Virus record (IMG/VR): IMGVR_UViG_3300013116_000108
Location: 140,101-204,100 of that record
Reading direction: 5' to 3' (one strand)
DNA: 64,000 bases
Both the position numbers and the translations under genes were made by a program. Positions 1 to 64,000 of this stretch are shown here, piece by piece (position 1 is the first letter of the stretch; the number at the start of each line of letters is the position of its first letter). Below the pieces are notes generated by a model, which searched no databases, was not told the origin of the DNA, and worked only from the letters and a program-made list of their open reading frames with translations.

Positions 1-366
1 ATAAATTCTGTGTCCGTTTGGAGGAGCACTTGTAAATGTAATATCTCTACCTGAAACAGTATAAGCCTGAGTAGGCTCTTGTGGAACGTTACCTACTATA
101 ACAATAACATTTTTTACATCTGCTGGTGCTGTAGTGAAAAAATTAGTAAACGTTGTTGTTGATCCGTCACCTGTTGCTGTATCAAGACCCATTCCTAATG
201 TGCCTTGAGGTGTTACAGATCTAAAAGCAGTACCGTCATAGTATTCCATTCTGTTTGTATCTTCGTTAAAACGAAATGTTCCTTTATCTGGGGAGTCAGG
301 TCTTTCTGCTGTAGTTCCAGATGCTGTAGAAATTCCTGTTGATTTAGCCTTTAAAAAATATCCCAT
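1..366 (-). CDS. Tail-fibre/virion structural protein (partial, runs off the window edge)
   Basis: Not in the ORF track. Hand translation: MGYFLKAKSTGISTASGTTAERPDSPDKGTFRFNEDTNRMEYYDGTAF...ATGDGSTTTFT...NVPQEPTQAYTVSGRDITFTSAPPNG. The GTTAERP/RFN/EYYDG and GDGxTxxF motifs are typical of T4-like fibre proteins. Confidence 0.75.
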   Translation of the reverse strand, partial: MGYFLKAKSTGISTASGTTAERPDSPDKGTFRFNEDTNRMEYYDGTAFRSVTPQGTLGMGLDTATGDGSTTTFTNFFTTAPADVKNVIVIVGNVPQEPTQAYTVSGRDITFTSAPPNGHRIY

Positions 367-368
367 TT

Positions 369-677
369 TTAAATACCTACGTATGAAACAGTAGCATATA
401 CTGATGAAGCGTGAGAACACAATGCTTGTATTGTATCACCATTTGATAATACAATTTTTTCAGCACTCATAATATATGTGTCGCCGGCATTAATTGATAA
501 TGATTTAATAATTCTATTTGTAGCATCTGCTGTACCGCTATTTGCTACAAGATGGACATCAATAGTTCTTGCCGAAGCATTATCATTTGTAAAAAATATA
601 GATGTAGTTGCCGAATCACCACTGCTCGTATAAACTGTACCTATGCTTGTTCCTAAAGTTGCTTTTGCTAACGCCAT
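369..677 (-). CDS. Small virion structural protein, beta-rich (102 aa)
   Basis: Clean ORF tightly coupled to its neighbours in a fibre-gene run; Ser/Thr/Ala-rich beta-sandwich-like composition. Confidence 0.6.
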   Translation of the reverse strand: MALAKATLGTSIGTVYTSSGDSATTSIFFTNDNASARTIDVHLVANSGTADATNRIIKSLSINAGDTYIMSAEKIVLSNGDTIQALCSHASSVYATVSYVGI

Positions 678-686
678 TTTCTTTTC

Positions 687-1415
687 CTAAAATATCAATC
701 CGTATACGATTGCTTTACTCTTACTTACCATTTCTTGTGCCGAACCTGATGGTGCTTGAACGTAAACTCCTGTTCCTCCACCGCCTGGTGCTTTAGCATA
801 AACTAATGATTTTCCCGAAACCGCACTCGGATCTGTTGTTTGTGTTAATCTCAAAAGGGCATCTGTAGTAACATTTCCAGTAACGTCTAAAGTAGTTGAT
901 ACTGTTGCCGCTCCAGTAACTGCCAGTGTTGTACCATCAAAGGTTAAATTTGCTTCGCCTTGTAAAGCATTTGCTCCTGTAACTGTTGTTATAGTATTGT
1001 CTGTAGATCCAGTTAATGCTACACCACCTGCTACTCCATCAACGTATGCTTTTGTAGTTAAGTGTGTTGCTGATGTAGGTGTTCCGCCTGATACTGTTGT
1101 TAATGTACTTCCTTCTTTAAAAGTAAAACTATCAACACTATCATCATATAATATTGTTACATTTGTTGCTGATCCTCTTTCGATTTCAATACCAGCCGTT
1201 GTCGCTGTAATACCAGCACCAGATTCATCTTTATTTAAAACAATAGTGTTATCTGAGATTGTAGAATTAGTTGTTTCTACTTCAGTTGTAGCACCTGTTA
1301 CAATAAGATTACCTGCTACAGTAAGCGAGTGAGTTGTTACGGTAACATTAGAATCTGTACCACTAGTAGTGATCTTATAATGTCCGTCAAATCTTTTCTC
1401 TGAAATTTTTGCCAT
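687..1415 (-). CDS. Tail-fibre-like structural protein (242 aa)
   Basis: Thr/Gly-rich. Motifs DNTIVLN..AGIEIERGS, HLTTKAYVD and LQGEANLTFDGTTL recur in T4-like phage fibres. Confidence 0.65.
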   Translation of the reverse strand: MAKISEKRFDGHYKITTSGTDSNVTVTTHSLTVAGNLIVTGATTEVETTNSTISDNTIVLNKDESGAGITATTAGIEIERGSATNVTILYDDSVDSFTFKEGSTLTTVSGGTPTSATHLTTKAYVDGVAGGVALTGSTDNTITTVTGANALQGEANLTFDGTTLAVTGAATVSTTLDVTGNVTTDALLRLTQTTDPSAVSGKSLVYAKAPGGGGTGVYVQAPSGSAQEMVSKSKAIVYGLIF

Positions 1416-1427
1416 TTTTAATTATCC

Positions 1428-2081
1428 TTATACATTATTTATTTCTTTTTCGAACTGTTCAAACGTGATTTCTCTGTGATTTGAGCATTCTTTCCATTGT
1501 TCTGGCACAAAATTATTCAAAGCACCTATTCTAGCAAAATTTTTATCTGAATATTCTAACATTATTCGTCTAATTTGATCGACCCAGTTCATATAATATG
1601 TTGCGGCCGCTGTAGAAGGCTTGTAAGCATTTGTGCCGGAATATATATTATTAATATCATTGTCTCTATCACCCACACCCATTAGATCAAATCCCATAAA
1701 ATAAATGTATCTGTGACCTTCAAAACAGGCATAAGTTAAAGCAACAGGGCCACTACTATATCCCCAATTATGCTCTATTTTTCTACTATGTATATTTTCG
1801 TAATCAGTATCTTGCCACTTTCTATCCACGTGTGTTTTAATAAGTTTGCCAGGCCGTCTTGTATAAAAAGGAATTTTAGCAGGAATATTTTCTAAAACAT
1901 CAGGATTAATTTCTGATAGCTCTATCTCTTCTCTCATTTTGTCATCAGTAGCAATTAAAACATCAGGGAGAAAATCTCTATATAAAGCGTTACAGCCATA
2001 TATAGTTCCTTTGCCTCTTAATGTATTTAAATCAAAATGAGATCTTGATAATCCGTTGCCAATTACAAATGCTTTATCCAT
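1428..2081 (-). CDS. GT42/MAF_flag10-like (sialyltransferase-fold) protein
   Basis: N-terminal AFVIGNGLSR...IYGCNALYRD resembles the Cst-II pattern IIAGNGPSL...FRCNQFY; also has SSGPVAL and IYFMGFDL. Confidence 0.5.
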   Translation of the reverse strand: MDKAFVIGNGLSRSHFDLNTLRGKGTIYGCNALYRDFLPDVLIATDDKMREEIELSEINPDVLENIPAKIPFYTRRPGKLIKTHVDRKWQDTDYENIHSRKIEHNWGYSSGPVALTYACFEGHRYIYFMGFDLMGVGDRDNDINNIYSGTNAYKPSTAAATYYMNWVDQIRRIMLEYSDKNFARIGALNNFVPEQWKECSNHREITFEQFEKEINNV

Positions 2082-2092
2082 TATATACCTTC

Positions 2093-2134
2093 AAAAAAAA
2101 ATGACTGCTAATAATAGTAATTAGCAGTCATTTT
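2093..2134 (-). terminator. Intrinsic terminator
   Basis: 15 bp inverted repeat AAAATGACTGCTAAT / ATTAGCAGTCATTTT followed by a U-tract on the minus strand. Confidence 0.85.
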
Positions 2135-2155
2135 GAATTATAATGATCTATCTGA

Positions 2156-2533
2156 TTAGATAGCAACTATTGTCATTTTATTAACAGCAGAGTCATCCGA
2201 AATTGACCATGTGTATCTTACACCGTCAAAATCAGTACAAGATCTGTTGTACATTTTTTTGATATTTTTATAAGTTGTAGTACCGTTAATTACAGCAGAA
2301 ATAGACATTTCGTTAGCGCCTAAGTTCTCAGATGCTTTATCAACTAGTGTACATACACCTTCGTTACCTGAATCATCTTTAGCATCATCAACTAAAAATT
2401 TGTTTGATGATCTTTGTGATTTAATCATTCCTTGTACTGAAGCCGAGTTTGAACCTACTTTACAGTTAACATTAATGTTACCTGAATCTGTATCAACTTC
2501 ACCAAAGTGTTTTTTATTTACTGGACGTCCCAT
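2156..2533 (-). CDS. Conserved hypothetical late protein (125 aa)
   Basis: Strong Shine-Dalgarno AGGAG upstream; preceded by a late promoter and a structured leader. Confidence 0.7.
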   Translation of the reverse strand: MGRPVNKKHFGEVDTDSGNINVNCKVGSNSASVQGMIKSQRSSNKFLVDDAKDDSGNEGVCTLVDKASENLGANEMSISAVINGTTTYKNIKKMYNRSCTDFDGVRYTWSISDDSAVNKMTIVAI

Positions 2534-2617
2534 TTTTTTCTCCTAAGTTACGTTTTAAGTAATACGCGGTGGGTCAATTCCGCATAAGTCCACACCATTT
2601 GTGGCACGATTTTTGAC
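2534..2617 (-). ncRNA. Candidate structured 5' leader (cis-regulatory RNA)
   Basis: From the predicted +1 (2617): GUCAA, stem CCACA/UGUGG, stem AUGCGG/CCGCGU with a loop containing UUGAC (complementary to the 5' GUCAA), a weak UUAC/GUAA stem, then the SD. Confidence 0.45.
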
Positions 2618-2622
2618 AGTAG

Positions 2623-2629
2623 TATTTAT
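2623..2629 (-). promoter_or_regulatory. T4-type late promoter (ATAAATA)
   Basis: Matches the TATAAATA-like late consensus; gp55 homolog is present in the window. Confidence 0.6.
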
Positions 2630-3262
2630 CTAAATAATATACTTTTTAACAACCTCATAAACACATTTATGACCGTAAGCATTAAGTTTTCTATCAGGGG
2701 CACAATCTTTATAAAAAGAACCAACATTAGTTAAATCAGGATGTTGCTCCATTACCCAACCCCAAAATTGATTTATATCACCTCTGTTTATATATGGTAT
2801 AACTATTAATTTATCTGTAGATTTTCTATAACTTTCTTGTATAAAAATTAAACACTTTTTATTATGAGCCCAACTATTTAATATATCATATGTAAAATTA
2901 GATTGCCATTCGCAATACTCGTGTGTCATATGAGGTCCTAAATTTTCTGTAATGTTATGTAAAGGTCCTGTTACGTCCCAGTTTAATGATCTGTTTGACG
3001 AGGGCATTACACTAACAAAAAAATCATTATAACCATTATCTATATTACTTTTTAAAATTGTACTAGCATAATACAACGGACTAATGCCTATTGTGTGTTC
3101 TTTTGATGGCTTATGTAATGTTATAACATTTTCAAAATCTTTACCTAACAACTCCCACCAGTGTTCTCCAGATTTTACATTAAAGCCATTATATGGCCCA
3201 GGACTTGCTATAAGTTGATCGCCGTATGTTATTAAATTTTTGCCCATAATATTATTTAACAT
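2630..3262 (-). CDS. Degenerate SGNH/GDSL-like protein (210 aa)
   Basis: N-terminal LITYGD (block I-like) and C-terminal KLNAYGH (block V-like), but the catalytic Ser and His appear to be replaced. Confidence 0.35.
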   Translation of the reverse strand: MLNNIMGKNLITYGDQLIASPGPYNGFNVKSGEHWWELLGKDFENVITLHKPSKEHTIGISPLYYASTILKSNIDNGYNDFFVSVMPSSNRSLNWDVTGPLHNITENLGPHMTHEYCEWQSNFTYDILNSWAHNKKCLIFIQESYRKSTDKLIVIPYINRGDINQFWGWVMEQHPDLTNVGSFYKDCAPDRKLNAYGHKCVYEVVKKYII

Positions 3263-3301
3263 AATATATTCTCAAAAAAATGTCAACCAAAAAATAGTCA
3301 T

Positions 3302-3331
3302 AAAAAAAGGTAAACACGAAGTTTACCTTTT
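3302..3331 (-). terminator. Intrinsic terminator closing the stand-alone ncRNA
   Basis: AAAAGGTAAAC-TTCGT-GTTTACCTTTT followed by TTT on the minus strand. Confidence 0.85.
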
Positions 3332-3596
3332 CTCTTTTACTTTACCGTGAGTAAAAACGTGTGTATTAAGGCACAACCCTAAACAAGCAAAATAGGGAGG
3401 ACTCGGTTATACCTCCAACCCCTTGACCGGATACCATTCCTAATCCAGGGAGCCTAGTTCCGCTCGGTAGAGCGATGTGATTCTTAGTTTCTCAACTTTG
3501 AACCTGGGTACCACCCCTAACTAGCCTAGTTCGACGCTCTGGTAAACGCCTCTTCCTAGCACTATAAACAAAAGTTAATTATTCTTTTGTTGCTAT
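3302..3596 (-). ncRNA. Stand-alone structured ncRNA, ~295 nt, family not identified
   Basis: ORF-free and GC-richer than its flanks. Has its own sigma70 promoter and terminator, a duplicated GAACUAGGCU decamer, two UACC-loop hairpins and two UGGUA-containing hairpins. Confidence 0.7.
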
Positions 3597-3602
3597 GTTA
3601 CT

Positions 3603-3631
3603 AATATAGCAAACATTTACTATATTGTCAA
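3603..3631 (-). promoter_or_regulatory. Sigma70-type (early) promoter
   Basis: TTGACA (3631-3626), 17 nt spacer, TATATT (3608-3603), with an A-tract UP-like element upstream. Confidence 0.8.
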
Positions 3632-3669
3632 CCTTTTTTTTAATTTTTTTGGAAAAAGATATTTTGGCC

Positions 3670-3697
3670 AAAAAGAAAGGCGCCTAAGCGCCTTTCT
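3670..3697 (-). terminator. Intrinsic terminator after the major capsid gene
   Basis: AGAAAGGCGC-TTAG-GCGCCTTTCT followed by TTTT on the minus strand. Confidence 0.9.
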
Positions 3698-3721
3698 AAA
3701 TACTTCTAAAGTTCTTTACTA

Positions 3722-4894
3722 TTAAGCAAACGAGATGTTTGACATAGCAATTTCACCCAAGTAGTCACCAGCATTACCAAGTGATGATGCTGTGTTAGTT
3801 AACTCAACATAACCGTATCTAGTCATGAAGCCAACTACTGGCTCTAAAGTATCAGGATCAAGTACAACACCTGAAGACATTAGAGGAACGTATGGGCAAT
3901 AGAACGCCGCCGCGTCTGCTTCGCTTGAACCTTTGTATCCAACTAGTACTGCTGAGTCATCAGCCGCATAAGTGTCTACGTAGATTTTCATAGCGCCATT
4001 CAATGTACCTACAAACTTGTTGTTTGTTGGTGCTTCAAATGAACCTTCAGTTGTTCTTGCGAACGCTGAAGTAGAAGCAGATTGAAGTACTGTAAGAGCT
4101 TGTGGAGAAACCACAGCCCAGTTACCAGCACCACGTCTAGTTCTTTGAGCAATTTTATTTGCTGTTCTGTTGATTAATACAGCCAGAGCCGCATGTTCGT
4201 CACCAACGTAAGTAGCAGTACCACTTACAGCCGTTTGGTTGTAAGTTTCTTCAGTAGCCGCTAGTGATCTTAAAGAAGTAAGAACTTCTTGGTCGATCTC
4301 AGCAGTAATTTCTTGAGCCAAAGCGGCCATAATTTCTGCTTCAACGTCGATTCCGTGCATTGATTGAGCGTCTTGAGCCGATTCAAATGTCCAACGAGCT
4401 GATAATTTACGAGTTTTCGCTTCAACTGGTTGCTTTAAGATTTGAATGTTCAATTTCTTACCTGGTGCACCTTCTAAAGTAGCCGTAGAAGCACCTGCTC
4501 CTGGGTTACTATCGTTACCTGAGTAAGATTCTGCAATCTTGAACGGAGATAATGCTTCGTCACCAGCAGTGATGTTTGTAGCACCACCTGTAGTAGTATC
4601 AGCATATCTAACTCTTAGTGTATGAATTTGACCTACTGGGCCTTGCATAGGCTGAACACCAACGATTTCGTTAGCGATAACAGTAGGCATAACACGTCTG
4701 ATTACTGGTAGTATCACACGGTTTAATGTAGCAACGTTACCGGCAGATGTCGCGCCAGCAGTTGCCGCCTCTTTTAAGTATGAGCGGGTATTCTCTAAAA
4801 CAACGCTCATAGTTGATTTAGAATTTCCATCTAAACCTTCCATAAGTGCCGATTTAGTATCATCCCAACGGCTTTCAATTAATGTATCTGACAT
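3722..4894 (-). CDS. g23: Major capsid protein (T4 gp23-like)
   Basis: Motifs LPVIRRVMPTVIANEIVGVQPMQGP, AKTRKLSARWTFESAQDA, LAQEITAEIDQE, FYCPYVPL and GFMTRYG. Confidence 0.97.
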   Translation of the reverse strand: MSDTLIESRWDDTKSALMEGLDGNSKSTMSVVLENTRSYLKEAATAGATSAGNVATLNRVILPVIRRVMPTVIANEIVGVQPMQGPVGQIHTLRVRYADTTTGGATNITAGDEALSPFKIAESYSGNDSNPGAGASTATLEGAPGKKLNIQILKQPVEAKTRKLSARWTFESAQDAQSMHGIDVEAEIMAALAQEITAEIDQEVLTSLRSLAATEETYNQTAVSGTATYVGDEHAALAVLINRTANKIAQRTRRGAGNWAVVSPQALTVLQSASTSAFARTTEGSFEAPTNNKFVGTLNGAMKIYVDTYAADDSAVLVGYKGSSEADAAAFYCPYVPLMSSGVVLDPDTLEPVVGFMTRYGYVELTNTASSLGNAGDYLGEIAMSNISFA

Positions 4895-4913
4895 TTTTAT
4901 GTCTCCCTTATAA

Positions 4914-6005
4914 TTACATTCCAGCCAATTTCTGAAGAAGAACTATGTTGCCTTCATCAGCGTCTTGGCTTTGTTTAGTTTTATTTCCAGTAACTTCTCT
5001 ACGAGTTTCCGCTAAAACTTCTTTCTTTGGTGCCTCGTCTTTTAGTACTGCTGGCAAATATTTGTCGTATGCTGATTGTATCTTATCAGTTGCGACACTT
5101 TCGAGTAAACTTTGCATTACTTCAGCCTGCTTGTTTGCTAACGGCTTCATTAATTCATTGAGTTTTTCTTTTCTTTCGATACCCTCGTTAATTTGCTCAA
5201 TTCTTGCCTTTTGAGCTTCAACTTCTTTAGCAGATGCTTCTGATTTCTCAGTTGCTTCTTTTAATTGCTTGTCTTTGTCAACAATTACTGCTTCTAAATC
5301 TTTCATTTCTTGATTTTCATTCAAGTAACTAGTAGAATATTCAGCGGCAAATGTTTCAAACAATTTGCGACCAAAGTTGTTTTCACGAGCCTGTTTGATA
5401 TCTTCTTTAAGTTGAGTTAGTTCGTCTCTTAAAGTACCTGTTACGGCTTCCTTAACAAGTTTGCTTGATTTCTCTACAAATTTCTTCTTGAGTGTATCAA
5501 GTTGATCTTTTGCTTCAGCAACTAATCTTACTTTAGTTTCCACAACGTCTTTCTTATCTTTGTGGAATTCAGTAATTTCAGATGCTAAGTTTTCAATTAC
5601 AAACTTTTCAAGTTTTTCCATTGTAGCAGACTGTGACTTACGATCTGATCTAAGTTCACTAATTTCTTCTGCTAATTTCTTAACTAGGAAATTATTAAAC
5701 TTTTCAGCAGATTCAGTCATTTTCGCATTAAGTTTAACACGATCTTCTGCTAATGCTTTCTTTTCAGCAACTACTTGCTCAATTTCAGCACTTAGGTTTT
5801 CCGTAACCATCTTATCGAGAGCCTCAACCATAGTTTGTTTATCATGCTCATAACGTCCGGCGAATTCCTCGCGGAGATCCTGAGTAACTTCTTCACGGAT
5901 TTCTTTTAACTTGGTATCCCAAGCCTCAGTAATCTGTGCTCTAGTTTCCTCATTCACTAAATCGCTATCAAGCAACGGTTTGATGACTTCTAACATATTG
6001 GTCAA
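4914..6005 (-). CDS. g22: Prohead core/scaffold protein (gp22-like)
   Basis: Coiled-coil, Glu/Lys-rich; FGRKLFETF motif; lies between the protease and capsid genes. Confidence 0.85.
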   Translation of the reverse strand: MTNMLEVIKPLLDSDLVNEETRAQITEAWDTKLKEIREEVTQDLREEFAGRYEHDKQTMVEALDKMVTENLSAEIEQVVAEKKALAEDRVKLNAKMTESAEKFNNFLVKKLAEEISELRSDRKSQSATMEKLEKFVIENLASEITEFHKDKKDVVETKVRLVAEAKDQLDTLKKKFVEKSSKLVKEAVTGTLRDELTQLKEDIKQARENNFGRKLFETFAAEYSTSYLNENQEMKDLEAVIVDKDKQLKEATEKSEASAKEVEAQKARIEQINEGIERKEKLNELMKPLANKQAEVMQSLLESVATDKIQSAYDKYLPAVLKDEAPKKEVLAETRREVTGNKTKQSQDADEGNIVLLQKLAGM

Positions 6006-6634
6006 CTCCTAACTTTTAGTTCTTGGATGAGCTTTAATACTTCATCCTTTAAATACCTCTGTACCTTATTATCATGCTGTGCTTCTTTGGCAATTTCTAA
6101 AACTTTATGACCATGTGTCATGTTCAAAAGTCCTTCGTATATTGCCGTAGGGTAGGCATTAGGTGCAGAAGGTTGTGCTACGACATCTATCGTAACTATC
6201 TCGAATTCGCTCACCTGTCCGGTGGCTTCATTGACATTGCCGCTTCCGCGACTGCTTACTCCCAATTTTACACCATTGTCCACCATAGTTTTCACTAGTT
6301 GTCCCATTGGTGTAGGGAGAATCTTTAATTTACCAAATCCGTTTGGACCATCCATCCACATATTTTCTACCATGTGGCATACCCTGTCTAGGTTAACTTG
6401 TAACCCTTCTGGGTGGTCTACTTCTCCAAGGACGCTATTGCCTGTAGAGATTTGGTCATTTAATGTTTTTACTGCCGAAGCAATTTCGTTCACAGGATAT
6501 ACACGTTGGTTAGCATTTTTTACCCCACCTTGTATACAAATTCCTTTCATGTACAAGTCCTTGCCTTCGTTAGCAGATTCTATTACTAGATTTGCTTGAT
6601 CGAACGTTAAGTTTTCTTGTAGTAAAGGTTTCAT
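6002..6634 (-). CDS. g21: Prohead protease (gp21-like)
   Basis: Motifs KNANQRVYP, LGEVDHP, GVKLGVSSRGSG and DVVAQPSAPNAY. Confidence 0.95.
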   Translation of the reverse strand: MKPLLQENLTFDQANLVIESANEGKDLYMKGICIQGGVKNANQRVYPVNEIASAVKTLNDQISTGNSVLGEVDHPEGLQVNLDRVCHMVENMWMDGPNGFGKLKILPTPMGQLVKTMVDNGVKLGVSSRGSGNVNEATGQVSEFEIVTIDVVAQPSAPNAYPTAIYEGLLNMTHGHKVLEIAKEAQHDNKVQRYLKDEVLKLIQELKVRS

Positions 6635-6645
6635 TTCCTATGTCC

Positions 6646-7530
6646 TTATTTTGTTACCGGCTTTGGTGCTGGCTTTAACGCTTGTTTTCCGCCTGGCTTG
6701 TTTTGGTTTCCAGCGTCAGAAGTTTTTGGAGATGCCGCTTTAGCACCTTTTTCTTCTGCTGAGCCTTTAGCGATATTACCGGCAGAACCGCCCATATCGT
6801 TTTTGCCTGCTACTGGACCTGATTTTCCTTCGCCGCCTTCTGAAGTTACTGGAGCAGGTGCTTTTTGTGTATATTCTACAACTTGCTCTGCTTCTTCTTC
6901 AACTTCGTCTTTTGCTTCTTCAACTGGTGCTTCTTCGCCTTCAAACGCTACTGCTTCTTCAGGTTCCATGTCCATTTCTGGTTCCATGTCATCTGCTGGT
7001 GCTTCGTCGTCTGCTGGAGCATCGCCAGTCATATTTTCAAATTCTGATCTTAAATCATCAATCGCAGTTTGAAGGTCTAAAATTTCATCTTCCATACGCT
7101 CAGCGTCTTCTGGATCCATTTTTTCTTCACCTGCGTCTAAGCCCATGTCGTCAGCCATGTCGCCAGCGTCTGCTTCAGGATCTTCATCCTCAGCATCGTC
7201 TTCGCCCATGCCTACTTCGTCGGCTTTAATGTCAGCAACCAAATCAGCAGTTTCGTCTTGAGACAAGTTTTCTTCAACTTCGTCTGTCGCTTCTTCTACT
7301 TTTTCTTCGGATGCTTCTTCTACTGTTTCGTCGGCTTCTTCCACTTTTTCGTCTGCTTCTTCAACTGCTTCTTCTGAAGCCTCATCGATATCAGCAAGAT
7401 CTTCTTCGTCGATTAAGTTTTCGTAAATTTTACGAGACTCATCAACAGCGATCTCATGAAAAAGGTCTTTAGCCTTATCTTCTTCCTCATTGACTACTAG
7501 TTCAATAAGTGATTTCCATTTGTCATTCAT
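6646..7530 (-). CDS. Very acidic prohead core/internal protein
   Basis: Asp/Glu-rich low-complexity sequence with VEEA repeats; located in the head operon upstream of the protease gene. Confidence 0.6.
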   Translation of the reverse strand: MNDKWKSLIELVVNEEEDKAKDLFHEIAVDESRKIYENLIDEEDLADIDEASEEAVEEADEKVEEADETVEEASEEKVEEATDEVEENLSQDETADLVADIKADEVGMGEDDAEDEDPEADAGDMADDMGLDAGEEKMDPEDAERMEDEILDLQTAIDDLRSEFENMTGDAPADDEAPADDMEPEMDMEPEEAVAFEGEEAPVEEAKDEVEEEAEQVVEYTQKAPAPVTSEGGEGKSGPVAGKNDMGGSAGNIAKGSAEEKGAKAASPKTSDAGNQNKPGGKQALKPAPKPVTK

Positions 7531-7578
7531 GTTCGAACTCCTTGTTAATACACGAGATATGGCGCATTTTCGTAATAG

Positions 7579-7585
7579 TATTTAC
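7579..7585 (-). promoter_or_regulatory. Late promoter (GTAAATA) for the head operon
   Basis: TAAATA core in the intergenic gap upstream of the SD AAGGAG of ORF 6646..7530. Confidence 0.55.
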
Positions 7586-7674
7586 AAATATGCTAATATA
7601 ATTCGTTAAAACATCAGATAATCGCAACTTTTGGCAATATTTCTGATATTTTATTGTTTTTAATTAATTGTTGT

Positions 7675-7908
7675 TTATAAATCGTCGCCTGAGTCTTGTT
7701 GCCCGTACTGTGCCTTAATTTTCTCTATCATTTTTGATTTTTCAAATTTCTTGGCGTCATGCATTCTTCTCAAGCCATTGATTTGACCCAAAGTAAGTTT
7801 ACTCTTTCGAGTGTTACCTTGTACAATGATACTTTGATCCTGTTCAGGATCGTAAAAATCTTTTAAATTATTTTTACTGTCTTTATTATCTAATTCAAAT
7901 AGTTTCAT
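7675..7908 (-). CDS. Hypothetical head-module protein (77 aa), probably leaderless
   Basis: Lies between the portal and core genes; ATAAATA-N5-ATG with no SD. Confidence 0.65.
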   Translation of the reverse strand: MKLFELDNKDSKNNLKDFYDPEQDQSIIVQGNTRKSKLTLGQINGLRRMHDAKKFEKSKMIEKIKAQYGQQDSGDDL

Positions 7909-7924
7909 GTTAATATTTATTCAA

Positions 7925-9598
7925 TTAAATTGAAATATCCTCTTCTGCTCCTGCTTCAGGTTCTGCTTCTGTGTCTCCACCTTCGCCACCCGCATCAGCA
8001 TCGCCTAGGTCATCACCACCTAAACTATCCAAATCGCCACTCAATCCGCCCGGAGTAATTCCGGCACTTCTAAGTGATTTACTTCCTATAGCAGATTCTG
8101 AGTCACCTTGTTCCTCACGCCATAGTCTGTCATTCTCTGCCATTTCTTCTTCAGTAAGACCTAAAAATCTTTCTAAAGCAAATCTTTTAGAGACATATTT
8201 TAAACCTTCCATCTGTGTAAAGTTGCTAATACGACTAGCATCAATATCACTTTGTCTATAACTAGCAAAGTTTTGAGGTTCATTAAACTCAATATCAAAT
8301 ATTGAATTATCAATGTTAACACCTCTCCAACGTAACCACAATTTAAATTCAGCGTCCATTGTACTTGCTACTAAACTTTGTAGTCGCATACAATACTGAT
8401 TAAATCTATGTTCTTGTATTAGTGCTACACCTACTTTGCCATCTGCTACTGTGTTAGTAGCGTCATCGCCTGATGTGGGCAAATATGTTGCTGGTATTCT
8501 TAAACCTCTGTACAGTTTATTAGTAAAGTATTTTAAGTCTGAAATTTCACCTAGGTTTTCACCACCTGGTAATGTTTCAACTTTAGAACCTCTACCTTCT
8601 GCTGTTTGAGGAAAGAAATAATCTTCATTTGTTGATAATGGATTGTAAGTAGCATCCATCATACTTTGTCCACCACCTGTTTGTGTTGGAATACGTCTTT
8701 GGTGTATTTCGTTTTTAACTCTTTCAACATAACCCATTGCCATGTGTGTTGGCATGTTACCTACGTCAATGTAAAATACTCTACGCTCAGGTGCTCTTTG
8801 AACCCTGTATATAATAATAGCGTCTTCTAATAATTCTTTTTGTTTGAATACTTTAAAAATATTTTCTAATACACTTGTGCCGAATGGCCAGTTATTATCT
8901 AACCCTTCAGTTAAACTTAAATGTACAACGTTTTCAGCATCTATAGAATTTTCAGTTACTTCAGTTTGTCTGCCTTGGTACTGTCCAGCCTGGTTATGTC
9001 CTGTTGTACTAGAACTAGGTGACATGTTTGCTGTTTCTGTGTGTGCTGGTGCTGTAATTGTTAAGTTTTCAAAATTAGGAGCAATATCTTTTAATACATA
9101 AACTTCAGGTGCTTTACCTTTTGCTTCGTTAACAACAACCTTCACTACGTTTTGTGGCTCAACCCAAAACCATTCAAATGTTTCTGGGTCTCTAATAAAT
9201 GTTTGATCTCCGTACTTGAGTACGTTACGAAACATTTTAAAAATTCTTTTATTAAAATCGTTTAAACTAGTCCAATTTTTAAGTTGTTCACTTAAAACTT
9301 TTACTTCTGTTTCTGTTGGATTTTCTTTAAATTTAAATGTAAATGGTGTTCCGTTTTCAGGAGACTTCATTGTACAAAATTCTGCTAGAATATCAATTGC
9401 TGTATTAACTTCTGAATCCATATCCATAGATTCATATTGATGATATCTTTCAATTCTATTCGGGTGTCCTACATATACTTCTGGTAATTGGCTTTGGTAA
9501 TTTTTAAAACCTAAATCGGCTTTAGAGTATCCACCAGCATTGCTAAGAGGACTTAGGGCGCCTGTGTCTACTGTTTTAAAATATTTTTTCCAACTCAT
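7925..9598 (-). CDS. g20: Portal vertex protein (gp20-like)
   Basis: Motifs LLEDAIIIYRVQRAPERRVFYIDVGNMP, EDYFFPQTAEGRGSKVETLPGGENLGEI and KLYRGLRIP. Confidence 0.97.
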   Translation of the reverse strand: MSWKKYFKTVDTGALSPLSNAGGYSKADLGFKNYQSQLPEVYVGHPNRIERYHQYESMDMDSEVNTAIDILAEFCTMKSPENGTPFTFKFKENPTETEVKVLSEQLKNWTSLNDFNKRIFKMFRNVLKYGDQTFIRDPETFEWFWVEPQNVVKVVVNEAKGKAPEVYVLKDIAPNFENLTITAPAHTETANMSPSSSTTGHNQAGQYQGRQTEVTENSIDAENVVHLSLTEGLDNNWPFGTSVLENIFKVFKQKELLEDAIIIYRVQRAPERRVFYIDVGNMPTHMAMGYVERVKNEIHQRRIPTQTGGGQSMMDATYNPLSTNEDYFFPQTAEGRGSKVETLPGGENLGEISDLKYFTNKLYRGLRIPATYLPTSGDDATNTVADGKVGVALIQEHRFNQYCMRLQSLVASTMDAEFKLWLRWRGVNIDNSIFDIEFNEPQNFASYRQSDIDASRISNFTQMEGLKYVSKRFALERFLGLTEEEMAENDRLWREEQGDSESAIGSKSLRSAGITPGGLSGDLDSLGGDDLGDADAGGEGGDTEAEPEAGAEEDISI

Positions 9599-9637
9599 AG
9601 TGTTTGTTTCCTATCCCAATTAAACTGGGTGTAATGC

Positions 9638-9644
9638 TATTTAT
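9638..9644 (-). promoter_or_regulatory. Late promoter (ATAAATA) for the portal gene
   Basis: Consensus core in the 53 bp gap upstream of g20. Confidence 0.55.
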
Positions 9645-9651
9645 GTACTTT

Positions 9652-12342
9652 TTAACCTTGCTGAGCAATATCCTGAATATGTCTATTACTTTTTCTATTA
9701 GATCCAAGTATAGCATTTAATTTAGAAACTGTTACATTGCCAATTTCTTTGTTATTTTCTAATTCATTTGTAGCAGTAGCAAGTAATTCACTTAAAAGTT
9801 TATTTGTTTTTTCAATACCTGCTGTAACTGACATAGATCCGCTTGTTGTTGCTAGTTCATCATTAGGTGTAATAGTTCCTCCAGTTGACGGTGTAAATAG
9901 TTCTGGCCCTCTTTCACCAACAATATAAGGATTGTCCATTCCTACAGAGCGAATGTTTCCGCCATACTGTTTAAATTGCTGTGGTTTAAACTGCCCATCA
10001 TAGGCATCAAAACTTGTATTAGCATTTAACCACGATACTATTTCGCCTGCTTTAATGTAACCTGGTGAATTTTCGCCATTCTTTCTATAAAAATCTATAG
10101 CCTCTTGTACATTACTTTGCTCTGCTTGGAATTGTCTCTTCCAATATGGCTTGTCTTTAGAACCTGCTTCTAAGTATTGAGCATATATCTCATCAAACAT
10201 CATTCCAAAGCCAGGGCCAAATCCGCCTAAGTTGTCATCACTGTCATGAGATGCTACTGTGGCACCTTTTGGTCCTTTAATTGACCATTGTTTTGCTTTT
10301 AGTTGGCCAAGATATGATTCAGCAGATTTAAGTAAGTCGCCATCTACTGATACATGTTTAGCCTCATTTACTAGAGCGGCAACTTCAGATGAAACTTGAG
10401 CGGCATCTTGTGTACCTAATTTTACGCCGCTACTTTTGGCTACTGCATCTGCTAGTTTAGATGGGTCAGCAATAAATTCAGCATTTTCTTCTGGAGATGA
10501 TTTGGCTATGATTGCCATAGCAGATTGTTTTTGGTTACCAGAGAATCCTGTACCTTCACCATCATTTTGTGCCGCGAGATCTGCCGCTACAACTAGGTTT
10601 TTCCTTCCTTCTGTCTCGTCGCCGTTTCCTATTTCTTCAAAAGCAATTTGATTCTTTAGTTGATTTGAAGCACCACCTAAAACATAATCTAGAGGATCAG
10701 CCGCAAAGTATTTTAATTCTTTAGATATTAACCCAAAGGATTTTGAGATATCTTCTCCTGCTTGTGTTACAGAATCAATCATGGTGTTGATTTTTTCTTG
10801 TATTGTTGGTTCTCCGTTTGCGCCGTCACCAAAGCCTTTGGCAAAATCCGCAACAGCGTCATTAATTGCTGATTTAAGTGAACCTGAAACTTCTGTTAAT
10901 GTAGCACCCATCATCAAGATCGCACCGCCGGCACCATCGGCTTTTTTGCTGTCGCTGGAACCAACTGCTTTGCCTAAATTATTAAATTGTGTTTGTAATT
11001 TTTGAACATCACTGGCCGCCTGTGTCATTACAGTAGCAACGTCACTAACACCATATAAGCCTTCAAACTCTTCACCACTTGCCGCAATACTTGGCAATAT
11101 GTCTCTTATACCTTCTTTGAATTCATCTTGGCTTATCTTTCCTGTTGCTACAGCGTCACCTAAGTCTCTTAATTTTTGTGCCGCATCGCTGTTACCAGCA
11201 ACAAAGTTTTTGATAGTCTGGTTACCAGCCGCCATCTCTAGTGCTAAATCTTTACCAGCAACACCCGCCATTAATACTTGAGATATTGCTGAATCTTGTC
11301 CTGCTGTACTAAAGACTAATTGTAAAGCCTTTTGAGCTTCAAGTGTAGCACCTTGTAATCTTATGTTAGCATCTGCTCTCAAATCATTTTGGGCCATTTC
11401 TTCTGCTAACTGTTGTCTACTTTTACCTGTTAGTCCTACTAGTGTGTTTAAGTCTGAAATGTATTCTTTATACAACTGAGTTTGTTGTCTGTACCCCATG
11501 TTTTGAAAATTAGTATTTCTTGATTGTGTTTGGGTATACTTTGCTAGTTGTTCTGCTTGTTCTTCATAAGACAGACCTAAAGCATATAATTCACCTCCTA
11601 CTGTATGATGAACTGTGTCTGCTAGTTCTACAAATCGTTTAGCACCTAGAGAAACACTACCACCAAAGGCCGCTAATCCTGAAGCATTTTGTTGGACAAT
11701 TTGTGTATAAGAATTCATTGTCAAACCCAACTGTTGTATTTGAGATGCTGTTCTAACAATGTCGCCGTTGTAGTTTGCTCCACTTTGACTTAATGCTATA
11801 AATCCATCATACATGTTTTGGGCATAGGCGGCAATCGCCATTGCGGCCGCTCCAGAGGCCGCTCCAAGTCCTGACAGAGCCGCTCCAACACCTGGTATCT
11901 TAGTTCCCATAACTTGGAAACTATCTGCTACTGCTCCTAACCCGTCACCTAGTGCTCCAGCACCTTGCTGTATAGCCCTACCTAACGTGTCAAAACTAGC
12001 AGGTCCTCTTATAAGATCATTAAGTACATTACCGGTATTTTTTACAATTTTACCTAAAGCACCAGCAACTGCTTTGCCTCGATCGGTCATTGTTTTATCG
12101 AGATCCTTCATCGTATCGTCGAAGTTACCCGACCAATCTTTCATACTAATGCTTAGATCTTTGTTTACTTTGGCTAGTTTTTTAATTTCGTCTTGTGTTT
12201 TTTTAGTTTCTGGATCAGATTTAGGCTTTGACCTTTGGCCATTCATTGTTTCAACAGCCTTTAATAGGTCTTTAAGAGTTTCTTCAGTTGCTACATCACT
12301 GACTATGATTTCGTTATCTTCTGTGTTAATTCTTATTGCCAT
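9652..12342 (-). CDS. Tail tape-measure-like protein (896 aa)
   Basis: Ala/Gly-rich and helical; C-terminal YIVGERGPELFTP motif typical of tape measures; divergent from the chaperone pair. Confidence 0.75.
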   Translation of the reverse strand: MAIRINTEDNEIIVSDVATEETLKDLLKAVETMNGQRSKPKSDPETKKTQDEIKKLAKVNKDLSISMKDWSGNFDDTMKDLDKTMTDRGKAVAGALGKIVKNTGNVLNDLIRGPASFDTLGRAIQQGAGALGDGLGAVADSFQVMGTKIPGVGAALSGLGAASGAAAMAIAAYAQNMYDGFIALSQSGANYNGDIVRTASQIQQLGLTMNSYTQIVQQNASGLAAFGGSVSLGAKRFVELADTVHHTVGGELYALGLSYEEQAEQLAKYTQTQSRNTNFQNMGYRQQTQLYKEYISDLNTLVGLTGKSRQQLAEEMAQNDLRADANIRLQGATLEAQKALQLVFSTAGQDSAISQVLMAGVAGKDLALEMAAGNQTIKNFVAGNSDAAQKLRDLGDAVATGKISQDEFKEGIRDILPSIAASGEEFEGLYGVSDVATVMTQAASDVQKLQTQFNNLGKAVGSSDSKKADGAGGAILMMGATLTEVSGSLKSAINDAVADFAKGFGDGANGEPTIQEKINTMIDSVTQAGEDISKSFGLISKELKYFAADPLDYVLGGASNQLKNQIAFEEIGNGDETEGRKNLVVAADLAAQNDGEGTGFSGNQKQSAMAIIAKSSPEENAEFIADPSKLADAVAKSSGVKLGTQDAAQVSSEVAALVNEAKHVSVDGDLLKSAESYLGQLKAKQWSIKGPKGATVASHDSDDNLGGFGPGFGMMFDEIYAQYLEAGSKDKPYWKRQFQAEQSNVQEAIDFYRKNGENSPGYIKAGEIVSWLNANTSFDAYDGQFKPQQFKQYGGNIRSVGMDNPYIVGERGPELFTPSTGGTITPNDELATTSGSMSVTAGIEKTNKLLSELLATATNELENNKEIGNVTVSKLNAILGSNRKSNRHIQDIAQQG

Positions 12343-12368
12343 ATTCTCATTTCACCATTATATACTCA

Positions 12369-12407
12369 TATAAATAGTTAGACTAACTACTATTATAATG
12401 TATTTAG
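12369..12407. promoter_or_regulatory. Face-to-face late promoters with a central palindrome
   Basis: TATAAATA (+, 12369-12376), CTAAATA (-, 12407-12401) and TAGTTAG-A-CTAACTA at 12375-12389. Confidence 0.55.
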
Positions 12408-12420
12408 CGGAGGAAAATCC

Positions 12421-13347
12421 ATGAGTGATAAAGAAACAAATCAAGACATGCCAAAAATGGCTACAGAGATTGAAACACCAGAAAAGGCAGTTAATCCTTT
12501 GCAGGCATATTTTCGCAGACCAGCAATTTATGTCCAACTGCCAAGTGGCGGTAAGTTCAACGAGCCGGGCGAACTTGAAATTCCCGTTAACGGAGAAATT
12601 CCAGTTTATCCGATGACAGCAAAAGATGAAATCTTAATGAGAACACCTGATGCTTTAATGAACGGTGCTACTACAGTTGAAGTTATCCAAAGTTGTTGTC
12701 CAAACATTAAAAATGCTTGGAAATTAAGTGCGTTAGATATTGACTTAATTCTTGTTAGTATTAGAATTGCGACATACGGCGAGTCTACTGAAATTAAAGG
12801 TGTTTGTCCAAAATGTAACGAAGAAAACAATTACGAGTTAGATTTAAGAACTATTACAGACAAAGTAACACAACGTGAGTATAAACCGTCAATTACAGTT
12901 AGCGATTTAAAAATACATTTTAAACCATTAACTTACGAAGCAGTTACTAAAGAAGCAATTAAAAACTTTGAACAGCAAAGAATGATTCAAGGCCTTGCTA
13001 CTGATGATACATTAGCAGAACAGGATCGAATTAATAGATTCCAAGATGCTTTTGTAAGATTAACTGTTTATTCGGTTGGGATACTAGCAGAAGCAGTAGG
13101 TCATATTGAAATGGCAGATGGTACTAAAATTTCTGATAGGCAACAAATTAGTGAATTTATAGCAAACTGTGATCGAACAATTTACAATACAATTAAGACA
13201 CACTTAGAAGAAAGTAAAACTAATTCAACTATAGAACCTATCCAATTTGAATGTGCCGGTACTACTGACACAGAAGGAAAACATACACCTTGCGGTGAGA
13301 AATGGCAACAACCATTTACTATTGATAATTCAACTTTTTTCGGATAA
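12421..13347 (+). CDS. Baseplate hub/tail assembly chaperone (gp26-like)
   Basis: Motifs VQLPSGGKF, PMTAKDEILM and DIDLILVSIRIATYG; CPKC and C..CG zinc motifs; ends ...STFFG. Confidence 0.75.
   Translation: MSDKETNQDMPKMATEIETPEKAVNPLQAYFRRPAIYVQLPSGGKFNEPGELEIPVNGEIPVYPMTAKDEILMRTPDALMNGATTVEVIQSCCPNIKNAWKLSALDIDLILVSIRIATYGESTEIKGVCPKCNEENNYELDLRTITDKVTQREYKPSITVSDLKIHFKPLTYEAVTKEAIKNFEQQRMIQGLATDDTLAEQDRINRFQDAFVRLTVYSVGILAEAVGHIEMADGTKISDRQQISEFIANCDRTIYNTIKTHLEESKTNSTIEPIQFECAGTTDTEGKHTPCGEKWQQPFTIDNSTFFG
13335..13341 (+). other. Putative -1 programmed ribosomal frameshift site (T TTT TTC)
   Basis: Canonical X XXY YYZ heptamer in the correct phase. The -1 frame is open from here into ORF 13353..13571 and is closed by TAA at 13326-13328 just upstream. 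Confidence 0.6.
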
Positions 13348-13352
13348 GGCTT

Positions 13353-13571
13353 TTGGCGTTAGATAATGAAAGCATTATCAAACTTCTCCAAGATTTTGAT
13401 AATGAGTCAAAAGCCCTACAAAAAGATTTATTGGAGACAACCTGGTATATGAGAGGAGGTATATCTTATAGCGAAGCCATGATGTTGTCACCAAATGAGC
13501 GTAAACAAATACACGATATAATTAAGCAAAATATTAAAAATACTGAAACTACTAAGTTACCTTTAATATAA
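13353..13571 (+). CDS. gp51-like chaperone segment; probably the C-terminal extension of a frameshift product
   Basis: WYMRGGISYSEAMMLSPNERK resembles tail-chaperone C-terminal segments; only a TTG start is available. Confidence 0.6.
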   Translation: MALDNESIIKLLQDFDNESKALQKDLLETTWYMRGGISYSEAMMLSPNERKQIHDIIKQNIKNTETTKLPLI

Positions 13572-13641
13572 ATTCACAATTTAAACATAGTTAAACCAAA
13601 TAACATATTTTAATATAAAGACTACCTGTTTAAATATTCTT

Positions 13642-13830
13642 ATGTACACTCACTATAATGTCATTAATGAACGTACACGCGACGTATACTGTACTGTCTT
13701 TTCTCCAGAAGAAGCACAGCAAGTAATAGACATGCAAAAAATTAATCACCCGCATGAAAGTTTTATAGTTAAAAAAATAAAAACTAGTTCTATAAAACCA
13801 GGCTTTGGGAGAGATCCAGATTTACATTAG
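13642..13830 (+). CDS. Small hypothetical protein (62 aa), probably leaderless
   Basis: TTAAATA-N5-ATG; plausible composition. Confidence 0.6.
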   Translation: MYTHYNVINERTRDVYCTVFSPEEAQQVIDMQKINHPHESFIVKKIKTSSIKPGFGRDPDLH

Positions 13831-13921
13831 GTCAGACACATACGATTTAACAGAAGACGGGTATTGGGAAATACATTTTGTAGATGATCCATGCGACGAT
13901 GTTTCGCATTGGTTTTTATAA
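13805..13921 (+). CDS. Possible 38 aa acidic micro-protein (TTG start)
   Basis: Hand translation MGEIQIYIRSDTYDLTEDGYWEIHFVDDPCDDVSHWFL*; overlaps the end of the previous ORF; weak SD. Confidence 0.3.
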   Translation: MGEIQIYIRSDTYDLTEDGYWEIHFVDDPCDDVSHWFL

Positions 13922-14370
13922 GTCAGAGTTTTCTGAAACATTAACAACATTAAAGAACAGTAATGTTATCAACTTCGTTGATAAGTTTTTTCGCTTTCGC
14001 TCAAAACATTTTTTAATTAGATATTAACGAAATAGTATTTCGTTATCATTCAGATATTTTATCCATACTTCGCCCGCTAGGGGCAAAGTAAGGTTGTCAT
14101 CATTCGAGTAACTCACCCATCATATCTAAGAAGATTTAGTATTACTACTAACGGAGGCGGCAACCCGCATACCCCCTACTTCAGCCTTCGCATTAGTCAC
14201 GGAACGTTATGTATATCGAGATATCCAACATACAAATCGCTGAGGTTGTGTCTGTTCTACAGAGCCTCATCTTTTAGCCTTGAAGTTAATTGGCCTTTAC
14301 TTGGTACAACCCAGATTCCGAACACGGGTGTCCGTGTCCTCAAGGGCATGTTTTCAGAGTACCTATATAG
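13922..14370 (-). ncRNA. Large structured non-coding element (ncRNA and/or replication origin)
   Basis: No long ORF. At least 7 hairpins; the 14066-14090 stem is perfect only on the minus strand (via G-U). Lies between convergent transcription units. Confidence 0.5.
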
Positions 14371-14371
14371 T

Positions 14372-14416
14372 TGTTAAAAGTGCTGTTAAAAGTGCTATTA
14401 AAAATGCTGTTAATAG
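14372..14416. repeat. 12 bp tandem direct repeat, ~3.7 copies
   Basis: TGTTAAAAGTGC / TGTTAAAAGTGC / TATTAAAAATGC / TGTTAATAG. Confidence 0.85.
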
Positions 14417-14425
14417 TATGTTATA

Positions 14426-14938
14426 CTAGGCACATAATGTTTTAACTAAATCTGAATTTCTTGTAAAAAATTCTTCAAAGTCTGATATGCGCCAGTTAGA
14501 GCCTGTAGTGTTTGACCAATAGTCGATGTAGTTTTTTGCTTTTGATTTGTGTCTAGATTCGATTGCGATAAATTTGCCTACTTGATTGAATTTCATTATT
14601 AATATATTGAAGTCGCCTGTTTCTGCTACATCCATTAGTTGTGATATCCACTCTTCTAACATTGGGATAGGTTCTGGTTGTAATAGTCTGTGAAATGGGA
14701 ATTGTTTATAAAACTTACATTCCGCATTAAGTTTAGGAAAACTTTGTCCGGGAACAATATCACCCTTAAAGGCTCTTACTTGCCCTTCATGAAGTATTTC
14801 CATTCTTGCTTTATTAGACCCGCCCACGTAAGCACCGGATCCTGGAGCTCTTATAAACGATTCACCGTATAGTCCGGACAAGAATTTTGCGACATCTCGT
14901 TCCCAACCTGATCCTTTTGCTTTTTGTGGGCTTGGCAT
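14426..14938 (-). CDS. Hjc-type PD-(D/E)XK Holliday junction resolvase
   Basis: Motifs KAKGSGWERDVAKFL, RAPGSGA, GDIVP and NAECKFY. Confidence 0.8.
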   Translation of the reverse strand: MPSPQKAKGSGWERDVAKFLSGLYGESFIRAPGSGAYVGGSNKARMEILHEGQVRAFKGDIVPGQSFPKLNAECKFYKQFPFHRLLQPEPIPMLEEWISQLMDVAETGDFNILIMKFNQVGKFIAIESRHKSKAKNYIDYWSNTTGSNWRISDFEEFFTRNSDLVKTLCA

Positions 14939-14976
14939 AAATTTAAATTATTCTTTCTTATAAGAAAGAACCCTAA

Positions 14977-15156
14977 TTACATAGCGTTCTTTTTTTCTTG
15001 TATTTCTGCTCTACGTGACTTACCTAGTTTTGCTAATTCACCTAGTGCCTTACGAGCTCTAGTTGCCGCCGCCTTGTTTCCTTTTTCGTCAAACTTTGCC
15101 GCTTCTTCTACATAAGACTCATATGCTTGTGTTATTTGTTCATGTAATGTTGACAT
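14977..15156 (-). CDS. Histone H1-like (Hc1-type) small DNA-binding protein, 59 aa
   Basis: KFDEKGNKAAATRARKALGELAKLGKSRRAEIQEKK. The true start is MSTLHEQ at 15156, after the SD AAGGAG. Confidence 0.75.
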   Translation of the reverse strand: MSTLHEQITQAYESYVEEAAKFDEKGNKAAATRARKALGELAKLGKSRRAEIQEKKNAM

Positions 15157-15216
15157 TACTATCTCCTTTATATAAAGGCTGTACATACAGCCATTGTTAT
15201 TTAATGTTATAGGTAC

Positions 15217-15780
15217 CTACGACAGCGATTTCTGAACTATTTCTTTAATCTCGTCCCACGAGTTGAAACAATCTAACTGAAATTGCCATCTACTATCAGG
15301 AGAATAATTAACGCCGTGGCGATGTCCACCAGCATTAATAAATGTTATTTTTGTATAATTGTGATCGTATAATAATTCGTCGTTTTCGTTATACCATTGA
15401 ATTCTCTGAGGAAATGATAATGGAATTATTAATCCAGCAGGCCTAAAATGGTCTTGATGTATATCAACTTGTGTAGCAGTTTCTTGAAAATTAGTTCTTA
15501 CTAGTTGGAATCCTGCCTGTCCACTACCGGGCATACTTTCATCTTTTTCAAAGTTAAATTTTAATCCAAATTTTTCAAAATACCTAACCCAATAATCTAC
15601 AATAGGTTCTTTTAAAATTGCTGGATTATAAACAACTTCTAACCCTAACGGTATACCGTGTTTACTATGATACATTTCAAATTCATTATCATACTTGTCG
15701 TACAAATACGAAAACTCATCTATGTTGTATCCTATAGGAGTTTCTATTACAAAATTATCTTTGGTTCGTTCAGTGTACAA
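15217..15780 (-). CDS. 2OG-Fe(II) oxygenase-like protein
   Basis: HxD (IHQD), a distal His (HRHGV) and an Arg (SRWQFQL) in a double-stranded beta-helix pattern. Confidence 0.6.
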   Translation of the reverse strand: MYTERTKDNFVIETPIGYNIDEFSYLYDKYDNEFEMYHSKHGIPLGLEVVYNPAILKEPIVDYWVRYFEKFGLKFNFEKDESMPGSGQAGFQLVRTNFQETATQVDIHQDHFRPAGLIIPLSFPQRIQWYNENDELLYDHNYTKITFINAGGHRHGVNYSPDSRWQFQLDCFNSWDEIKEIVQKSLS

Positions 15781-17603
15781 GTTAATGTCTGCCTTATTTT
15801 AAAGTTATCGCTGACTCTATCACTTCCTTCTAGAAGCATATGAGCAGTAGTTGATGTAGCGCCATTTAATGTTGGCGTAAATTCTATTGTTGTTTTTCTT
15901 CTTACATCATGTATAAAGTCATAGTTAAATGTTTTAGTAATTGGATATTCAACATCATAATCAAATAGTCTAGCATCGCAATACTTAATAAGTTCTGTTA
16001 AGATGTCTTTATCAATGCTGTATTGCTCGAGAAATGTTTTTGCTTCAGCATAAAACTCATCTCGTTTTTCTGTTAAGTTTTCTCTGTAGCCTAAACTTTG
16101 ACTTGCTAATCCAAATACATAATCGTCTATTCTTCCTTTTGCTTTATCAAAATGTTTTCTAATTAAACCGTTACTGTTAATAACATAATTGTACCAGTCG
16201 TTATAAAATTCTTTTTTAGATACAATATTTTCTCTATCTAAATAATCTGCGGCATCACGTAAAAAATTAAATTCGTGTCCTGTTCTTGTAGTCCATGTCC
16301 ATTCCCAGATATGTTTTAAGTCATCTTCCGATAGCCATTTTGTAGAAACTACAAGTTCAATATCTTCTTTTGTTTCTTCGTTTAGTACTCCAGGAAAAGG
16401 TTTACGAATAGTTTTAAATCCAAACTCTTCTCTACTTTTTCTGCTACCTAATTCAGCATTTGGTAATAATGCTAAAGGATATAGATATGTTGTTAATTCT
16501 TGATAATTTGTAATTTCTAAATATGTGTCTTTCCAACTATCTACTGTTTCTCCGGGATTACCTACAATAAGTTCACAGTCAAATGGCAAACCTAATTCAG
16601 CACAACGTTTAGCAAAATATTCATAATCGTTACTATCCATATTATCACGTTTTATAAGTTCTAATGCTAATGGTGTTAGTGTTTGTAAACTCATAATAAA
16701 ACTTTTAATAAGTCCGGCATCATACATTTTCTTTGCTATTTGTAAAATGTGTTCGTTGGCATTTTTTGCCCAGTTAACAAAGAATGTTTTAGGATAACCG
16801 TATTTCTTTTTTGTAGCGATAATCATATCAGCAATAGCATTATCTCTATCTTTTAAAATACCAAAGTTAGCATCAACACTATACAAGAATCCTATTTTAT
16901 TTTTACCCGCATATTCTATTTCTGCTTCTAATCTGTTAATGTCGTGATTAACTAGTTTACTATATGTAAGTCCTCCCCAATCACAAAATGAACAAGCATA
17001 AGGACATCCTCTGTTTGTTTCAAACAGCATAGCATGATGTGATTTTATCTTAGGCATTGAGCCTGACAAATAAGGACTTGGTAATTTACTTAAATCACGT
17101 TGTCTAGTTACTCTTTTATTATCTGCTACATTATTAGTCCAATGTGTTCCAAAGTTAACAGCAGTATTAGGTTGTGTGTCAATGTATTCTTTATTTGGAT
17201 TTAGTAATATGTTTTTAAATATTTCTTCTCCTTCTTGGAAAACAACAACGTCAACATACTTGTGACCGTTCCACCATTCATGTTTGCTGTCTTGCGGAAC
17301 TTGTGGACCACCGTAAATAATCATACACTCTGGCCAACGTTTTTTAATTTTTTCTGCTAGTTGGTTAGTAAAATTTTCATTCCAAATGTAAACACTAAAT
17401 CCAAATATAAAAGGATCTACTATTTCGTTTACTATTTCGTCAATGTCTTTCTTTTCATAATAAAGACCTGCTAATTGATAATTGTTTTTAACTTGTTCAT
17501 CTAATTCAGCATAAGTCCATAACCCGGCAACACTATACGGCAAGAATTTATGATTGCCAGGGTTAATAGTCATACTAAAGTTTGCTAGATAAACATTTTT
17601 CAT
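15747..17603 (-). CDS. Cobalamin-binding radical SAM enzyme (class B methyltransferase-like)
   Basis: N-terminal B12-binding pattern FGFSVYIWN...IYGGPQVP; radical SAM motif ETNRGCPYACSFCDWG; ELIVGNPGET. Confidence 0.9.
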   Translation of the reverse strand: MKNVYLANFSMTINPGNHKFLPYSVAGLWTYAELDEQVKNNYQLAGLYYEKKDIDEIVNEIVDPFIFGFSVYIWNENFTNQLAEKIKKRWPECMIIYGGPQVPQDSKHEWWNGHKYVDVVVFQEGEEIFKNILLNPNKEYIDTQPNTAVNFGTHWTNNVADNKRVTRQRDLSKLPSPYLSGSMPKIKSHHAMLFETNRGCPYACSFCDWGGLTYSKLVNHDINRLEAEIEYAGKNKIGFLYSVDANFGILKDRDNAIADMIIATKKKYGYPKTFFVNWAKNANEHILQIAKKMYDAGLIKSFIMSLQTLTPLALELIKRDNMDSNDYEYFAKRCAELGLPFDCELIVGNPGETVDSWKDTYLEITNYQELTTYLYPLALLPNAELGSRKSREEFGFKTIRKPFPGVLNEETKEDIELVVSTKWLSEDDLKHIWEWTWTTRTGHEFNFLRDAADYLDRENIVSKKEFYNDWYNYVINSNGLIRKHFDKAKGRIDDYVFGLASQSLGYRENLTEKRDEFYAEAKTFLEQYSIDKDILTELIKYCDARLFDYDVEYPITKTFNYDFIHDVRRKTTIEFTPTLNGATSTTAHMLLEGSDRVSDNFKIRQTLTCTLNEPKIIL

Positions 17604-18229
17604 TTTGCCTTAAATATCCTCAGGGAATGATAGTGTTGATGTGTTGTAACTAAACTAGGCCAAGGTCCAATACATTCCACCTCAGTTAAAAATTGTTGTT
17701 TGTTCCAACCGGATTCTTCCATGTAATTATAGTCTTCCATATTTGGTGTTGTTATAACTAATATACCATCTTCATTTAAGCATTTAGAAATATTTTCGGC
17801 AGGTGCTGAACTTAAATGTCCTTTTGTAAACAATCCACTTGCTAATATAATATCGTATTTCTTAGGCAATGGTTGTTTTACAATATCAATAATACTGACA
17901 TTTCTATAATGCTCTTCTGCTTTTTTTATAAACTGTTCAGTTAGATCATATCCGTCTACATTAGAATACCCAGCCTGCCATAGTATTTCTCCACCGGGGC
18001 CTGGTCCACAACCTAAATCAGCAATCTCAATTTCCCATTGCTTTGGGTAGTTTTTTATTACATAATCAGTTGTTTTAACTGGTCCCAACCAGCCTGCTTC
18101 TTCGCATATATCTTTGGTGTACGTTTCCCAATGTTCATAAAGTTTTCTTTGTTCTTGTTTGTTGTCAAATCCATTATTGTAACTGTCGCCTAAATTTTTA
18201 TTGAGATTGCTCATTATTTTTTTATCCAA
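17600..18229 (-). CDS. Class I SAM-dependent methyltransferase (METTL27/WBSCR27-like)
   Basis: Motifs IADLGCGPG, VDGYDL and YDIILASGLFTKGHL. Confidence 0.85.
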   Translation of the reverse strand: MDKKIMSNLNKNLGDSYNNGFDNKQEQRKLYEHWETYTKDICEEAGWLGPVKTTDYVIKNYPKQWEIEIADLGCGPGPGGEILWQAGYSNVDGYDLTEQFIKKAEEHYRNVSIIDIVKQPLPKKYDIILASGLFTKGHLSSAPAENISKCLNEDGILVITTPNMEDYNYMEESGWNKQQFLTEVECIGPWPSLVTTHQHYHSLRIFKAK

Positions 18230-19626
18230 TCTGGGTTATCAATTAGTGTGTTATGTATATTTACTCTACTTACTTTAGGAATACACGTTGCTTGGCGTAA
18301 TATTGCGACTGTGCTTACTAAACTTGTGTATTTTACAGGCTGTTTAAATGGTTGCATTTTATCTTTACACCATTCTTGTAATTCTTGAGGAGAAACATCA
18401 CCATTGTATATACAAGCCGGTACAAAGTGTAATTTTTCGTCAGGTTGTGGATAAACATAAACCTCTTTAACACCTGGGTGTTGTGAAATAATATGCTCAA
18501 TTTCAAATGGATATACTTTACCGCCACCTCTTACAATTATAAGTTCATTTGATCTTCCTTTTAATATCCAGTTACCTTCTTCGTTTATTTCAGCAATATC
18601 TCCTGTGTCCCACCAATCACCGTCCGGTGTCATAGGACCTCTAAATTCAATAGTGCTATTTTCTGTTGACAGTCTGTATTCAGCACCGGCATTTACAAGA
18701 CACTCAATTGGCTTGCCTATTGTATCAAAATTGTTACTATAATTAACAAGTGTCATGCCTGTTGCGGCATCACCATATCCACATATCCAATTACTATGGC
18801 CAAAGAACTTTTCAAATTCTTCTTTTTGCCCATCAATAAGTGCGGCACCACTATACTCAAATACTTCGATACTGTGTCCACCGTTGTCACCTTTGTCAAT
18901 TACTTTTTGCCATGCTAGTGGAAAGCCTGCTAACCAAGTAGGTTTAACCCATTTAGCCGCCTCGGCATATTCTTCTTGCTCGTATATAAGATGGCAATGC
19001 CCACCTTTTGCTATTGTTGTAAATGTAACTTCTTGTCCCCAGCCAATGTAAGGACCCATAGAATTAATTGTTCTGTTTGTTTCTGGACTACGATACCATT
19101 TGTTTCCACGTTCACGATAATAATGTGTAACGTCTTGACTTGTGCCATAGTTGTTTTCATCTAGCTCGTAAGGTACAGGATAACTTTTAGTCCAGCCGTA
19201 TGGATGACTAGTTCCACTACTATAATAAAGCATTATTTCTTTGTCAAGAACTGTACTTTTTTCATAATGTAAATGTTCTAAATCAACAGTACCATCTAAG
19301 TTAACATAAACAATAGCATTAGATTTGTTAGCATCTAATCTAAATTTCCAGTCACCCTCTTCACCGTTCTTATATGCTTGTTTTAAATCTTCACCCCATG
19401 GTAAAGTTGTCGCACACATATCTAAAGCCGCGGCAAATAGATACAAATATGTATGAACAGAGTTAATACCTACTACGCTTATTCTGTGACCAGCATGGTA
19501 TCCTTGTTCTTTGTACCAAGCATTAATCTTGTGTATCTCTTTAATAAATTCGTTGTATGTTAATTTTGTATTTTTATCACTCAGAGCTATATTCTCCGAT
19601 GGTACTAATAAGTGATACGGCCTCAT
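18214..19626 (-). CDS. AMP-binding (ANL superfamily) adenylate-forming ligase
   Basis: A3-like YYSSGTS..TKS, A5-like GYG, A7/A8 WWDTGDI...GRSNELII..GGKVYPFEIE, and a C-terminal Lys. Confidence 0.85.
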   Translation of the reverse strand: MRPYHLLVPSENIALSDKNTKLTYNEFIKEIHKINAWYKEQGYHAGHRISVVGINSVHTYLYLFAAALDMCATTLPWGEDLKQAYKNGEEGDWKFRLDANKSNAIVYVNLDGTVDLEHLHYEKSTVLDKEIMLYYSSGTSHPYGWTKSYPVPYELDENNYGTSQDVTHYYRERGNKWYRSPETNRTINSMGPYIGWGQEVTFTTIAKGGHCHLIYEQEEYAEAAKWVKPTWLAGFPLAWQKVIDKGDNGGHSIEVFEYSGAALIDGQKEEFEKFFGHSNWICGYGDAATGMTLVNYSNNFDTIGKPIECLVNAGAEYRLSTENSTIEFRGPMTPDGDWWDTGDIAEINEEGNWILKGRSNELIIVRGGGKVYPFEIEHIISQHPGVKEVYVYPQPDEKLHFVPACIYNGDVSPQELQEWCKDKMQPFKQPVKYTSLVSTVAILRQATCIPKVSRVNIHNTLIDNPDWIKK

Positions 19627-19636
19627 CTATGCTCCT

Positions 19637-21400
19637 TTAATTGATTTTAACGTCGTTGTTGTAACTGGTAAATCCGTTTTCTTTAGTTACTGTTAGAACA
19701 TTATTTACCCTACCCGCTAATTCATCTCTATGAGAAATAAGCCAAATAGATTTGTGGCGTTCTCTAGAAATCTTTTTAAGGACTGCTAGAGAACTTTCCA
19801 CACCTGAGGTGTCCATGCCTGAGTCAACTAACTCGTCGATGAATAACAAGTTTATAGGTTGGTATAAGTTTTCCCAAACATCACGGAATGACCAACTCAA
19901 TGCTAGAATTAATCTATTCCTTTCACCTCTGGACAAGTTATCAAAGTCAAGATCACGTCCTAATTCTGTAATCTCGATTGATAAATCATTTTGAAAAACT
20001 ACTTTATGAGGTAGTCCAATTTTGTCAAGATAATATGTTAAACGTTTATTTAAAAATGCTAAGTTTTGTTCAATAATACGTTTACGAACAAAACTATCTT
20101 TACTTGTTAATAATTTGTATAAAAACTCTTGATGTTCTTTTTTGAAATTTAAATCTTCTAATAGTTCAAATGATACTTCTTGGATTCCTGTTTCTTCCAT
20201 TTCAGTTATTTGTTCATTATAAGTGTTTTCTTCTGCTTGTTTATTTGTTAACTGATTTTCTAAAGTAGTTAACGTACTCTTATGATTGTGTGCTTCAGTT
20301 AAGTCAGAATAAAATGTTTCTGGCTTATCGCCAACGGGTTCTCTTAATGCTATATTATCTGTTACTTTTAATCCAGCATCAACTATTTCCTGTGCTATAT
20401 CCTCAACTTGCTTTTCGAGACTTGTTAATTTTTCTTCATATTCCTTTAAGTGTTTAATATCTTGGCCACAACTATCGCATGTATGATTTTTAACATGTTC
20501 TAAACTAGCAACAAGTTTGTCAGACTCCTTAACTAGTCTTTCTAGTTGTCGTTCGCTACTTGCTATGTCTGTTTCTACATCTTTTTGTTGCCTTTTGCGG
20601 TCTCTAAAGTCGTTTAACAGTTTGTGTTGTTCAAGTTCTTTGTCTATATCAACGTCACCTAAATCAATAATTGCTTTTTCTAATTTTTGTATTTGCTCAT
20701 CTTTATTATCCTCCCACATCTTACTTCGACGTTTGAGGTTTTCTATTTGTTCTTTAATATGTTCGTTTGCTTTTTCGACACCTTGTATTCTAAATTCTTC
20801 TTCTTTAGCCCGGTCTCGATTAACTTTCATTTCTTCTCTAAGTCGTTCTGCTTTTTCACTTAGTAAAGTAATACCCAACAGTTGCTCAATAATAGCACGT
20901 TGGTCATTATTTTTTAAACTTAAAAAAGGTTCTGTGTAAGTGTTAAGCGCCACAACATGTTTGAACATCTCGTGACCCATTTCAAGTAATCGATTTATTT
21001 CGTGTTGTGTTTCTCTGCTATCACCTTGAGCATTATCATCTGCTTCTTGTTCTTGATTATCTACATAAAATTTTAATAAGTTAGGCTTACGTCCACGTTC
21101 AATTTTATACTTTTTTCCCTTCTTTTCAAACTCTAAACAAACAAGCATATTCTTGCCATTTGTTTTATTAATTAAATTATCAGCCCTAATTTTAGTAAGT
21201 GCTTGTCCATACAAGGCATAACTTAAAGCATTAATAATTGTAGTTTTACCAGTACCGTTTCTAGCACCTGTGTCGTCTCCACCTAAGTCGAGGTTTTCGC
21301 CTAATACTAATGTTAAATCCTCTCTGTTAAAATCAATCGCTTGTGTGCTGTTACCCACACTCATAAAATTCTTGACTGTGATACTATTCAAATTAAACAT
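19637..21400 (-). CDS. g46: Recombination nuclease ATPase subunit (gp46/SbcC/Rad50)
   Basis: Walker A NGTGKTT, Zn-hook CDSCG, signature LSRGE and Walker B LLFIDE. Confidence 0.95.
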   Translation of the reverse strand: MFNLNSITVKNFMSVGNSTQAIDFNREDLTLVLGENLDLGGDDTGARNGTGKTTIINALSYALYGQALTKIRADNLINKTNGKNMLVCLEFEKKGKKYKIERGRKPNLLKFYVDNQEQEADDNAQGDSRETQHEINRLLEMGHEMFKHVVALNTYTEPFLSLKNNDQRAIIEQLLGITLLSEKAERLREEMKVNRDRAKEEEFRIQGVEKANEHIKEQIENLKRRSKMWEDNKDEQIQKLEKAIIDLGDVDIDKELEQHKLLNDFRDRKRQQKDVETDIASSERQLERLVKESDKLVASLEHVKNHTCDSCGQDIKHLKEYEEKLTSLEKQVEDIAQEIVDAGLKVTDNIALREPVGDKPETFYSDLTEAHNHKSTLTTLENQLTNKQAEENTYNEQITEMEETGIQEVSFELLEDLNFKKEHQEFLYKLLTSKDSFVRKRIIEQNLAFLNKRLTYYLDKIGLPHKVVFQNDLSIEITELGRDLDFDNLSRGERNRLILALSWSFRDVWENLYQPINLLFIDELVDSGMDTSGVESSLAVLKKISRERHKSIWLISHRDELAGRVNNVLTVTKENGFTSYNNDVKIN

Positions 21401-22416
21401 TAAAGATTCCTGTAAATTTCCGTTAAGAGATTTTTATCATAAAAATCTGTTTCGACTGCTTCGAGTTGACTGTATACAATACTGTCTACAGATTCAAAAT
21501 TAATTTCAACTGTTTCATCTACTTGAGTGTCTTCTAATTTTTGTTGTATTAAACTTAGTTCTCGTATGGGATATTTTTCCATAAAGTTTTCTCGTATGAA
21601 ATTTGCTTCTTCGTAACTAATTTCAATATCAAGCATAACCCTAGCATACGTTTTAGGTAATAGATACTTGTCTGGATCGTCAAGCAGTTGTCCTAGTTTT
21701 AGTGTTTTGTACTTAGGAGCATCAGGCCATGCTATATACTCAGGCTGTCCTCCCCACTCTAGTATCATTACACCTCTATCATCATCCCAAGCATCTGAAT
21801 AATTATGTGGGAAAGCGTTACCAATATATGTAATGTTTCCTCTTGTTTGTCGTTTGTGAAAGTGACCACTAAAAGCATGTTCTACTCCGCCAAAATCGTC
21901 GTCGTGTAGTTCGCCTATGTCGGGCATTTGTACCATAGCATTCATATAGAAATGAGGCAACTCTAAATGCCCAAACATATATTTGGCTTTAATTTTACTA
22001 ATACCCTTGTGTTCATCGCCTACTAACCAAGGTACAATAGCAACGTTACCGTCAACAGTAACATCATTGTAAATTTTAATATTGGGATAATTTTTAATCC
22101 ATGCTATAGAATTAAAGTCACGTTTATCACGATAGTATTCATCATGATTACCCGGAATGAATACAATTTTTTCAAATGCTTTGCTTAAAGCATCAATGGC
22201 TTTAATACTATAGTTAAGTGTAGCAACATTAATTGCCGCTCTATGATGATGCCAGTCGCCAAGAAATAAGCAAGTGTCACATTCTTGTTCTTTACCTTGT
22301 TTGATCACCCATTCAACAAACTCTAAACAATCGTCATTAAACAATGTAGAATTAGACTTGTTACCAAAGTGAATGTCTGTAAAGGCTATCGCCTTTTTAA
22401 ATAAATTATCTGCCAT
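21400..22416 (-). CDS. g47: Recombination nuclease subunit (gp47/SbcD/Mre11)
   Basis: Metallophosphoesterase motifs DIHFG, LGDWHH, GNHD and GHFH. Confidence 0.95.
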   Translation of the reverse strand: MADNLFKKAIAFTDIHFGNKSNSTLFNDDCLEFVEWVIKQGKEQECDTCLFLGDWHHHRAAINVATLNYSIKAIDALSKAFEKIVFIPGNHDEYYRDKRDFNSIAWIKNYPNIKIYNDVTVDGNVAIVPWLVGDEHKGISKIKAKYMFGHLELPHFYMNAMVQMPDIGELHDDDFGGVEHAFSGHFHKRQTRGNITYIGNAFPHNYSDAWDDDRGVMILEWGGQPEYIAWPDAPKYKTLKLGQLLDDPDKYLLPKTYARVMLDIEISYEEANFIRENFMEKYPIRELSLIQQKLEDTQVDETVEINFESVDSIVYSQLEAVETDFYDKNLLTEIYRNL

Positions 22417-22436
22417 TATACCAACCTGTTTACAAC

Positions 22437-22465
22437 ATTATTACACAAAGTAAATGCTTTGTCAA
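22437..22465 (-). promoter_or_regulatory. Sigma70-type promoter for the g47-g46-biosynthetic cluster operon
   Basis: TTGACA-17-(TG-T)AATAAT; the -35 element overlaps the g55 stop codon. Confidence 0.55.
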
Positions 22466-23385
22466 TCTTTTTCTTCTAAATCTTTCCCGTCATCTGTTTC
22501 CTCATAAGGCTTGCCGTGTTCTTGTTCCCATTCTTCAGCCGTCCATCTTCTCATTTCACTATTTGGATTTTTAAGTATCATCTTTCCTGATTTAATATCG
22601 TTCTCTGTTTGTCTTGTAAAACTTGGCATCAGCCCTGCTTCTTCTAAAATGTCATCTCGGATAATTTGATTTTTCTTTTCTAAATTTAATACTCTTGTAA
22701 AACTATTTGTAATTGCCGCTGTATAATAAGCAAACGGATTTTGTGATTTAGACTCGTCAAATTGTAAACCAATTTGTGCCAGTTGTAGCAATGCTGTACT
22801 TCGCATTTCGTCGTTGTAAGTATATCCTCTCCAATTTGATCTTGTAGCATATCTTTCACATAACTTTATAAACATTTTGGCTAAATTAGGATTAATGTTA
22901 CCGTGATCTTTATTAAAATATCCATTTTCTAGGCCGCCCTCCCAGTGACTCTTGCCAACCATTATTAATTCTCCACTAACTTCGTCAAATCTATAATGAA
23001 CAAATGGGGGGAAATTACACCTAACATGACGGTCTGCTAATGTTTTAGGATTCTTTTTTCTACCCGGCTCTTCTGGTATGTGATCAAATGTCATAACACG
23101 AAATACTACTTCATGTTTTTGGATTTTTTTCCAATCAATCGCAAATTCTGCCTGTTTTACTTTTTGTCCAGATTCAATTGCCTCTGTATAGGCAAGTTTT
23201 GCTAGTCGATCTGCCCGGTTTCGTTTTGCTTCGGCTGTGGTTCTTATATTAATTCTATCTACGCTTGGTAGAATAATATCATATTGTGAGTCAGTTTCGT
23301 CGTCTATATATGAACTGTAACTGTTCTTACTGTTGTGTATCTCCTTCAAAAGATCTCTATTATTTAAATATTTTTTTCTGGCCAT
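22462..23385 (-). CDS. g55: Late-transcription sigma factor (gp55-like)
   Basis: Motifs KKYLNNRDLLKEI and WRGYTYNDEM...FDESKSQNPFAYYTAAITNSF. Confidence 0.85.
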   Translation of the reverse strand: MARKKYLNNRDLLKEIHNSKNSYSSYIDDETDSQYDIILPSVDRINIRTTAEAKRNRADRLAKLAYTEAIESGQKVKQAEFAIDWKKIQKHEVVFRVMTFDHIPEEPGRKKNPKTLADRHVRCNFPPFVHYRFDEVSGELIMVGKSHWEGGLENGYFNKDHGNINPNLAKMFIKLCERYATRSNWRGYTYNDEMRSTALLQLAQIGLQFDESKSQNPFAYYTAAITNSFTRVLNLEKKNQIIRDDILEEAGLMPSFTRQTENDIKSGKMILKNPNSEMRRWTAEEWEQEHGKPYEETDDGKDLEEKD

Positions 23386-23424
23386 TTATTGACTCCTTAA
23401 ATTATATACTCATATAATAACACA

Positions 23425-23432
23425 TATAAATA
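23425..23432 (+). promoter_or_regulatory. T4 late promoter TATAAATA for the baseplate operon
   Basis: Perfect consensus. A divergent TTGCTC-17-TATTAT sigma70-like promoter for g55 overlaps it. Confidence 0.75.
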
Positions 23433-23466
23433 CAAAGAGCAAGAACTAAAAAGGATTTAATTAACT

Positions 23467-24186
23467 ATGGCAAATAGTAGCAACGATAAACGAAAAAAAG
23501 ACTTATTTTCGCAAGTAGGCAAGAAATACTCTTGGGAACCATCCGAAGGTGGTCGGGATTTTTCTTATCATCGGTATTCTGTTGAGAAGAAAAGAGTAAA
23601 ACTATCGTTGCCTCCTAAAACTAAAAACCTTTTTTATGATGGTGCTAATGAGTACGATCGTTGGTTATTAGAACCACTTAAAAAAGTAAACGGTGTTATA
23701 TTTCCGTTTGTACCACAAATTATTATTAACAATGCCGCTAATTATAGTGCTCAAAGCCCTGCTCATACTAATTATCCATATCAGGTTTACCAGAACTCTA
23801 GTATTGGAACCGTTAACTTATTTGGACAGTTTTCAGCACAAACACAAGATGAAGCAAAGTATGTTAGAGCAGTTATCTTGTTTATGAGACTAGTAACAAA
23901 AAGTTTTAGAAATAATGATCCTAATGCTGGTAATCCTCCAATTATACTAAGGTTAACCGGACACGGTAGCAATTTACTACCTAATGCTCCAGTAGTTGTT
24001 CAATCATTTGATTTAACATTGCCTAATAGTGTAGATTATATTACAATTCTTGATCATAAAAAAGATAGAATACCTACAATGACTGATATCTCTATAACAA
24101 TGACACCTATTTACAGTAGATCTGATCTTACACAATTCTCAATGGACGACATAGCAAACGGTAAGAATTTGAAAGGATTTATGTAA
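23467..24186 (+). CDS. Tail tube initiator/baseplate protein (gp48/gp54 or P2 gpU-like)
   Basis: GVIFPFVP..., GNPPIILRL and VVQSFDLTLP resemble contractile-tail tube initiators; first gene of the baseplate operon. Confidence 0.55.
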   Translation: MANSSNDKRKKDLFSQVGKKYSWEPSEGGRDFSYHRYSVEKKRVKLSLPPKTKNLFYDGANEYDRWLLEPLKKVNGVIFPFVPQIIINNAANYSAQSPAHTNYPYQVYQNSSIGTVNLFGQFSAQTQDEAKYVRAVILFMRLVTKSFRNNDPNAGNPPIILRLTGHGSNLLPNAPVVVQSFDLTLPNSVDYITILDHKKDRIPTMTDISITMTPIYSRSDLTQFSMDDIANGKNLKGFM

Positions 24187-24485
24187 TGGCTAAGTATCTT
24201 GCAACTAGTCCTTATTTTAATACAACAAAAGGTATAAACCAATTAAATGTATTAGCAAAAAGAAATGTCCCTTCAAGCAATAACGATCGTGTGTATACAA
24301 TAGCAAAAGAGTATGAACATCGACCAGACTTATTAGCATATGACTTGTACGGTGACGTAAATTTATGGTGGGTGTTTACTAACAGAAACCCTGACGTAAT
24401 TAAAGATCCTATATTTGACTTCTTGTCAGGAACTACTATCTACTTGCCACAACAAAATTTGTTAAAAGAATCACTAGGAATTTAA
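24186..24485 (+). CDS. LysM-like baseplate wedge protein (gp53-like)
   Basis: RPDLLAYDLYGDVNLWWVF...TIYLP. Confidence 0.8.
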   Translation: MAKYLATSPYFNTTKGINQLNVLAKRNVPSSNNDRVYTIAKEYEHRPDLLAYDLYGDVNLWWVFTNRNPDVIKDPIFDFLSGTTIYLPQQNLLKESLGI

Positions 24486-24486
24486 A

Positions 24487-27054
24487 ATGTCTGATATCAG
24501 GCCTAACAAATTACATGAACTAGCATCATATAGTGTACAATATGACTTGTATATGATGCATCCTGAAGACTTTAATCACATACAAGATACACTTATGTAT
24601 AATGTAGATGGTGAAGGTAATTTACAATCATTAGCATTTCAGTTTGTTGAAAACAGTACTGATAGGTTATTAATAAGTTCAAGTGGGAATGTAACTGAAG
24701 AATCTAAGTGGCAATTACAAGCGGACGGCGGCGTTAATATTCTTTCATCAAAAACAAATAGACATTTCGTAGGAAAAAATTATCATATAGATAATATCAG
24801 TATTAACAGTTATATTTCACCTAGTAAAAAAACAGGCGGAGCAAAATATACAAATGCTACATTAACTATATCTGAACCATATGGTGCTACACTAATTGAA
24901 AATTTAATAAAAGCAACAGTAGATTTAGGACAAAAAAAATATCATGAGATGCCTTACATGTTAAAATTAACATTTAAGGGGTGGGATCAAGACGGAAACG
25001 TATCAAGTACACAATTTCAAAACTTAACAACTAAATGGCTCATGGTAAAAATTGGTAATATTGATTTTAAAGTAGATCAAGACGGTACAAATTATACTAT
25101 CGAAATGTTTAATTACTCGGATACTGCGTTTGGAATGGTGTACGGGTCTTTACCTGCTGATATACAAGTTAATGCTAAAACTTTAGGAGAATTTTTCCAA
25201 TTCCAAGATATAGGTGATATGAGCGATGGCGGTAGTGGGTATGTTGGAGGTAGTGATGGTAATATCGGTGTCACTGAAACTAAAACAATGACCTCAAGTG
25301 CTAACGGACCTGTAGGTCAAGGTAATTCTACTGAAACTGTTACAGGTACATATGCTACATCTAAAACATACAAAAGTTTCGCGTCAATTCTAAATACACC
25401 TGATAAAGATTTTAAAGGATTACAAGATACATACGCTTTTGCTTTAGACGTTGGATGTGGTCCTGAAGCCTTAACAGCATTTAAATATGCGATGATATTA
25501 AAAGCAGATTCTTTAGATGCTAACAATATGCCAGTATACTCAGATCTTATAACAGCGGCCGGCATTGAAACTGCTGGAATTTCTGCTAATCCTAATGCTC
25601 CAGGATCAACAGCATTACAACTTAGTAAAGGTATGGGTATTGAAACTATCCTTAAAACAGTAATATCAACTAGTACGTTTATGACCAATCAAGTTACTGT
25701 TAAGCCTAACCCTAACGGCATGTGGAACGGCCCACCAGGCAGTCCGGGGGCACCACCGGCAGTAATATATACATTAGATGAAGATACTCCGCTGTGGCTG
25801 TATAAGTTAACTCCTGTGATTAGAATTGGCAGTTGGGACGAAGTAAGAAATCAATATCAAAAGCATATTACATATGTTGTATCATTATTCAAATCAAATG
25901 GTAGAGCTGAAACGTCAACTCCTCTACATGGTATTACCGATGTTGTTAAATCTTATGATTATGTTTACACAGGACAAAATAAAGATGTACTAGAATTTGA
26001 CTTAGCATTTAATACAGCAGGACTTGATCAAAGAATTATAGGTGGATATAGAGAAGGCTTAGAAGCATCAGTGGATACAAATAACCTGCCGCCGAGTGTA
26101 AGGGCACAACAAGAGAGTAATAATCCGATCGCTCAGTACCATGTTGATCCTTTTACTACATCATATCATCATACTAGACACAAACAAGGAATTTGGGGGT
26201 CTGGTAGTGAGTCAGATTATCGAACTGTTATGGCTAGAAACTTTATGTCAAGAATATATCAAGGTGGTGCTGACCAATTAACCGCACAATTAACAATAGT
26301 AGGTGATCCAGATTTTATTACACAGCAAGAAGGTTTTGGTATATCAAAACATAGTTCATTATATGTAAATAATTCTGTTAATACACATAAAGATCCAATT
26401 ATAAAACTAAACTTTTTTACACCACCAGACATTAACACACAAACAGGTTTGTTAGAAACACATTCAGGATTAGGTGATGCTGTTTATGGTAAACATGAAA
26501 ATTTAATCGCAGGAAATACTATAAGTGTGTTTAGTGGATATTACAGAGTTCTAACAATTGAAACATCTATAGAAGATAATATATTTAGGCAAGTGCTAGA
26601 TATAATAAGAGTTGAAGTACAAGAAGAACCTACAGAAGAAGAAAAAGAATCTACATTAGACGCAGATATAGATGACGCTCAGAAAAAATTAGACAGAGAC
26701 AATAAAGAGGCTAAAAAGTATGATTCCTCTATCTACACTAGAATGACTAGTACATCAGAAATATCAGGTGGAAGTAGTAAACGTGTTTATTCTAAATACA
26801 TAGCAGGATATAGGTACAATGTTGGAGAGGATGCTGGTGTAGAAGCAGGATTAACTACAATGTCTAAGACTCAAATACAAGATGGAATTTATACCAAAAC
26901 TACTAAAAGAGTTGTTTACCCGGGCGGAGTAGGCAGGGAAACAACAGTTGATAATTCACTGCCTGAAGGTCAAAGGATTACTGTAAAACCTGTAGTTATG
27001 AAAGGTCCTCAAAGTTGGGCATACGATAAACCAAAGAATGATAGCCGTAAATAA
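24487..27054 (+). CDS. Baseplate hub protein (gp27/Mu gp44-like)
   Basis: Position before the gp5-like gene; LTIVGDP and FSGYYRVLTIE motifs. Confidence 0.6.
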   Translation: MSDIRPNKLHELASYSVQYDLYMMHPEDFNHIQDTLMYNVDGEGNLQSLAFQFVENSTDRLLISSSGNVTEESKWQLQADGGVNILSSKTNRHFVGKNYHIDNISINSYISPSKKTGGAKYTNATLTISEPYGATLIENLIKATVDLGQKKYHEMPYMLKLTFKGWDQDGNVSSTQFQNLTTKWLMVKIGNIDFKVDQDGTNYTIEMFNYSDTAFGMVYGSLPADIQVNAKTLGEFFQFQDIGDMSDGGSGYVGGSDGNIGVTETKTMTSSANGPVGQGNSTETVTGTYATSKTYKSFASILNTPDKDFKGLQDTYAFALDVGCGPEALTAFKYAMILKADSLDANNMPVYSDLITAAGIETAGISANPNAPGSTALQLSKGMGIETILKTVISTSTFMTNQVTVKPNPNGMWNGPPGSPGAPPAVIYTLDEDTPLWLYKLTPVIRIGSWDEVRNQYQKHITYVVSLFKSNGRAETSTPLHGITDVVKSYDYVYTGQNKDVLEFDLAFNTAGLDQRIIGGYREGLEASVDTNNLPPSVRAQQESNNPIAQYHVDPFTTSYHHTRHKQGIWGSGSESDYRTVMARNFMSRIYQGGADQLTAQLTIVGDPDFITQQEGFGISKHSSLYVNNSVNTHKDPIIKLNFFTPPDINTQTGLLETHSGLGDAVYGKHENLIAGNTISVFSGYYRVLTIETSIEDNIFRQVLDIIRVEVQEEPTEEEKESTLDADIDDAQKKLDRDNKEAKKYDSSIYTRMTSTSEISGGSSKRVYSKYIAGYRYNVGEDAGVEAGLTTMSKTQIQDGIYTKTTKRVVYPGGVGRETTVDNSLPEGQRITVKPVVMKGPQSWAYDKPKNDSRK

Positions 27055-27056
27055 AA

Positions 27057-28439
27057 ATGAAAAAAGTAATTAACCAAACAGATCCATTAAGAACAGGACA
27101 AGGATTTACACAAGCAACTCTGCCTGGTGGTCCATATATTGCTGAAGTTAAATCAGTAGGCGACCCTATGAAAAATAACAGAGTATCTGTGGCACTATTA
27201 GACACTAGTGACCACACTAGTAATGACGACCCTACACACTGGATTGATGTTGGAATTGCCTTACCTCATTATGGTATTACACCACATTCAACAAAAGGTA
27301 GTTCTCGTAGTGTTGAAGAATACGACGGTGGAAGTAGTTACGGTATAACAATTCCTGAACCTGATATTGGTACTAGGTGTTTAGTTGTTTTTGCTAATAG
27401 TGATAGAAGCAAAGGATTTATAATCGCATTTTTACCTAATACTTTTCAAAACACAACTACTGTAGGCAGAGGTGTTGCCAAACTCAAAGGAAAAATAGCA
27501 TTTAACGATGCGGACAAATCAGAATTTTACAGTTTAAGTACTATGTTTCCTGTGTTAGAGAAAAATTTAAAAACCTTAAAGTCAGTTTCAATTAGCGGAA
27601 TACAAAAATTGAAATGGAGTTTTGATAAACTTATGACTGATATTCTTATAACGCAAGGTTTATTATTAGACAGAGTAAGAGGAATCACATCATCTAGCAC
27701 AGAAAGGCAATCTCCTAATAGTGTTATTGGTATATCTTCAAAAGGTAGACAACTACCCGACCCAGCAGATAACATAGACATATTAAACAAATATATAACT
27801 GACCCAACTACTTTAACTCTTAGCGAAGTAGATACGTTATCAAGAAAGCCTGGACATAATTTAGTACTCGACGATGGCGGCATAGATGGTGAAAATAATT
27901 TAATTAGATTGCGTTCTAGTAAAGGTGCTCAAATACTATTACATGATACAAAAGATTTAATTTACATAGCAAATTCAAAAGGAACTTCATGGGTTGAAAT
28001 AACTTCAGCAGGTAAAATAGATATATTTGCTAGTGACTCAGTTAGCCTACATACAAAAGGTGACTATAATATTACAGCAGATAGAAATTTAAATTTAAAA
28101 GCCGCAAACATTAACTTAGAATCAACTGGTGCTACTGATATTGTAACAACAGGCATTACATCAATTGACTCTGGAGGAGTAATAGGATTAACATCAGGCG
28201 GAAACATATTACAAAAAGGTACACAAATACATCTCAATTCAGAAGATAATCAACCACCAGCACATACTGGACAATCTCCAGCAAGAGTACCAAATAAAGA
28301 ACCATGGGGACAACACGAAGATTATGATCCAGAATCGTTTACACTTGAAAAAACAGCAGTAGGTACAGAATCACAAGTAAGTGTTAAACTAAACACCGAT
28401 GGAACTATAACAACTGGTACTAGTACTACAGGAGAATAA
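27057..28439 (+). CDS. Central spike protein (gp5/VgrG-like OB fold plus beta-helix)
   Basis: YIAEVKSVGDP..RVSV, PDIGTRCLVVF and GHNLVLDDG...IRLRSSKGAQILLHD; no lysozyme domain. Confidence 0.8.
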   Translation: MKKVINQTDPLRTGQGFTQATLPGGPYIAEVKSVGDPMKNNRVSVALLDTSDHTSNDDPTHWIDVGIALPHYGITPHSTKGSSRSVEEYDGGSSYGITIPEPDIGTRCLVVFANSDRSKGFIIAFLPNTFQNTTTVGRGVAKLKGKIAFNDADKSEFYSLSTMFPVLEKNLKTLKSVSISGIQKLKWSFDKLMTDILITQGLLLDRVRGITSSSTERQSPNSVIGISSKGRQLPDPADNIDILNKYITDPTTLTLSEVDTLSRKPGHNLVLDDGGIDGENNLIRLRSSKGAQILLHDTKDLIYIANSKGTSWVEITSAGKIDIFASDSVSLHTKGDYNITADRNLNLKAANINLESTGATDIVTTGITSIDSGGVIGLTSGGNILQKGTQIHLNSEDNQPPAHTGQSPARVPNKEPWGQHEDYDPESFTLEKTAVGTESQVSVKLNTDGTITTGTSTTGE

Positions 28440-28441
28440 TT

Positions 28442-29563
28442 ATGGCGAAGGTAACTAGGGTAGGAGTTGACTCGCATCTTGGACACGCTTCACCTACTCC
28501 AAATCCATATCATGTAACACCGTATGCTACGGGTTCTAGTGACGTTATAACAAATGATCAAAATACTGTAAGAGTAGGAGACGTAACGGCTTGTGGCGAT
28601 CCTGCTGTTGGAAGTAGTTCATCAGTTTTTATAAACGGTCGCGGAGTACATAGGCAAGGAGACATTACAGGAGGACACGGCAGTTGGATACCTAATGCTT
28701 CTGCTAGTGGAAGTGATACTGTATTTGCCGGTGACTATGCTACTGAAGATTTAGGAGACGATACTATTGTATATCGTTTACCGCCTTTAGAAACACCCGA
28801 GCCTGTTGAGGGCGAACCAGATTCTATATACATGAAAAGTCATACACCTGGCGGCGGTGCTTTACCTCCTAGAGTAGATGGTGGTCCTGTTGTTGCGGCA
28901 GGTAATTCCGATCAAGCAACAGAAAATTTTGAACCAGGACCTCCAGGAGATTGTACAAGAAAAGACATTGGATCAGTTTCGTCTAAGTATGAATCAAATG
29001 GTAATGCTAGTGCTATAGGGCACGACTCAACAGGTGGATGGAGTTGGGGAGCATATCAAATTGCTACTAAAGTAGGAACATTTAAAAACTATATGAACTT
29101 TTTAAACAAACGATACAATGCCATTTATAATGAGTTAGAGAGTGTAGGCGGAAACTCAGCATTTACACAGGGTACAGATTCAGCAAAAGCAAAGTGGAAA
29201 GAACTTAAATCAAATCCAGACTTCTTACAAAGTCAACATGACTTTATCCAAGTAACACACTACGATAAACTTGTAGCAAAAATTAAATCACAAACAGGCT
29301 TAGATATCTGTGATGGCACACATTGTAATGGTTTACAAGATGCTATATGGAGTATATCTGTACAACACGGCCCAGGTTCTAGTATACCTAAAAAAGGAAT
29401 TACAGCCGCCGGCGAAGGTGCTACTGATGTACAATTAATTAATGCTATCTATGATGAACGTGATAACGTAAACAAATATTTTGCTTCTTCAACCGCGGCT
29501 GTTAAGTCGTCTGTTGCTAATAGATTTGCTCAAGAAAGAGCAGACTGCTTGTCTATTTGCTAG
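28442..29563 (+). CDS. PAAR (gp5.4-like) spike tip fused to a lysozyme-like domain
   Basis: N-terminal VTRVG.DSHLGH...VRVGD.TACGD...VFINGRGVHRQGD; Pro-rich linker; C-terminal SSKYES...DSTGGWSWGAYQI...WSISVQHG. Confidence 0.8.
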   Translation: MAKVTRVGVDSHLGHASPTPNPYHVTPYATGSSDVITNDQNTVRVGDVTACGDPAVGSSSSVFINGRGVHRQGDITGGHGSWIPNASASGSDTVFAGDYATEDLGDDTIVYRLPPLETPEPVEGEPDSIYMKSHTPGGGALPPRVDGGPVVAAGNSDQATENFEPGPPGDCTRKDIGSVSSKYESNGNASAIGHDSTGGWSWGAYQIATKVGTFKNYMNFLNKRYNAIYNELESVGGNSAFTQGTDSAKAKWKELKSNPDFLQSQHDFIQVTHYDKLVAKIKSQTGLDICDGTHCNGLQDAIWSISVQHGPGSSIPKKGITAAGEGATDVQLINAIYDERDNVNKYFASSTAAVKSSVANRFAQERADCLSIC

Positions 29564-29693
29564 TTTTATCAGAATTTTTCTTTGCTAATGGCCTAGCAAC
29601 ACTATCTTTTGAACGTTTTCTAAGTTGTGCTAAAGCACTTGCTTTACGTTTTAGTTCTGCTAAGGGTTTCTTTAAATCCCATTTAAAGTTCAT
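29553..29693 (-). CDS. Unannotated 46 aa highly basic peptide under riboswitch control
   Basis: MNFKWDLKKPLAELKRKASALAQLRKRSKDSVARPLAKKNSDKTSK* (15 Lys/Arg, 4 Asp/Glu); strong SD AAGGAGGGTG. Confidence 0.8.
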   Translation of the reverse strand: MNFKWDLKKPLAELKRKASALAQLRKRSKDSVARPLAKKNSDKTSK

Positions 29694-29717
29694 ATCACCC
29701 TCCTTATGTTAAGTTAG

Positions 29718-29765
29718 GTGCGTTCCTTCGGCGTATGCCTACTTCCGGCCTAATGGCTGAACGGT
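29718..29765 (-). ncRNA. Glutamine-I (glnA motif) riboswitch
   Basis: ACCGUUC-A-GCC AUUA GGC-C-GGAAGUA-GGC AUAC GCC-GAAG-GAACG-CAC: P1 CGUUC/GAACG, P2, P3 and the GGAAGUA/GAAG E-loop of glnA RNAs. Confidence 0.85.
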
Positions 29766-29770
29766 AAGGA

Positions 29771-29777
29771 TATTTAG
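29771..29777 (-). promoter_or_regulatory. Late promoter (CTAAATA) driving the riboswitch transcript
   Basis: With the core at -13..-6, +1 falls at 29765, two nt before P1. Confidence 0.6.
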
Positions 29778-29784
29778 TTATTTG

Positions 29785-29804
29785 TTGTGGCAAAAATGCC
29801 ACAA
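29785..29804. repeat. Perfect 8 bp inverted repeat (terminator or operator)
   Basis: TTGTGGCA-AAAA-TGCCACAA directly after the pncA stop codon and upstream of the riboswitch promoter. Confidence 0.6.
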
Positions 29805-30344
29805 TTATTCTCCTTTTACGGTAATCCCTAATTGAGTCATTTTGCTTGTTGCTTGTTCTACTGAACCAATAGAAGCACATGCTTCTTTAATTACTGTAAC
29901 ATTGTAACCTAGTTTAACAGCATCTGTGGCGCTCCATGCCACACAATAATCATATGCTACACCAACAAAGTCTAAATCTGTAATACCGAGTTGTTGTAGA
30001 TATCCGTGTAAGCCTGTTGTTGTAGTATGATCGTTTTCGTAGAAAGCACTATAACTATCTATGTGTTGTCTAAACCCTTTACGAACAATTAATTGTGCTT
30101 TGTGTGTATCTAATTCGTCTACACATTCAGCACCTTTTGTATTTGCTACACAATGAACTGGCCATGTTGTTTCAAAACTACTGTGGTTTTTTGGATGCCA
30201 ATCTTGTGTAATAATAATGTGCGAATATTGATCTTGTAATTCATTTATCTTTGGTATAACGTTCTCAGCGCCTTCAACAGGTAAACTTCCCCAACTCATA
30301 AAGTCGTTTTGAACATCAACTATTATTAATGCTTTATTTTCCAT
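29805..30344 (-). CDS. pncA: Nicotinamidase/pyrazinamidase (isochorismatase family)
   Basis: ALIIVDVQNDF..GSL, TQDWHP.NH, WPVHCV, RKG....DSYSAF and GVAYDYCV. Probable start MENK at 30344. Confidence 0.92.
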   Translation of the reverse strand: MENKALIIVDVQNDFMSWGSLPVEGAENVIPKINELQDQYSHIIITQDWHPKNHSSFETTWPVHCVANTKGAECVDELDTHKAQLIVRKGFRQHIDSYSAFYENDHTTTTGLHGYLQQLGITDLDFVGVAYDYCVAWSATDAVKLGYNVTVIKEACASIGSVEQATSKMTQLGITVKGE

Positions 30345-31077
30345 ACATGTCATAATACCACCTAGCATGAATATTTTGTAGAGAAAAATATTCATCGTCC
30401 ATCCATTCAGGGTTACTTTTTAATATGTTTACTTCAATACAACTTGATGTTTCTGCTAATACCCATTCCGCACTTTGTTTTATAATTTCGTCTGGGTGTA
30501 ATACATATGTTTTATCAATATATGGTCGTTCACCTTCTAGTTGTTCACCATCTGTTGTGCTAACATTAACAAACAAACTACTTACTATATTGTTGTGTTC
30601 ATTATCACCATAAAACTTTCTATACAATCCTCGCAATATATCTTTTGCTTTTGTAAAACTGTTCCAATAAGGAATATCATATAAATCAGCAGTTGAACCT
30701 ATTGCTACAATTCGTAGATGCTCTGAATTATTTCCTAGTTTATATAATGCAGGAGTTATGTTAACAAATGTAGTTACATTGCTATGAAATATGCTGTCAT
30801 CTAAGCCGTCACCGTCATTATCTATAACAGGATGATTCTCATCTTCAAATCTAAACTCTCCAGGTAAGTGTATATACACAACTAATCTATCTGATATTTC
30901 ACTAAAGAAATCTTCAGGCACAGGCGACATTAAGTCACATGTCATGTGTGTATATTCTAATCCATCAACAGGAGTTTCACTACGACTAATGCCGTAAATT
31001 TTTCCGTAATTTTTTAGGTGGTGGGCATATGCTAACCCAATATCTGATCTTATGCCAGCAATAACAAATGATATCAT
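30334..31077 (-). CDS. Atypical short-chain dehydrogenase/reductase
   Basis: Rossmann N-terminus FVIAGIRSDIG, IVAIGS, and a divergent Y..SxTKAK motif. Confidence 0.55.
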   Translation of the reverse strand: MISFVIAGIRSDIGLAYAHHLKNYGKIYGISRSETPVDGLEYTHMTCDLMSPVPEDFFSEISDRLVVYIHLPGEFRFEDENHPVIDNDGDGLDDSIFHSNVTTFVNITPALYKLGNNSEHLRIVAIGSTADLYDIPYWNSFTKAKDILRGLYRKFYGDNEHNNIVSSLFVNVSTTDGEQLEGERPYIDKTYVLHPDEIIKQSAEWVLAETSSCIEVNILKSNPEWMDDEYFSLQNIHARWYYDMYGK

Positions 31078-31097
31078 GTTTTTCTTTCTCTTAAAAT

Positions 31098-32309
31098 TTA
31101 TAGTTCTTCTCTATTTGTAGCGGCATCCCAGGCTTTACTATGTAACCCACCCCCACACATTTGTTGGCATTCGTAAGTACATAATTTGTGACTTGGATCT
31201 TTCCACGTTAAAGGTAAGATACTTTGAAAGTATTCATGATAAAATATTTCTTCTGCTGTATGTTGTTCTAAGTTGTTCCAACCTACACCATATTCTTTCT
31301 CTAACTTGTTATAATGTGTCATATCTTCTTGCTTTGTAGCCGCAATGTGGTTACAAGGCCATAAGTTCATTTCGCTATCAATATACATCATTTTATTTTC
31401 TTTAAAGTCGCAGGTAACTTGCGACATGTCTGATGATTCAATGATATCTTTATAAATTTTAGCGCCAGCATCTGTAATGTTTAATTCTTTTGCTGTTTCG
31501 GTTATCTCAATGTCTTGTTGATAAGATGTTCCATCAACATATTGAATCTTGCTTATTTCATCACCTTTAACTTCTTTACGATTTTTTGCTACTTTCTTAA
31601 TATCTGTTTCAACTGTAATTGCTTTTGGTGTATTTTGACTTTTTTCTAAGTGTTTAGCATTTTTATTTTCAACTTCGGCATAGTTATATTCCCAATTCCT
31701 AGTAGAAACATGCTTGTCAAATTGCCAAAAACCCATGTCCTTTGCTAGTTGTTGTGCTTCATCGACTTGATGTTTGTTATGCTCGAACACAATCATTTTC
31801 CATCTTGCTTTTCCGCCAGCATTAATATATGCTTGAGCATTAGCCATTACACGTTCGTGTTTAATTCCTATACGATATAACTTGTTAGTATCTGCTAATC
31901 CGTCAATACTAAATGTCATAATCTTTTCTATGCCTTGTGCCCTTTCGGCATAACCCATTGCTTTACCTACTCTAGCCCAACTTTCTGGTGATCTCATACT
32001 ACCGTTAGTTTCCACATCTATAATATAAGGACGTTTTGCTGTCTCAATAATAATTTCTTCCCAGTCAGGTGTCATAACAGGGTCGCCGTGACAACCACAA
32101 AATACCATATTAACTGGATTATCAATAGTAACAATATGTTTCATTCCGTCTAAAAACTTGTTCCATTGTGGGGCAAGTATGTGCCTTTGCCTCAAAGTAG
32201 GACGAACAATGCTAGTTCCCATGAAATGTCGAGGACATAATGGACAAGCAACGTTACAAAATGTTGATGTTTCTACTTGAAATGAATCTATTTCTTTAAA
32301 ATTAAACAT
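31098..32309 (-). CDS. Radical SAM enzyme with a SPASM/Twitch-like C-terminal domain
   Basis: CNVACPLC, FCGCHGDP, ETNGSMR and FSIDGL; C-terminal cysteines CDF...WPCNH...CTYECQQMC. Confidence 0.9.
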   Translation of the reverse strand: MFNFKEIDSFQVETSTFCNVACPLCPRHFMGTSIVRPTLRQRHILAPQWNKFLDGMKHIVTIDNPVNMVFCGCHGDPVMTPDWEEIIIETAKRPYIIDVETNGSMRSPESWARVGKAMGYAERAQGIEKIMTFSIDGLADTNKLYRIGIKHERVMANAQAYINAGGKARWKMIVFEHNKHQVDEAQQLAKDMGFWQFDKHVSTRNWEYNYAEVENKNAKHLEKSQNTPKAITVETDIKKVAKNRKEVKGDEISKIQYVDGTSYQQDIEITETAKELNITDAGAKIYKDIIESSDMSQVTCDFKENKMMYIDSEMNLWPCNHIAATKQEDMTHYNKLEKEYGVGWNNLEQHTAEEIFYHEYFQSILPLTWKDPSHKLCTYECQQMCGGGLHSKAWDAATNREEL

Positions 32310-32338
32310 AATTATTATATACTCACTTAATGATTACG

Positions 32339-32350
32339 ATAAATATTTAT
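32339..32350. promoter_or_regulatory. Palindromic bidirectional late promoter
   Basis: ATAAATATTTAT reads ATAAATA on both strands, between the divergent radical SAM and g25 genes. Confidence 0.55.
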
Positions 32351-32782
32351 ATGAGTACTTACAGAGGATTTTCAACTCTTGGTAGCGAGTTTGCTACTCC
32401 TACAGTAACCGACTTTTTGGCGGCAAAAACTGATCTACAAAACAGTTTAAATGTTCGCTTGGGAGAACGAATAATGCGTCCAGAATTTGGTTGTGTTATT
32501 TGGGATATGTTATATGAACCGTTTACTGATGAGTTAGTTGATGACTTAATTGAAAATATTACTGATATAGGAAAAAGCGACCCGAGACTTGAACTGCTAG
32601 ACATTAGACCCACACAATATGAACACGGTATACAAGTGTCAATGATACTAAGATATATTCCTACTGATCAAACAGAAGCCATGATATATTCATTTAATCA
32701 AGAGGCGGCAGAAGTAGTACAAGACACAGTAAATATAGACAACACAGACAATTTAAACACAGGAACAGCAAATGGCTACTAG
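32351..32782 (+). CDS. g25: Baseplate wedge protein (gp25-like)
   Basis: DLQNSLNVRLGERIMRPEFGCVIWDMLYEP...DPRLEL. Probable start MSTYRGFST at 32351. Confidence 0.9.
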   Translation: MSTYRGFSTLGSEFATPTVTDFLAAKTDLQNSLNVRLGERIMRPEFGCVIWDMLYEPFTDELVDDLIENITDIGKSDPRLELLDIRPTQYEHGIQVSMILRYIPTDQTEAMIYSFNQEAAEVVQDTVNIDNTDNLNTGTANGY

Positions 32783-35700
32783 CACAAGACAAACAAATTT
32801 ATTCGTAAGCGAAGATTGGAAAAAAGTTTATCAAACTTTTAAAAGTGCTGATTTTGAAAGTTATGACTTTGAAACATTAAGATCAACAATGATATCATAC
32901 CTAAGGAAACAGTTTCCTGAGGATTTTAACGACTTTGTTGAAAGTTCAGAGTATATTGCTCTTATTGATTTAATTGCTTTCTTTGGGCAATCATTAGCAT
33001 ATAGGCAAGATTTAAATGCTAGAGAAAACTTTTTAGAGACAGCAGAACGAAGAGATTCTATTTTACGTCTTGCTAGTTTGCTATCATACAAGCCTAAACG
33101 AAATACTACTTCTATAGGATTATTAAAAATTGTTAGCATTAGTACAACTGAAGATGTTTTCGATTCAAACAACAATAACCTAAGTGGGAAAACTATATTT
33201 TGGGATGATTCTGTAAATAGTGATTACGAAGAACAATACAATACAATTATTAATGCGGCTTTAAGTTCTGCTCAAAGAATTGGTAAGCCTGCAAACGAAG
33301 TAACTACTGGATCAATCAAAACTCAAGAATATGAACTAAACTTGTTAGCAAATACACAACCGTTATTACCGTTTACAGCAGTTACTAATGGTGCTGATAC
33401 TAAATTTGAATTAGTTAACGGAACAATATCAGGAGAAAGTTACATTTACGAAAAATCTCCAATTCCAGGATCTACATATAACTTTTTATATAGATCAGAT
33501 GGGAAAGGAAATGCTTCTGCTAATACTGGTTTCTTTACAATGTTCAAGCAAGGCACACTAGGACAAATTGATTTTAATCTTACTAGCGGCTTGCCTAATA
33601 TCACATACAGCATTGATAAGGCTAACATTAATAATACTGACGTTTGGTTATATGAACTAGAAGATGACGGCACAGTAGGCGATGAATGGACGCAAGTACC
33701 TGCTATTAGCGGATCAAATGTTATCTATAATAGTTTAAGTTTATCAAATAGAAAGTTGTTTGCTGTTGAGTCGATGGTTGATGATAAAATTAAACTAGTA
33801 TTTGCTGATGGTGTGTTTGCTGACATTCCTAAAGGAACTTTTAGATGCTATTTTAGGCAAAGTGCTGGAACTACTTACTCTATAAAAAGTACAGACATCA
33901 ACAATGTTGAATTAAATTTTAACTATATTAGTAGAACTAATCAAGAAGAAAATTTATCTATAGGATTAACACTACAACAAAATATTAATACAGCAAACAG
34001 AAACGAAACATTAACTAATGTTAAAAAACTAGCACCGCAGGCGTACTATACACAAAACAGAATGGTTAACGGTGAAGACTATAATATCTATCCGTTAACA
34101 CAATTTACAAGTATCATTAAATCAAAAGCAGTTAATAGGGCGGCAAGTGGTATTAGCAGATTCTTAGATGTTAAAGATACTACAGGTAAATTTAGTAGTA
34201 CAAATATATTCAGTGATGATGGTGTATTTTACAAAGAATACACAACTAAAAAAGACACATTTAGTTTTCTAAACGATAATGAAATTATTGATGTAATTAA
34301 AAATACGTTAGAACCAAATTTAGCCAGCAAACCAATGTATCATTTTTACTTAGATAAATTTGTATCTCAAGCATTCGCAAACAAAGTTACTTGGGTTAAG
34401 GTATCGAGTACATCTAACACTACAACAGGATACTTTAAAGATGCTACCGGAGAAGCAATACAAATTGGAACAGGTGTGTCAAATGTAAACAAGTATCTTA
34501 CACTAAACAGCATGATTAAATTTATACCTGAAACTGGAAAACACTTTATGTCTAACGGTTCTCACATGGACGGTACTGATACAGATCACATAGGTGCTAC
34601 AATGCAGACGTGGTCATCTATAAAATTAATAGATACTAACGGATTGGGAGGACTAGGTAACGGATTAAAATCAGCAGGCGTTGGTGCTGTTACACTTAAT
34701 GAATTAGTACCAACAGGTGCTACTGTTGAAAGAGTATTTCCTAAATGGGTAAGTGATATTCCTACATCATTAGAAAACACAATTAAAACAAATATTAAAG
34801 AATATAAAGACTTTGGTTTAAGGTTTGATCATATTACTAGCACATGGTCTATTATTACTAGTGACAATTTAGCAGTTGATAAAGGCTACAGTGATGACAA
34901 TGCTGGAAATACTAGTGGAACAAAAATTGATGCTAGTTGGCTAGTACAATTTACAACCGACGGTGTACAATACACGATTAAAACTAGACAATTAGATTAC
35001 TACTTTGCTAGTAAAGACGAAACTAGATTTTACTTTGATAAGGCTATAAAAATTTACGATAGTGTCACAGGAACTACAATCAAAGATAGATGTACAGTAT
35101 TAAAAGTTAACAATAGACCAACAAGTAACAAACCATTAGAAGAAGATTATGCTTTGGATATTATCGATATGGTTACTGAAGTTGACGGATACAAAGATAA
35201 CACAAAAGTTAAAGTAACACTTGGTGATGCTGATAATGATAGTGTAACAGATAACCCAGAAATGTTTGAAAAAATTGTTGGCGTAGACGATCCTACAGGC
35301 TTAGCAAAAAATAGAAAATTTGTGTTCTTTAAGCAATTTTATGATTACGATAACATCGAAAGGTATCAACCTATAGGACAAAAAGTAATTTGTTACGATT
35401 ATAAGACAATGAGGGAAATACACAGCAATAAAGGTCTGTTTCCAGAAGGTAAAGTATTTTATGCTACAACTGAAAATAAATTTACTACATCATTTAAAGA
35501 CGCTACAGGAACATTAAAATTAACACCGGCGGCTAACCCAGGCGAACAGTTTGGAGGAAATCTTGGATCAGAAGTACAAGCATATAAAGTTTATATAGGG
35601 CGTGATAATTTAAAATTTCAATACAAACACAATGCTCCTAATAACAGACGTATTGATCCTAGTCCGAGCAATTTAATTGACATGTACATCTTAACTCAAT

Positions 35701-36299
35701 CGTATTCAGACTTGTATAGAGAATGGATTTTAGATGTTACAGATAAAATTATAAAGCCAACAGAACCTACAGCAGAAAACTTGAGAGCGTCATTTAGCAC
35801 TATTGAAAATTCTAAAAGTATTTCAGATACAATAATATATCACTCAGCAAAATTTAAACCATTGTTTGGCGATAAAGCAGACACTAGTTTACAAGCAATC
35901 TTTAAAGTTGTAAAACTACCAGGCGCTGGCATTAGTGACTCTGAAGTTAAAGCATCTATTATTGATGCTATTAATGACTACTTTAATGTTTCAAATTGGG
36001 ACTTTGGTGATACTTTTTACTTCTCAGAATTAAGTGCTTTCTTACATAATACGTTAGCAAATAAAATAAGTTCTGTTGTTATTGTACCAAAAAGCACAAC
36101 ACAAGTATTTGGTAGTTTATTTCAAATCCGCAGTAATTACGATGAAATTTTAATCAGTGGAGCAACAGTTGACGATGTAGAAATAATTGATAGTATAACA
36201 GCAACTAAGATACAAGCAGGTGGTTCTATATCGAGTTTAGATACTACTACAAACACAACAGCAAGTGCTGTTACAACTAGCGGGAGCACCTCGTACTAA
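32772..36299 (+). CDS. g6: Baseplate wedge protein (gp6-like, extended, 1175 aa)
   Basis: DFETLRSTMISYLRKQFPEDFNDF.ESSE, ENFLETAERRDS and QNRMVNGEDY. Confidence 0.85.
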   Translation: MATSTRQTNLFVSEDWKKVYQTFKSADFESYDFETLRSTMISYLRKQFPEDFNDFVESSEYIALIDLIAFFGQSLAYRQDLNARENFLETAERRDSILRLASLLSYKPKRNTTSIGLLKIVSISTTEDVFDSNNNNLSGKTIFWDDSVNSDYEEQYNTIINAALSSAQRIGKPANEVTTGSIKTQEYELNLLANTQPLLPFTAVTNGADTKFELVNGTISGESYIYEKSPIPGSTYNFLYRSDGKGNASANTGFFTMFKQGTLGQIDFNLTSGLPNITYSIDKANINNTDVWLYELEDDGTVGDEWTQVPAISGSNVIYNSLSLSNRKLFAVESMVDDKIKLVFADGVFADIPKGTFRCYFRQSAGTTYSIKSTDINNVELNFNYISRTNQEENLSIGLTLQQNINTANRNETLTNVKKLAPQAYYTQNRMVNGEDYNIYPLTQFTSIIKSKAVNRAASGISRFLDVKDTTGKFSSTNIFSDDGVFYKEYTTKKDTFSFLNDNEIIDVIKNTLEPNLASKPMYHFYLDKFVSQAFANKVTWVKVSSTSNTTTGYFKDATGEAIQIGTGVSNVNKYLTLNSMIKFIPETGKHFMSNGSHMDGTDTDHIGATMQTWSSIKLIDTNGLGGLGNGLKSAGVGAVTLNELVPTGATVERVFPKWVSDIPTSLENTIKTNIKEYKDFGLRFDHITSTWSIITSDNLAVDKGYSDDNAGNTSGTKIDASWLVQFTTDGVQYTIKTRQLDYYFASKDETRFYFDKAIKIYDSVTGTTIKDRCTVLKVNNRPTSNKPLEEDYALDIIDMVTEVDGYKDNTKVKVTLGDADNDSVTDNPEMFEKIVGVDDPTGLAKNRKFVFFKQFYDYDNIERYQPIGQKVICYDYKTMREIHSNKGLFPEGKVFYATTENKFTTSFKDATGTLKLTPAANPGEQFGGNLGSEVQAYKVYIGRDNLKFQYKHNAPNNRRIDPSPSNLIDMYILTQSYSDLYREWILDVTDKIIKPTEPTAENLRASFSTIENSKSISDTIIYHSAKFKPLFGDKADTSLQAIFKVVKLPGAGISDSEVKASIIDAINDYFNVSNWDFGDTFYFSELSAFLHNTLANKISSVVIVPKSTTQVFGSLFQIRSNYDEILISGATVDDVEIIDSITATKIQAGGSISSLDTTTNTTASAVTTSGSTSY

Positions 36300-39200
36300 T
36301 GGCTAAAAGAAAGACAAGTTCGTTTTTACCTAAGGCGTACCAAACAGAAAAAAATAAAAAGTTTTTAAGTGGAACATTAGACCAGTTAATGAACAGTTCC
36401 AACCTTACAAGGATGGACGGATATATTGGTCGTAGGTATTCGCCAAGTTATAAAACTACAGATAATTATTTGGCATCTTCTGGATTAAGAAGTAATTATC
36501 AATTAGAACCTGCTATTGTACTTAAAAAAGATTCAAACATCGCAAGTGATAACGATGTTGGTTCAATTGTAACATACGACGACCTGCTCCACAAACTAAA
36601 AAATAATAGTGTTAATACAACTGATCACAATAAACTTTTTAATCAAGAATTTTATAACTGGTCAGGGTTTATTAATTTTGACACTCTTGTAAACTACGGA
36701 AGTTATTACTGGCTTAAAGATGGGCCTAATGCTGTTACTGTAACAGGTAAAGATATTAAAACATCAGGAGCATGGTCAACAAAATACGATTCTGTAAACA
36801 ACGAATATACAGTCTCAGAAATAAAAGGCAAGAACCCTACAATTTACTTACGTCGGGGCGGCAATTATACGTTTACAGCAGATCAAACAGCAGAATTTTA
36901 TATACAAACAGAGCCAGGGTCAATCACTGGAATTGAGAAGGCATCTCCTACAAAAAGCACTAGAGAAATTTATGGTGTTGAAAACAACGGCAGTAAGAAT
37001 ATAACATTTACAGTTCCGCCAATTGATGCTCAGTCATGGTTTGATACAGATTTATCTCTTTTACAAGATGTTAATTTAGTAAGTAATTTACCATGGAACA
37101 AAGTACAGGGACGAGATGTCGACAACCTTATTTCATTAGATAGTGGTATTGACAATCAACGTGTATTAGATGGCAAGACTATTATATTCATACAAGATTC
37201 TGATTCTGCAACAGATAACACTAACTGGACAACTACTGGTATAGATTATACTCAAGCACCTTATAAAGACACAGGATTTTCTGTAAACAACGGACAAGTT
37301 GCTACAGTAGATAGACAAGGTGTCTATCAAATTAGTATTGTTAGTAATAAAATTGTATTATCAAAAGTTGCTAATATAACTTTTACTGATAAAGTTTATG
37401 TTACAGAAGGATCAACATACGCCGGAAGGCACTTCTACAAAGCAGTAGAAACTAATCACATTACAGTTATTCCTATACTAACAGCAAAACTAGATACACT
37501 TTACTATCAGCATGCCACAGATAAAACAGCATATGGAACAATTAAAATAGTTAGTGACGTTGCTCAATCAATCGAGCCGGCTGACTTTTTAGGGAAAAAA
37601 ACTTATACCGCACCTAACGGTGTTGTGTTTACTAACGGACTAAAAATAACATTTGATACAACTATAACAGAAACAAAATATAAAAATAAGTCGTTTTATA
37701 TAGAAGGTGTAGGCGACAGCATACACCTAGTAGATACTACATTAACTATTTCTGAAACAGGCTCTGAAACTAAAGATTATATTGTAATGGCGAGAGGTGC
37801 CAAAGATATGAATGCCTGGAGTAGAGCAAACAAATGGTTTCATAAGGATGTTATTACAGCGGCCGCAACGTATAACAATGAAATAATAAGTGTTGACGAT
37901 AGTTTAAGAGCAGTAAGACCTATCATTGAATACAATGCTGGGTTACATTTATACAACCACGGTACTACTGGTATTAGTGGTGTTTCGCTAATTGATACAA
38001 CAACTACAGACGCACTATCTAATATAAATGGCACAAGTGGTTCCTATGTTGATAGCACAGAATTAAAAGCCTTTGACAGAATTATTTTTACAAAAGATAA
38101 TGACTTACAAACTAGGAAAACTATTTGGACTGTTGGTTGGAGAGATATTAACGGTGATTCAACTGTTGATTTCTTAACACTTGGAAATGATGACGCATCA
38201 GAAGTTACTACAGGCAGTAGTGTTGTTCTTAACAAAGGTCTAACAGGTAAAGGAAAAACATACCACTGGGACGGTACTAATTGGATCGCTTCACAAACTA
38301 AAACAAAAATAAATCAATACCCTATTTTTGAATTATATGATAGCAACGGTGTTAGTATTAATGATACATCAACATATCCGTCGAGTGACTTTTTAGGAAA
38401 TAGTTTATTTAAGTATAGTACAGGAACTGGAACAAACGATACAGAATTAGGGTTTCCGTTAAAATACAGAACATTTAATAATATAGGTGATATTTTATTT
38501 GATAACACCTACGTCAACGAAACATTTAATTATAAGAAAACAACAGGTGTAACAGAAATAAGCACAGCAACCACGTTAGCAAAAATAACACATCCTTATA
38601 GCGGAGCAGTGACTTATTCAAATGGTTGGACTAAAGGTATCCAAAAAAGTAGACAGTATCAGCAAGTAGAATATACAGTCGAAGATGTAACTGTTAAGTC
38701 ATACAACTTAGGAGCAAATCCAGATGTATCGACAACAGCATTGCCAACAACATTTGTTTATATTAATAACAAACGTACAAAGAATTTTACAATAGCATTA
38801 GAAGAAGGATTTTATAACTGTAAAATAGAAGATACTCTTTCATTAGGCGATTCTATTACTATTCAGTTTTACAGTCAAACAACTTCTAAAATAGGATACT
38901 ATGTGGTTCCTAAGAATTTAGAAAGCAACGGACAAAATGAAAAGTTTGCTAATATTACTTTAGGACAATTACAAAATCACATTACCGCATTAATTGATAC
39001 TAATAAATTTTTTACAGGTTCGTTACAAGGAAGTAATAATTTAAGAGACTTATCCGGAGCAAAAGAGACAGAAGGACTAATAACACAGCACAGTTCACCA
39101 ATGATCCTTCCTATGATTTTTAGTGAGCACAGCAACGTAAACTATGTTAATTCGTTAAAGTTTGCTAATGCTGAATATGAAAAATTTAAATCTAAATTCT

Positions 39201-42200
39201 TAAATTCTTTAGAAACTTTAGACGGATTAGACTTAACAAATGTAAGTGAAACTGTTGATACTATCATGGAACATGTTAATGCTAATAAAAGTTCAACGTT
39301 TCCTTTTTATACGTCAGACATGGTTCCTTACGGAGCGGATGTAGAAATAACAACATACACTATTACTGACGATAGAGACAAAACATACGAGATTGACAGT
39401 ATATTTGACAATACACTTCCAAGTAATAGAGCTATATTGGTTTACTTAAATGATGTACAACTATACAATGACATCGACTATACATTTGAATCAACTAGTT
39501 CAAACATTAGGCTTATTAAAACAATAGCAATTGGCGACGTGTTAAAAATTGCCGACTACAATAACACACTAGGAAACTACGTTGCTCCTACACCGACTAA
39601 ACTGGGACTGTATCCAAAGTTTAAACCTGAAATAGTCAGCGACAACACTTACGCTGACACACAAACTATTATTATTGGGCACGACGGTAGTAGAACTATA
39701 GCATATGGCGATACTAGAGATAATGTTATATTAGAACTTGAAAAAAGAATTTACAATAATATTAAAACACATTATCAAGAAAACGTATTTGATATTAAAA
39801 AGTATACTCCAGGGCGTTGGAGAGAAACTGATACAACAGTAGCAGAAGTTAATGATATTTTAGAAGATGAGTTTTTACGTTGGACTACTAAACATAGAAT
39901 TAGTTATACTGATAACACATTCTTTGATGCTAACGATTCTAAAACTTGGAACTATAAAAACTTTACAGATAAACTAGACAAAAGTTTATTCAAGCAAAGC
40001 CACTGGAAGGGATTGTTTGTATATTATTACGATACTTATAAACCTCACACTAATGCTTGGGAAATGTTTGGTTGGACTGAAAAACCAACTTGGTGGGAAA
40101 CCAGGTATGGTGTAGCACCTTATACATCAGGCAACGAAGTATTATGGAATGATGTAAGAGACGGTCACCGATATACTAGTGCTACAGAATTTACAGCAAG
40201 TACTTTGTATAAAAGAGAAAACATATATTCAATGATGCCTGTAACAGAAAATGGAGAAATATGTTCTCCTATTGATTGCTTAACTACTAACGCAGGCGAT
40301 TTGTCACCAAGCCATTCATGGAAATACGGAGACGGTGCTCCGCCGGAAATTGCTTGGAAAAACTCTAGTAGTTACCCATTTAGTGTACAACATTTATTAT
40401 CACTAATTAGGCCAGCAGAATACTTTAGTCAACTGTTTAATAAAAGTCAAATAGTTAGAGGAGCATTAACTGATCAGTTAGTGCTAACATCAACTAACCA
40501 GCGTCAAACACCTTCGGATTTAAAAGTTGATACTTCTACTACAAGATACGAGGGCTGTGGAAACTATATTGCCGATTATTTACGTTGGTTAAATGTAGAT
40601 GTACAAACAAATTTAACAGACATACTTAAAAACTTAGATATTAAATTGGTACACAAATTAGAAGGCTATACAGATAAAAAACTTATTAAAGTATTAGCAG
40701 AACAAGTGTCGCCAACTAGTACAAGTAACTCTGTTTATGTACCAGATGAAGACTACGCTATCCATTTACATAAAACAGGCCCAATTAAAACTATACCATA
40801 CAGTGGTGTAATTATTCAAGGCAATGCTAGTGGATATACTGTATTTGGTTATAATTTAAATAATCCAAGATTTACTATTCACAAGCCTATAGAAAACGGC
40901 AACTTTAAAATACATGATGTTAACGACGATCGTGTTGTAGAATACGAAGATTATTCTACAGAAGAGGAATCTATTCCTTACGGAACTTCGTTTGATACAA
41001 AACAAGAAGTAGCAAATTTCTTGTTCTCTTACCAAAAATATTTGACAAACAGTGGTTACGATTTTGATAATAGAATGGAAGACTTTGGTACACAAAAAAT
41101 TGTAGCAAACTGGACGATGAGTGTTAAGGAATTTGTTCATTGGTCTGGGCAAGGCTGGACACCAGGGTCAGTTATTACAATAAGCCCTAGTTCACTAAGA
41201 GTTAGATGCTTAACGTCAATGGGTGTTGCTGATACTTTGTCTAACAGTCAAGCCGAGACAAATGTATTAAACGCTAACTATGAACCACTAAGACCGGGTT
41301 CGTATAAAATGAACAGGCAAGACAACGAATTTGAATTAACACCAAATGAAATTGCCGGAGGCATTTATTTTGTTAATGCTAAACTTGTTGAGTATGAACA
41401 TGTTTTAGTGTTTAACAATGTGACAAGATTTAATGACGTAATATACCAGCCTGGATTAGGCAACAGACAATATAGACTAAGAATAGTAGGAAATAAAACA
41501 GGTGGCTGGGATGGTAGTTTATCAGCAGAAGGATTTATTTACAATGATGGCAACGTTCCTGGTTGGGTAGAAAATACAAACTATTCGCGAGGTGACATTG
41601 TTAAATTTAGAGACAGGTTATATACAAGTTCAGTATCACATACAAGCTCAAATAAATTTGTATATGAAAACTGGACACAAACTGATTCATTTAAAATAGG
41701 ATTACTTCCTAACTTTGATACATTAGGTAAAAACTTTGAAAGTTTTTACGACATTAATGCTGTTAACTTAGAAAGCGAAACAGACAAGTATGGCAAGGGT
41801 TCTATTGGCTATCAAAATAGAGAATACTTCAATCAAATTGGCATGGATGATGTTAGCCAAGTTAAGTTTTATCAAGGAATGTTACAAGAAAAAGGTACAA
41901 CAAATGCTGTTAACAAATTAATTAGAAGCAAGTTTGATAAAATTAGTAGTGACATTAATTTTTATGAAGAGTGGGCTATTAGAAATGCTGAATACGGAGC
42001 AACTGACTTAAACTCTAGAGTTGAAATACAACTAAACGAAGAAGGATTTATAGATAATCCACAACCTATTACAACACTTAACACAACACAAGAAAAGTCT
42101 AGTGTTGACAGCAAGACTGAATATCTAACAAGTGAGTTATTTAAAGCACCAGCAGATATAAGTTATGACTGGGTTCCAGTAAGGAAAAATTATGTTGATG

Positions 42201-45200
42201 GACATAAGGACAATGTGTTTTATGACGACTTGTATCCAAATGCTGGATACCCTAAATTAACAGATGCTGATGCTACATTATTTTACAACAAAGACACAGA
42301 TACATTAAAAGATTTAACACCTGACATGAATGTAGGTTATACCCTTTGGGTCGCAGAAGATGAAACTGGCGATTGGGATATGAAATATTTAGATACTACT
42401 TCTATAGAAGTTACTAACTGTGACGGTGGAACAACAGGTGCTACTTATACTTGGACAACCGCAGATGATCATTCATTACAAATAGGTGATATTGTTGTTG
42501 TTAAAGGGTTCCACACAGATGATACTAAATTACTACGAAATGGTGTATATACTATTCAAACAGTACCAACTACATCAACATTTACAACAATGGGCGGTGG
42601 TGAATCAGGTAAAGATTCAGAAGCAGGTTCTAGTGTATTATTAAAATTTAAAAGTATTAGATTTAAAGACGGTGAGCAAATTACAGCACCTAAACTAGGA
42701 TGGCAAACAAACGACAAGTTTTATGTAGACAAAGATGAAGCAGGTTATTGGTTTGTAGCAAAGAAAAATACAAAGTTTACTCAGCAACAATCACTTACAC
42801 CATTACTTGGAGTTGCTAATGAAGAGTTTGGCGATGCTATTTGTTCTGACATGGATAATCAATGGCTAGTTGTTGGACAAAAATCACAAAATAGAATACA
42901 AATATATACTCCAAATCCTGCAGAATTATCACAAAATGCCGTAATCAATAATAGTGTTAATGGAGTTTTAGAATTAGGTGCCAGCGTTAGTACAGGCGCT
43001 CCGGTTTGGACAAAGCCACCTTCAACAACAGACTATAAGCAAGTACAAGGAATGTTTAGAGAAGATTTCCTAGGAAAATATGAAGAATGGGACAACGGCA
43101 AGCGTTGGATAGTAGTTGGAGCACCAGGCACTGATAGCAATAAAGGTGCTGTATTATTTTATTATTACGATTCAAAAAGTGGCACATTTTTGCCAGGAAC
43201 TATCGACCAGCCAACAGGATTAACAACAAGTGCTAAGTTTGGTAGTGTTGTAAAAATGAGTGCTAATGAATTATGGTGTGCTGTTTCGGCACCAGGTGAT
43301 AAAAAAGTATTTTTATACAATAGAATGGCCGTGTCAGGAGAAAGCACTTACAACACCACAGGCGACGGTAGTACAACAGAGTTTGTATTAGACATTTGGT
43401 GGAGCAAAATAACATCAGCCTCAGAATTATATATTCGCTTAGATTCAACTGAGCAAATGGCTACTAGAGATTTTACATACAACGCAAACACTAGAACAAT
43501 TACATTTACTAGTGCTCCTGCGAATGGCACAGCAATCAGTATATCATACTTAGGCGGTTGGAGACTCGCAAAAACATTTACAGGAACAACTGCTGACTAC
43601 GGTGCGAGTATTAGTTTAGATAGTAACGGTCGACATTTAGTTATTGGTGCTCCTAATACAACAACTGTAGGATCTGTTACTACAACAAACATGGGCGCCG
43701 CTGAAATTAAAACAAGGCACTGGCAATGTTTCACTGGCGATGGAACAACAAAGGCATTTACAGTTGACGTGTCAGATCTAACTGGTGTTATTGTTTACCA
43801 AAACGGAACACCAATTGATAGTATCGGTTCAGATAGTGCTGTGTTATGGACAGTATCCGGCAATACGCTTACGTTTACATCAGCACCGCAATCAAATGAT
43901 GAAATAGCAATATGGACAAATGAATGGCTATCATTACAAACAATTATACCAAGTGGCAATGGCAGACAAGAAAATGGACAATTTGGATCATCAGCAATAG
44001 AAATAGATGAAGCAGGTCAAACAATTTATGTTGGTGTTCCCGAAGCAGACGGTGTTATAGAAAATTCAGGATTAATACAAGTATTTGAAAGAAATCAAAA
44101 GATAAACCAAGGCAAACTAATTTTATCTTCAGAGAAAGAAGGATTTTCATCATACAACGCAGGTGAAAGTTTTTATATAAACGGGTATAAAGTTACAGCA
44201 TCAGGAACTACTATTGAGTCAATATCAACAGATATTAATAATGCTAATATACCGGGCATTACATCAACAGTTACAGGTGATAGCCCTAATCAAATTTTAA
44301 GTGTTAGCCATAGTTCTGGAGTATTAAATACTATCGATATCACCCCAGGAGTAACAGGCACTATATACAAAGACATTGGGTTGAAACCTTTTACTACACC
44401 AACAGACATTACACTGAATCAAGAAATTACTAGTGGACATAAGTTTGGCGAAGTTATTAGAGTTAGCAGAAATAATGACTTATTAGTTGTTGGTTGCCCA
44501 AGCGGGTCAACTCGTGTTTACACAACAATAGACAACAAAAAAACATTGTTTGATGGCAGTGGCACTAGATTTACTGTTCAAACATATTATACAGGTTCGG
44601 CTCACGTATTCCAAAAATTAGGAAAGAATTGGGTTGAAGCAGATAGTTTGTACACAAACAATACATCTATTAATGATAAATTTGGTTCTAGTATAGCAAT
44701 TAGTAATGATACAGTTTATGTTGGAGCACCATGGGAAGATGATGGCAATACACAGAACACAGGTAAAATTATAAGATACGGCAAGTCAGGTGAGTTGTTT
44801 AGCATCGACGAAAGAGAAACAGCATTAGTTGATATTGACAGGATTAATAAAGCATTCTTATATAATAAAAGTACAAACAATATTTTAGCATACTTAGATT
44901 ATATTGATCCTATTAAAGGTAAAATATTAGGTGAAGCAGAACAAAACATTGATTATAAAACATCATGGGATCCTGCTGTATATAATTATAGCACCGGAGT
45001 ACATCAAGTCAACAATGGAGATGATCCGTGGATTGCTGAATCATTTATTGGAAAGATTTGGTGGGATTTAAGTGAACTTAAATTTATTAATTACGAACAA
45101 GGTGATGCAGATTACAAATCATTATTTTGGGGAGGATTATTTCCTGGAAGTAAAATAGGAATTTATCAATGGGTCGCATCAGATGTGCCTCCTGTTAACT

Positions 45201-48200
45201 ATACCCCAGGTGTTGCGAAATATGGCAATGATGCTTATGTACAAGTTGACAAAATTAATAATGCTACTAATAACTTAGAAACAACGTACTACTTCTGGGC
45301 ATCAGGTATAACTGAGATTAACATTGATAAAACGTTAAGTACTGAAGGTATTGTAAAACTTATCCAAGACCCTACAACAAACGGTGGACCATTTATACAG
45401 TTTATTGGAAATAACCAATTAGCACTAGTTAATGTATCTAGATATTTAGAAGCAACAAATACAGTACTAGCAGTAGAGTATGATAAAAAACCAAATGATA
45501 AGATACTACATACAGAATGGGAATTAATACCTGAGGGTAGTCCGACTCTCGAAATCCCGGAAGATTTATTTAATAAAATTAAAGACAGTTTAGCAGGAGC
45601 AGATAAGACAGGTAACATCGTTCCTGACATTAATCTTAGTGCAGGCGACAAGTACGGTATTAAAATAAGACCAAGACAAGGTGTGTTTATGAATAGATAC
45701 CTTGCTTTAAAAGAATACCTAACGTATGTAAATGCTGTTATTAAAAAGTATAATATAGTAGATAACTTAGACTTTAGTCTATTAAATGAAGAAGAGGCAT
45801 TGCCCCTATCGACGTCAGGCACATATGATGAAAAAGTTAAAACGTTAACTGAATTATCTTATATTAGAGTAGCAACTAAAGACATAGGTTATAATGCCTT
45901 AGTTGAAACAGATTCAGAAGTAAACGGCAGGTGGGGTATACACACTTTACAAAGTGACGGCACATGGTTGAGAACTAGAACACAAAGTTATGATACTAAA
46001 AAGTTTTGGAGTTACATAGACTGGTATGAACCAGGTTATACAGTAGATACTAACATTGATTATCGTTATACCGACTTTAATAAAGTATACGAAAACGAGA
46101 GTGTAATAGCAGATAAAAGTATTATTAAAATTACAACTGGTGATAGTTGGGATTTATATGTTAAGGAAGATGGAAAACATAATCTTATAGGTCAAAAAAA
46201 CGGTACTTTGAAGTTTGGTGATAATTTATACGATTATGTCAAAACTAATTACGGATTTGATACAGATGGGTATGACTTTAACTTAATGGATACTGAGCCT
46301 CAAATAGAAACTAGAAATATTATTGACTCTATTAAAAATCAAATACTAATTAACGATTTACAAAATGAACATAACAAATTAATGTTTGTGTTGTTAAAGT
46401 TTGTACTTCAAGAACAAAACTATGTTGATTGGATTTTTAAAACAAGTTTTGTTCAAGTTAAACATAACTTAAGAGCATTAGATCAATTTCCTACATATCA
46501 AAGAGATAACCAAGAATTTGTTAAAAATTATATTAACGAAGTAAAACCTTATCACACAAAGATTAGAGAATATGTGTTAGGTTATAACAAACAAGAAACA
46601 TATGACAGTGACGTTTCGGACTTTGACCTACCTTCGACTTATGACCAAATTACTAAAACATTTAGATCACCTAATAAAGAAAAAAGCCACGATAGTAACA
46701 CAATAGAAAATAGCAATGCTTATAAAATGTGGAGAGAAAACTATACATACTCAGTTGATAGTGTACGATTATCACGTTGGGGGATAGGATATCAAACAGC
46801 ACCTGTATTAACATTCTCAGCACCACAAATAGCAGGAGGCGTTACTGCTACGGCAACATGTACAATAAAAGACAATCATATAGATGTAGTAACAATGACT
46901 AACAAAGGTAGTGGTTATACTGAACCTCCAACAGTAACAGTATCCGGCGGTAGCCCTACAACTGATGCTATTATACATCCTGTACTAGGAAATGCTAAAA
47001 CTAGAAAAATAAAAGAGACATTAAAATTTGACAGAATCAAATTTAGTTCAGATGTTAAAACATGGGCAAAAAATACTGCTTACACAACTAGTGATATTAT
47101 TCAATATAATAACGAAGCATACACAGTTAATGAAAACTTTACATCTGGAGCGTCGTTTGATAGCGACAAGTTAACAGTTAAAGCAGATAACACATTTAAT
47201 AATGCTATGGACAGAACAATGGCATACTATAATCCAGAAACAGGAAGTGATGCTGTAGATTTAGGAACAATATTTAAAGGCATTACATACCCAGGAACAA
47301 AAGTACAAGGCCCGCTATTTTCGGCTGAACCTGGATTTGACAAATCTAAATTTGACAATAAAGCATTTGATAATTATGATGTCGACAGCGATGGTAGATT
47401 TGTTTTAAGTTCTAGAAATTTAGATTTAGATTTAGAAAGCAAATTTAATGATACACAACTAGGATTAAGACCTGAAGATATTATTATTGACGGTAGTAGC
47501 AAGTTTGTTGACGCCTATAGTTCACATGCTCCAGAAGAGTTTGTACCGGGTAGAGTATTTGATAGTTTAAGTATTAATGTACGAACGTCTCCAAGTACAG
47601 ATACAGACAGCGACGGGGCATTAGGATTTCCGATCTATGCTATTAACTATAAAGGTGATGGAGCAAACAAGGTATTTAAATTTGGCGATGACAAAACAGG
47701 AACAGACCAAGAAGTTATTGTTTGGTCAAAATTAGGAGGCAGAAAAGCCAGTACCGATTATACAATTGATTGGACATTAAAGACAGTAACGTTCAACACA
47801 GCACCTGCGGTAGGCGAAATAATTGAATTAACAAGTTTTGGAAACACAGGAAACTCTGTATTACTTGATTATGAATTTACAGCATATTCTAGTACTTCTA
47901 GTGTTATTTTACCAATAAAATATTCACTAATAACAAGTAAGCAATACTTTATTACAATTAATGGTGTTTCTAATACAACAGGTGCCCTAACAGAAAGTGG
48001 CGATAGTACGTTATGGACGCCAGCATCAGCATTAGGTGCCGGCGACAATGTTAGGTTTATGTTCTTCGATGTGGCTTCAAGTGCTACAAGAACATACAGT
48101 AAAGTAACAGTAGACGAGTTTACATGGACATCAGGTGCTAAGACATTTACATTAACAGACGGTTCAGATACTGACTTAGCAAGAACAGATAAAATTATTG

Positions 48201-49327
48201 TTGAGCTTAATGGAACTAGATTACGCCCACCGGTATTTACATACTTAACAAATGATAGTAGTTCAGCAACATACGACTTAACTACGTCAGCAGATATTAA
48301 TCATGCTACATTAACAAAGAGTGGCACAAAGGTTTATATTAATGGTGTACAAACTACAGCATATACTATTGTTACAGGATCAGATAGCACAATAAAAGCA
48401 GTTCAGTTAGATGAGGCTCCGGCACCTAATTCAAAAATTGATGTTGAAGTTACTGCTGGTGCTGATTATAATTTAAGTAATGCTACAACATTAAATATTA
48501 CAGGCGGTACATTTAGTGGCGGCGATAAGATTGTTGTAACAACATTTAACAATCATAATAATTTAAAAATGACAACTGAAACGTTTAAAGGCGGATCATC
48601 TAATGCTATTACAACTGAAATTGGTTTTGATGTTAGAGGATTTGAATCTGTGGCATTTGATGCCGTTACAGCAAGTGTTGTTAACATAGCAGAGTTTAAT
48701 ATATTTAAGACACCAACTAATATGTCTTACTTATGGGTTACTAAGAACGGTGTTAAAATGATTCCAAACCAAGATTATAAACTCGTAGGAAACAAAATAG
48801 CATTTTCTGATACATTACAAGCATCAGATATTACAATAGTAACACAATTTACAGAAGAAACTATTAAGCCAGCAATTGGCTTTAAAATCTTTAAAGACTT
48901 ATTTGATAAAAATCATTATTACAGATTGTCTGACAGACATTCAGCAATAACAACAGCAGACATTTTATCAGCAGACACAGAAATATCATTGAACAAAGTA
49001 TCTCAATTAACCGTACCTGACATTAGTTCTAATATTCCAGGCGTTATTTGGATTGGCAGTGAACGAATTGAATACTTAGAAATAGATAATATAAACAATA
49101 AAATTAAAAGGCTTAGACGTGGCACTAGTGGAACACATGTACCTAGTAGTCACCCAAATAATAGCCTTGTTATAGATATTAGCAATAGGCAAGAAATACC
49201 ATCAGCTCATGAAAAAACATGGTATAATACAACAGGAAGTAATGCTAGTGACGGATTAGGGTTACAAAATTCAACTACAGTACAAGCAAGTTTCTTACTT
49301 GAGGAACCAACTTACACAAAGAGCTAA
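36299..49327 (+). CDS. Giant baseplate wedge/virion protein (gp7-like position), 4342 aa, with FG-GAP propeller repeats
   Basis: Follows g6. Has a YINEVKPYHTKIRE-type motif, several FG....VGAP repeats and GDGxTxxF repeats. Confidence 0.75.
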   Translation: MAKRKTSSFLPKAYQTEKNKKFLSGTLDQLMNSSNLTRMDGYIGRRYSPSYKTTDNYLASSGLRSNYQLEPAIVLKKDSNIASDNDVGSIVTYDDLLHKLKNNSVNTTDHNKLFNQEFYNWSGFINFDTLVNYGSYYWLKDGPNAVTVTGKDIKTSGAWSTKYDSVNNEYTVSEIKGKNPTIYLRRGGNYTFTADQTAEFYIQTEPGSITGIEKASPTKSTREIYGVENNGSKNITFTVPPIDAQSWFDTDLSLLQDVNLVSNLPWNKVQGRDVDNLISLDSGIDNQRVLDGKTIIFIQDSDSATDNTNWTTTGIDYTQAPYKDTGFSVNNGQVATVDRQGVYQISIVSNKIVLSKVANITFTDKVYVTEGSTYAGRHFYKAVETNHITVIPILTAKLDTLYYQHATDKTAYGTIKIVSDVAQSIEPADFLGKKTYTAPNGVVFTNGLKITFDTTITETKYKNKSFYIEGVGDSIHLVDTTLTISETGSETKDYIVMARGAKDMNAWSRANKWFHKDVITAAATYNNEIISVDDSLRAVRPIIEYNAGLHLYNHGTTGISGVSLIDTTTTDALSNINGTSGSYVDSTELKAFDRIIFTKDNDLQTRKTIWTVGWRDINGDSTVDFLTLGNDDASEVTTGSSVVLNKGLTGKGKTYHWDGTNWIASQTKTKINQYPIFELYDSNGVSINDTSTYPSSDFLGNSLFKYSTGTGTNDTELGFPLKYRTFNNIGDILFDNTYVNETFNYKKTTGVTEISTATTLAKITHPYSGAVTYSNGWTKGIQKSRQYQQVEYTVEDVTVKSYNLGANPDVSTTALPTTFVYINNKRTKNFTIALEEGFYNCKIEDTLSLGDSITIQFYSQTTSKIGYYVVPKNLESNGQNEKFANITLGQLQNHITALIDTNKFFTGSLQGSNNLRDLSGAKETEGLITQHSSPMILPMIFSEHSNVNYVNSLKFANAEYEKFKSKFLNSLETLDGLDLTNVSETVDTIMEHVNANKSSTFPFYTSDMVPYGADVEITTYTITDDRDKTYEIDSIFDNTLPSNRAILVYLNDVQLYNDIDYTFESTSSNIRLIKTIAIGDVLKIADYNNTLGNYVAPTPTKLGLYPKFKPEIVSDNTYADTQTIIIGHDGSRTIAYGDTRDNVILELEKRIYNNIKTHYQENVFDIKKYTPGRWRETDTTVAEVNDILEDEFLRWTTKHRISYTDNTFFDANDSKTWNYKNFTDKLDKSLFKQSHWKGLFVYYYDTYKPHTNAWEMFGWTEKPTWWETRYGVAPYTSGNEVLWNDVRDGHRYTSATEFTASTLYKRENIYSMMPVTENGEICSPIDCLTTNAGDLSPSHSWKYGDGAPPEIAWKNSSSYPFSVQHLLSLIRPAEYFSQLFNKSQIVRGALTDQLVLTSTNQRQTPSDLKVDTSTTRYEGCGNYIADYLRWLNVDVQTNLTDILKNLDIKLVHKLEGYTDKKLIKVLAEQVSPTSTSNSVYVPDEDYAIHLHKTGPIKTIPYSGVIIQGNASGYTVFGYNLNNPRFTIHKPIENGNFKIHDVNDDRVVEYEDYSTEEESIPYGTSFDTKQEVANFLFSYQKYLTNSGYDFDNRMEDFGTQKIVANWTMSVKEFVHWSGQGWTPGSVITISPSSLRVRCLTSMGVADTLSNSQAETNVLNANYEPLRPGSYKMNRQDNEFELTPNEIAGGIYFVNAKLVEYEHVLVFNNVTRFNDVIYQPGLGNRQYRLRIVGNKTGGWDGSLSAEGFIYNDGNVPGWVENTNYSRGDIVKFRDRLYTSSVSHTSSNKFVYENWTQTDSFKIGLLPNFDTLGKNFESFYDINAVNLESETDKYGKGSIGYQNREYFNQIGMDDVSQVKFYQGMLQEKGTTNAVNKLIRSKFDKISSDINFYEEWAIRNAEYGATDLNSRVEIQLNEEGFIDNPQPITTLNTTQEKSSVDSKTEYLTSELFKAPADISYDWVPVRKNYVDGHKDNVFYDDLYPNAGYPKLTDADATLFYNKDTDTLKDLTPDMNVGYTLWVAEDETGDWDMKYLDTTSIEVTNCDGGTTGATYTWTTADDHSLQIGDIVVVKGFHTDDTKLLRNGVYTIQTVPTTSTFTTMGGGESGKDSEAGSSVLLKFKSIRFKDGEQITAPKLGWQTNDKFYVDKDEAGYWFVAKKNTKFTQQQSLTPLLGVANEEFGDAICSDMDNQWLVVGQKSQNRIQIYTPNPAELSQNAVINNSVNGVLELGASVSTGAPVWTKPPSTTDYKQVQGMFREDFLGKYEEWDNGKRWIVVGAPGTDSNKGAVLFYYYDSKSGTFLPGTIDQPTGLTTSAKFGSVVKMSANELWCAVSAPGDKKVFLYNRMAVSGESTYNTTGDGSTTEFVLDIWWSKITSASELYIRLDSTEQMATRDFTYNANTRTITFTSAPANGTAISISYLGGWRLAKTFTGTTADYGASISLDSNGRHLVIGAPNTTTVGSVTTTNMGAAEIKTRHWQCFTGDGTTKAFTVDVSDLTGVIVYQNGTPIDSIGSDSAVLWTVSGNTLTFTSAPQSNDEIAIWTNEWLSLQTIIPSGNGRQENGQFGSSAIEIDEAGQTIYVGVPEADGVIENSGLIQVFERNQKINQGKLILSSEKEGFSSYNAGESFYINGYKVTASGTTIESISTDINNANIPGITSTVTGDSPNQILSVSHSSGVLNTIDITPGVTGTIYKDIGLKPFTTPTDITLNQEITSGHKFGEVIRVSRNNDLLVVGCPSGSTRVYTTIDNKKTLFDGSGTRFTVQTYYTGSAHVFQKLGKNWVEADSLYTNNTSINDKFGSSIAISNDTVYVGAPWEDDGNTQNTGKIIRYGKSGELFSIDERETALVDIDRINKAFLYNKSTNNILAYLDYIDPIKGKILGEAEQNIDYKTSWDPAVYNYSTGVHQVNNGDDPWIAESFIGKIWWDLSELKFINYEQGDADYKSLFWGGLFPGSKIGIYQWVASDVPPVNYTPGVAKYGNDAYVQVDKINNATNNLETTYYFWASGITEINIDKTLSTEGIVKLIQDPTTNGGPFIQFIGNNQLALVNVSRYLEATNTVLAVEYDKKPNDKILHTEWELIPEGSPTLEIPEDLFNKIKDSLAGADKTGNIVPDINLSAGDKYGIKIRPRQGVFMNRYLALKEYLTYVNAVIKKYNIVDNLDFSLLNEEEALPLSTSGTYDEKVKTLTELSYIRVATKDIGYNALVETDSEVNGRWGIHTLQSDGTWLRTRTQSYDTKKFWSYIDWYEPGYTVDTNIDYRYTDFNKVYENESVIADKSIIKITTGDSWDLYVKEDGKHNLIGQKNGTLKFGDNLYDYVKTNYGFDTDGYDFNLMDTEPQIETRNIIDSIKNQILINDLQNEHNKLMFVLLKFVLQEQNYVDWIFKTSFVQVKHNLRALDQFPTYQRDNQEFVKNYINEVKPYHTKIREYVLGYNKQETYDSDVSDFDLPSTYDQITKTFRSPNKEKSHDSNTIENSNAYKMWRENYTYSVDSVRLSRWGIGYQTAPVLTFSAPQIAGGVTATATCTIKDNHIDVVTMTNKGSGYTEPPTVTVSGGSPTTDAIIHPVLGNAKTRKIKETLKFDRIKFSSDVKTWAKNTAYTTSDIIQYNNEAYTVNENFTSGASFDSDKLTVKADNTFNNAMDRTMAYYNPETGSDAVDLGTIFKGITYPGTKVQGPLFSAEPGFDKSKFDNKAFDNYDVDSDGRFVLSSRNLDLDLESKFNDTQLGLRPEDIIIDGSSKFVDAYSSHAPEEFVPGRVFDSLSINVRTSPSTDTDSDGALGFPIYAINYKGDGANKVFKFGDDKTGTDQEVIVWSKLGGRKASTDYTIDWTLKTVTFNTAPAVGEIIELTSFGNTGNSVLLDYEFTAYSSTSSVILPIKYSLITSKQYFITINGVSNTTGALTESGDSTLWTPASALGAGDNVRFMFFDVASSATRTYSKVTVDEFTWTSGAKTFTLTDGSDTDLARTDKIIVELNGTRLRPPVFTYLTNDSSSATYDLTTSADINHATLTKSGTKVYINGVQTTAYTIVTGSDSTIKAVQLDEAPAPNSKIDVEVTAGADYNLSNATTLNITGGTFSGGDKIVVTTFNNHNNLKMTTETFKGGSSNAITTEIGFDVRGFESVAFDAVTASVVNIAEFNIFKTPTNMSYLWVTKNGVKMIPNQDYKLVGNKIAFSDTLQASDITIVTQFTEETIKPAIGFKIFKDLFDKNHYYRLSDRHSAITTADILSADTEISLNKVSQLTVPDISSNIPGVIWIGSERIEYLEIDNINNKIKRLRRGTSGTHVPSSHPNNSLVIDISNRQEIPSAHEKTWYNTTGSNASDGLGLQNSTTVQASFLLEEPTYTKS

Positions 49328-49331
49328 ATAT

Positions 49332-50003
49332 ATGAATAAAGCAGAAAAAGATAAAGATATGAAAAACAATACTAAAGAAAACACAAACAATAAGCCAGAC
49401 GATACAGGAAATGTAAGCGTAGAAGGTCATATTAGAATATTTGACCCTAAAACTGGTGAAGAATTTGTCAATAAACGTAATGCTATTCACTATGAAAATA
49501 TGAGTGAAGCATTAGCGTTATCTATTGCTAATAAAACAACCGGTTTTATTCATGAATTATGTTTAGGAAACGGTGGTACTAGTGTTGATCCTACTGGAGT
49601 AATTACATATAAACCTGCTAATAGCAGTGGTACTAATAGTAGTTTATATAATCAGACTTATTATAAAGTAGTTGACGATTTATCAGCATTAAATACTGAT
49701 TCAGCTCGTAATAAAATAACAACATCTCACGTTGAAGGTACTGTTTATACAGATATCGTAGTAAGTTGTTTGTTAGATTACGGTGAACCAAGTGGGCAAT
49801 CTGCTTTTGATAATACAAATAATTTTGACGGAACTTATGTATTTGATGAATTAGGATTAAAGAGCTGGGCAGGCACAGTTAATACAGGTAAATTATTAAC
49901 TCATGTAGTGTTTCACCCTGTACAAAAGTCCTTAAATCGTTTAATTGAGATTGAATATACTGTAAGAATTCAAACTTTAACTAATCTGTCAAGTGTGAAT
50001 TAA
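49332..50003 (+). CDS. Baseplate/virion structural protein
   Basis: EGHIRIFDP...NAIHYENMS...FDELGLKS...LTHVVFHPVQKSLNRLIEIEYTVRIQ; start at 49332 or 49359. Confidence 0.65.
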   Translation: MNKAEKDKDMKNNTKENTNNKPDDTGNVSVEGHIRIFDPKTGEEFVNKRNAIHYENMSEALALSIANKTTGFIHELCLGNGGTSVDPTGVITYKPANSSGTNSSLYNQTYYKVVDDLSALNTDSARNKITTSHVEGTVYTDIVVSCLLDYGEPSGQSAFDNTNNFDGTYVFDELGLKSWAGTVNTGKLLTHVVFHPVQKSLNRLIEIEYTVRIQTLTNLSSVN

Positions 50004-50013
50004 ACGATAAATA

Positions 50014-50021
50014 TATAAATA
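50014..50021 (+). promoter_or_regulatory. T4 late promoter TATAAATA
   Basis: Perfect consensus upstream of the fibre gene; a second ATAAATA at 50007-50013. Confidence 0.7.
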
Positions 50022-50040
50022 ATGTTAGTGGAGAACATGA

Positions 50041-51513
50041 ATGGCATATACAGTTAACAAAACAAACGGAGGCGTTTTAGCAACCGTAAGCGACGGAACA
50101 ATAGATAGTTCTACCGATATTAAATTTATAGGTAAAAACTACTCTGGTTACGGCGAATTGCTAAACGAAAACTTTGTAAAATTATTAGAGAATTTCTCAA
50201 ACACATCGGCACCATCGGCGCCACTTGCTGGCCAACTATGGTGGGACAGTTCCAACAGTTTACTTAAAGTATACACTGGATCTGCTTTTAAAACAGTTTC
50301 AAGTTCTACATCAGCCTCTTCTGATCCAGCAGGGGGCGTTGTAGGTGACTTATTTTGGCATACAACTAATAACCAATTAAAAGTTTATAATGGTAGTGGC
50401 TGGACAACAATTGGTCCACTTACTACATCAGGTGCTGGACAATCAGGACCTGAAGTTGTATCAATTACAGATACATCAGCGGCGGCACACATTGTTGTTA
50501 AGATATGGGTAAATGATACAACAGTTGCTATAGTATCTAAAGATGCTACGTTTACACCAAACAGTTCTATATCAGGATTTGCTACAATTAAGCAAGGTTA
50601 CACAGTTAACTCCACACTTGCTTCAGCAAAATGGAACGGAACAGCGGAAAACGCAGACTCATTAGGAGGTGTTGCGGCGGCAAATTACTTAACTAGTAAT
50701 TCAAACGAAACAACATCAGGTACACTTAAAGTACAAAATGACACAGGGTTTTATGTAGGTGCTGACGACGATTACAGAATAAGTGTTGCAGGTAGCAACG
50801 TTACATTATCAAATAATACATCAGATGGTGATATTATTGTATCAGTTAACGACGGTGGTACTCCAACTACAGCATTAACAGTTGACGGTGCTACATCAAG
50901 AGTGATACTAGCAGGAGATCCAGCAGTGGCACTTGGTGCCGCAACAAAACAATATGTTGATAACCAACTTTCAGCAAGTGGTACAACATTATTAAGAGAC
51001 GGTAGTGCTACTATACAAGGTGATTTATTACCTGATAATAACAACACAAGAGATTTAGGTAGCAGTACTAAGAAATTTAATCAAATATTTGCTACAACGT
51101 TTGAAGGACAAAGTACTTCGGCACAATATGCTGACTTGGCAGAGCGATTTGCTATTGACAGTCCAGTAGCACCTGGTACTATAGTAGCATTGGGCGGATC
51201 TAAAGAGATTACAAAAGTAAACGAAGAATTAAGTGATACAGTATTTGGCGTTGTTTCAACAGCACCAGCATACTTAATGAATTCTAAAGCAGGTGACAAC
51301 GCCAGCCACCCTGCTGTAGCAGTAAGCGGAAGGGTGCCTGTAAAAGTAATAGGTACAGTTAAAAAAGGTGATAGACTTGTGAGTGCCGGTGATGGTATGG
51401 CAAGGGCCGCGTCAAAAGGCGAAGCAACATATTTCAATTGTATAGGTAGAGCACTTCAAGACAAAAATACTCATGAAGTTGGTGAAATCGAAGCATTTGT
51501 GATAATTAATTAA
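50041..51513 (+). CDS. Tail fibre/spike with a C-terminal intramolecular-chaperone (Peptidase G2-like) domain
   Basis: N-terminal GKNYSGYGE..NENFVKLLENF; C-terminal AQYADLAERF...FGVVST.PAYLMN...SGRVPVKV.G.VKKGDRLV. Confidence 0.75.
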   Translation: MAYTVNKTNGGVLATVSDGTIDSSTDIKFIGKNYSGYGELLNENFVKLLENFSNTSAPSAPLAGQLWWDSSNSLLKVYTGSAFKTVSSSTSASSDPAGGVVGDLFWHTTNNQLKVYNGSGWTTIGPLTTSGAGQSGPEVVSITDTSAAAHIVVKIWVNDTTVAIVSKDATFTPNSSISGFATIKQGYTVNSTLASAKWNGTAENADSLGGVAAANYLTSNSNETTSGTLKVQNDTGFYVGADDDYRISVAGSNVTLSNNTSDGDIIVSVNDGGTPTTALTVDGATSRVILAGDPAVALGAATKQYVDNQLSASGTTLLRDGSATIQGDLLPDNNNTRDLGSSTKKFNQIFATTFEGQSTSAQYADLAERFAIDSPVAPGTIVALGGSKEITKVNEELSDTVFGVVSTAPAYLMNSKAGDNASHPAVAVSGRVPVKVIGTVKKGDRLVSAGDGMARAASKGEATYFNCIGRALQDKNTHEVGEIEAFVIIN

Positions 51514-51543
51514 TATAACATAAAGGACTAAAAGGAAAATACT

Positions 51544-52479
51544 ATGGCATACTCGACAGGTAACACAATTACAGCCACTGACTATAATTCTTTTGTTACT
51601 ACTGTAAATGGCGTCATTGGTGTCGGTTCAGGCACTAAGGGTTACAACCAATCTACGCTATCATCAGTATCAGCAACAGACCAAATTACAGCGGCACACT
51701 GGACAGCACTATTAACGGCTGTTAACAACGCGGCAACACACCAAGGTACATCAGTAACTATACCAGGTGGTTCAGACACAGGATATCCAGCAACAGGTGG
51801 TGATATCCACGCTTTTGACGGATCTCAAACAATTGGCGGTGCTTCTTACTCATATGATTTAAGTACAGCAGTTACTGACATTGACACAAACTACCAAAAC
51901 GTAGACACAGGACAACAAACTACTGTAGCGTCTCAACACACTTCAACAAGAAGTGCTGACTGGGGTGGAGAAGCAGGTACGGCGGCTATTAACACAGACG
52001 TAACTTGTACTTTCGCAGATAATAATGCGGCTAGAGGATTTTTTAACACTGGTGGCGAATTACATATTACAATGGACCAACCAACAGCAACAACTGATCA
52101 GTCAACTAACTGGAATACAATTTTTGATACTTCAATAGGCACAATTAAGATGGGTTACACAGGAACTACACGAACTGGTAACGCTGGAACACCTAGCACT
52201 ACAATAGGTTTTCACGATCTAACTACATCATACCAAACAATTTTTGAAGGAACTAACATTGGTTCAGGCGCTTATGCGGCTAACGATGTATTAGTACAAG
52301 CAAAATACGACGGTGCTGGAGTTATTACTTTTCAAATTACATTAGACGATCAACATACGGCTGTATCTCCAAGTACAGTTGATACTGTTGAGTCAGGAAC
52401 TAACGCGGTTTTTGCCATAAGAAAATCAAGTGTTTATACTCCTGCTAATCCAGGTTGGGCTACAACAGATTCATTCTAA
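51544..52479 (+). CDS. Virion structural (fibre-associated) protein
   Basis: Thr/Gly-rich; MAYSTGNTITATDYN and ARGFFNTGG motifs. Confidence 0.65.
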   Translation: MAYSTGNTITATDYNSFVTTVNGVIGVGSGTKGYNQSTLSSVSATDQITAAHWTALLTAVNNAATHQGTSVTIPGGSDTGYPATGGDIHAFDGSQTIGGASYSYDLSTAVTDIDTNYQNVDTGQQTTVASQHTSTRSADWGGEAGTAAINTDVTCTFADNNAARGFFNTGGELHITMDQPTATTDQSTNWNTIFDTSIGTIKMGYTGTTRTGNAGTPSTTIGFHDLTTSYQTIFEGTNIGSGAYAANDVLVQAKYDGAGVITFQITLDDQHTAVSPSTVDTVESGTNAVFAIRKSSVYTPANPGWATTDSF

Positions 52480-52486
52480 AAAATAC

Positions 52487-52515
52487 TTGACACTATAGTC
52501 CTAACGTGTTATAAT
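52487..52515 (+). promoter_or_regulatory. Perfect-consensus sigma70 promoter for the glycan island
   Basis: TTGACA (52487-52492), 17 nt spacer, TATAAT (52510-52515). Confidence 0.9.
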
Positions 52516-52549
52516 AGCGAGTATGTAAAAACTACTCGCTATTTTTTTT
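52514..52549 (+). terminator. Intrinsic terminator of the late structural operon, overlapping the promoter
   Basis: ATAGCGAGTA-TGTAAAAAC-TACTCGCTAT followed by TTTTTTT. Confidence 0.85.
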
Positions 52550-52564
52550 ATCTAGGAAATCTCA

Positions 52565-52915
52565 ATGAACAAAGAAACTACAGAACTATTCAAAAAAGCA
52601 AATTACCGACAAGTACAAAATAATCAATTACAACTATTAAAAGAACTCAAAGATGAGAGACTTACTATTGGTTATAACGGTGGTATGTTTAATATCAATC
52701 CTACATTACTAAACTTACTAGATTTACTAGAACGTAAAGGTTATGAAAATGCTGTCATTGATGACAGAAACAATAATCCAATCGAAGTAGAAGTTAAAAC
52801 TTTTATGACATCGATATTAGATACTTACGTTCAAGAACAAAATAGAGCTCTAGCAGAGCAACGAAAAATAGTAACAGCAAGAAGTGTAGAAGAGATATTA
52901 ACATATGACGACTAA
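52565..52915 (+). CDS. Hypothetical protein (116 aa)
   Basis: First ORF of the island; clean ORF with SD AGGA. Confidence 0.65.
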   Translation: MNKETTELFKKANYRQVQNNQLQLLKELKDERLTIGYNGGMFNINPTLLNLLDLLERKGYENAVIDDRNNNPIEVEVKTFMTSILDTYVQEQNRALAEQRKIVTARSVEEILTYDD

Positions 52916-53750
52916 AGGCGTAATAATATTTGCTAAAAACAACGAGCAATTTAATTATATAAAACAAGCAGAAGTGGCCGCTACTATGGCCAAGCATTTC
53001 CTTGGAGTTCCTGCTTCTCTAATTACATTAGAAGAAGACTATACAAACTATAGAACAAAAGAATTTGTAGATAGCGACATATGGGACAAAGTAATATACT
53101 TAGATGACATTAATATTGATGCTAATAAACGAGCAGTATATGTTAATAATAAAGCAGAAAAAATTACTTGGTATAATTTAGACAGATTACTTGCTTACGA
53201 TTTATCACCATACGATGAAACTATACTAATAGACAGTGATTACTTAATACAAAATTCAGTATTAAACAATGTATGGGGTAGTGTCGAACCTATGTTAATG
53301 AATACTGATAGTAGATTACCTAGTAAACACCAAGAACATATTTACGAAAAAGTTATTACAGACGGCTTTCCTAATATACACTGGTTTACTGTATGTTATT
53401 TTAGAAAATGTAAAGAAACAAAAGACTGGTTTACTATAGCAAAAGAAATAAAAGAAAACAACGATTTCTACAGTACAACATTTGCTAGTCCTTATACATT
53501 TTACAGAAATGATATAACAGCCGCGATTGCTTCGCATATTATGAACGGCTATACTGACGGATGGATCAAATCATTACCTACAAGACAGATTAACAGTTAT
53601 TCCCCAGAAAATATCATAGATATAAGCAAAGGAAGTATAACACTTAATACAAGCGAAGGTCCTGTTAGATTAAAAGATACAAATGTACACTTGCTAAACA
53701 AAATTGAAATAGAAAATAATTACGATAGGTTTATAGAACTTTATGGCTAG
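52905..53750 (+). CDS. GT-A fold glycosyltransferase-like (GT8-like)
   Basis: AYDLSPYDETILIDSDYL (DxD motif). Confidence 0.6.
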   Translation: MTTKGVIIFAKNNEQFNYIKQAEVAATMAKHFLGVPASLITLEEDYTNYRTKEFVDSDIWDKVIYLDDINIDANKRAVYVNNKAEKITWYNLDRLLAYDLSPYDETILIDSDYLIQNSVLNNVWGSVEPMLMNTDSRLPSKHQEHIYEKVITDGFPNIHWFTVCYFRKCKETKDWFTIAKEIKENNDFYSTTFASPYTFYRNDITAAIASHIMNGYTDGWIKSLPTRQINSYSPENIIDISKGSITLNTSEGPVRLKDTNVHLLNKIEIENNYDRFIELYG

Positions 53751-54618
53751 AGAATATAAAAGACAGAGAGGCTTCTTTACTATAGCACAATACAGCGAGA
53801 AGTTTGGCGATTATCCTAGAATGGCTTATGCTTTAGCATTAAGTTTAAAAGCAAGTCAAATAGAAGCACCATTCTTAGCAGTTGGCATGACAGAAGAAGA
53901 TCAAAAACGTTTACCAGAAAACTATAAAGAAGTGTTTGACGAGATTGTTACAATTCCTTGGACAGACGAAGCATTACCTCATAACTGGAAACTACACAAT
54001 TGGTGGAAAGCATACCATATGACACCTTACAAAGAAACTATTTGTTTAGATGCTGATATGTTGTTTACACATGATCACAGTGACTGGTGGACTATATTAG
54101 GAAGACGTTTTCCTGTACAAATGTGTAATAACCCTGTTACATTTAAAGGACATAAAGCAAACGTAAGTTATTACAGCCAAGCATTTACTAGAAATAATTT
54201 ATACAGAGGATACGCGGCTTTAACTTATTTTAGGCAAAGCAAAGAAGCAAGAAAATTTTTTAATATGTGCGAAGATATATTTAAAAACTGGGACGACTAC
54301 AGTTGGGAATATATTAGACATAGCAAAAAACGTTGGGCGGCGACAGATGAAGTATACGGACTTGCTATTAGGTTATTAGAATGGGAAGATAAAGTTAAAC
54401 CTATTCCTAGTTTTACTTTTGTACATTTAAAATCAAAATGTCAAGGCTTATTAGATTATAAAGTACAAGATGTTAACTGGACTGACTACTTAACAGATAC
54501 ATGGGACGAAAATGGTAGATGTTTTATTAATAACTATTTACAAACAAAGCCACTACATTATCATGTAAAAGGTTGGCTAACAGATGATCATATTAAACGA
54601 CTTGAGGGACTGCTATGA
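53743..54618 (+). CDS. GT-A fold glycosyltransferase-like (GT8-like), paralog of the previous gene
   Basis: AYALALSLK, AYHMTPYKETICLDADMLF, ATDEVYGL and LHYH. Confidence 0.65.
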   Translation: MAREYKRQRGFFTIAQYSEKFGDYPRMAYALALSLKASQIEAPFLAVGMTEEDQKRLPENYKEVFDEIVTIPWTDEALPHNWKLHNWWKAYHMTPYKETICLDADMLFTHDHSDWWTILGRRFPVQMCNNPVTFKGHKANVSYYSQAFTRNNLYRGYAALTYFRQSKEARKFFNMCEDIFKNWDDYSWEYIRHSKKRWAATDEVYGLAIRLLEWEDKVKPIPSFTFVHLKSKCQGLLDYKVQDVNWTDYLTDTWDENGRCFINNYLQTKPLHYHVKGWLTDDHIKRLEGLL

Positions 54619-55184
54619 AGCAAGAAGACGTACAAGCACTCGTAGATCAATTGTTTAATGTAAATGTTAAGCAAACTACTAAAGCAAGTCAACATAGAAT
54701 TTATTACAACGACTTCGGCCAAATTATAGCATTATCTCCAAACGAGAATGATGAGTACAAAGACAATCATTATATTCGTATTAGCAGAGATAAGTTTATA
54801 GAATTATCTAATACTAGTATAAAAAGTTGGATGGTAGATACAGGGCAGTCTCCTCCTCAGATAATAAATATTAGTGCTGATGCTATGGCATCAACTAACC
54901 GTGTTCATGTAATAAATGAATACAACCCAAAGCGTCTCTTTAAGTTCGAATACAATCCAGATACTAGAAAACTAACACTAGAATCTAATGGTAATTTGCC
55001 TGACAGAAAAATGCTTTGGGTAACCCCAAAAGGTCAATATTCAGTAATGCTAACCCGCATACCTATACAAGCATCCGGAAAGTACGAGTACGATATTGAC
55101 AGTTACTTAGGTAGCAAAGACATTTCATTAATATCCAGATACAATTTAGATATGTTAGTAAGTTATAGGACAACTCATGATTAA
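54615..55184 (+). CDS. Hypothetical protein (189 aa)
   Basis: Translationally coupled ORF in the island. Confidence 0.6.
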   Translation: MKQEDVQALVDQLFNVNVKQTTKASQHRIYYNDFGQIIALSPNENDEYKDNHYIRISRDKFIELSNTSIKSWMVDTGQSPPQIINISADAMASTNRVHVINEYNPKRLFKFEYNPDTRKLTLESNGNLPDRKMLWVTPKGQYSVMLTRIPIQASGKYEYDIDSYLGSKDISLISRYNLDMLVSYRTTHD

Positions 55185-56097
55185 ACAATATAAAGTAAGT
55201 GATTTTGATGTCGTGTACATCTCATACGACGAACCCAATGCTGAAAAGAACTGGGCTGATTTAAAAAGTAAATGCCCATGGGCTAAACGTGTACATGGTG
55301 TTAAAGGCTTTGATGCCGCACATAATAAAGCAGGACAAATTAGTGAAACAGATAGAGTGTTTACTATTGACGGCGATAATAGGGTAAGAAAAGAATTTTT
55401 TGATGAAGTATTAGAAATAGATGACGAAGTACAAAAGGACTATGTATTCAGTTGGTGTGGACATAATGTTATCAACGGTCTAGCATATGGAAACGGGGGT
55501 GTTAAACTTTGGCCTAAACACATCATTACTAATATGAAAAGTCATGAAAAAGCAGAGGAAGTAGAAGATGCTGTAGACTTTTGCTGGATGGTAACATATT
55601 TCCAAATGGCAGATACAATGAGTGATGTATGTGTTAATGGTAGTCCTGAACAAGCATTTAGGGGTGGCTATAGAGAAGGTATTAAGTTAAGTTTAGATCA
55701 AGGCAAACTTCCTGATAAATGGGAATACTTAGAAAAAAATCATTGGAAAAACTTACACAGATTATCTATTTGGTGTAGTGTTGGACTTGATGTTGAATAT
55801 GGGGACTGGGCATTGCTTGGCGCTAGAATGGGAACATACGAAACTAATGTGGAGCGAAAAGATCATACACTAATCGCCGACTATGATTATATGCAGACTT
55901 TTGTAAAACAAGTATTACATGAATTTGAAGATCCATCTAAACGTAAAAAAGCAATACATGATTACGGTGTTAAAATAAGACAGCACTTACAATTTAGAAT
56001 TGCTGACTTAGATGCTGATGCTAGTAAGTGGTTTAAGATGGTTTATGAAAATCCAACTAGATACGGAGTTATGTTAACTGAAAGAGATGTCAAGTGA
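55177..56097 (+). CDS. Glycosyltransferase-like protein (GT-A)
   Basis: YISYDEPNAE, RVHGVKGFDAAH, VFTIDGDN (DxD) and YGNGGVKLW. Confidence 0.55.
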   Translation: MIKQYKVSDFDVVYISYDEPNAEKNWADLKSKCPWAKRVHGVKGFDAAHNKAGQISETDRVFTIDGDNRVRKEFFDEVLEIDDEVQKDYVFSWCGHNVINGLAYGNGGVKLWPKHIITNMKSHEKAEEVEDAVDFCWMVTYFQMADTMSDVCVNGSPEQAFRGGYREGIKLSLDQGKLPDKWEYLEKNHWKNLHRLSIWCSVGLDVEYGDWALLGARMGTYETNVERKDHTLIADYDYMQTFVKQVLHEFEDPSKRKKAIHDYGVKIRQHLQFRIADLDADASKWFKMVYENPTRYGVMLTERDVK

Positions 56098-56582
56098 AAA
56101 TCCTATGTATAGGAAATGGTGTTAGTTTAAAAAATAACCTACACGTTATTGCCTGGCCGTACCATTACAAGATAGGAACTAAACGGCAGTACAAAAGATT
56201 TGATGATTTAGATTTTATTGCTGTAGCAGATAAACAGCCAGCAGAATTATTAAGTGAAGAATACAAAGGAAAAATTATTACAAAATGGAATGATAAAGAA
56301 AACTTTATTGTTCCAGAAGAAGCAGACGATGACGACATAACAGGCACACTACAAATGAAATATGCTGTTGAACTAGGCGGCACAATAATTCATACAGTAG
56401 GATTTGACTGTTTAAAAAATCGTATAGAAAAAGATGAAACATGGGAATGGACAAAGCCAGGTCCATGGAATATGAATGACGAGCAACAAGCACAATGGGA
56501 TAGGGCATTAATGGATACATGGAAACAAAAAATGAGAGCCATTGAACATAAGCATTTGAATATACAATGGAGACATTTTTAA
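56094..56582 (+). CDS. GT42/MAF_flag10-like protein, distant paralog of 1428..2081
   Basis: ILCIGNGVSL, DFIAVAD and IHTVGFD. Confidence 0.45.
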   Translation: MKILCIGNGVSLKNNLHVIAWPYHYKIGTKRQYKRFDDLDFIAVADKQPAELLSEEYKGKIITKWNDKENFIVPEEADDDDITGTLQMKYAVELGGTIIHTVGFDCLKNRIEKDETWEWTKPGPWNMNDEQQAQWDRALMDTWKQKMRAIEHKHLNIQWRHF

Positions 56583-57331
56583 TGAACTTAAAAGTAACTA
56601 GAGTAGAACACTACACAGACAAGTTATTTAAAATTAGAACAGAGCGTCCTAGAACATTTAGATTTAGAGCAGGCGAGTTTGTAATGATTGGAATAGACAA
56701 TTGGTCAGAAAAACTACAAAAGAATAAACCAATAATGAGAGCATATAGTCTTACTAGTGGACCGTATGATGAGTTTTTAGAGTTCTATAGTATTAAAGTA
56801 CCAGACGGTCCATTAACAAGTAAACTACAACATATTAAAGTTGGTGATGAATTAATTGTAGGCGAAAAGCCTACAGGAACATTAACAATCTCTAATGTAG
56901 CACTAGGAGGAAACTTATGGCTTATGGGGACCGGAACAGGCATTGCTCCGTTTATGAGTATCTTGAGAGATCCTGAAACGTACGAGCATTATGACAACAT
57001 ATATGTTACTTGGACAACCGGAACACACGAAGATCAAGAATCATTTAGCCATATTATAGAAACATTTAATTGTAACTTTATACCAACGTATACAAGAGAA
57101 GAGCCTGTAAATTATGAAGGTGTGACACACAAATACAAAGGAAGAATAACAAACTTAATTAAAGATGGTGTAGTGTTTAACAAAGCAACACCTGAAAATG
57201 ATAAAGTTATGCTGTGTGGTAGCATGGCATTTAATTTAGAGATGAAAGAATATTTAGAAGCACGTGGCTGGAAAGAAGGTAGTGTTAAAGAAGAAGGAAC
57301 ATTTGTCTTAGAAAAGGCTTTTGTAGGATAA
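56582..57331 (+). CDS. fpr: Ferredoxin(flavodoxin)-NADP+ reductase
   Basis: RFRAGEFVMIG, RAYS, GPLTSKL, GTGTGIAPF, MLCGS and EKAFVG; start coupled via TAATG at 56582. Confidence 0.92.
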   Translation: MNLKVTRVEHYTDKLFKIRTERPRTFRFRAGEFVMIGIDNWSEKLQKNKPIMRAYSLTSGPYDEFLEFYSIKVPDGPLTSKLQHIKVGDELIVGEKPTGTLTISNVALGGNLWLMGTGTGIAPFMSILRDPETYEHYDNIYVTWTTGTHEDQESFSHIIETFNCNFIPTYTREEPVNYEGVTHKYKGRITNLIKDGVVFNKATPENDKVMLCGSMAFNLEMKEYLEARGWKEGSVKEEGTFVLEKAFVG

Positions 57332-57576
57332 TGAAAATAAGATACTACAGAGAAATAGATGGCTGGAGATGGATAGGATTTATACTAGCCATGGTGGGGG
57401 CATTTATTTTAAGTGGTGGTGATCCTGCTGTACAATGGATAGGATGGACTATTGCTGTGTTCTCTTGTAGTATATGGATATACATGGGCATAAAAGATAA
57501 AGACACGCCCAGAGCATTAATGGAAGTAATGTATTTGTTACTTGCTTTAAGAGGAATTTGGAATTGGGTATTATGA
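57331..57576 (+). CDS. Small 3-TM membrane protein (half-PnuC/PQ-loop-like)
   Basis: Three hydrophobic segments; C-terminal LRGIWNW. Confidence 0.45.
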   Translation: MKIRYYREIDGWRWIGFILAMVGAFILSGGDPAVQWIGWTIAVFSCSIWIYMGIKDKDTPRALMEVMYLLLALRGIWNWVL

Positions 57577-58016
57577 GAAAAATTAGTCATAGAGGAAATT
57601 TAATAGGACCTAATCCTGAAAGAGAAAATAGTCCGCATTATATTTTTGAAGCATTAGCAGAAGGATTTGATGTTGAGATAGACGTATGGGTTCATAATGG
57701 GCATGTTCAACTTGGACACGACCGCCCGACGTATTCAGTAAATAGAAATATGCTTAAGATTAATGGCTTATGGTGCCATGCTAAAAACATTGAAGCACTA
57801 GAGTTTATGATGAACGAAGGCGACATACATTGTTTTTGGCACCAGGGCGATGATATTACATTAACAAGCAACGGTTATTTTTGGACACACTCTGACTGTA
57901 ATACTTACACACCAAAGTCAGTAGCATGTCATATGGAACAACCAACTGAAGAAGAATTAAAAATATATAAAAATTGCTACGGTGTTTGTAGTGATTACAT
58001 TGGAGTTATAGAATGA
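57558..58016 (+). CDS. Glycerophosphodiester phosphodiesterase-like (short PLC/GDPD)
   Basis: ISHRGN...EN...GFDVEIDVW...LGHD and WCHAKN. Confidence 0.75.
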   Translation: MELGIMRKISHRGNLIGPNPERENSPHYIFEALAEGFDVEIDVWVHNGHVQLGHDRPTYSVNRNMLKINGLWCHAKNIEALEFMMNEGDIHCFWHQGDDITLTSNGYFWTHSDCNTYTPKSVACHMEQPTEEELKIYKNCYGVCSDYIGVIE

Positions 58017-58450
58017 AAGGGTTTTGGAATAAGTTTACAACAAGATTTGCTGTACCCTTATTAATTATTACCCAAATAATTACACTATATGATGGTTGGG
58101 AATCACGTATAGAAGAAAGAGCGTATCAAGAAGAATTAGTAAGATGTGTGAAGCAACACTTTCACTATACACAAGAAGATTTAATGGTAACATTACCTGA
58201 CGGTAGTAAAGTATCAGAAGCAGAATTCTGGGATGATGAGTTTGATGAAACAGGTGTTGTGTATTGGGAAAAGGAATCTAACTGTAAGATGTTTAGTTTA
58301 CAGTCCCCGATATCAGATTACACACCTCAAAGGATCGCAGACAGATGGTTGGGTGAAGTGTTTTGGACATACAAGAACAACAAAGATAGATTCCTAGCAT
58401 GGATTGATTACTTGTTCATGAGAAAAGCAACAGAGGATATAAGAGGATGA
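58013..58450 (+). CDS. Hypothetical protein with an N-terminal hydrophobic anchor
   Basis: FAVPLLIITQIITLY segment; coupled ORF. Confidence 0.55.
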   Translation: MKGFWNKFTTRFAVPLLIITQIITLYDGWESRIEERAYQEELVRCVKQHFHYTQEDLMVTLPDGSKVSEAEFWDDEFDETGVVYWEKESNCKMFSLQSPISDYTPQRIADRWLGEVFWTYKNNKDRFLAWIDYLFMRKATEDIRG

Positions 58451-59199
58451 AGATAGCAATTTGTGTTAGTGGACAATTAAGAGGAAGATACGAAGAGTGT
58501 ATACCTACTTGGGAGAAAATGTTTGACCCACGTGTTGACCAAATAGATTATTTTGTACATACTTGGACTAATTCTACAGCACCAAATAAAGTAGCATATG
58601 CTAATAAAGATGACGAAGAAAAAATTCATAACAATCACGAAATTAATACAGTTAAGAATTTATTAAAACCTAAAAAAATATTAGTTGAAGATCCTATTGA
58701 CTTTGCTAACAGAGGTAGAGACCAACATGAGTGGGCAGTATTTGATCCTAACTATCATAGCCAGTTTTATGGTGTAATGATGGCTTGTCATTTAAAGCAA
58801 CAATACGAACGCGAGTTTGCTATGGAATATGATTTGTGTGTTAGAATGAGATTTGACAACTATGTCCAGGAAGGTGATGCTAGATTAACATCGTGTTCTA
58901 TGGGGCATGTTAATATTATACACCAAATGTTTGACACGCATCATCATCTATATAGATGTAGTGATGTATATTGGTCAGCATCAAGTTTTGATTATGATCG
59001 TATTTGTGATTTTTATAGTTGTATTCCTAAGTATAAACGTTCTTGGTTTGATGGAGGGGCGGACAAAGAATACGGTCCAGAGCATGTTTTATCATTTCAT
59101 ATAAAAGCAAATCATATAAAACCAATACAAACATATATGCCAATAAAATTAAAACGAGAAGAAAAACATTATAGCGGAGGCGCCCATGAGATCACCTAG
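58447..59199 (+). CDS. Putative glycosyltransferase-like protein (AICxSGQLR family)
   Basis: KIAICVSGQLR, DYFVHTW and YDLCVRMRFD. Confidence 0.5.
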   Translation: MKIAICVSGQLRGRYEECIPTWEKMFDPRVDQIDYFVHTWTNSTAPNKVAYANKDDEEKIHNNHEINTVKNLLKPKKILVEDPIDFANRGRDQHEWAVFDPNYHSQFYGVMMACHLKQQYEREFAMEYDLCVRMRFDNYVQEGDARLTSCSMGHVNIIHQMFDTHHHLYRCSDVYWSASSFDYDRICDFYSCIPKYKRSWFDGGADKEYGPEHVLSFHIKANHIKPIQTYMPIKLKREEKHYSGGAHEIT

Positions 59200-59908
59200 A
59201 ATAGCAATATGTTGGAGTGGACAATTACGAACAGGCCTTCGAGCAGTTCCTTACTTGTTAAAGTTTTTTGAAAATATAAAAGCGGATCATTTTTATCACA
59301 GTTGGAATAATGATCAGCCACAAGAAGATTGGGATAAACTTAACGAGTTATTAAATCCAGTAGATTGTTTTGTTGAGAAACCCTGGAAACATCCTGGGTT
59401 CGCAGGTAATATGCTATACAGTATACAGCAATCTAATTGGCTTAAAAGACAATATGAAATTAAACATAATTTTAGATACGACATTGTAATAAAATGTAGA
59501 TTTGACTTATTAATTCCTATACATAAACGCTGGACATATGATACTGTTGTCGACAGAAGTATATATTATAGTATAGGAAACAACGGTTTGGTTTTAACAG
59601 ATTTTGCCACACACGGATTAAGTGATTTAATTTACTGGGGCAATAGTCATGCTATGGATATTATTAGTGACACTTACAGATACTATCATAATGTAATGTG
59701 GCAAAAACAACAATATTGTTTAACAGGTGGTAATACAGACCCTGAAGATACAATGTATTCGCCCGGAACAATAATGTATCAATTAGGCCAAAAATATAAT
59801 TTGAGAATGATACAGATAAATCCGCAACTAGGAGAAACACTTTGGCGCTCTAGTGTATCACATTTAGATCCATATTTAGATTGGGACGAAATAAGGGCGG
59901 CCTATTAA
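59186..59908 (+). CDS. Putative glycosyltransferase-like protein (AICxSGQLR family), tandem paralog
   Basis: RIAICWSGQLR, DHFYHSW and YDIVIKCRFD. Confidence 0.5.
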   Translation: MRSPRIAICWSGQLRTGLRAVPYLLKFFENIKADHFYHSWNNDQPQEDWDKLNELLNPVDCFVEKPWKHPGFAGNMLYSIQQSNWLKRQYEIKHNFRYDIVIKCRFDLLIPIHKRWTYDTVVDRSIYYSIGNNGLVLTDFATHGLSDLIYWGNSHAMDIISDTYRYYHNVMWQKQQYCLTGGNTDPEDTMYSPGTIMYQLGQKYNLRMIQINPQLGETLWRSSVSHLDPYLDWDEIRAAY

Positions 59909-60345
59909 TGATTATTAGTACTATAGATTTGTTTTGTTACTATGATATAAAAGGTGCTGACGAAGAGGTATTATTTGGCTTGAGCAATATGGATCACCCT
60001 ACAACGGAGTCTAAATTTAATACAGCACTACATAGTTTCACAGTATACAAAGATTGTTTTAGAGTGTTCTGGGAACAATGGCAAGATAGTGGCGTAGTAC
60101 AAAAGAAGTTTTTGGATAAAGTTATTGTACCAGACTTAGAAGAAATGCCTAGCAATACTAGGAAATTTAATTATGAAAATCTAAATGAAGTAAGTTGCTA
60201 TATACAACAACTAACTGGAATAAAATTTAACCCAAGTTATAAATCTTCTTCTTATAAACAAGGTGATGTGTTGAAAGATATAAGGCCAGCACTACTTGAA
60301 AAATTTAAAACATACAACGAAGAATTAGGATATGAATATGAGTAA
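59908..60345 (+). CDS. Hypothetical protein
   Basis: Probable start MIISTID, coupled via TAATG to the previous stop codon. Confidence 0.5.
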   Translation: MIISTIDLFCYYDIKGADEEVLFGLSNMDHPTTESKFNTALHSFTVYKDCFRVFWEQWQDSGVVQKKFLDKVIVPDLEEMPSNTRKFNYENLNEVSCYIQQLTGIKFNPSYKSSSYKQGDVLKDIRPALLEKFKTYNEELGYEYE

Positions 60346-61201
60346 AACTATTTTAGTAGCAGGCGATAGTTGGACCTTTGGTAGCGAAATTAAAGACCCT
60401 ACATTATCTAAGGATATTAAAGACTGGGACGTAAAAAATAACAGTTACCGTATTCCTAGAATATGGCCTACGTTACTTGCTACAGAGTTAGGCACAAGTT
60501 TAACTAACTTATCTTATCCGGCGGCAAGTAACGACCGCATATTAAGATTAACTGAAAGTTGGTTGTATGAAAACTATATTAGTATAAACAAAGACACTAG
60601 GGACCTTACAGTTATAATCGGCTGGACTAGTCCAGAACGTAAAGATTTTGTATACGATGATCCTAGTAAAAAACATAGTAACCCTAACTGGACAACTATA
60701 TGGCCACAGCAAGGTGGCTTTAATTATATACAACCAGGCATGAATAGTTTCTTTAAAACTTATGTAACTTACTTGTGGCACGAAAGAGAAGCACTTAGCA
60801 GATATGTACATCAAGTAACAGCAATACAAAACTTATGTAAAGTACATAATATTAAACTGTTAATGTTCCAAGCATTCTATGATAAAGGTTTAGGTATACA
60901 TGGAGCAGATGAAAACATAGATACTTTTAGAGATTACAAAAACCCAGGTTATATAAATGATGAATTTGAGAAAGCAGAAATAGGAGAAAATTATCCAGGC
61001 TGGCATCATCATTACAGCAATGAATTAAACAAAACCATGTGGGAATGTTTAGACCAAAAAATATTCTTACAACAAAGTTTCTTTGGCTATATGAAAAAGC
61101 ACGACATAGATAAAACTATAACAGGACAACATCCTAATGAACTAGGGCATAAACTTTGGGCAGACTATATTAAAGATTATATAACAGGAGAGTTACAATG
61201 A
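60332..61201 (+). CDS. SGNH/GDSL hydrolase-family protein
   Basis: VAGDSWTFG, AASNDRI and QHPNELGH. Confidence 0.8.
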   Translation: MNMSKTILVAGDSWTFGSEIKDPTLSKDIKDWDVKNNSYRIPRIWPTLLATELGTSLTNLSYPAASNDRILRLTESWLYENYISINKDTRDLTVIIGWTSPERKDFVYDDPSKKHSNPNWTTIWPQQGGFNYIQPGMNSFFKTYVTYLWHEREALSRYVHQVTAIQNLCKVHNIKLLMFQAFYDKGLGIHGADENIDTFRDYKNPGYINDEFEKAEIGENYPGWHHHYSNELNKTMWECLDQKIFLQQSFFGYMKKHDIDKTITGQHPNELGHKLWADYIKDYITGELQ

Positions 61202-61524
61202 TAGAATTATTTTTAAATGCTATACCAAATGTTCTTTCTGCTATGTTTGTAGGTTCTACAGCAGGAGGTTTAGTACAAGTATGCGAAGAAGACTTTCCAA
61301 AGTTAAGTAAGTTTAAAGATAAAATGATTACTGTTATGAAAGAAAATAATGTCGACGAAAATATACAAACAGCATTTTGGAAATCATATGACGATACTTA
61401 CAACGGTGTTAAACTTCCAGCAGTATGTGAAGAAGCATTAGCGGCAGTAGGATCTTCAAAACAAGAATTAGAAAACGCATTAAACGGTGCGGGTAATCCA
61501 AATACAGAAGGAGTGTTAGAATGA
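61198..61524 (+). CDS. Hypothetical protein with a hydrophobic N-terminus
   Basis: Coupled ORF; two cysteines. Confidence 0.5.
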   Translation: MIELFLNAIPNVLSAMFVGSTAGGLVQVCEEDFPKLSKFKDKMITVMKENNVDENIQTAFWKSYDDTYNGVKLPAVCEEALAAVGSSKQELENALNGAGNPNTEGVLE

Positions 61525-62282
61525 AAAAAGTAGTTAGTGGAGGAGATAGTTTTCCATGTGGCATGGGTTTAGGCCCAGATAGATTTGAAACATCTTATCC
61601 GGCCAGAATAGCAACAGAGCTCGGTGCCAAATTAACAAGTGTAGCACGGCCCGGGTGTTGTAACTTTGCTATTAGTTTAATGGTACAATGGATGGTTGAT
61701 AACTATGACGAGGATACATTTTATATCATAAGTACTACTAACGAAGATAGATTACATTGGTTGCGTCCTGGTATTGTATATAACAATAAACACGTTGTAA
61801 ATTTAGAAGAACTTAATTACGAAGACTACTTAGAATTTCTATTAACCGACTTACCGTTTTCCCCTAACAACACAATTAATTCAGAAACTTGTAGTAATAT
61901 ACTTTTACACGCTGAAGGCAATATGATGGTAGGTACATCCTTAAGTTGCTGGAATGGAGAAAGTTTTAGGTCTAGAGAACCAGAAAGTAGAATAAAAGCA
62001 CTTGAACAGTATATTAAACTACTACACGATAGTAAAATAAAACGTCATGAGGATATTAGTTTATTATCGTTACAACTAAGAAGATTAAACGAGAAAACTA
62101 AAAACTGGATATTATTAACTCCGTGGCACGAATTAGAAAACGAGTTTAAAGACAACACAATTGAAACTCAATTTGGTACATTAAGTAAAGACTATCCTGA
62201 CGATAGAGGTAGCGGTCATTTTAATGCTACTGGACATAGAATAGTGTTTAACAACTTTATGAAATGGTACAATGCGAGATAA
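61521..62282 (+). CDS. SGNH/GDSL hydrolase-family protein
   Basis: SGGDSFPCG, GCCNFAI and GHFNATGH. Confidence 0.75.
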   Translation: MKKVVSGGDSFPCGMGLGPDRFETSYPARIATELGAKLTSVARPGCCNFAISLMVQWMVDNYDEDTFYIISTTNEDRLHWLRPGIVYNNKHVVNLEELNYEDYLEFLLTDLPFSPNNTINSETCSNILLHAEGNMMVGTSLSCWNGESFRSREPESRIKALEQYIKLLHDSKIKRHEDISLLSLQLRRLNEKTKNWILLTPWHELENEFKDNTIETQFGTLSKDYPDDRGSGHFNATGHRIVFNNFMKWYNAR

Positions 62283-63012
62283 AAAACTTTTATACACAAA
62301 CGGCGATAGTTGGACATATGGTGAATGTTTAAAAGAGGAAGAACATCCATCCAACGAACAAAGTTATAAATTTTATAACACATGGCCATGGCACGTTAAA
62401 GAACATTATAACATACCTCAGTTAATTAATGACGGCCGTGGCGGCGGAAGTAATGCTAGAATATATAGAAGAACAATAGAATTTATACAAAATTATAATG
62501 GCGATTTATCAGATGTTGCTATAGTAGTTGCTTGGAGTAGTAGTGAAAGATCTGAGATTCCTATACCAGCAGAAATAGATGACGAAAACGGTGTAGAAAG
62601 ATTTACATGGACTGATAGACAATATTGGACATGGACTATAAATTCTAGAACAGAAGATGCACCTTCTAATGTTTACAAACCAGAAAGTTTTTCAAAAACA
62701 ATGACATTACTAAAACATCCTTGTGTAGATATGCCAATAACCAAAAACTTAATGTGGGGTTTACAAGAAATATGTAAAGCAAACAATATCGAACTACATC
62801 AGTTTATGGCGTTACATTGTGCTGAGTTTGAACCAACTGATCCGGACTTTGATCCAGCACTAACAAGAAAAATTAAATACCATACACCGTCGTTTATTTC
62901 GCAAATAAACAGAACAAAACCAGATTTAATTTGTGACTGTAGGCATCCAAATGAAGCAGGTCACAAATACATAGCAAACTTTGTAACAAAAAAGATAGGA
63001 GAAAAAGTATGA
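62272..63012 (+). CDS. SGNH/GDSL hydrolase-family protein
   Basis: TNGDSWTYG, GGSNARI and RHPNEAGH. Confidence 0.8.
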   Translation: MRDKKLLYTNGDSWTYGECLKEEEHPSNEQSYKFYNTWPWHVKEHYNIPQLINDGRGGGSNARIYRRTIEFIQNYNGDLSDVAIVVAWSSSERSEIPIPAEIDDENGVERFTWTDRQYWTWTINSRTEDAPSNVYKPESFSKTMTLLKHPCVDMPITKNLMWGLQEICKANNIELHQFMALHCAEFEPTDPDFDPALTRKIKYHTPSFISQINRTKPDLICDCRHPNEAGHKYIANFVTKKIGEKV

Positions 63013-63125
63013 TTAGGCGTATAAAGAGATTCTTTACTGATATAATTAATAGAATCAAAATGGAACGAGCATACAGAAAAAAACTTAAAGACATCAAAAA
63101 ACGAGATCCGTTTATTTACAAGTAA
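63009..63125 (+). CDS. 38 aa basic micro-protein
   Basis: MIRRIKRFFTDIINRIKMERAYRKKLKDIKKRDPFIYK*; SD AGGAG; ATGA overlap with the upstream stop. Confidence 0.65.
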   Translation: MIRRIKRFFTDIINRIKMERAYRKKLKDIKKRDPFIYK

Positions 63126-63241
63126 TGGGAACTTTTACTTTAGCATCGGGACTAGGATTGTTATTTACAGGCATAGTTGTAATGGCTGTCATAGGTCTCA
63201 CAGGAGTTTGGATACTTAATAAAATTAAGGACGAAGACTAA
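63125..63241 (+). CDS. 38 aa single-TM micro-protein
   Basis: MGTFTLASGLGLLFTGIVVMAVIGLTGVWILNKIKDED*; TAATG coupling at both ends. Confidence 0.65.
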   Translation: MGTFTLASGLGLLFTGIVVMAVIGLTGVWILNKIKDED

Positions 63242-63972
63242 TGAATATAGTAGTAGCAATGGCCGGAGAAGGTTCTAGATTTGTTGAGTCAGGGCATGTT
63301 TACCCTAAGCCTTTAATTAGAACAGGAAATACAACTATGATACAAAATGTGTATTATAGTTTAGAGTGGCCTAATGCTGATTGGCATTTTGTTGTAAAAA
63401 TGCAACATCTTAAAGATTATCCTTTTATGAAATCGCTGTTAGAAAGTATGGGCAGTATAACAACAATAGAAGAAACTACACGTGGTGCGGCTGAAACGTT
63501 ACAAAAGTGTAAAGAAGTAATGACTAGTAGTAAGCCTTTTATTAGTGTTAATTGCGATCAAGTTTTTGAATGGGATACTACAAGTTTACAAAATAAAATG
63601 AAGGGCAATCCAGATACAAGTTACATAACAGTTTACCCTCATACTGATACTCAACGACATAGTTTTGCTCATACAAAAAACGACTCGGATAAAGTTTGGA
63701 TGTGTACTGAAAAAACAACAGCAGGACATCCTACTAATAATGCTACAACAGGTTTTTATCATTTTCATAATGGTGAAATTTTTAATGATAGTGTTAGCAG
63801 ATTATTATCTAAGCCACCCGAGTTTGGAGAATATTATGTTGCGGCTGTTTACAATGAATTAATAAGAGACAATCATGATGTAAGAATAGAGAAAGTTCAT
63901 TCTAAAACATTTTGGCCAGTGGGTACACAACATGATTGGCAACACTATACACACAGGCACTACAGGAGATAA
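63241..63972 (+). CDS. Sugar-phosphate nucleotidyltransferase (NTP_transferase/LicC-like)
   Basis: IVVAMAGEGSRF...YPKPLI, VNCDQ, EYYVAAVYN and VGT. Confidence 0.8.
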   Translation: MNIVVAMAGEGSRFVESGHVYPKPLIRTGNTTMIQNVYYSLEWPNADWHFVVKMQHLKDYPFMKSLLESMGSITTIEETTRGAAETLQKCKEVMTSSKPFISVNCDQVFEWDTTSLQNKMKGNPDTSYITVYPHTDTQRHSFAHTKNDSDKVWMCTEKTTAGHPTNNATTGFYHFHNGEIFNDSVSRLLSKPPEFGEYYVAAVYNELIRDNHDVRIEKVHSKTFWPVGTQHDWQHYTHRHYRR

Positions 63973-63973
63973 C

Positions 63974-64000
63974 ATGAAGATATTTGATTTTAAGAACATG
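63974..64000 (+). CDS. Start of the next ORF (MKIFDFKNM..., truncated)
   Basis: ATG after the SD AGGAG; only 9 codons visible. Confidence 0.4.

What the first reader, a model, noticed from the sequence alone, without database searches (positions are those of the whole stretch)
29553..29777. Phage-encoded glutamine riboswitch controlling an unannotated basic 46 aa peptide from a late promoter
The RNA matches the glnA/glutamine-I architecture: P1 CGUUC/GAACG, two 3 bp hairpins, and the GGAAGUA/GAAG E-loop. It begins at the predicted +1 of a TAAATA late promoter. Immediately 3' of P1, CACCU can pair with the SD region AGGGUG, a plausible expression platform. The ORF encodes a peptide with 15 Lys/Arg. 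In cyanobacteria this riboswitch class switches on the glutamine synthetase inactivating factor IF17 (established). The phage peptide shows no evident similarity to IF7/IF17 but is similarly small and basic. This suggests a nitrogen-sensing module by which the phage adjusts host N assimilation, translation or lysis timing during assembly. The ORF also overlaps the PAAR-lysozyme stop by 11 nt in antisense.
Basis: partly seen in the sequence, partly recalled or inferred. Interest (0 to 1): 0.88.

Follow-up and report, generated by a model that had tools for sequence, protein, structure and literature searches.

The report
Phage glutamine riboswitch driving tiny basic peptide
A jumbo phage carries a genuine glutamine-sensing RNA switch, fired from a late promoter, that gates translation of a conserved 46-residue basic peptide; the same switch-plus-mini-gene cassette recurs across marine phages and its purpose is still unknown.

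Summary
Window 29765-29717 (-) is a full-length glutamine-I riboswitch (Rfam RF01739, 58.2 bits, cut-off 35). It starts at the predicted +1 of a T4-type late promoter box; the window also encodes a gp55-type late sigma factor. The C just 3' of P1 begins a CACCU tail that pairs with GGGUG in the Shine-Dalgarno region. This helix covaries across 79 distinct phage leaders. The 46-aa ORF is a real gene: at least 886 protein clusters, median dN/dS 0.16, essentially phage-only. It is unrelated to IF17/DUF4278.

Beyond the finding: in 102 of 104 assessable viral glutamine-I aptamers, an ORF of 100 aa or less follows (median 38 aa, 97% net positive). These fall into at least 7 multi-member sequence families, only one DUF4278-like. 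About half the aptamers have TAAATA 4-10 nt upstream. In Melnitz the published target (tmRNA) is probably wrong: an unannotated 32-aa ORF follows the aptamer.

In 46 of 80 related loci the peptide gene, without a riboswitch, lies in a lysis cassette. I therefore favour a lysis-associated role over a glutamine synthetase inhibitor, with low confidence. The sensor is known; the output gene family and the generality are new.

The parts
29784..29805 (.). G+C-rich hairpin between the isochorismatase-like gene and the promoter. On the + strand it scores as a terminator-like site for the convergent baseplate/PAAR-lysozyme transcript.
   Evidence: Equivalent hairpins precede the promoter box in related loci.
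29771..29778 (-). T4-type late promoter box ACTAAATA (core TAAATA 29776-29771). The predicted +1 is 29765.
   Evidence: All 4 exact TATAAATA boxes in the window lie 20-45 nt upstream of ORF starts in the right orientation. TAAATA ends 4-10 nt before P1 in 61 of 131 viral aptamers, with a peak at 6 nt.
29717..29765 (-). Glutamine-I (glnA-type) riboswitch aptamer. P1 29763-29759/29725-29721; P2 29757-29755/29750-29748; E-loop strands 29747-29740 and 29729-29726; P3 29739-29737/29732-29730.
   Evidence: RF01739, 58.2 bits (GA 35), E 3e-10, full model. Compensatory changes in P2/P3 among homologous leaders. The last P1 pair is CG to UA in Mosig.
29716..29720 (-). Anti-SD tail CACCU. Its first base, C29720, is the invariant C just 3' of P1, the 'linchpin' position of the published model.
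   Evidence: This C is invariant in 79 of 79 distinct platforms. It pairs with 29700-29696 in the MFE fold. The model is described in PMC6212724.
29696..29706 (-). Shine-Dalgarno region UAAGGAGGGUG. GGGUG (29700-29696) pairs with CACCU. UAAG (29706-29703) pairs with CUUA (29713-29710) in this copy.
   Evidence: Columns 38-42 of alignment A2.
29553..29693 (-). ORF of 46 aa, basic (15 K+R, 4 D+E). It belongs to a conserved phage small-protein family with the motif SA.AQLRKRSK.S.ARP.A.KN. It lacks the family's usual C-terminal DPRLQGI.
   Evidence: 886 clusters; dN/dS 0.16. predicts one long helix, residues 3-33, mean pLDDT 77.5.
28442..29563 (+). Convergent neighbour: PAAR + VgrG3-like C-terminal lysozyme, a tail-tip protein. 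Its last 11 nt overlap the peptide ORF in antisense.
   Evidence: PF05488, PF21277.
22462..23385 (-). gp55-type late sigma factor, the trans-acting factor expected to read the late promoter box.
   Evidence: phrog_12791, E 1.6e-76.

Best explanation
A late-transcribed, glutamine-gated translational ON switch for a phage micro-protein.

Late in infection, host RNA polymerase carrying the phage gp55-type sigma starts at about 29765 from the ACTAAATA box. The transcript therefore begins with the aptamer.

Without glutamine, the tail CACCU (whose first C lies just 3' of P1) pairs with GGGUG at the 3' edge of the Shine-Dalgarno sequence. In this copy an inner CUUA/UAAG stem adds to this, so the ribosome-binding site is buried. 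When L-glutamine binds, that C is recruited into the aptamer's long-range pair, the short masking helix melts, and the 46-aa basic peptide is translated.

The peptide is a conserved, helical, soluble phage protein with no cellular homologues. Its most likely role (inferred, about 0.35) is as an accessory or regulatory component of host lysis, so that the phage ties a late step to the cell's nitrogen status.

Shown here: aptamer identity, conserved promoter box and spacing, covarying masking helix, coding selection, lysis-cassette synteny in relatives.

Inferred: glutamine binding, the ON direction, the transcription start, and what the peptide does.
For: - Aptamer: RF01739 at 58.2 bits against a cut-off of 35.
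- Same layout (hairpin, TAAATA box, 5-8 nt, aptamer, GCACCUAA, spacer, GGAGGGUG, AUG) in 22 of 80 loci found through the peptide alone.
- Masking helix, permutation test: each tail's own SD region pairs better than shuffled partners in 0 of 10,000 permutations, both for 74 classes and for 28 distinct tails.
- Masking helix, alignment A2 of 79 distinct platforms: 75.3% of cells paired against 39-53% for slid controls; 24 double-sided changes against 9.9 in shuffles, 0 of 500 reaching that. Types seen: CACCU/GGGUG, CACUC/GAGUG, CACUUU/GAAGUG, CAUCUUU/GGAGAUG, CAAUCUU/GGAGAUUG, CGCCU/AGGUG, and Mosig CUCUUUU/AAAGGAG.
- The MFE fold forms the helix.
- Published model and ON behaviour of the same class in the Synechocystis gifB leader: PMC6212724.
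- Late promoter.
- Real gene: 886 clusters, dN/dS 0.16 at dS 1.24, exact peptide on at least 24 contigs.
- Lysis link: in riboswitch-less loci the peptide's start overlaps the stop of a holin (PF11351, 38.9 bits, cut-off 24.8). A TM/coiled-coil protein follows, then an Amidase_2 or Peptidase_M15_3 endolysin. 46 of 80 loci have the holin and/or the TM/coiled-coil neighbour within 1.5 kb.
Against: - There is no binding or expression data. The ON direction is taken by analogy with one tested cyanobacterial leader.
- The masking helix is only 5 bp.
- About a quarter of platforms in A2 do not fit it. Most of these front DUF4278-like and related ORFs with a GUAAAGGAGCA SD region.
- The window copy is not next to a holin or endolysin, and no homologue of that holin or TM protein is in the 64-kb window.
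- The isolates that carry the peptide do not show that holin family, and phages with the holin do not show the peptide.
- The peptide has no TM segment. The family consensus is not amphipathic (helical moment 0.26; 0.49 for the window copy), so a membrane-active role is not indicated.
- The window variant lacks the family's conserved C-terminal motif.
- The host is unknown.
Confidence: 0.75

Rival explanations
1. Same riboswitch and platform, but the peptide is a functional analogue of the cyanobacterial glutamine synthetase inactivating factors (IF7/IF17). When glutamine is high, it shuts off host GS to save ATP and glutamate for phage production.
For: The only tested output of this riboswitch class is IF17, a small basic protein (PMC6212724). 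Phage aptamers also front true DUF4278-like ORFs: 12 of 14 YRG-type peptides hit PF14105, best E 5.7e-07. All phage output peptides are small and basic. The high conservation across podo-, myo- and jumbo phages fits a conserved host target.
Against: No sequence or profile relationship to DUF4278: Pfam has no hit and hhalign gives probability 0.07%. Most family members have no riboswitch and sit in lysis cassettes. According to PMC9004378, the Melnitz host lacks glnA, yet Melnitz has the same cassette with another peptide family.
Confidence: 0.2
2. Same riboswitch, but the peptide binds nucleic acid or the ribosome. Examples would be a translation modulator or a DNA counter-ion. Glutamine gating would then simply restrict synthesis of a nitrogen-costly Lys/Arg-rich product to nitrogen-replete cells.
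For: Strong positive charge, a single long helix plus an extended conserved tail. Near-invariant sequence across distant phages. At least 7 multi-member sequence families share only small size and basicity.
Against: No similarity to ribosomal or nucleic-acid-binding families in Pfam, NCBIfam, PHROGs, PDB or 1.84 billion representatives. There is no direct evidence.
Confidence: 0.15
3. The aptamer is an OFF switch, or acts mainly through the antisense overlap with the convergent PAAR-lysozyme transcript, rather than by unmasking the SD.
For: P1 and the masking helix are adjacent and could in principle stack rather than compete. A + strand terminator-like hairpin at 29784-29805 suggests that the baseplate mRNA runs antisense across the whole cassette.
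Against: The tested member of the class is ON with glutamine. The convergent arrangement is specific to this phage, whereas the aptamer-tail-SD layout is conserved in many unrelated contexts.
Confidence: 0.07

Closest known systems
Type 1 glutamine riboswitch in the Synechocystis gifB (IF17) leader (Klahn et al. 2018, PMC6212724)
   Same: Same aptamer family (RF01739). Same position in a short 5' UTR. The same proposed platform: the C after P1 and the following bases mask the ribosome-binding site. The output is a small basic protein.
   Different: Here it is phage-encoded and started from a T4-type late promoter. The output peptide is not DUF4278, and the host is probably a heterotrophic proteobacterium. 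The platform helix here has comparative support from 79 leaders.
Glutamine riboswitches reported in Methylophilales phage Melnitz, Pelagibacter phage Mosig and pelagimyophage MAGs (Buchholz et al. 2022, PMC9004378)
   Same: Phage-encoded RF01739 in T4-like marine phages of streamlined heterotrophs. In Mosig the aptamer fronts a member of the same peptide family.
   Different: That paper assigns the Melnitz riboswitch to the tmRNA gene. Here the aptamer lies 3' of the tmRNA and 5' of an unannotated 32-aa basic ORF with the same CACUU/GAGUG platform. The window phage is a ~291-kb PA5oct-like jumbo phage, not a Kyanoviridae member.
glnA RNA in T4-like cyanophages (Weinberg et al. 2010, PMC2864571; S-CREM1, PMC9964418)
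   Same: The same RNA family is known in phage genomes.
   Different: Those reports list the RNA without naming a controlled gene. Here the output gene, promoter and platform are defined.
Glutamine-II / Downstream-peptide riboswitch (RF01704)
   Same: Glutamine sensing upstream of very short ORFs (17-100 aa).
   Different: A different fold. No RF01704 match in the window or in the pelagiphage loci.
Small soluble lysis-cassette proteins such as the T4 RIII antiholin cofactor or the cationic phiKT gp28 'disruptin' (recalled from memory, not tested here)
   Same: Small, no TM segment, encoded inside lysis cassettes.
   Different: No sequence relation was tested. The family consensus is hydrophilic with a low helical moment. 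In large phages the gene is detached from lysis genes.

Membership tests
Glutamine-I riboswitch (Rfam RF01739, glnA RNA) | Covariance-model score at or above the curated gathering score over the full model | tested here: met
   58.2 bits against 35, model positions 1-53 of 53, E 3e-10.
Glutamine-I riboswitch (Rfam RF01739, glnA RNA) | Three-stem junction (P1, two hairpins) with conserved E-loop letters CGGAAGUA / GAAG and an invariant C 3' of P1 | tested here: met
   cmscan alignment. The C is invariant in 79 of 79 platforms.
Glutamine-I riboswitch (Rfam RF01739, glnA RNA) | Stems maintained by compensatory change in homologues | tested here: met
   P2 variants: GCC/GGC, UCC/GGA, ACUC/GAGU, UCUUU/AAAGA, GUGC/GCAU. 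P3 variants: GGC/GCC, AGC/GCU, GC/GC. P1 pair CG to UA in Mosig. MAFFT misaligned P2/P3, so these were read by eye and not counted by a tool.
Glutamine-I riboswitch (Rfam RF01739, glnA RNA) | Selective binding of L-glutamine with a conformational change | not testable with these tools
   Needs in-line probing, ITC or NMR.
Glutamine-I riboswitch (Rfam RF01739, glnA RNA) | Expression platform coupling the aptamer to the downstream gene | tested here: met
   Tail/SD helix: 75.3% paired, 24 double-sided changes against 9.9 in shuffles (0 of 500), slid controls 39-53%. Permutation test 0 of 10,000.
GS inactivating factors IF7/IF17 (Pfam DUF4278) | Sequence membership in DUF4278 (YRG repeats) | tested here: not met
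   No Pfam hit at E<0.1. hhalign against phage DUF4278-like peptides gives probability 0.07%. No YRG motif.
GS inactivating factors IF7/IF17 (Pfam DUF4278) | Binds and inactivates glutamine synthetase | not testable with these tools
   Needs a biochemical assay.
T4-type late promoter | TATAAATA-like box about 6 nt upstream of the start, no -35 element, phage gp55-type sigma present | tested here: met
   ACTAAATA matches 6 of 8 positions with an intact TAAATA core. Homologues have TATAAATA, ATAAATA or CTAAATA at the same place. There is a positional peak at 6 nt. The window's 4 exact boxes are all upstream of ORFs. A gp55-like gene is present.
T4-type late promoter | Mapped 5' end and late timing | not testable with these tools
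   Needs 5' RACE or dRNA-seq through an infection.
Phage lysis cassette component | Encoded next to holin, spanin or endolysin genes | tested here: inconclusive
   Met in relatives: 46 of 80 loci; holin PF11351, Amidase_2 or M15_3 endolysins; overlapping stop/start codons. Not met in the window, where the gene stands alone and the neighbouring lysozyme is a virion tail-tip protein.
Phage lysis cassette component | Membrane or secretion signal typical of holins or spanins | tested here: not met
   No hydrophobic segment and no Cys or lipobox. One soluble helix is predicted.

The most novel reading that the evidence does not exclude
Marine phages carry a modular, mobile 'glutamine-gated micro-protein' cassette: a promoter (often late), a glutamine-I aptamer, a linchpin-C anti-SD tail, and an ORF of 16-81 aa. 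Its outputs are at least seven multi-member sequence families of basic peptides, only one of them IF17-like. Together these peptides form an unrecognised class of phage effectors that couple late-infection decisions (lysis timing and/or shut-off of host nitrogen assimilation) to the host's intracellular glutamine. The window's peptide is one such effector. It was recruited from podophage lysis cassettes and placed under the switch in large phages.
Probability: 0.3. Interest if true: 0.85.

Novelty: new variant of a known kind. Interest (0 to 1): 0.62.

Why it matters
Riboswitches in viruses are rare. For the glutamine class in phages, no regulated gene had been convincingly named, and the one published assignment (tmRNA in Melnitz) looks mistaken.

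This locus gives a complete, testable unit: promoter, sensor, covarying platform and a conserved output protein. The survey shows the unit is general: 102 of 104 assessable viral aptamers front a tiny basic ORF.

That turns 'why do phages of nitrogen-limited ocean bacteria sense glutamine?' into bench experiments with cultured systems (Mosig or HTVC023P on SAR11, Melnitz on OM43). It also flags several abundant micro-protein families that standard annotation misses.

The comparative support for the linchpin-C/anti-SD helix also strengthens a mechanism that had so far been proposed from one cyanobacterial leader.

Tried and rejected
- DNA similarity of 29400-29900 to phage records: no match.
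- Pfam, PHROGs and NCBIfam on the peptide: nothing.
- PDB profile search: only a chance coiled-coil match to geminin, E 0.022.
- Profile search of 1.84 billion representatives: 64 small proteins, all the same family, with no link to any larger family.
- GTDB genomes: 4 hits, all short MAG/SAG contigs, so no cellular homologue.
- The three podophage loci have no riboswitch of any Rfam family at E<1.
- RiPP idea (a radical SAM gene lies three genes upstream in the window): rejected. That context is unique to this phage, and the peptide has no Cys or conserved core typical of such precursors.
- Obligate holin partner idea: not supported.
- P1 5' strand pairing with AUGAAC: not general across peptide families.
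- RNAalifold on MAFFT-aligned full leaders recovered only P1 and part of the platform, because the P2/P3 loops misaligned.
- Ames & Breaker 2011 and Ren et al. 2015 are not held in the library. The structural mechanism is therefore cited through Klahn 2018.
They were rerun without it.
Full report
**1. Observation**

The region reads exactly as described. cmscan of the whole window against Rfam 15 gives two hits above gathering score. One is RF01739 (glutamine riboswitch, glnA leader) at 29765..29717 on the minus strand: 58.2 bits against a cut-off of 35, E 3e-10, covering all 53 model positions.

Read from the sequence:
- P1 is CGUUC (29763-29759) with GAACG (29725-29721).
- P2 is GCC/GGC and P3 is GGC/GCC, 3 bp each.
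- The E-loop strands are CGGAAGUA (29747-29740) and GAAG (29729-29726).
- CTAAATA lies at 29777-29771. The sixth base after it is 29765, the first base of the Rfam match.
- The ORF 29693..29553 encodes 46 aa with 15 Lys/Arg and 4 Asp/Glu.
- It overlaps the stop end of the PAAR + VgrG3-like lysozyme gene (28442-29563, +) by 11 nt.

**2. The genome**

The window is the structural region of a large T4-like phage. It carries a major head protein, portal, baseplate hub and wedge, SbcCD-like nuclease and a gp55-type late sigma factor. The exact peptide occurs on at least 24 public contigs, the longest 291,168 bp. The capsid protein is about 70% identical to that of the PA5oct and Phosso jumbo phages of Proteobacteria. 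GC content is 34.8%. The host is unknown but is probably not a cyanobacterium.

**3. Late promoter**

Exact TATAAATA occurs 4 times in 64 kb, against about 12 expected. All four copies lie 20-45 nt upstream of an ORF start in the correct orientation (with the ORF list). A real promoter motif that is avoided elsewhere behaves this way.

The box before the aptamer is ACTAAATA. In related loci the same position holds TATAAATA, ATAAATA or CTAAATA, 5-8 nt before P1. Across 131 viral aptamer instances, TAAATA ends 4-10 nt before P1 in 61, with a sharp peak at 6 nt. The transcription start is predicted, not mapped.

**4. Expression platform**

Klahn et al. 2018 (PMC6212724) cite the crystal-structure work. 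They propose that the C just after P1 forms a glutamine-dependent long-range pair. In the free state, this C and the following bases pair with the ribosome-binding site. They showed experimentally that the gifB leader switches ON with glutamine.

In the window that C is 29720, the first base of CACCU. CACCU pairs with GGGUG (29700-29696) at the 3' edge of AAGGAGG. The minimum-free-energy fold forms this helix plus an inner CUUA/UAAG stem (z = -2.2).

Comparative test. I collected leaders in two ways: through the peptide and through an aptamer pattern in viral contigs.
- The tail and the SD flank change together: CACCU/GGGUG, CACUC/GAGUG, CACUU/GAGUG, CACUUU/GAAGUG, CAUCUUU/GGAGAUG, CAAUCUU/GGAGAUUG, CGCCU/AGGUG, and in Mosig CUCUUUU/AAAGGAG.
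- A tail's own SD region pairs better than permuted partners in 0 of 10,000 permutations. This holds for 74 classes and for 28 distinct-tail representatives.
- On an unselected MAFFT alignment of 79 distinct platforms, the 5-bp helix is paired in 75.3% of cells, against 39-53% when the partner is slid.
- That alignment has 24 double-sided changes against 9.9 in column shuffles, with 0 of 500 shuffles reaching that.
- The non-fitting quarter are mostly leaders with a GUAAAGGAGCA SD region in front of DUF4278-like and related ORFs. These may use another arrangement.

**5. The peptide is a real, conserved, phage-specific gene**

- tblastn finds it in Pelagibacter phages HTVC023P, HTVC103P, HTVC104P (podophages) and Mosig (myophage), with an invariant core SA.A.LRKRSK.S.ARP.A.KN.
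- A profile search returns 886 protein clusters, nearly all 51 aa and without Pfam domains.
- At least 570 viral-contig stretches encode it.
- Only 4 short MAG/SAG contigs among 185,579 species genomes do.
- Sixty distinct 51-codon genes give a median dN/dS of 0.16 at dS 1.24.
- An exhaustive profile search of 1.84 billion representatives finds only 64 small relatives and no link to a larger family.
- PDB, Pfam, PHROGs and NCBIfam give nothing.
- AlphaFold predicts one long helix (residues 3-33) and a less confident tail; mean pLDDT is 77.5.
- The window copy, like L007, has lost the usual C-terminal DPRLQGI.

**6. The riboswitch is a removable module**

- Of the 80 best viral loci for the peptide, 22 have the aptamer at a fixed place about 50 nt before the AUG.
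- In Mosig the aptamer scores 50 bits and ends 17 nt before the gene.
- Close relatives L077-L083 keep the same upstream hairpin and TATAAATA but lack the aptamer. Their AUG lies 10 nt after the box.
- The three isolated podophages have no Rfam match at E<1.

**7. What the peptide sits next to**

In riboswitch-less, podophage-type contigs the gene is inside a lysis block, in this order:
- a 128-136-aa holin whose stop overlaps the peptide's start (PF11351 GTA_holin_3TM, 38.9 bits, cut-off 24.8);
- the peptide;
- a ~125-aa protein with an N-terminal TM helix and coiled coil (phrog_20984), whose start overlaps the peptide's stop;
- a ~72-aa protein;
- an Amidase_2 or Peptidase_M15_3 endolysin.

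Within 1.5 kb of the peptide, 24 loci have the holin, 39 have the TM/coiled-coil protein and 17 have both, which makes 46 of 80 loci. None of these 46 carries the riboswitch.

In myophage-type contigs the gene lies between an Hsp20-like and a peroxiredoxin-like gene. In the window it stands alone after an isochorismatase-like gene. The holin family and the peptide do not co-occur in isolated phages, so the peptide is not an obligate partner of that holin.

**8. A general cassette**

I set aside 11 matches without a CGTTC P1 strand, 7 that are the first aptamer of a tandem pair and 6 at contig ends. That leaves 104 assessable aptamers.
- 102 of the 104 have an SD and a start codon within 60 nt.
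- All 102 ORFs are 100 aa or shorter, and 100 of them are 70 aa or shorter.
- Median length is 38 aa, and 97% are net positive, with a median net charge of +6.
- The start codon lies a median of 27 nt after the linchpin C.

BLAST clustering of 100 unique peptides gives families of 26, 21, 14, 10, 8, 6 and 4 members, two pairs and singletons. The family of 8 is ours plus a sister group sharing the C-terminal ...RP..EKNILSDDPRLQKI. Only the YRG-repeat family is DUF4278/IF17-like: 12 of 14 members hit PF14105, best E 5.7e-07. Our family shows no relation to it (hhalign probability 0.07%).

**9. Melnitz**

The published account places the riboswitch in the 3' domain of ssrA and says it controls the tmRNA (PMC9004378). 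In the record:
- the tmRNA model ends at about locus position 1491;
- RF01739 (52.8 bits) occupies 1499-1547;
- CACUU...GGGGAGAGUG...AUG follows, with an unannotated 32-aa basic ORF at 1570-1668 that belongs to the largest family above.

The annotated CDS there is on the opposite strand. The likely regulated gene was therefore missed.

**10. Literature**

Phage glutamine riboswitches are on record:
- Weinberg 2010 described the RNA in marine sequences.
- Cyanophages S-CREM1 and S-SCSM1.
- Melnitz, Mosig and pelagimyophage MAGs.

Searches of the held library found no description of the micro-ORF outputs in phages, of this peptide family, or of the late-promoter coupling. An earlier pelagimyophage survey reported no riboswitches at all. 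Ames & Breaker 2011 and Ren 2015 could not be read here, so prior mention there cannot be excluded.

**11. Verdict**

The RNA is an ordinary, high-scoring member of a known riboswitch class, and its presence in a phage is not new. Four things are new:
- the defined unit of late promoter, aptamer, covarying masking helix and output gene;
- the output gene, an abundant phage-only micro-protein unrelated to IF17;
- the modular gain and loss of the aptamer;
- the generality of 'glutamine riboswitch followed by a tiny basic ORF' in marine phages.

The mechanism of the switch is well supported by comparison, but no experiment backs it here. The peptide's function is open. Synteny favours a lysis-associated role (about 0.35). 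The regulatory analogy favours a GS or nitrogen-metabolism effector (about 0.2). Its composition allows a nucleic-acid or ribosome binder (about 0.15).

Noticed in passing
L215 (Melnitz MZ577097.1) 1499-1668: The glutamine aptamer lies 3' of the tmRNA. It is followed by an unannotated 32-aa basic ORF (1570-1668, +) with the same anti-SD/SD platform. The record annotates a CDS on the opposite strand instead. The published 'riboswitch controls ssrA' reading probably missed the target.
   Followed up: yes
window 2531-2605 (-): A freshwater-2 RNA motif (RF02980, 51.3 bits, cut-off 49.9) lies in the 5' UTR of a 125-aa ORF (2156-2533, -) that begins MGRPVNKKH. A GATAAATA box sits about 15 nt upstream. 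A homologous ORF lies 84 nt downstream of the peptide gene in locus L007. PHROGs gives no function.
   Followed up: partly
window 29784-29805: This hairpin scores as a terminator on the + strand. The convergent baseplate/PAAR-lysozyme transcript would therefore run antisense through the whole peptide gene and aptamer (about 240 nt of overlap). Possible antisense interplay was not examined.
   Followed up: no
window 36299-49327 (+): A single 4342-aa ORF lies directly after the baseplate wedge gene. It is presumably a giant baseplate or fibre protein. It was not analysed.
   Followed up: no
window 29805-32309 (-): Three genes lie upstream of the cassette on the same strand: radical SAM (403 aa, sub-threshold Pfam), a weakly SDR-like 247-aa protein, and an isochorismatase/nicotinamidase-like 196-aa protein. 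A TATAAATA box precedes the first at 32351-32344. This looks like an auxiliary metabolic trio and is conserved in all population copies.
   Followed up: partly
L102, L107, L127, L154, L169, L194, L201: Tandem pairs of glutamine aptamers sit in front of a single micro-ORF. The ORF families are MTKYQ...NPFYP and MT(L/M)WTRYCR. [quoted passage not shown]
   Followed up: no
window 29759-29764 and 29688-29693: The P1 5' strand (GUUCA) is complementary to the start codon plus Asn codon (UGAAC), and the MFE fold pairs them. This could be a second OFF-state contact in this copy. It is not conserved across peptide families.
   Followed up: partly
L095, L098, L105, L119, L128, L160: Some viral aptamers front extremely short ORFs of 16-18 aa (MKEVTLVYRGVKYTKRV type), which look like minimal single-YRG versions of DUF4278.
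   Followed up: no
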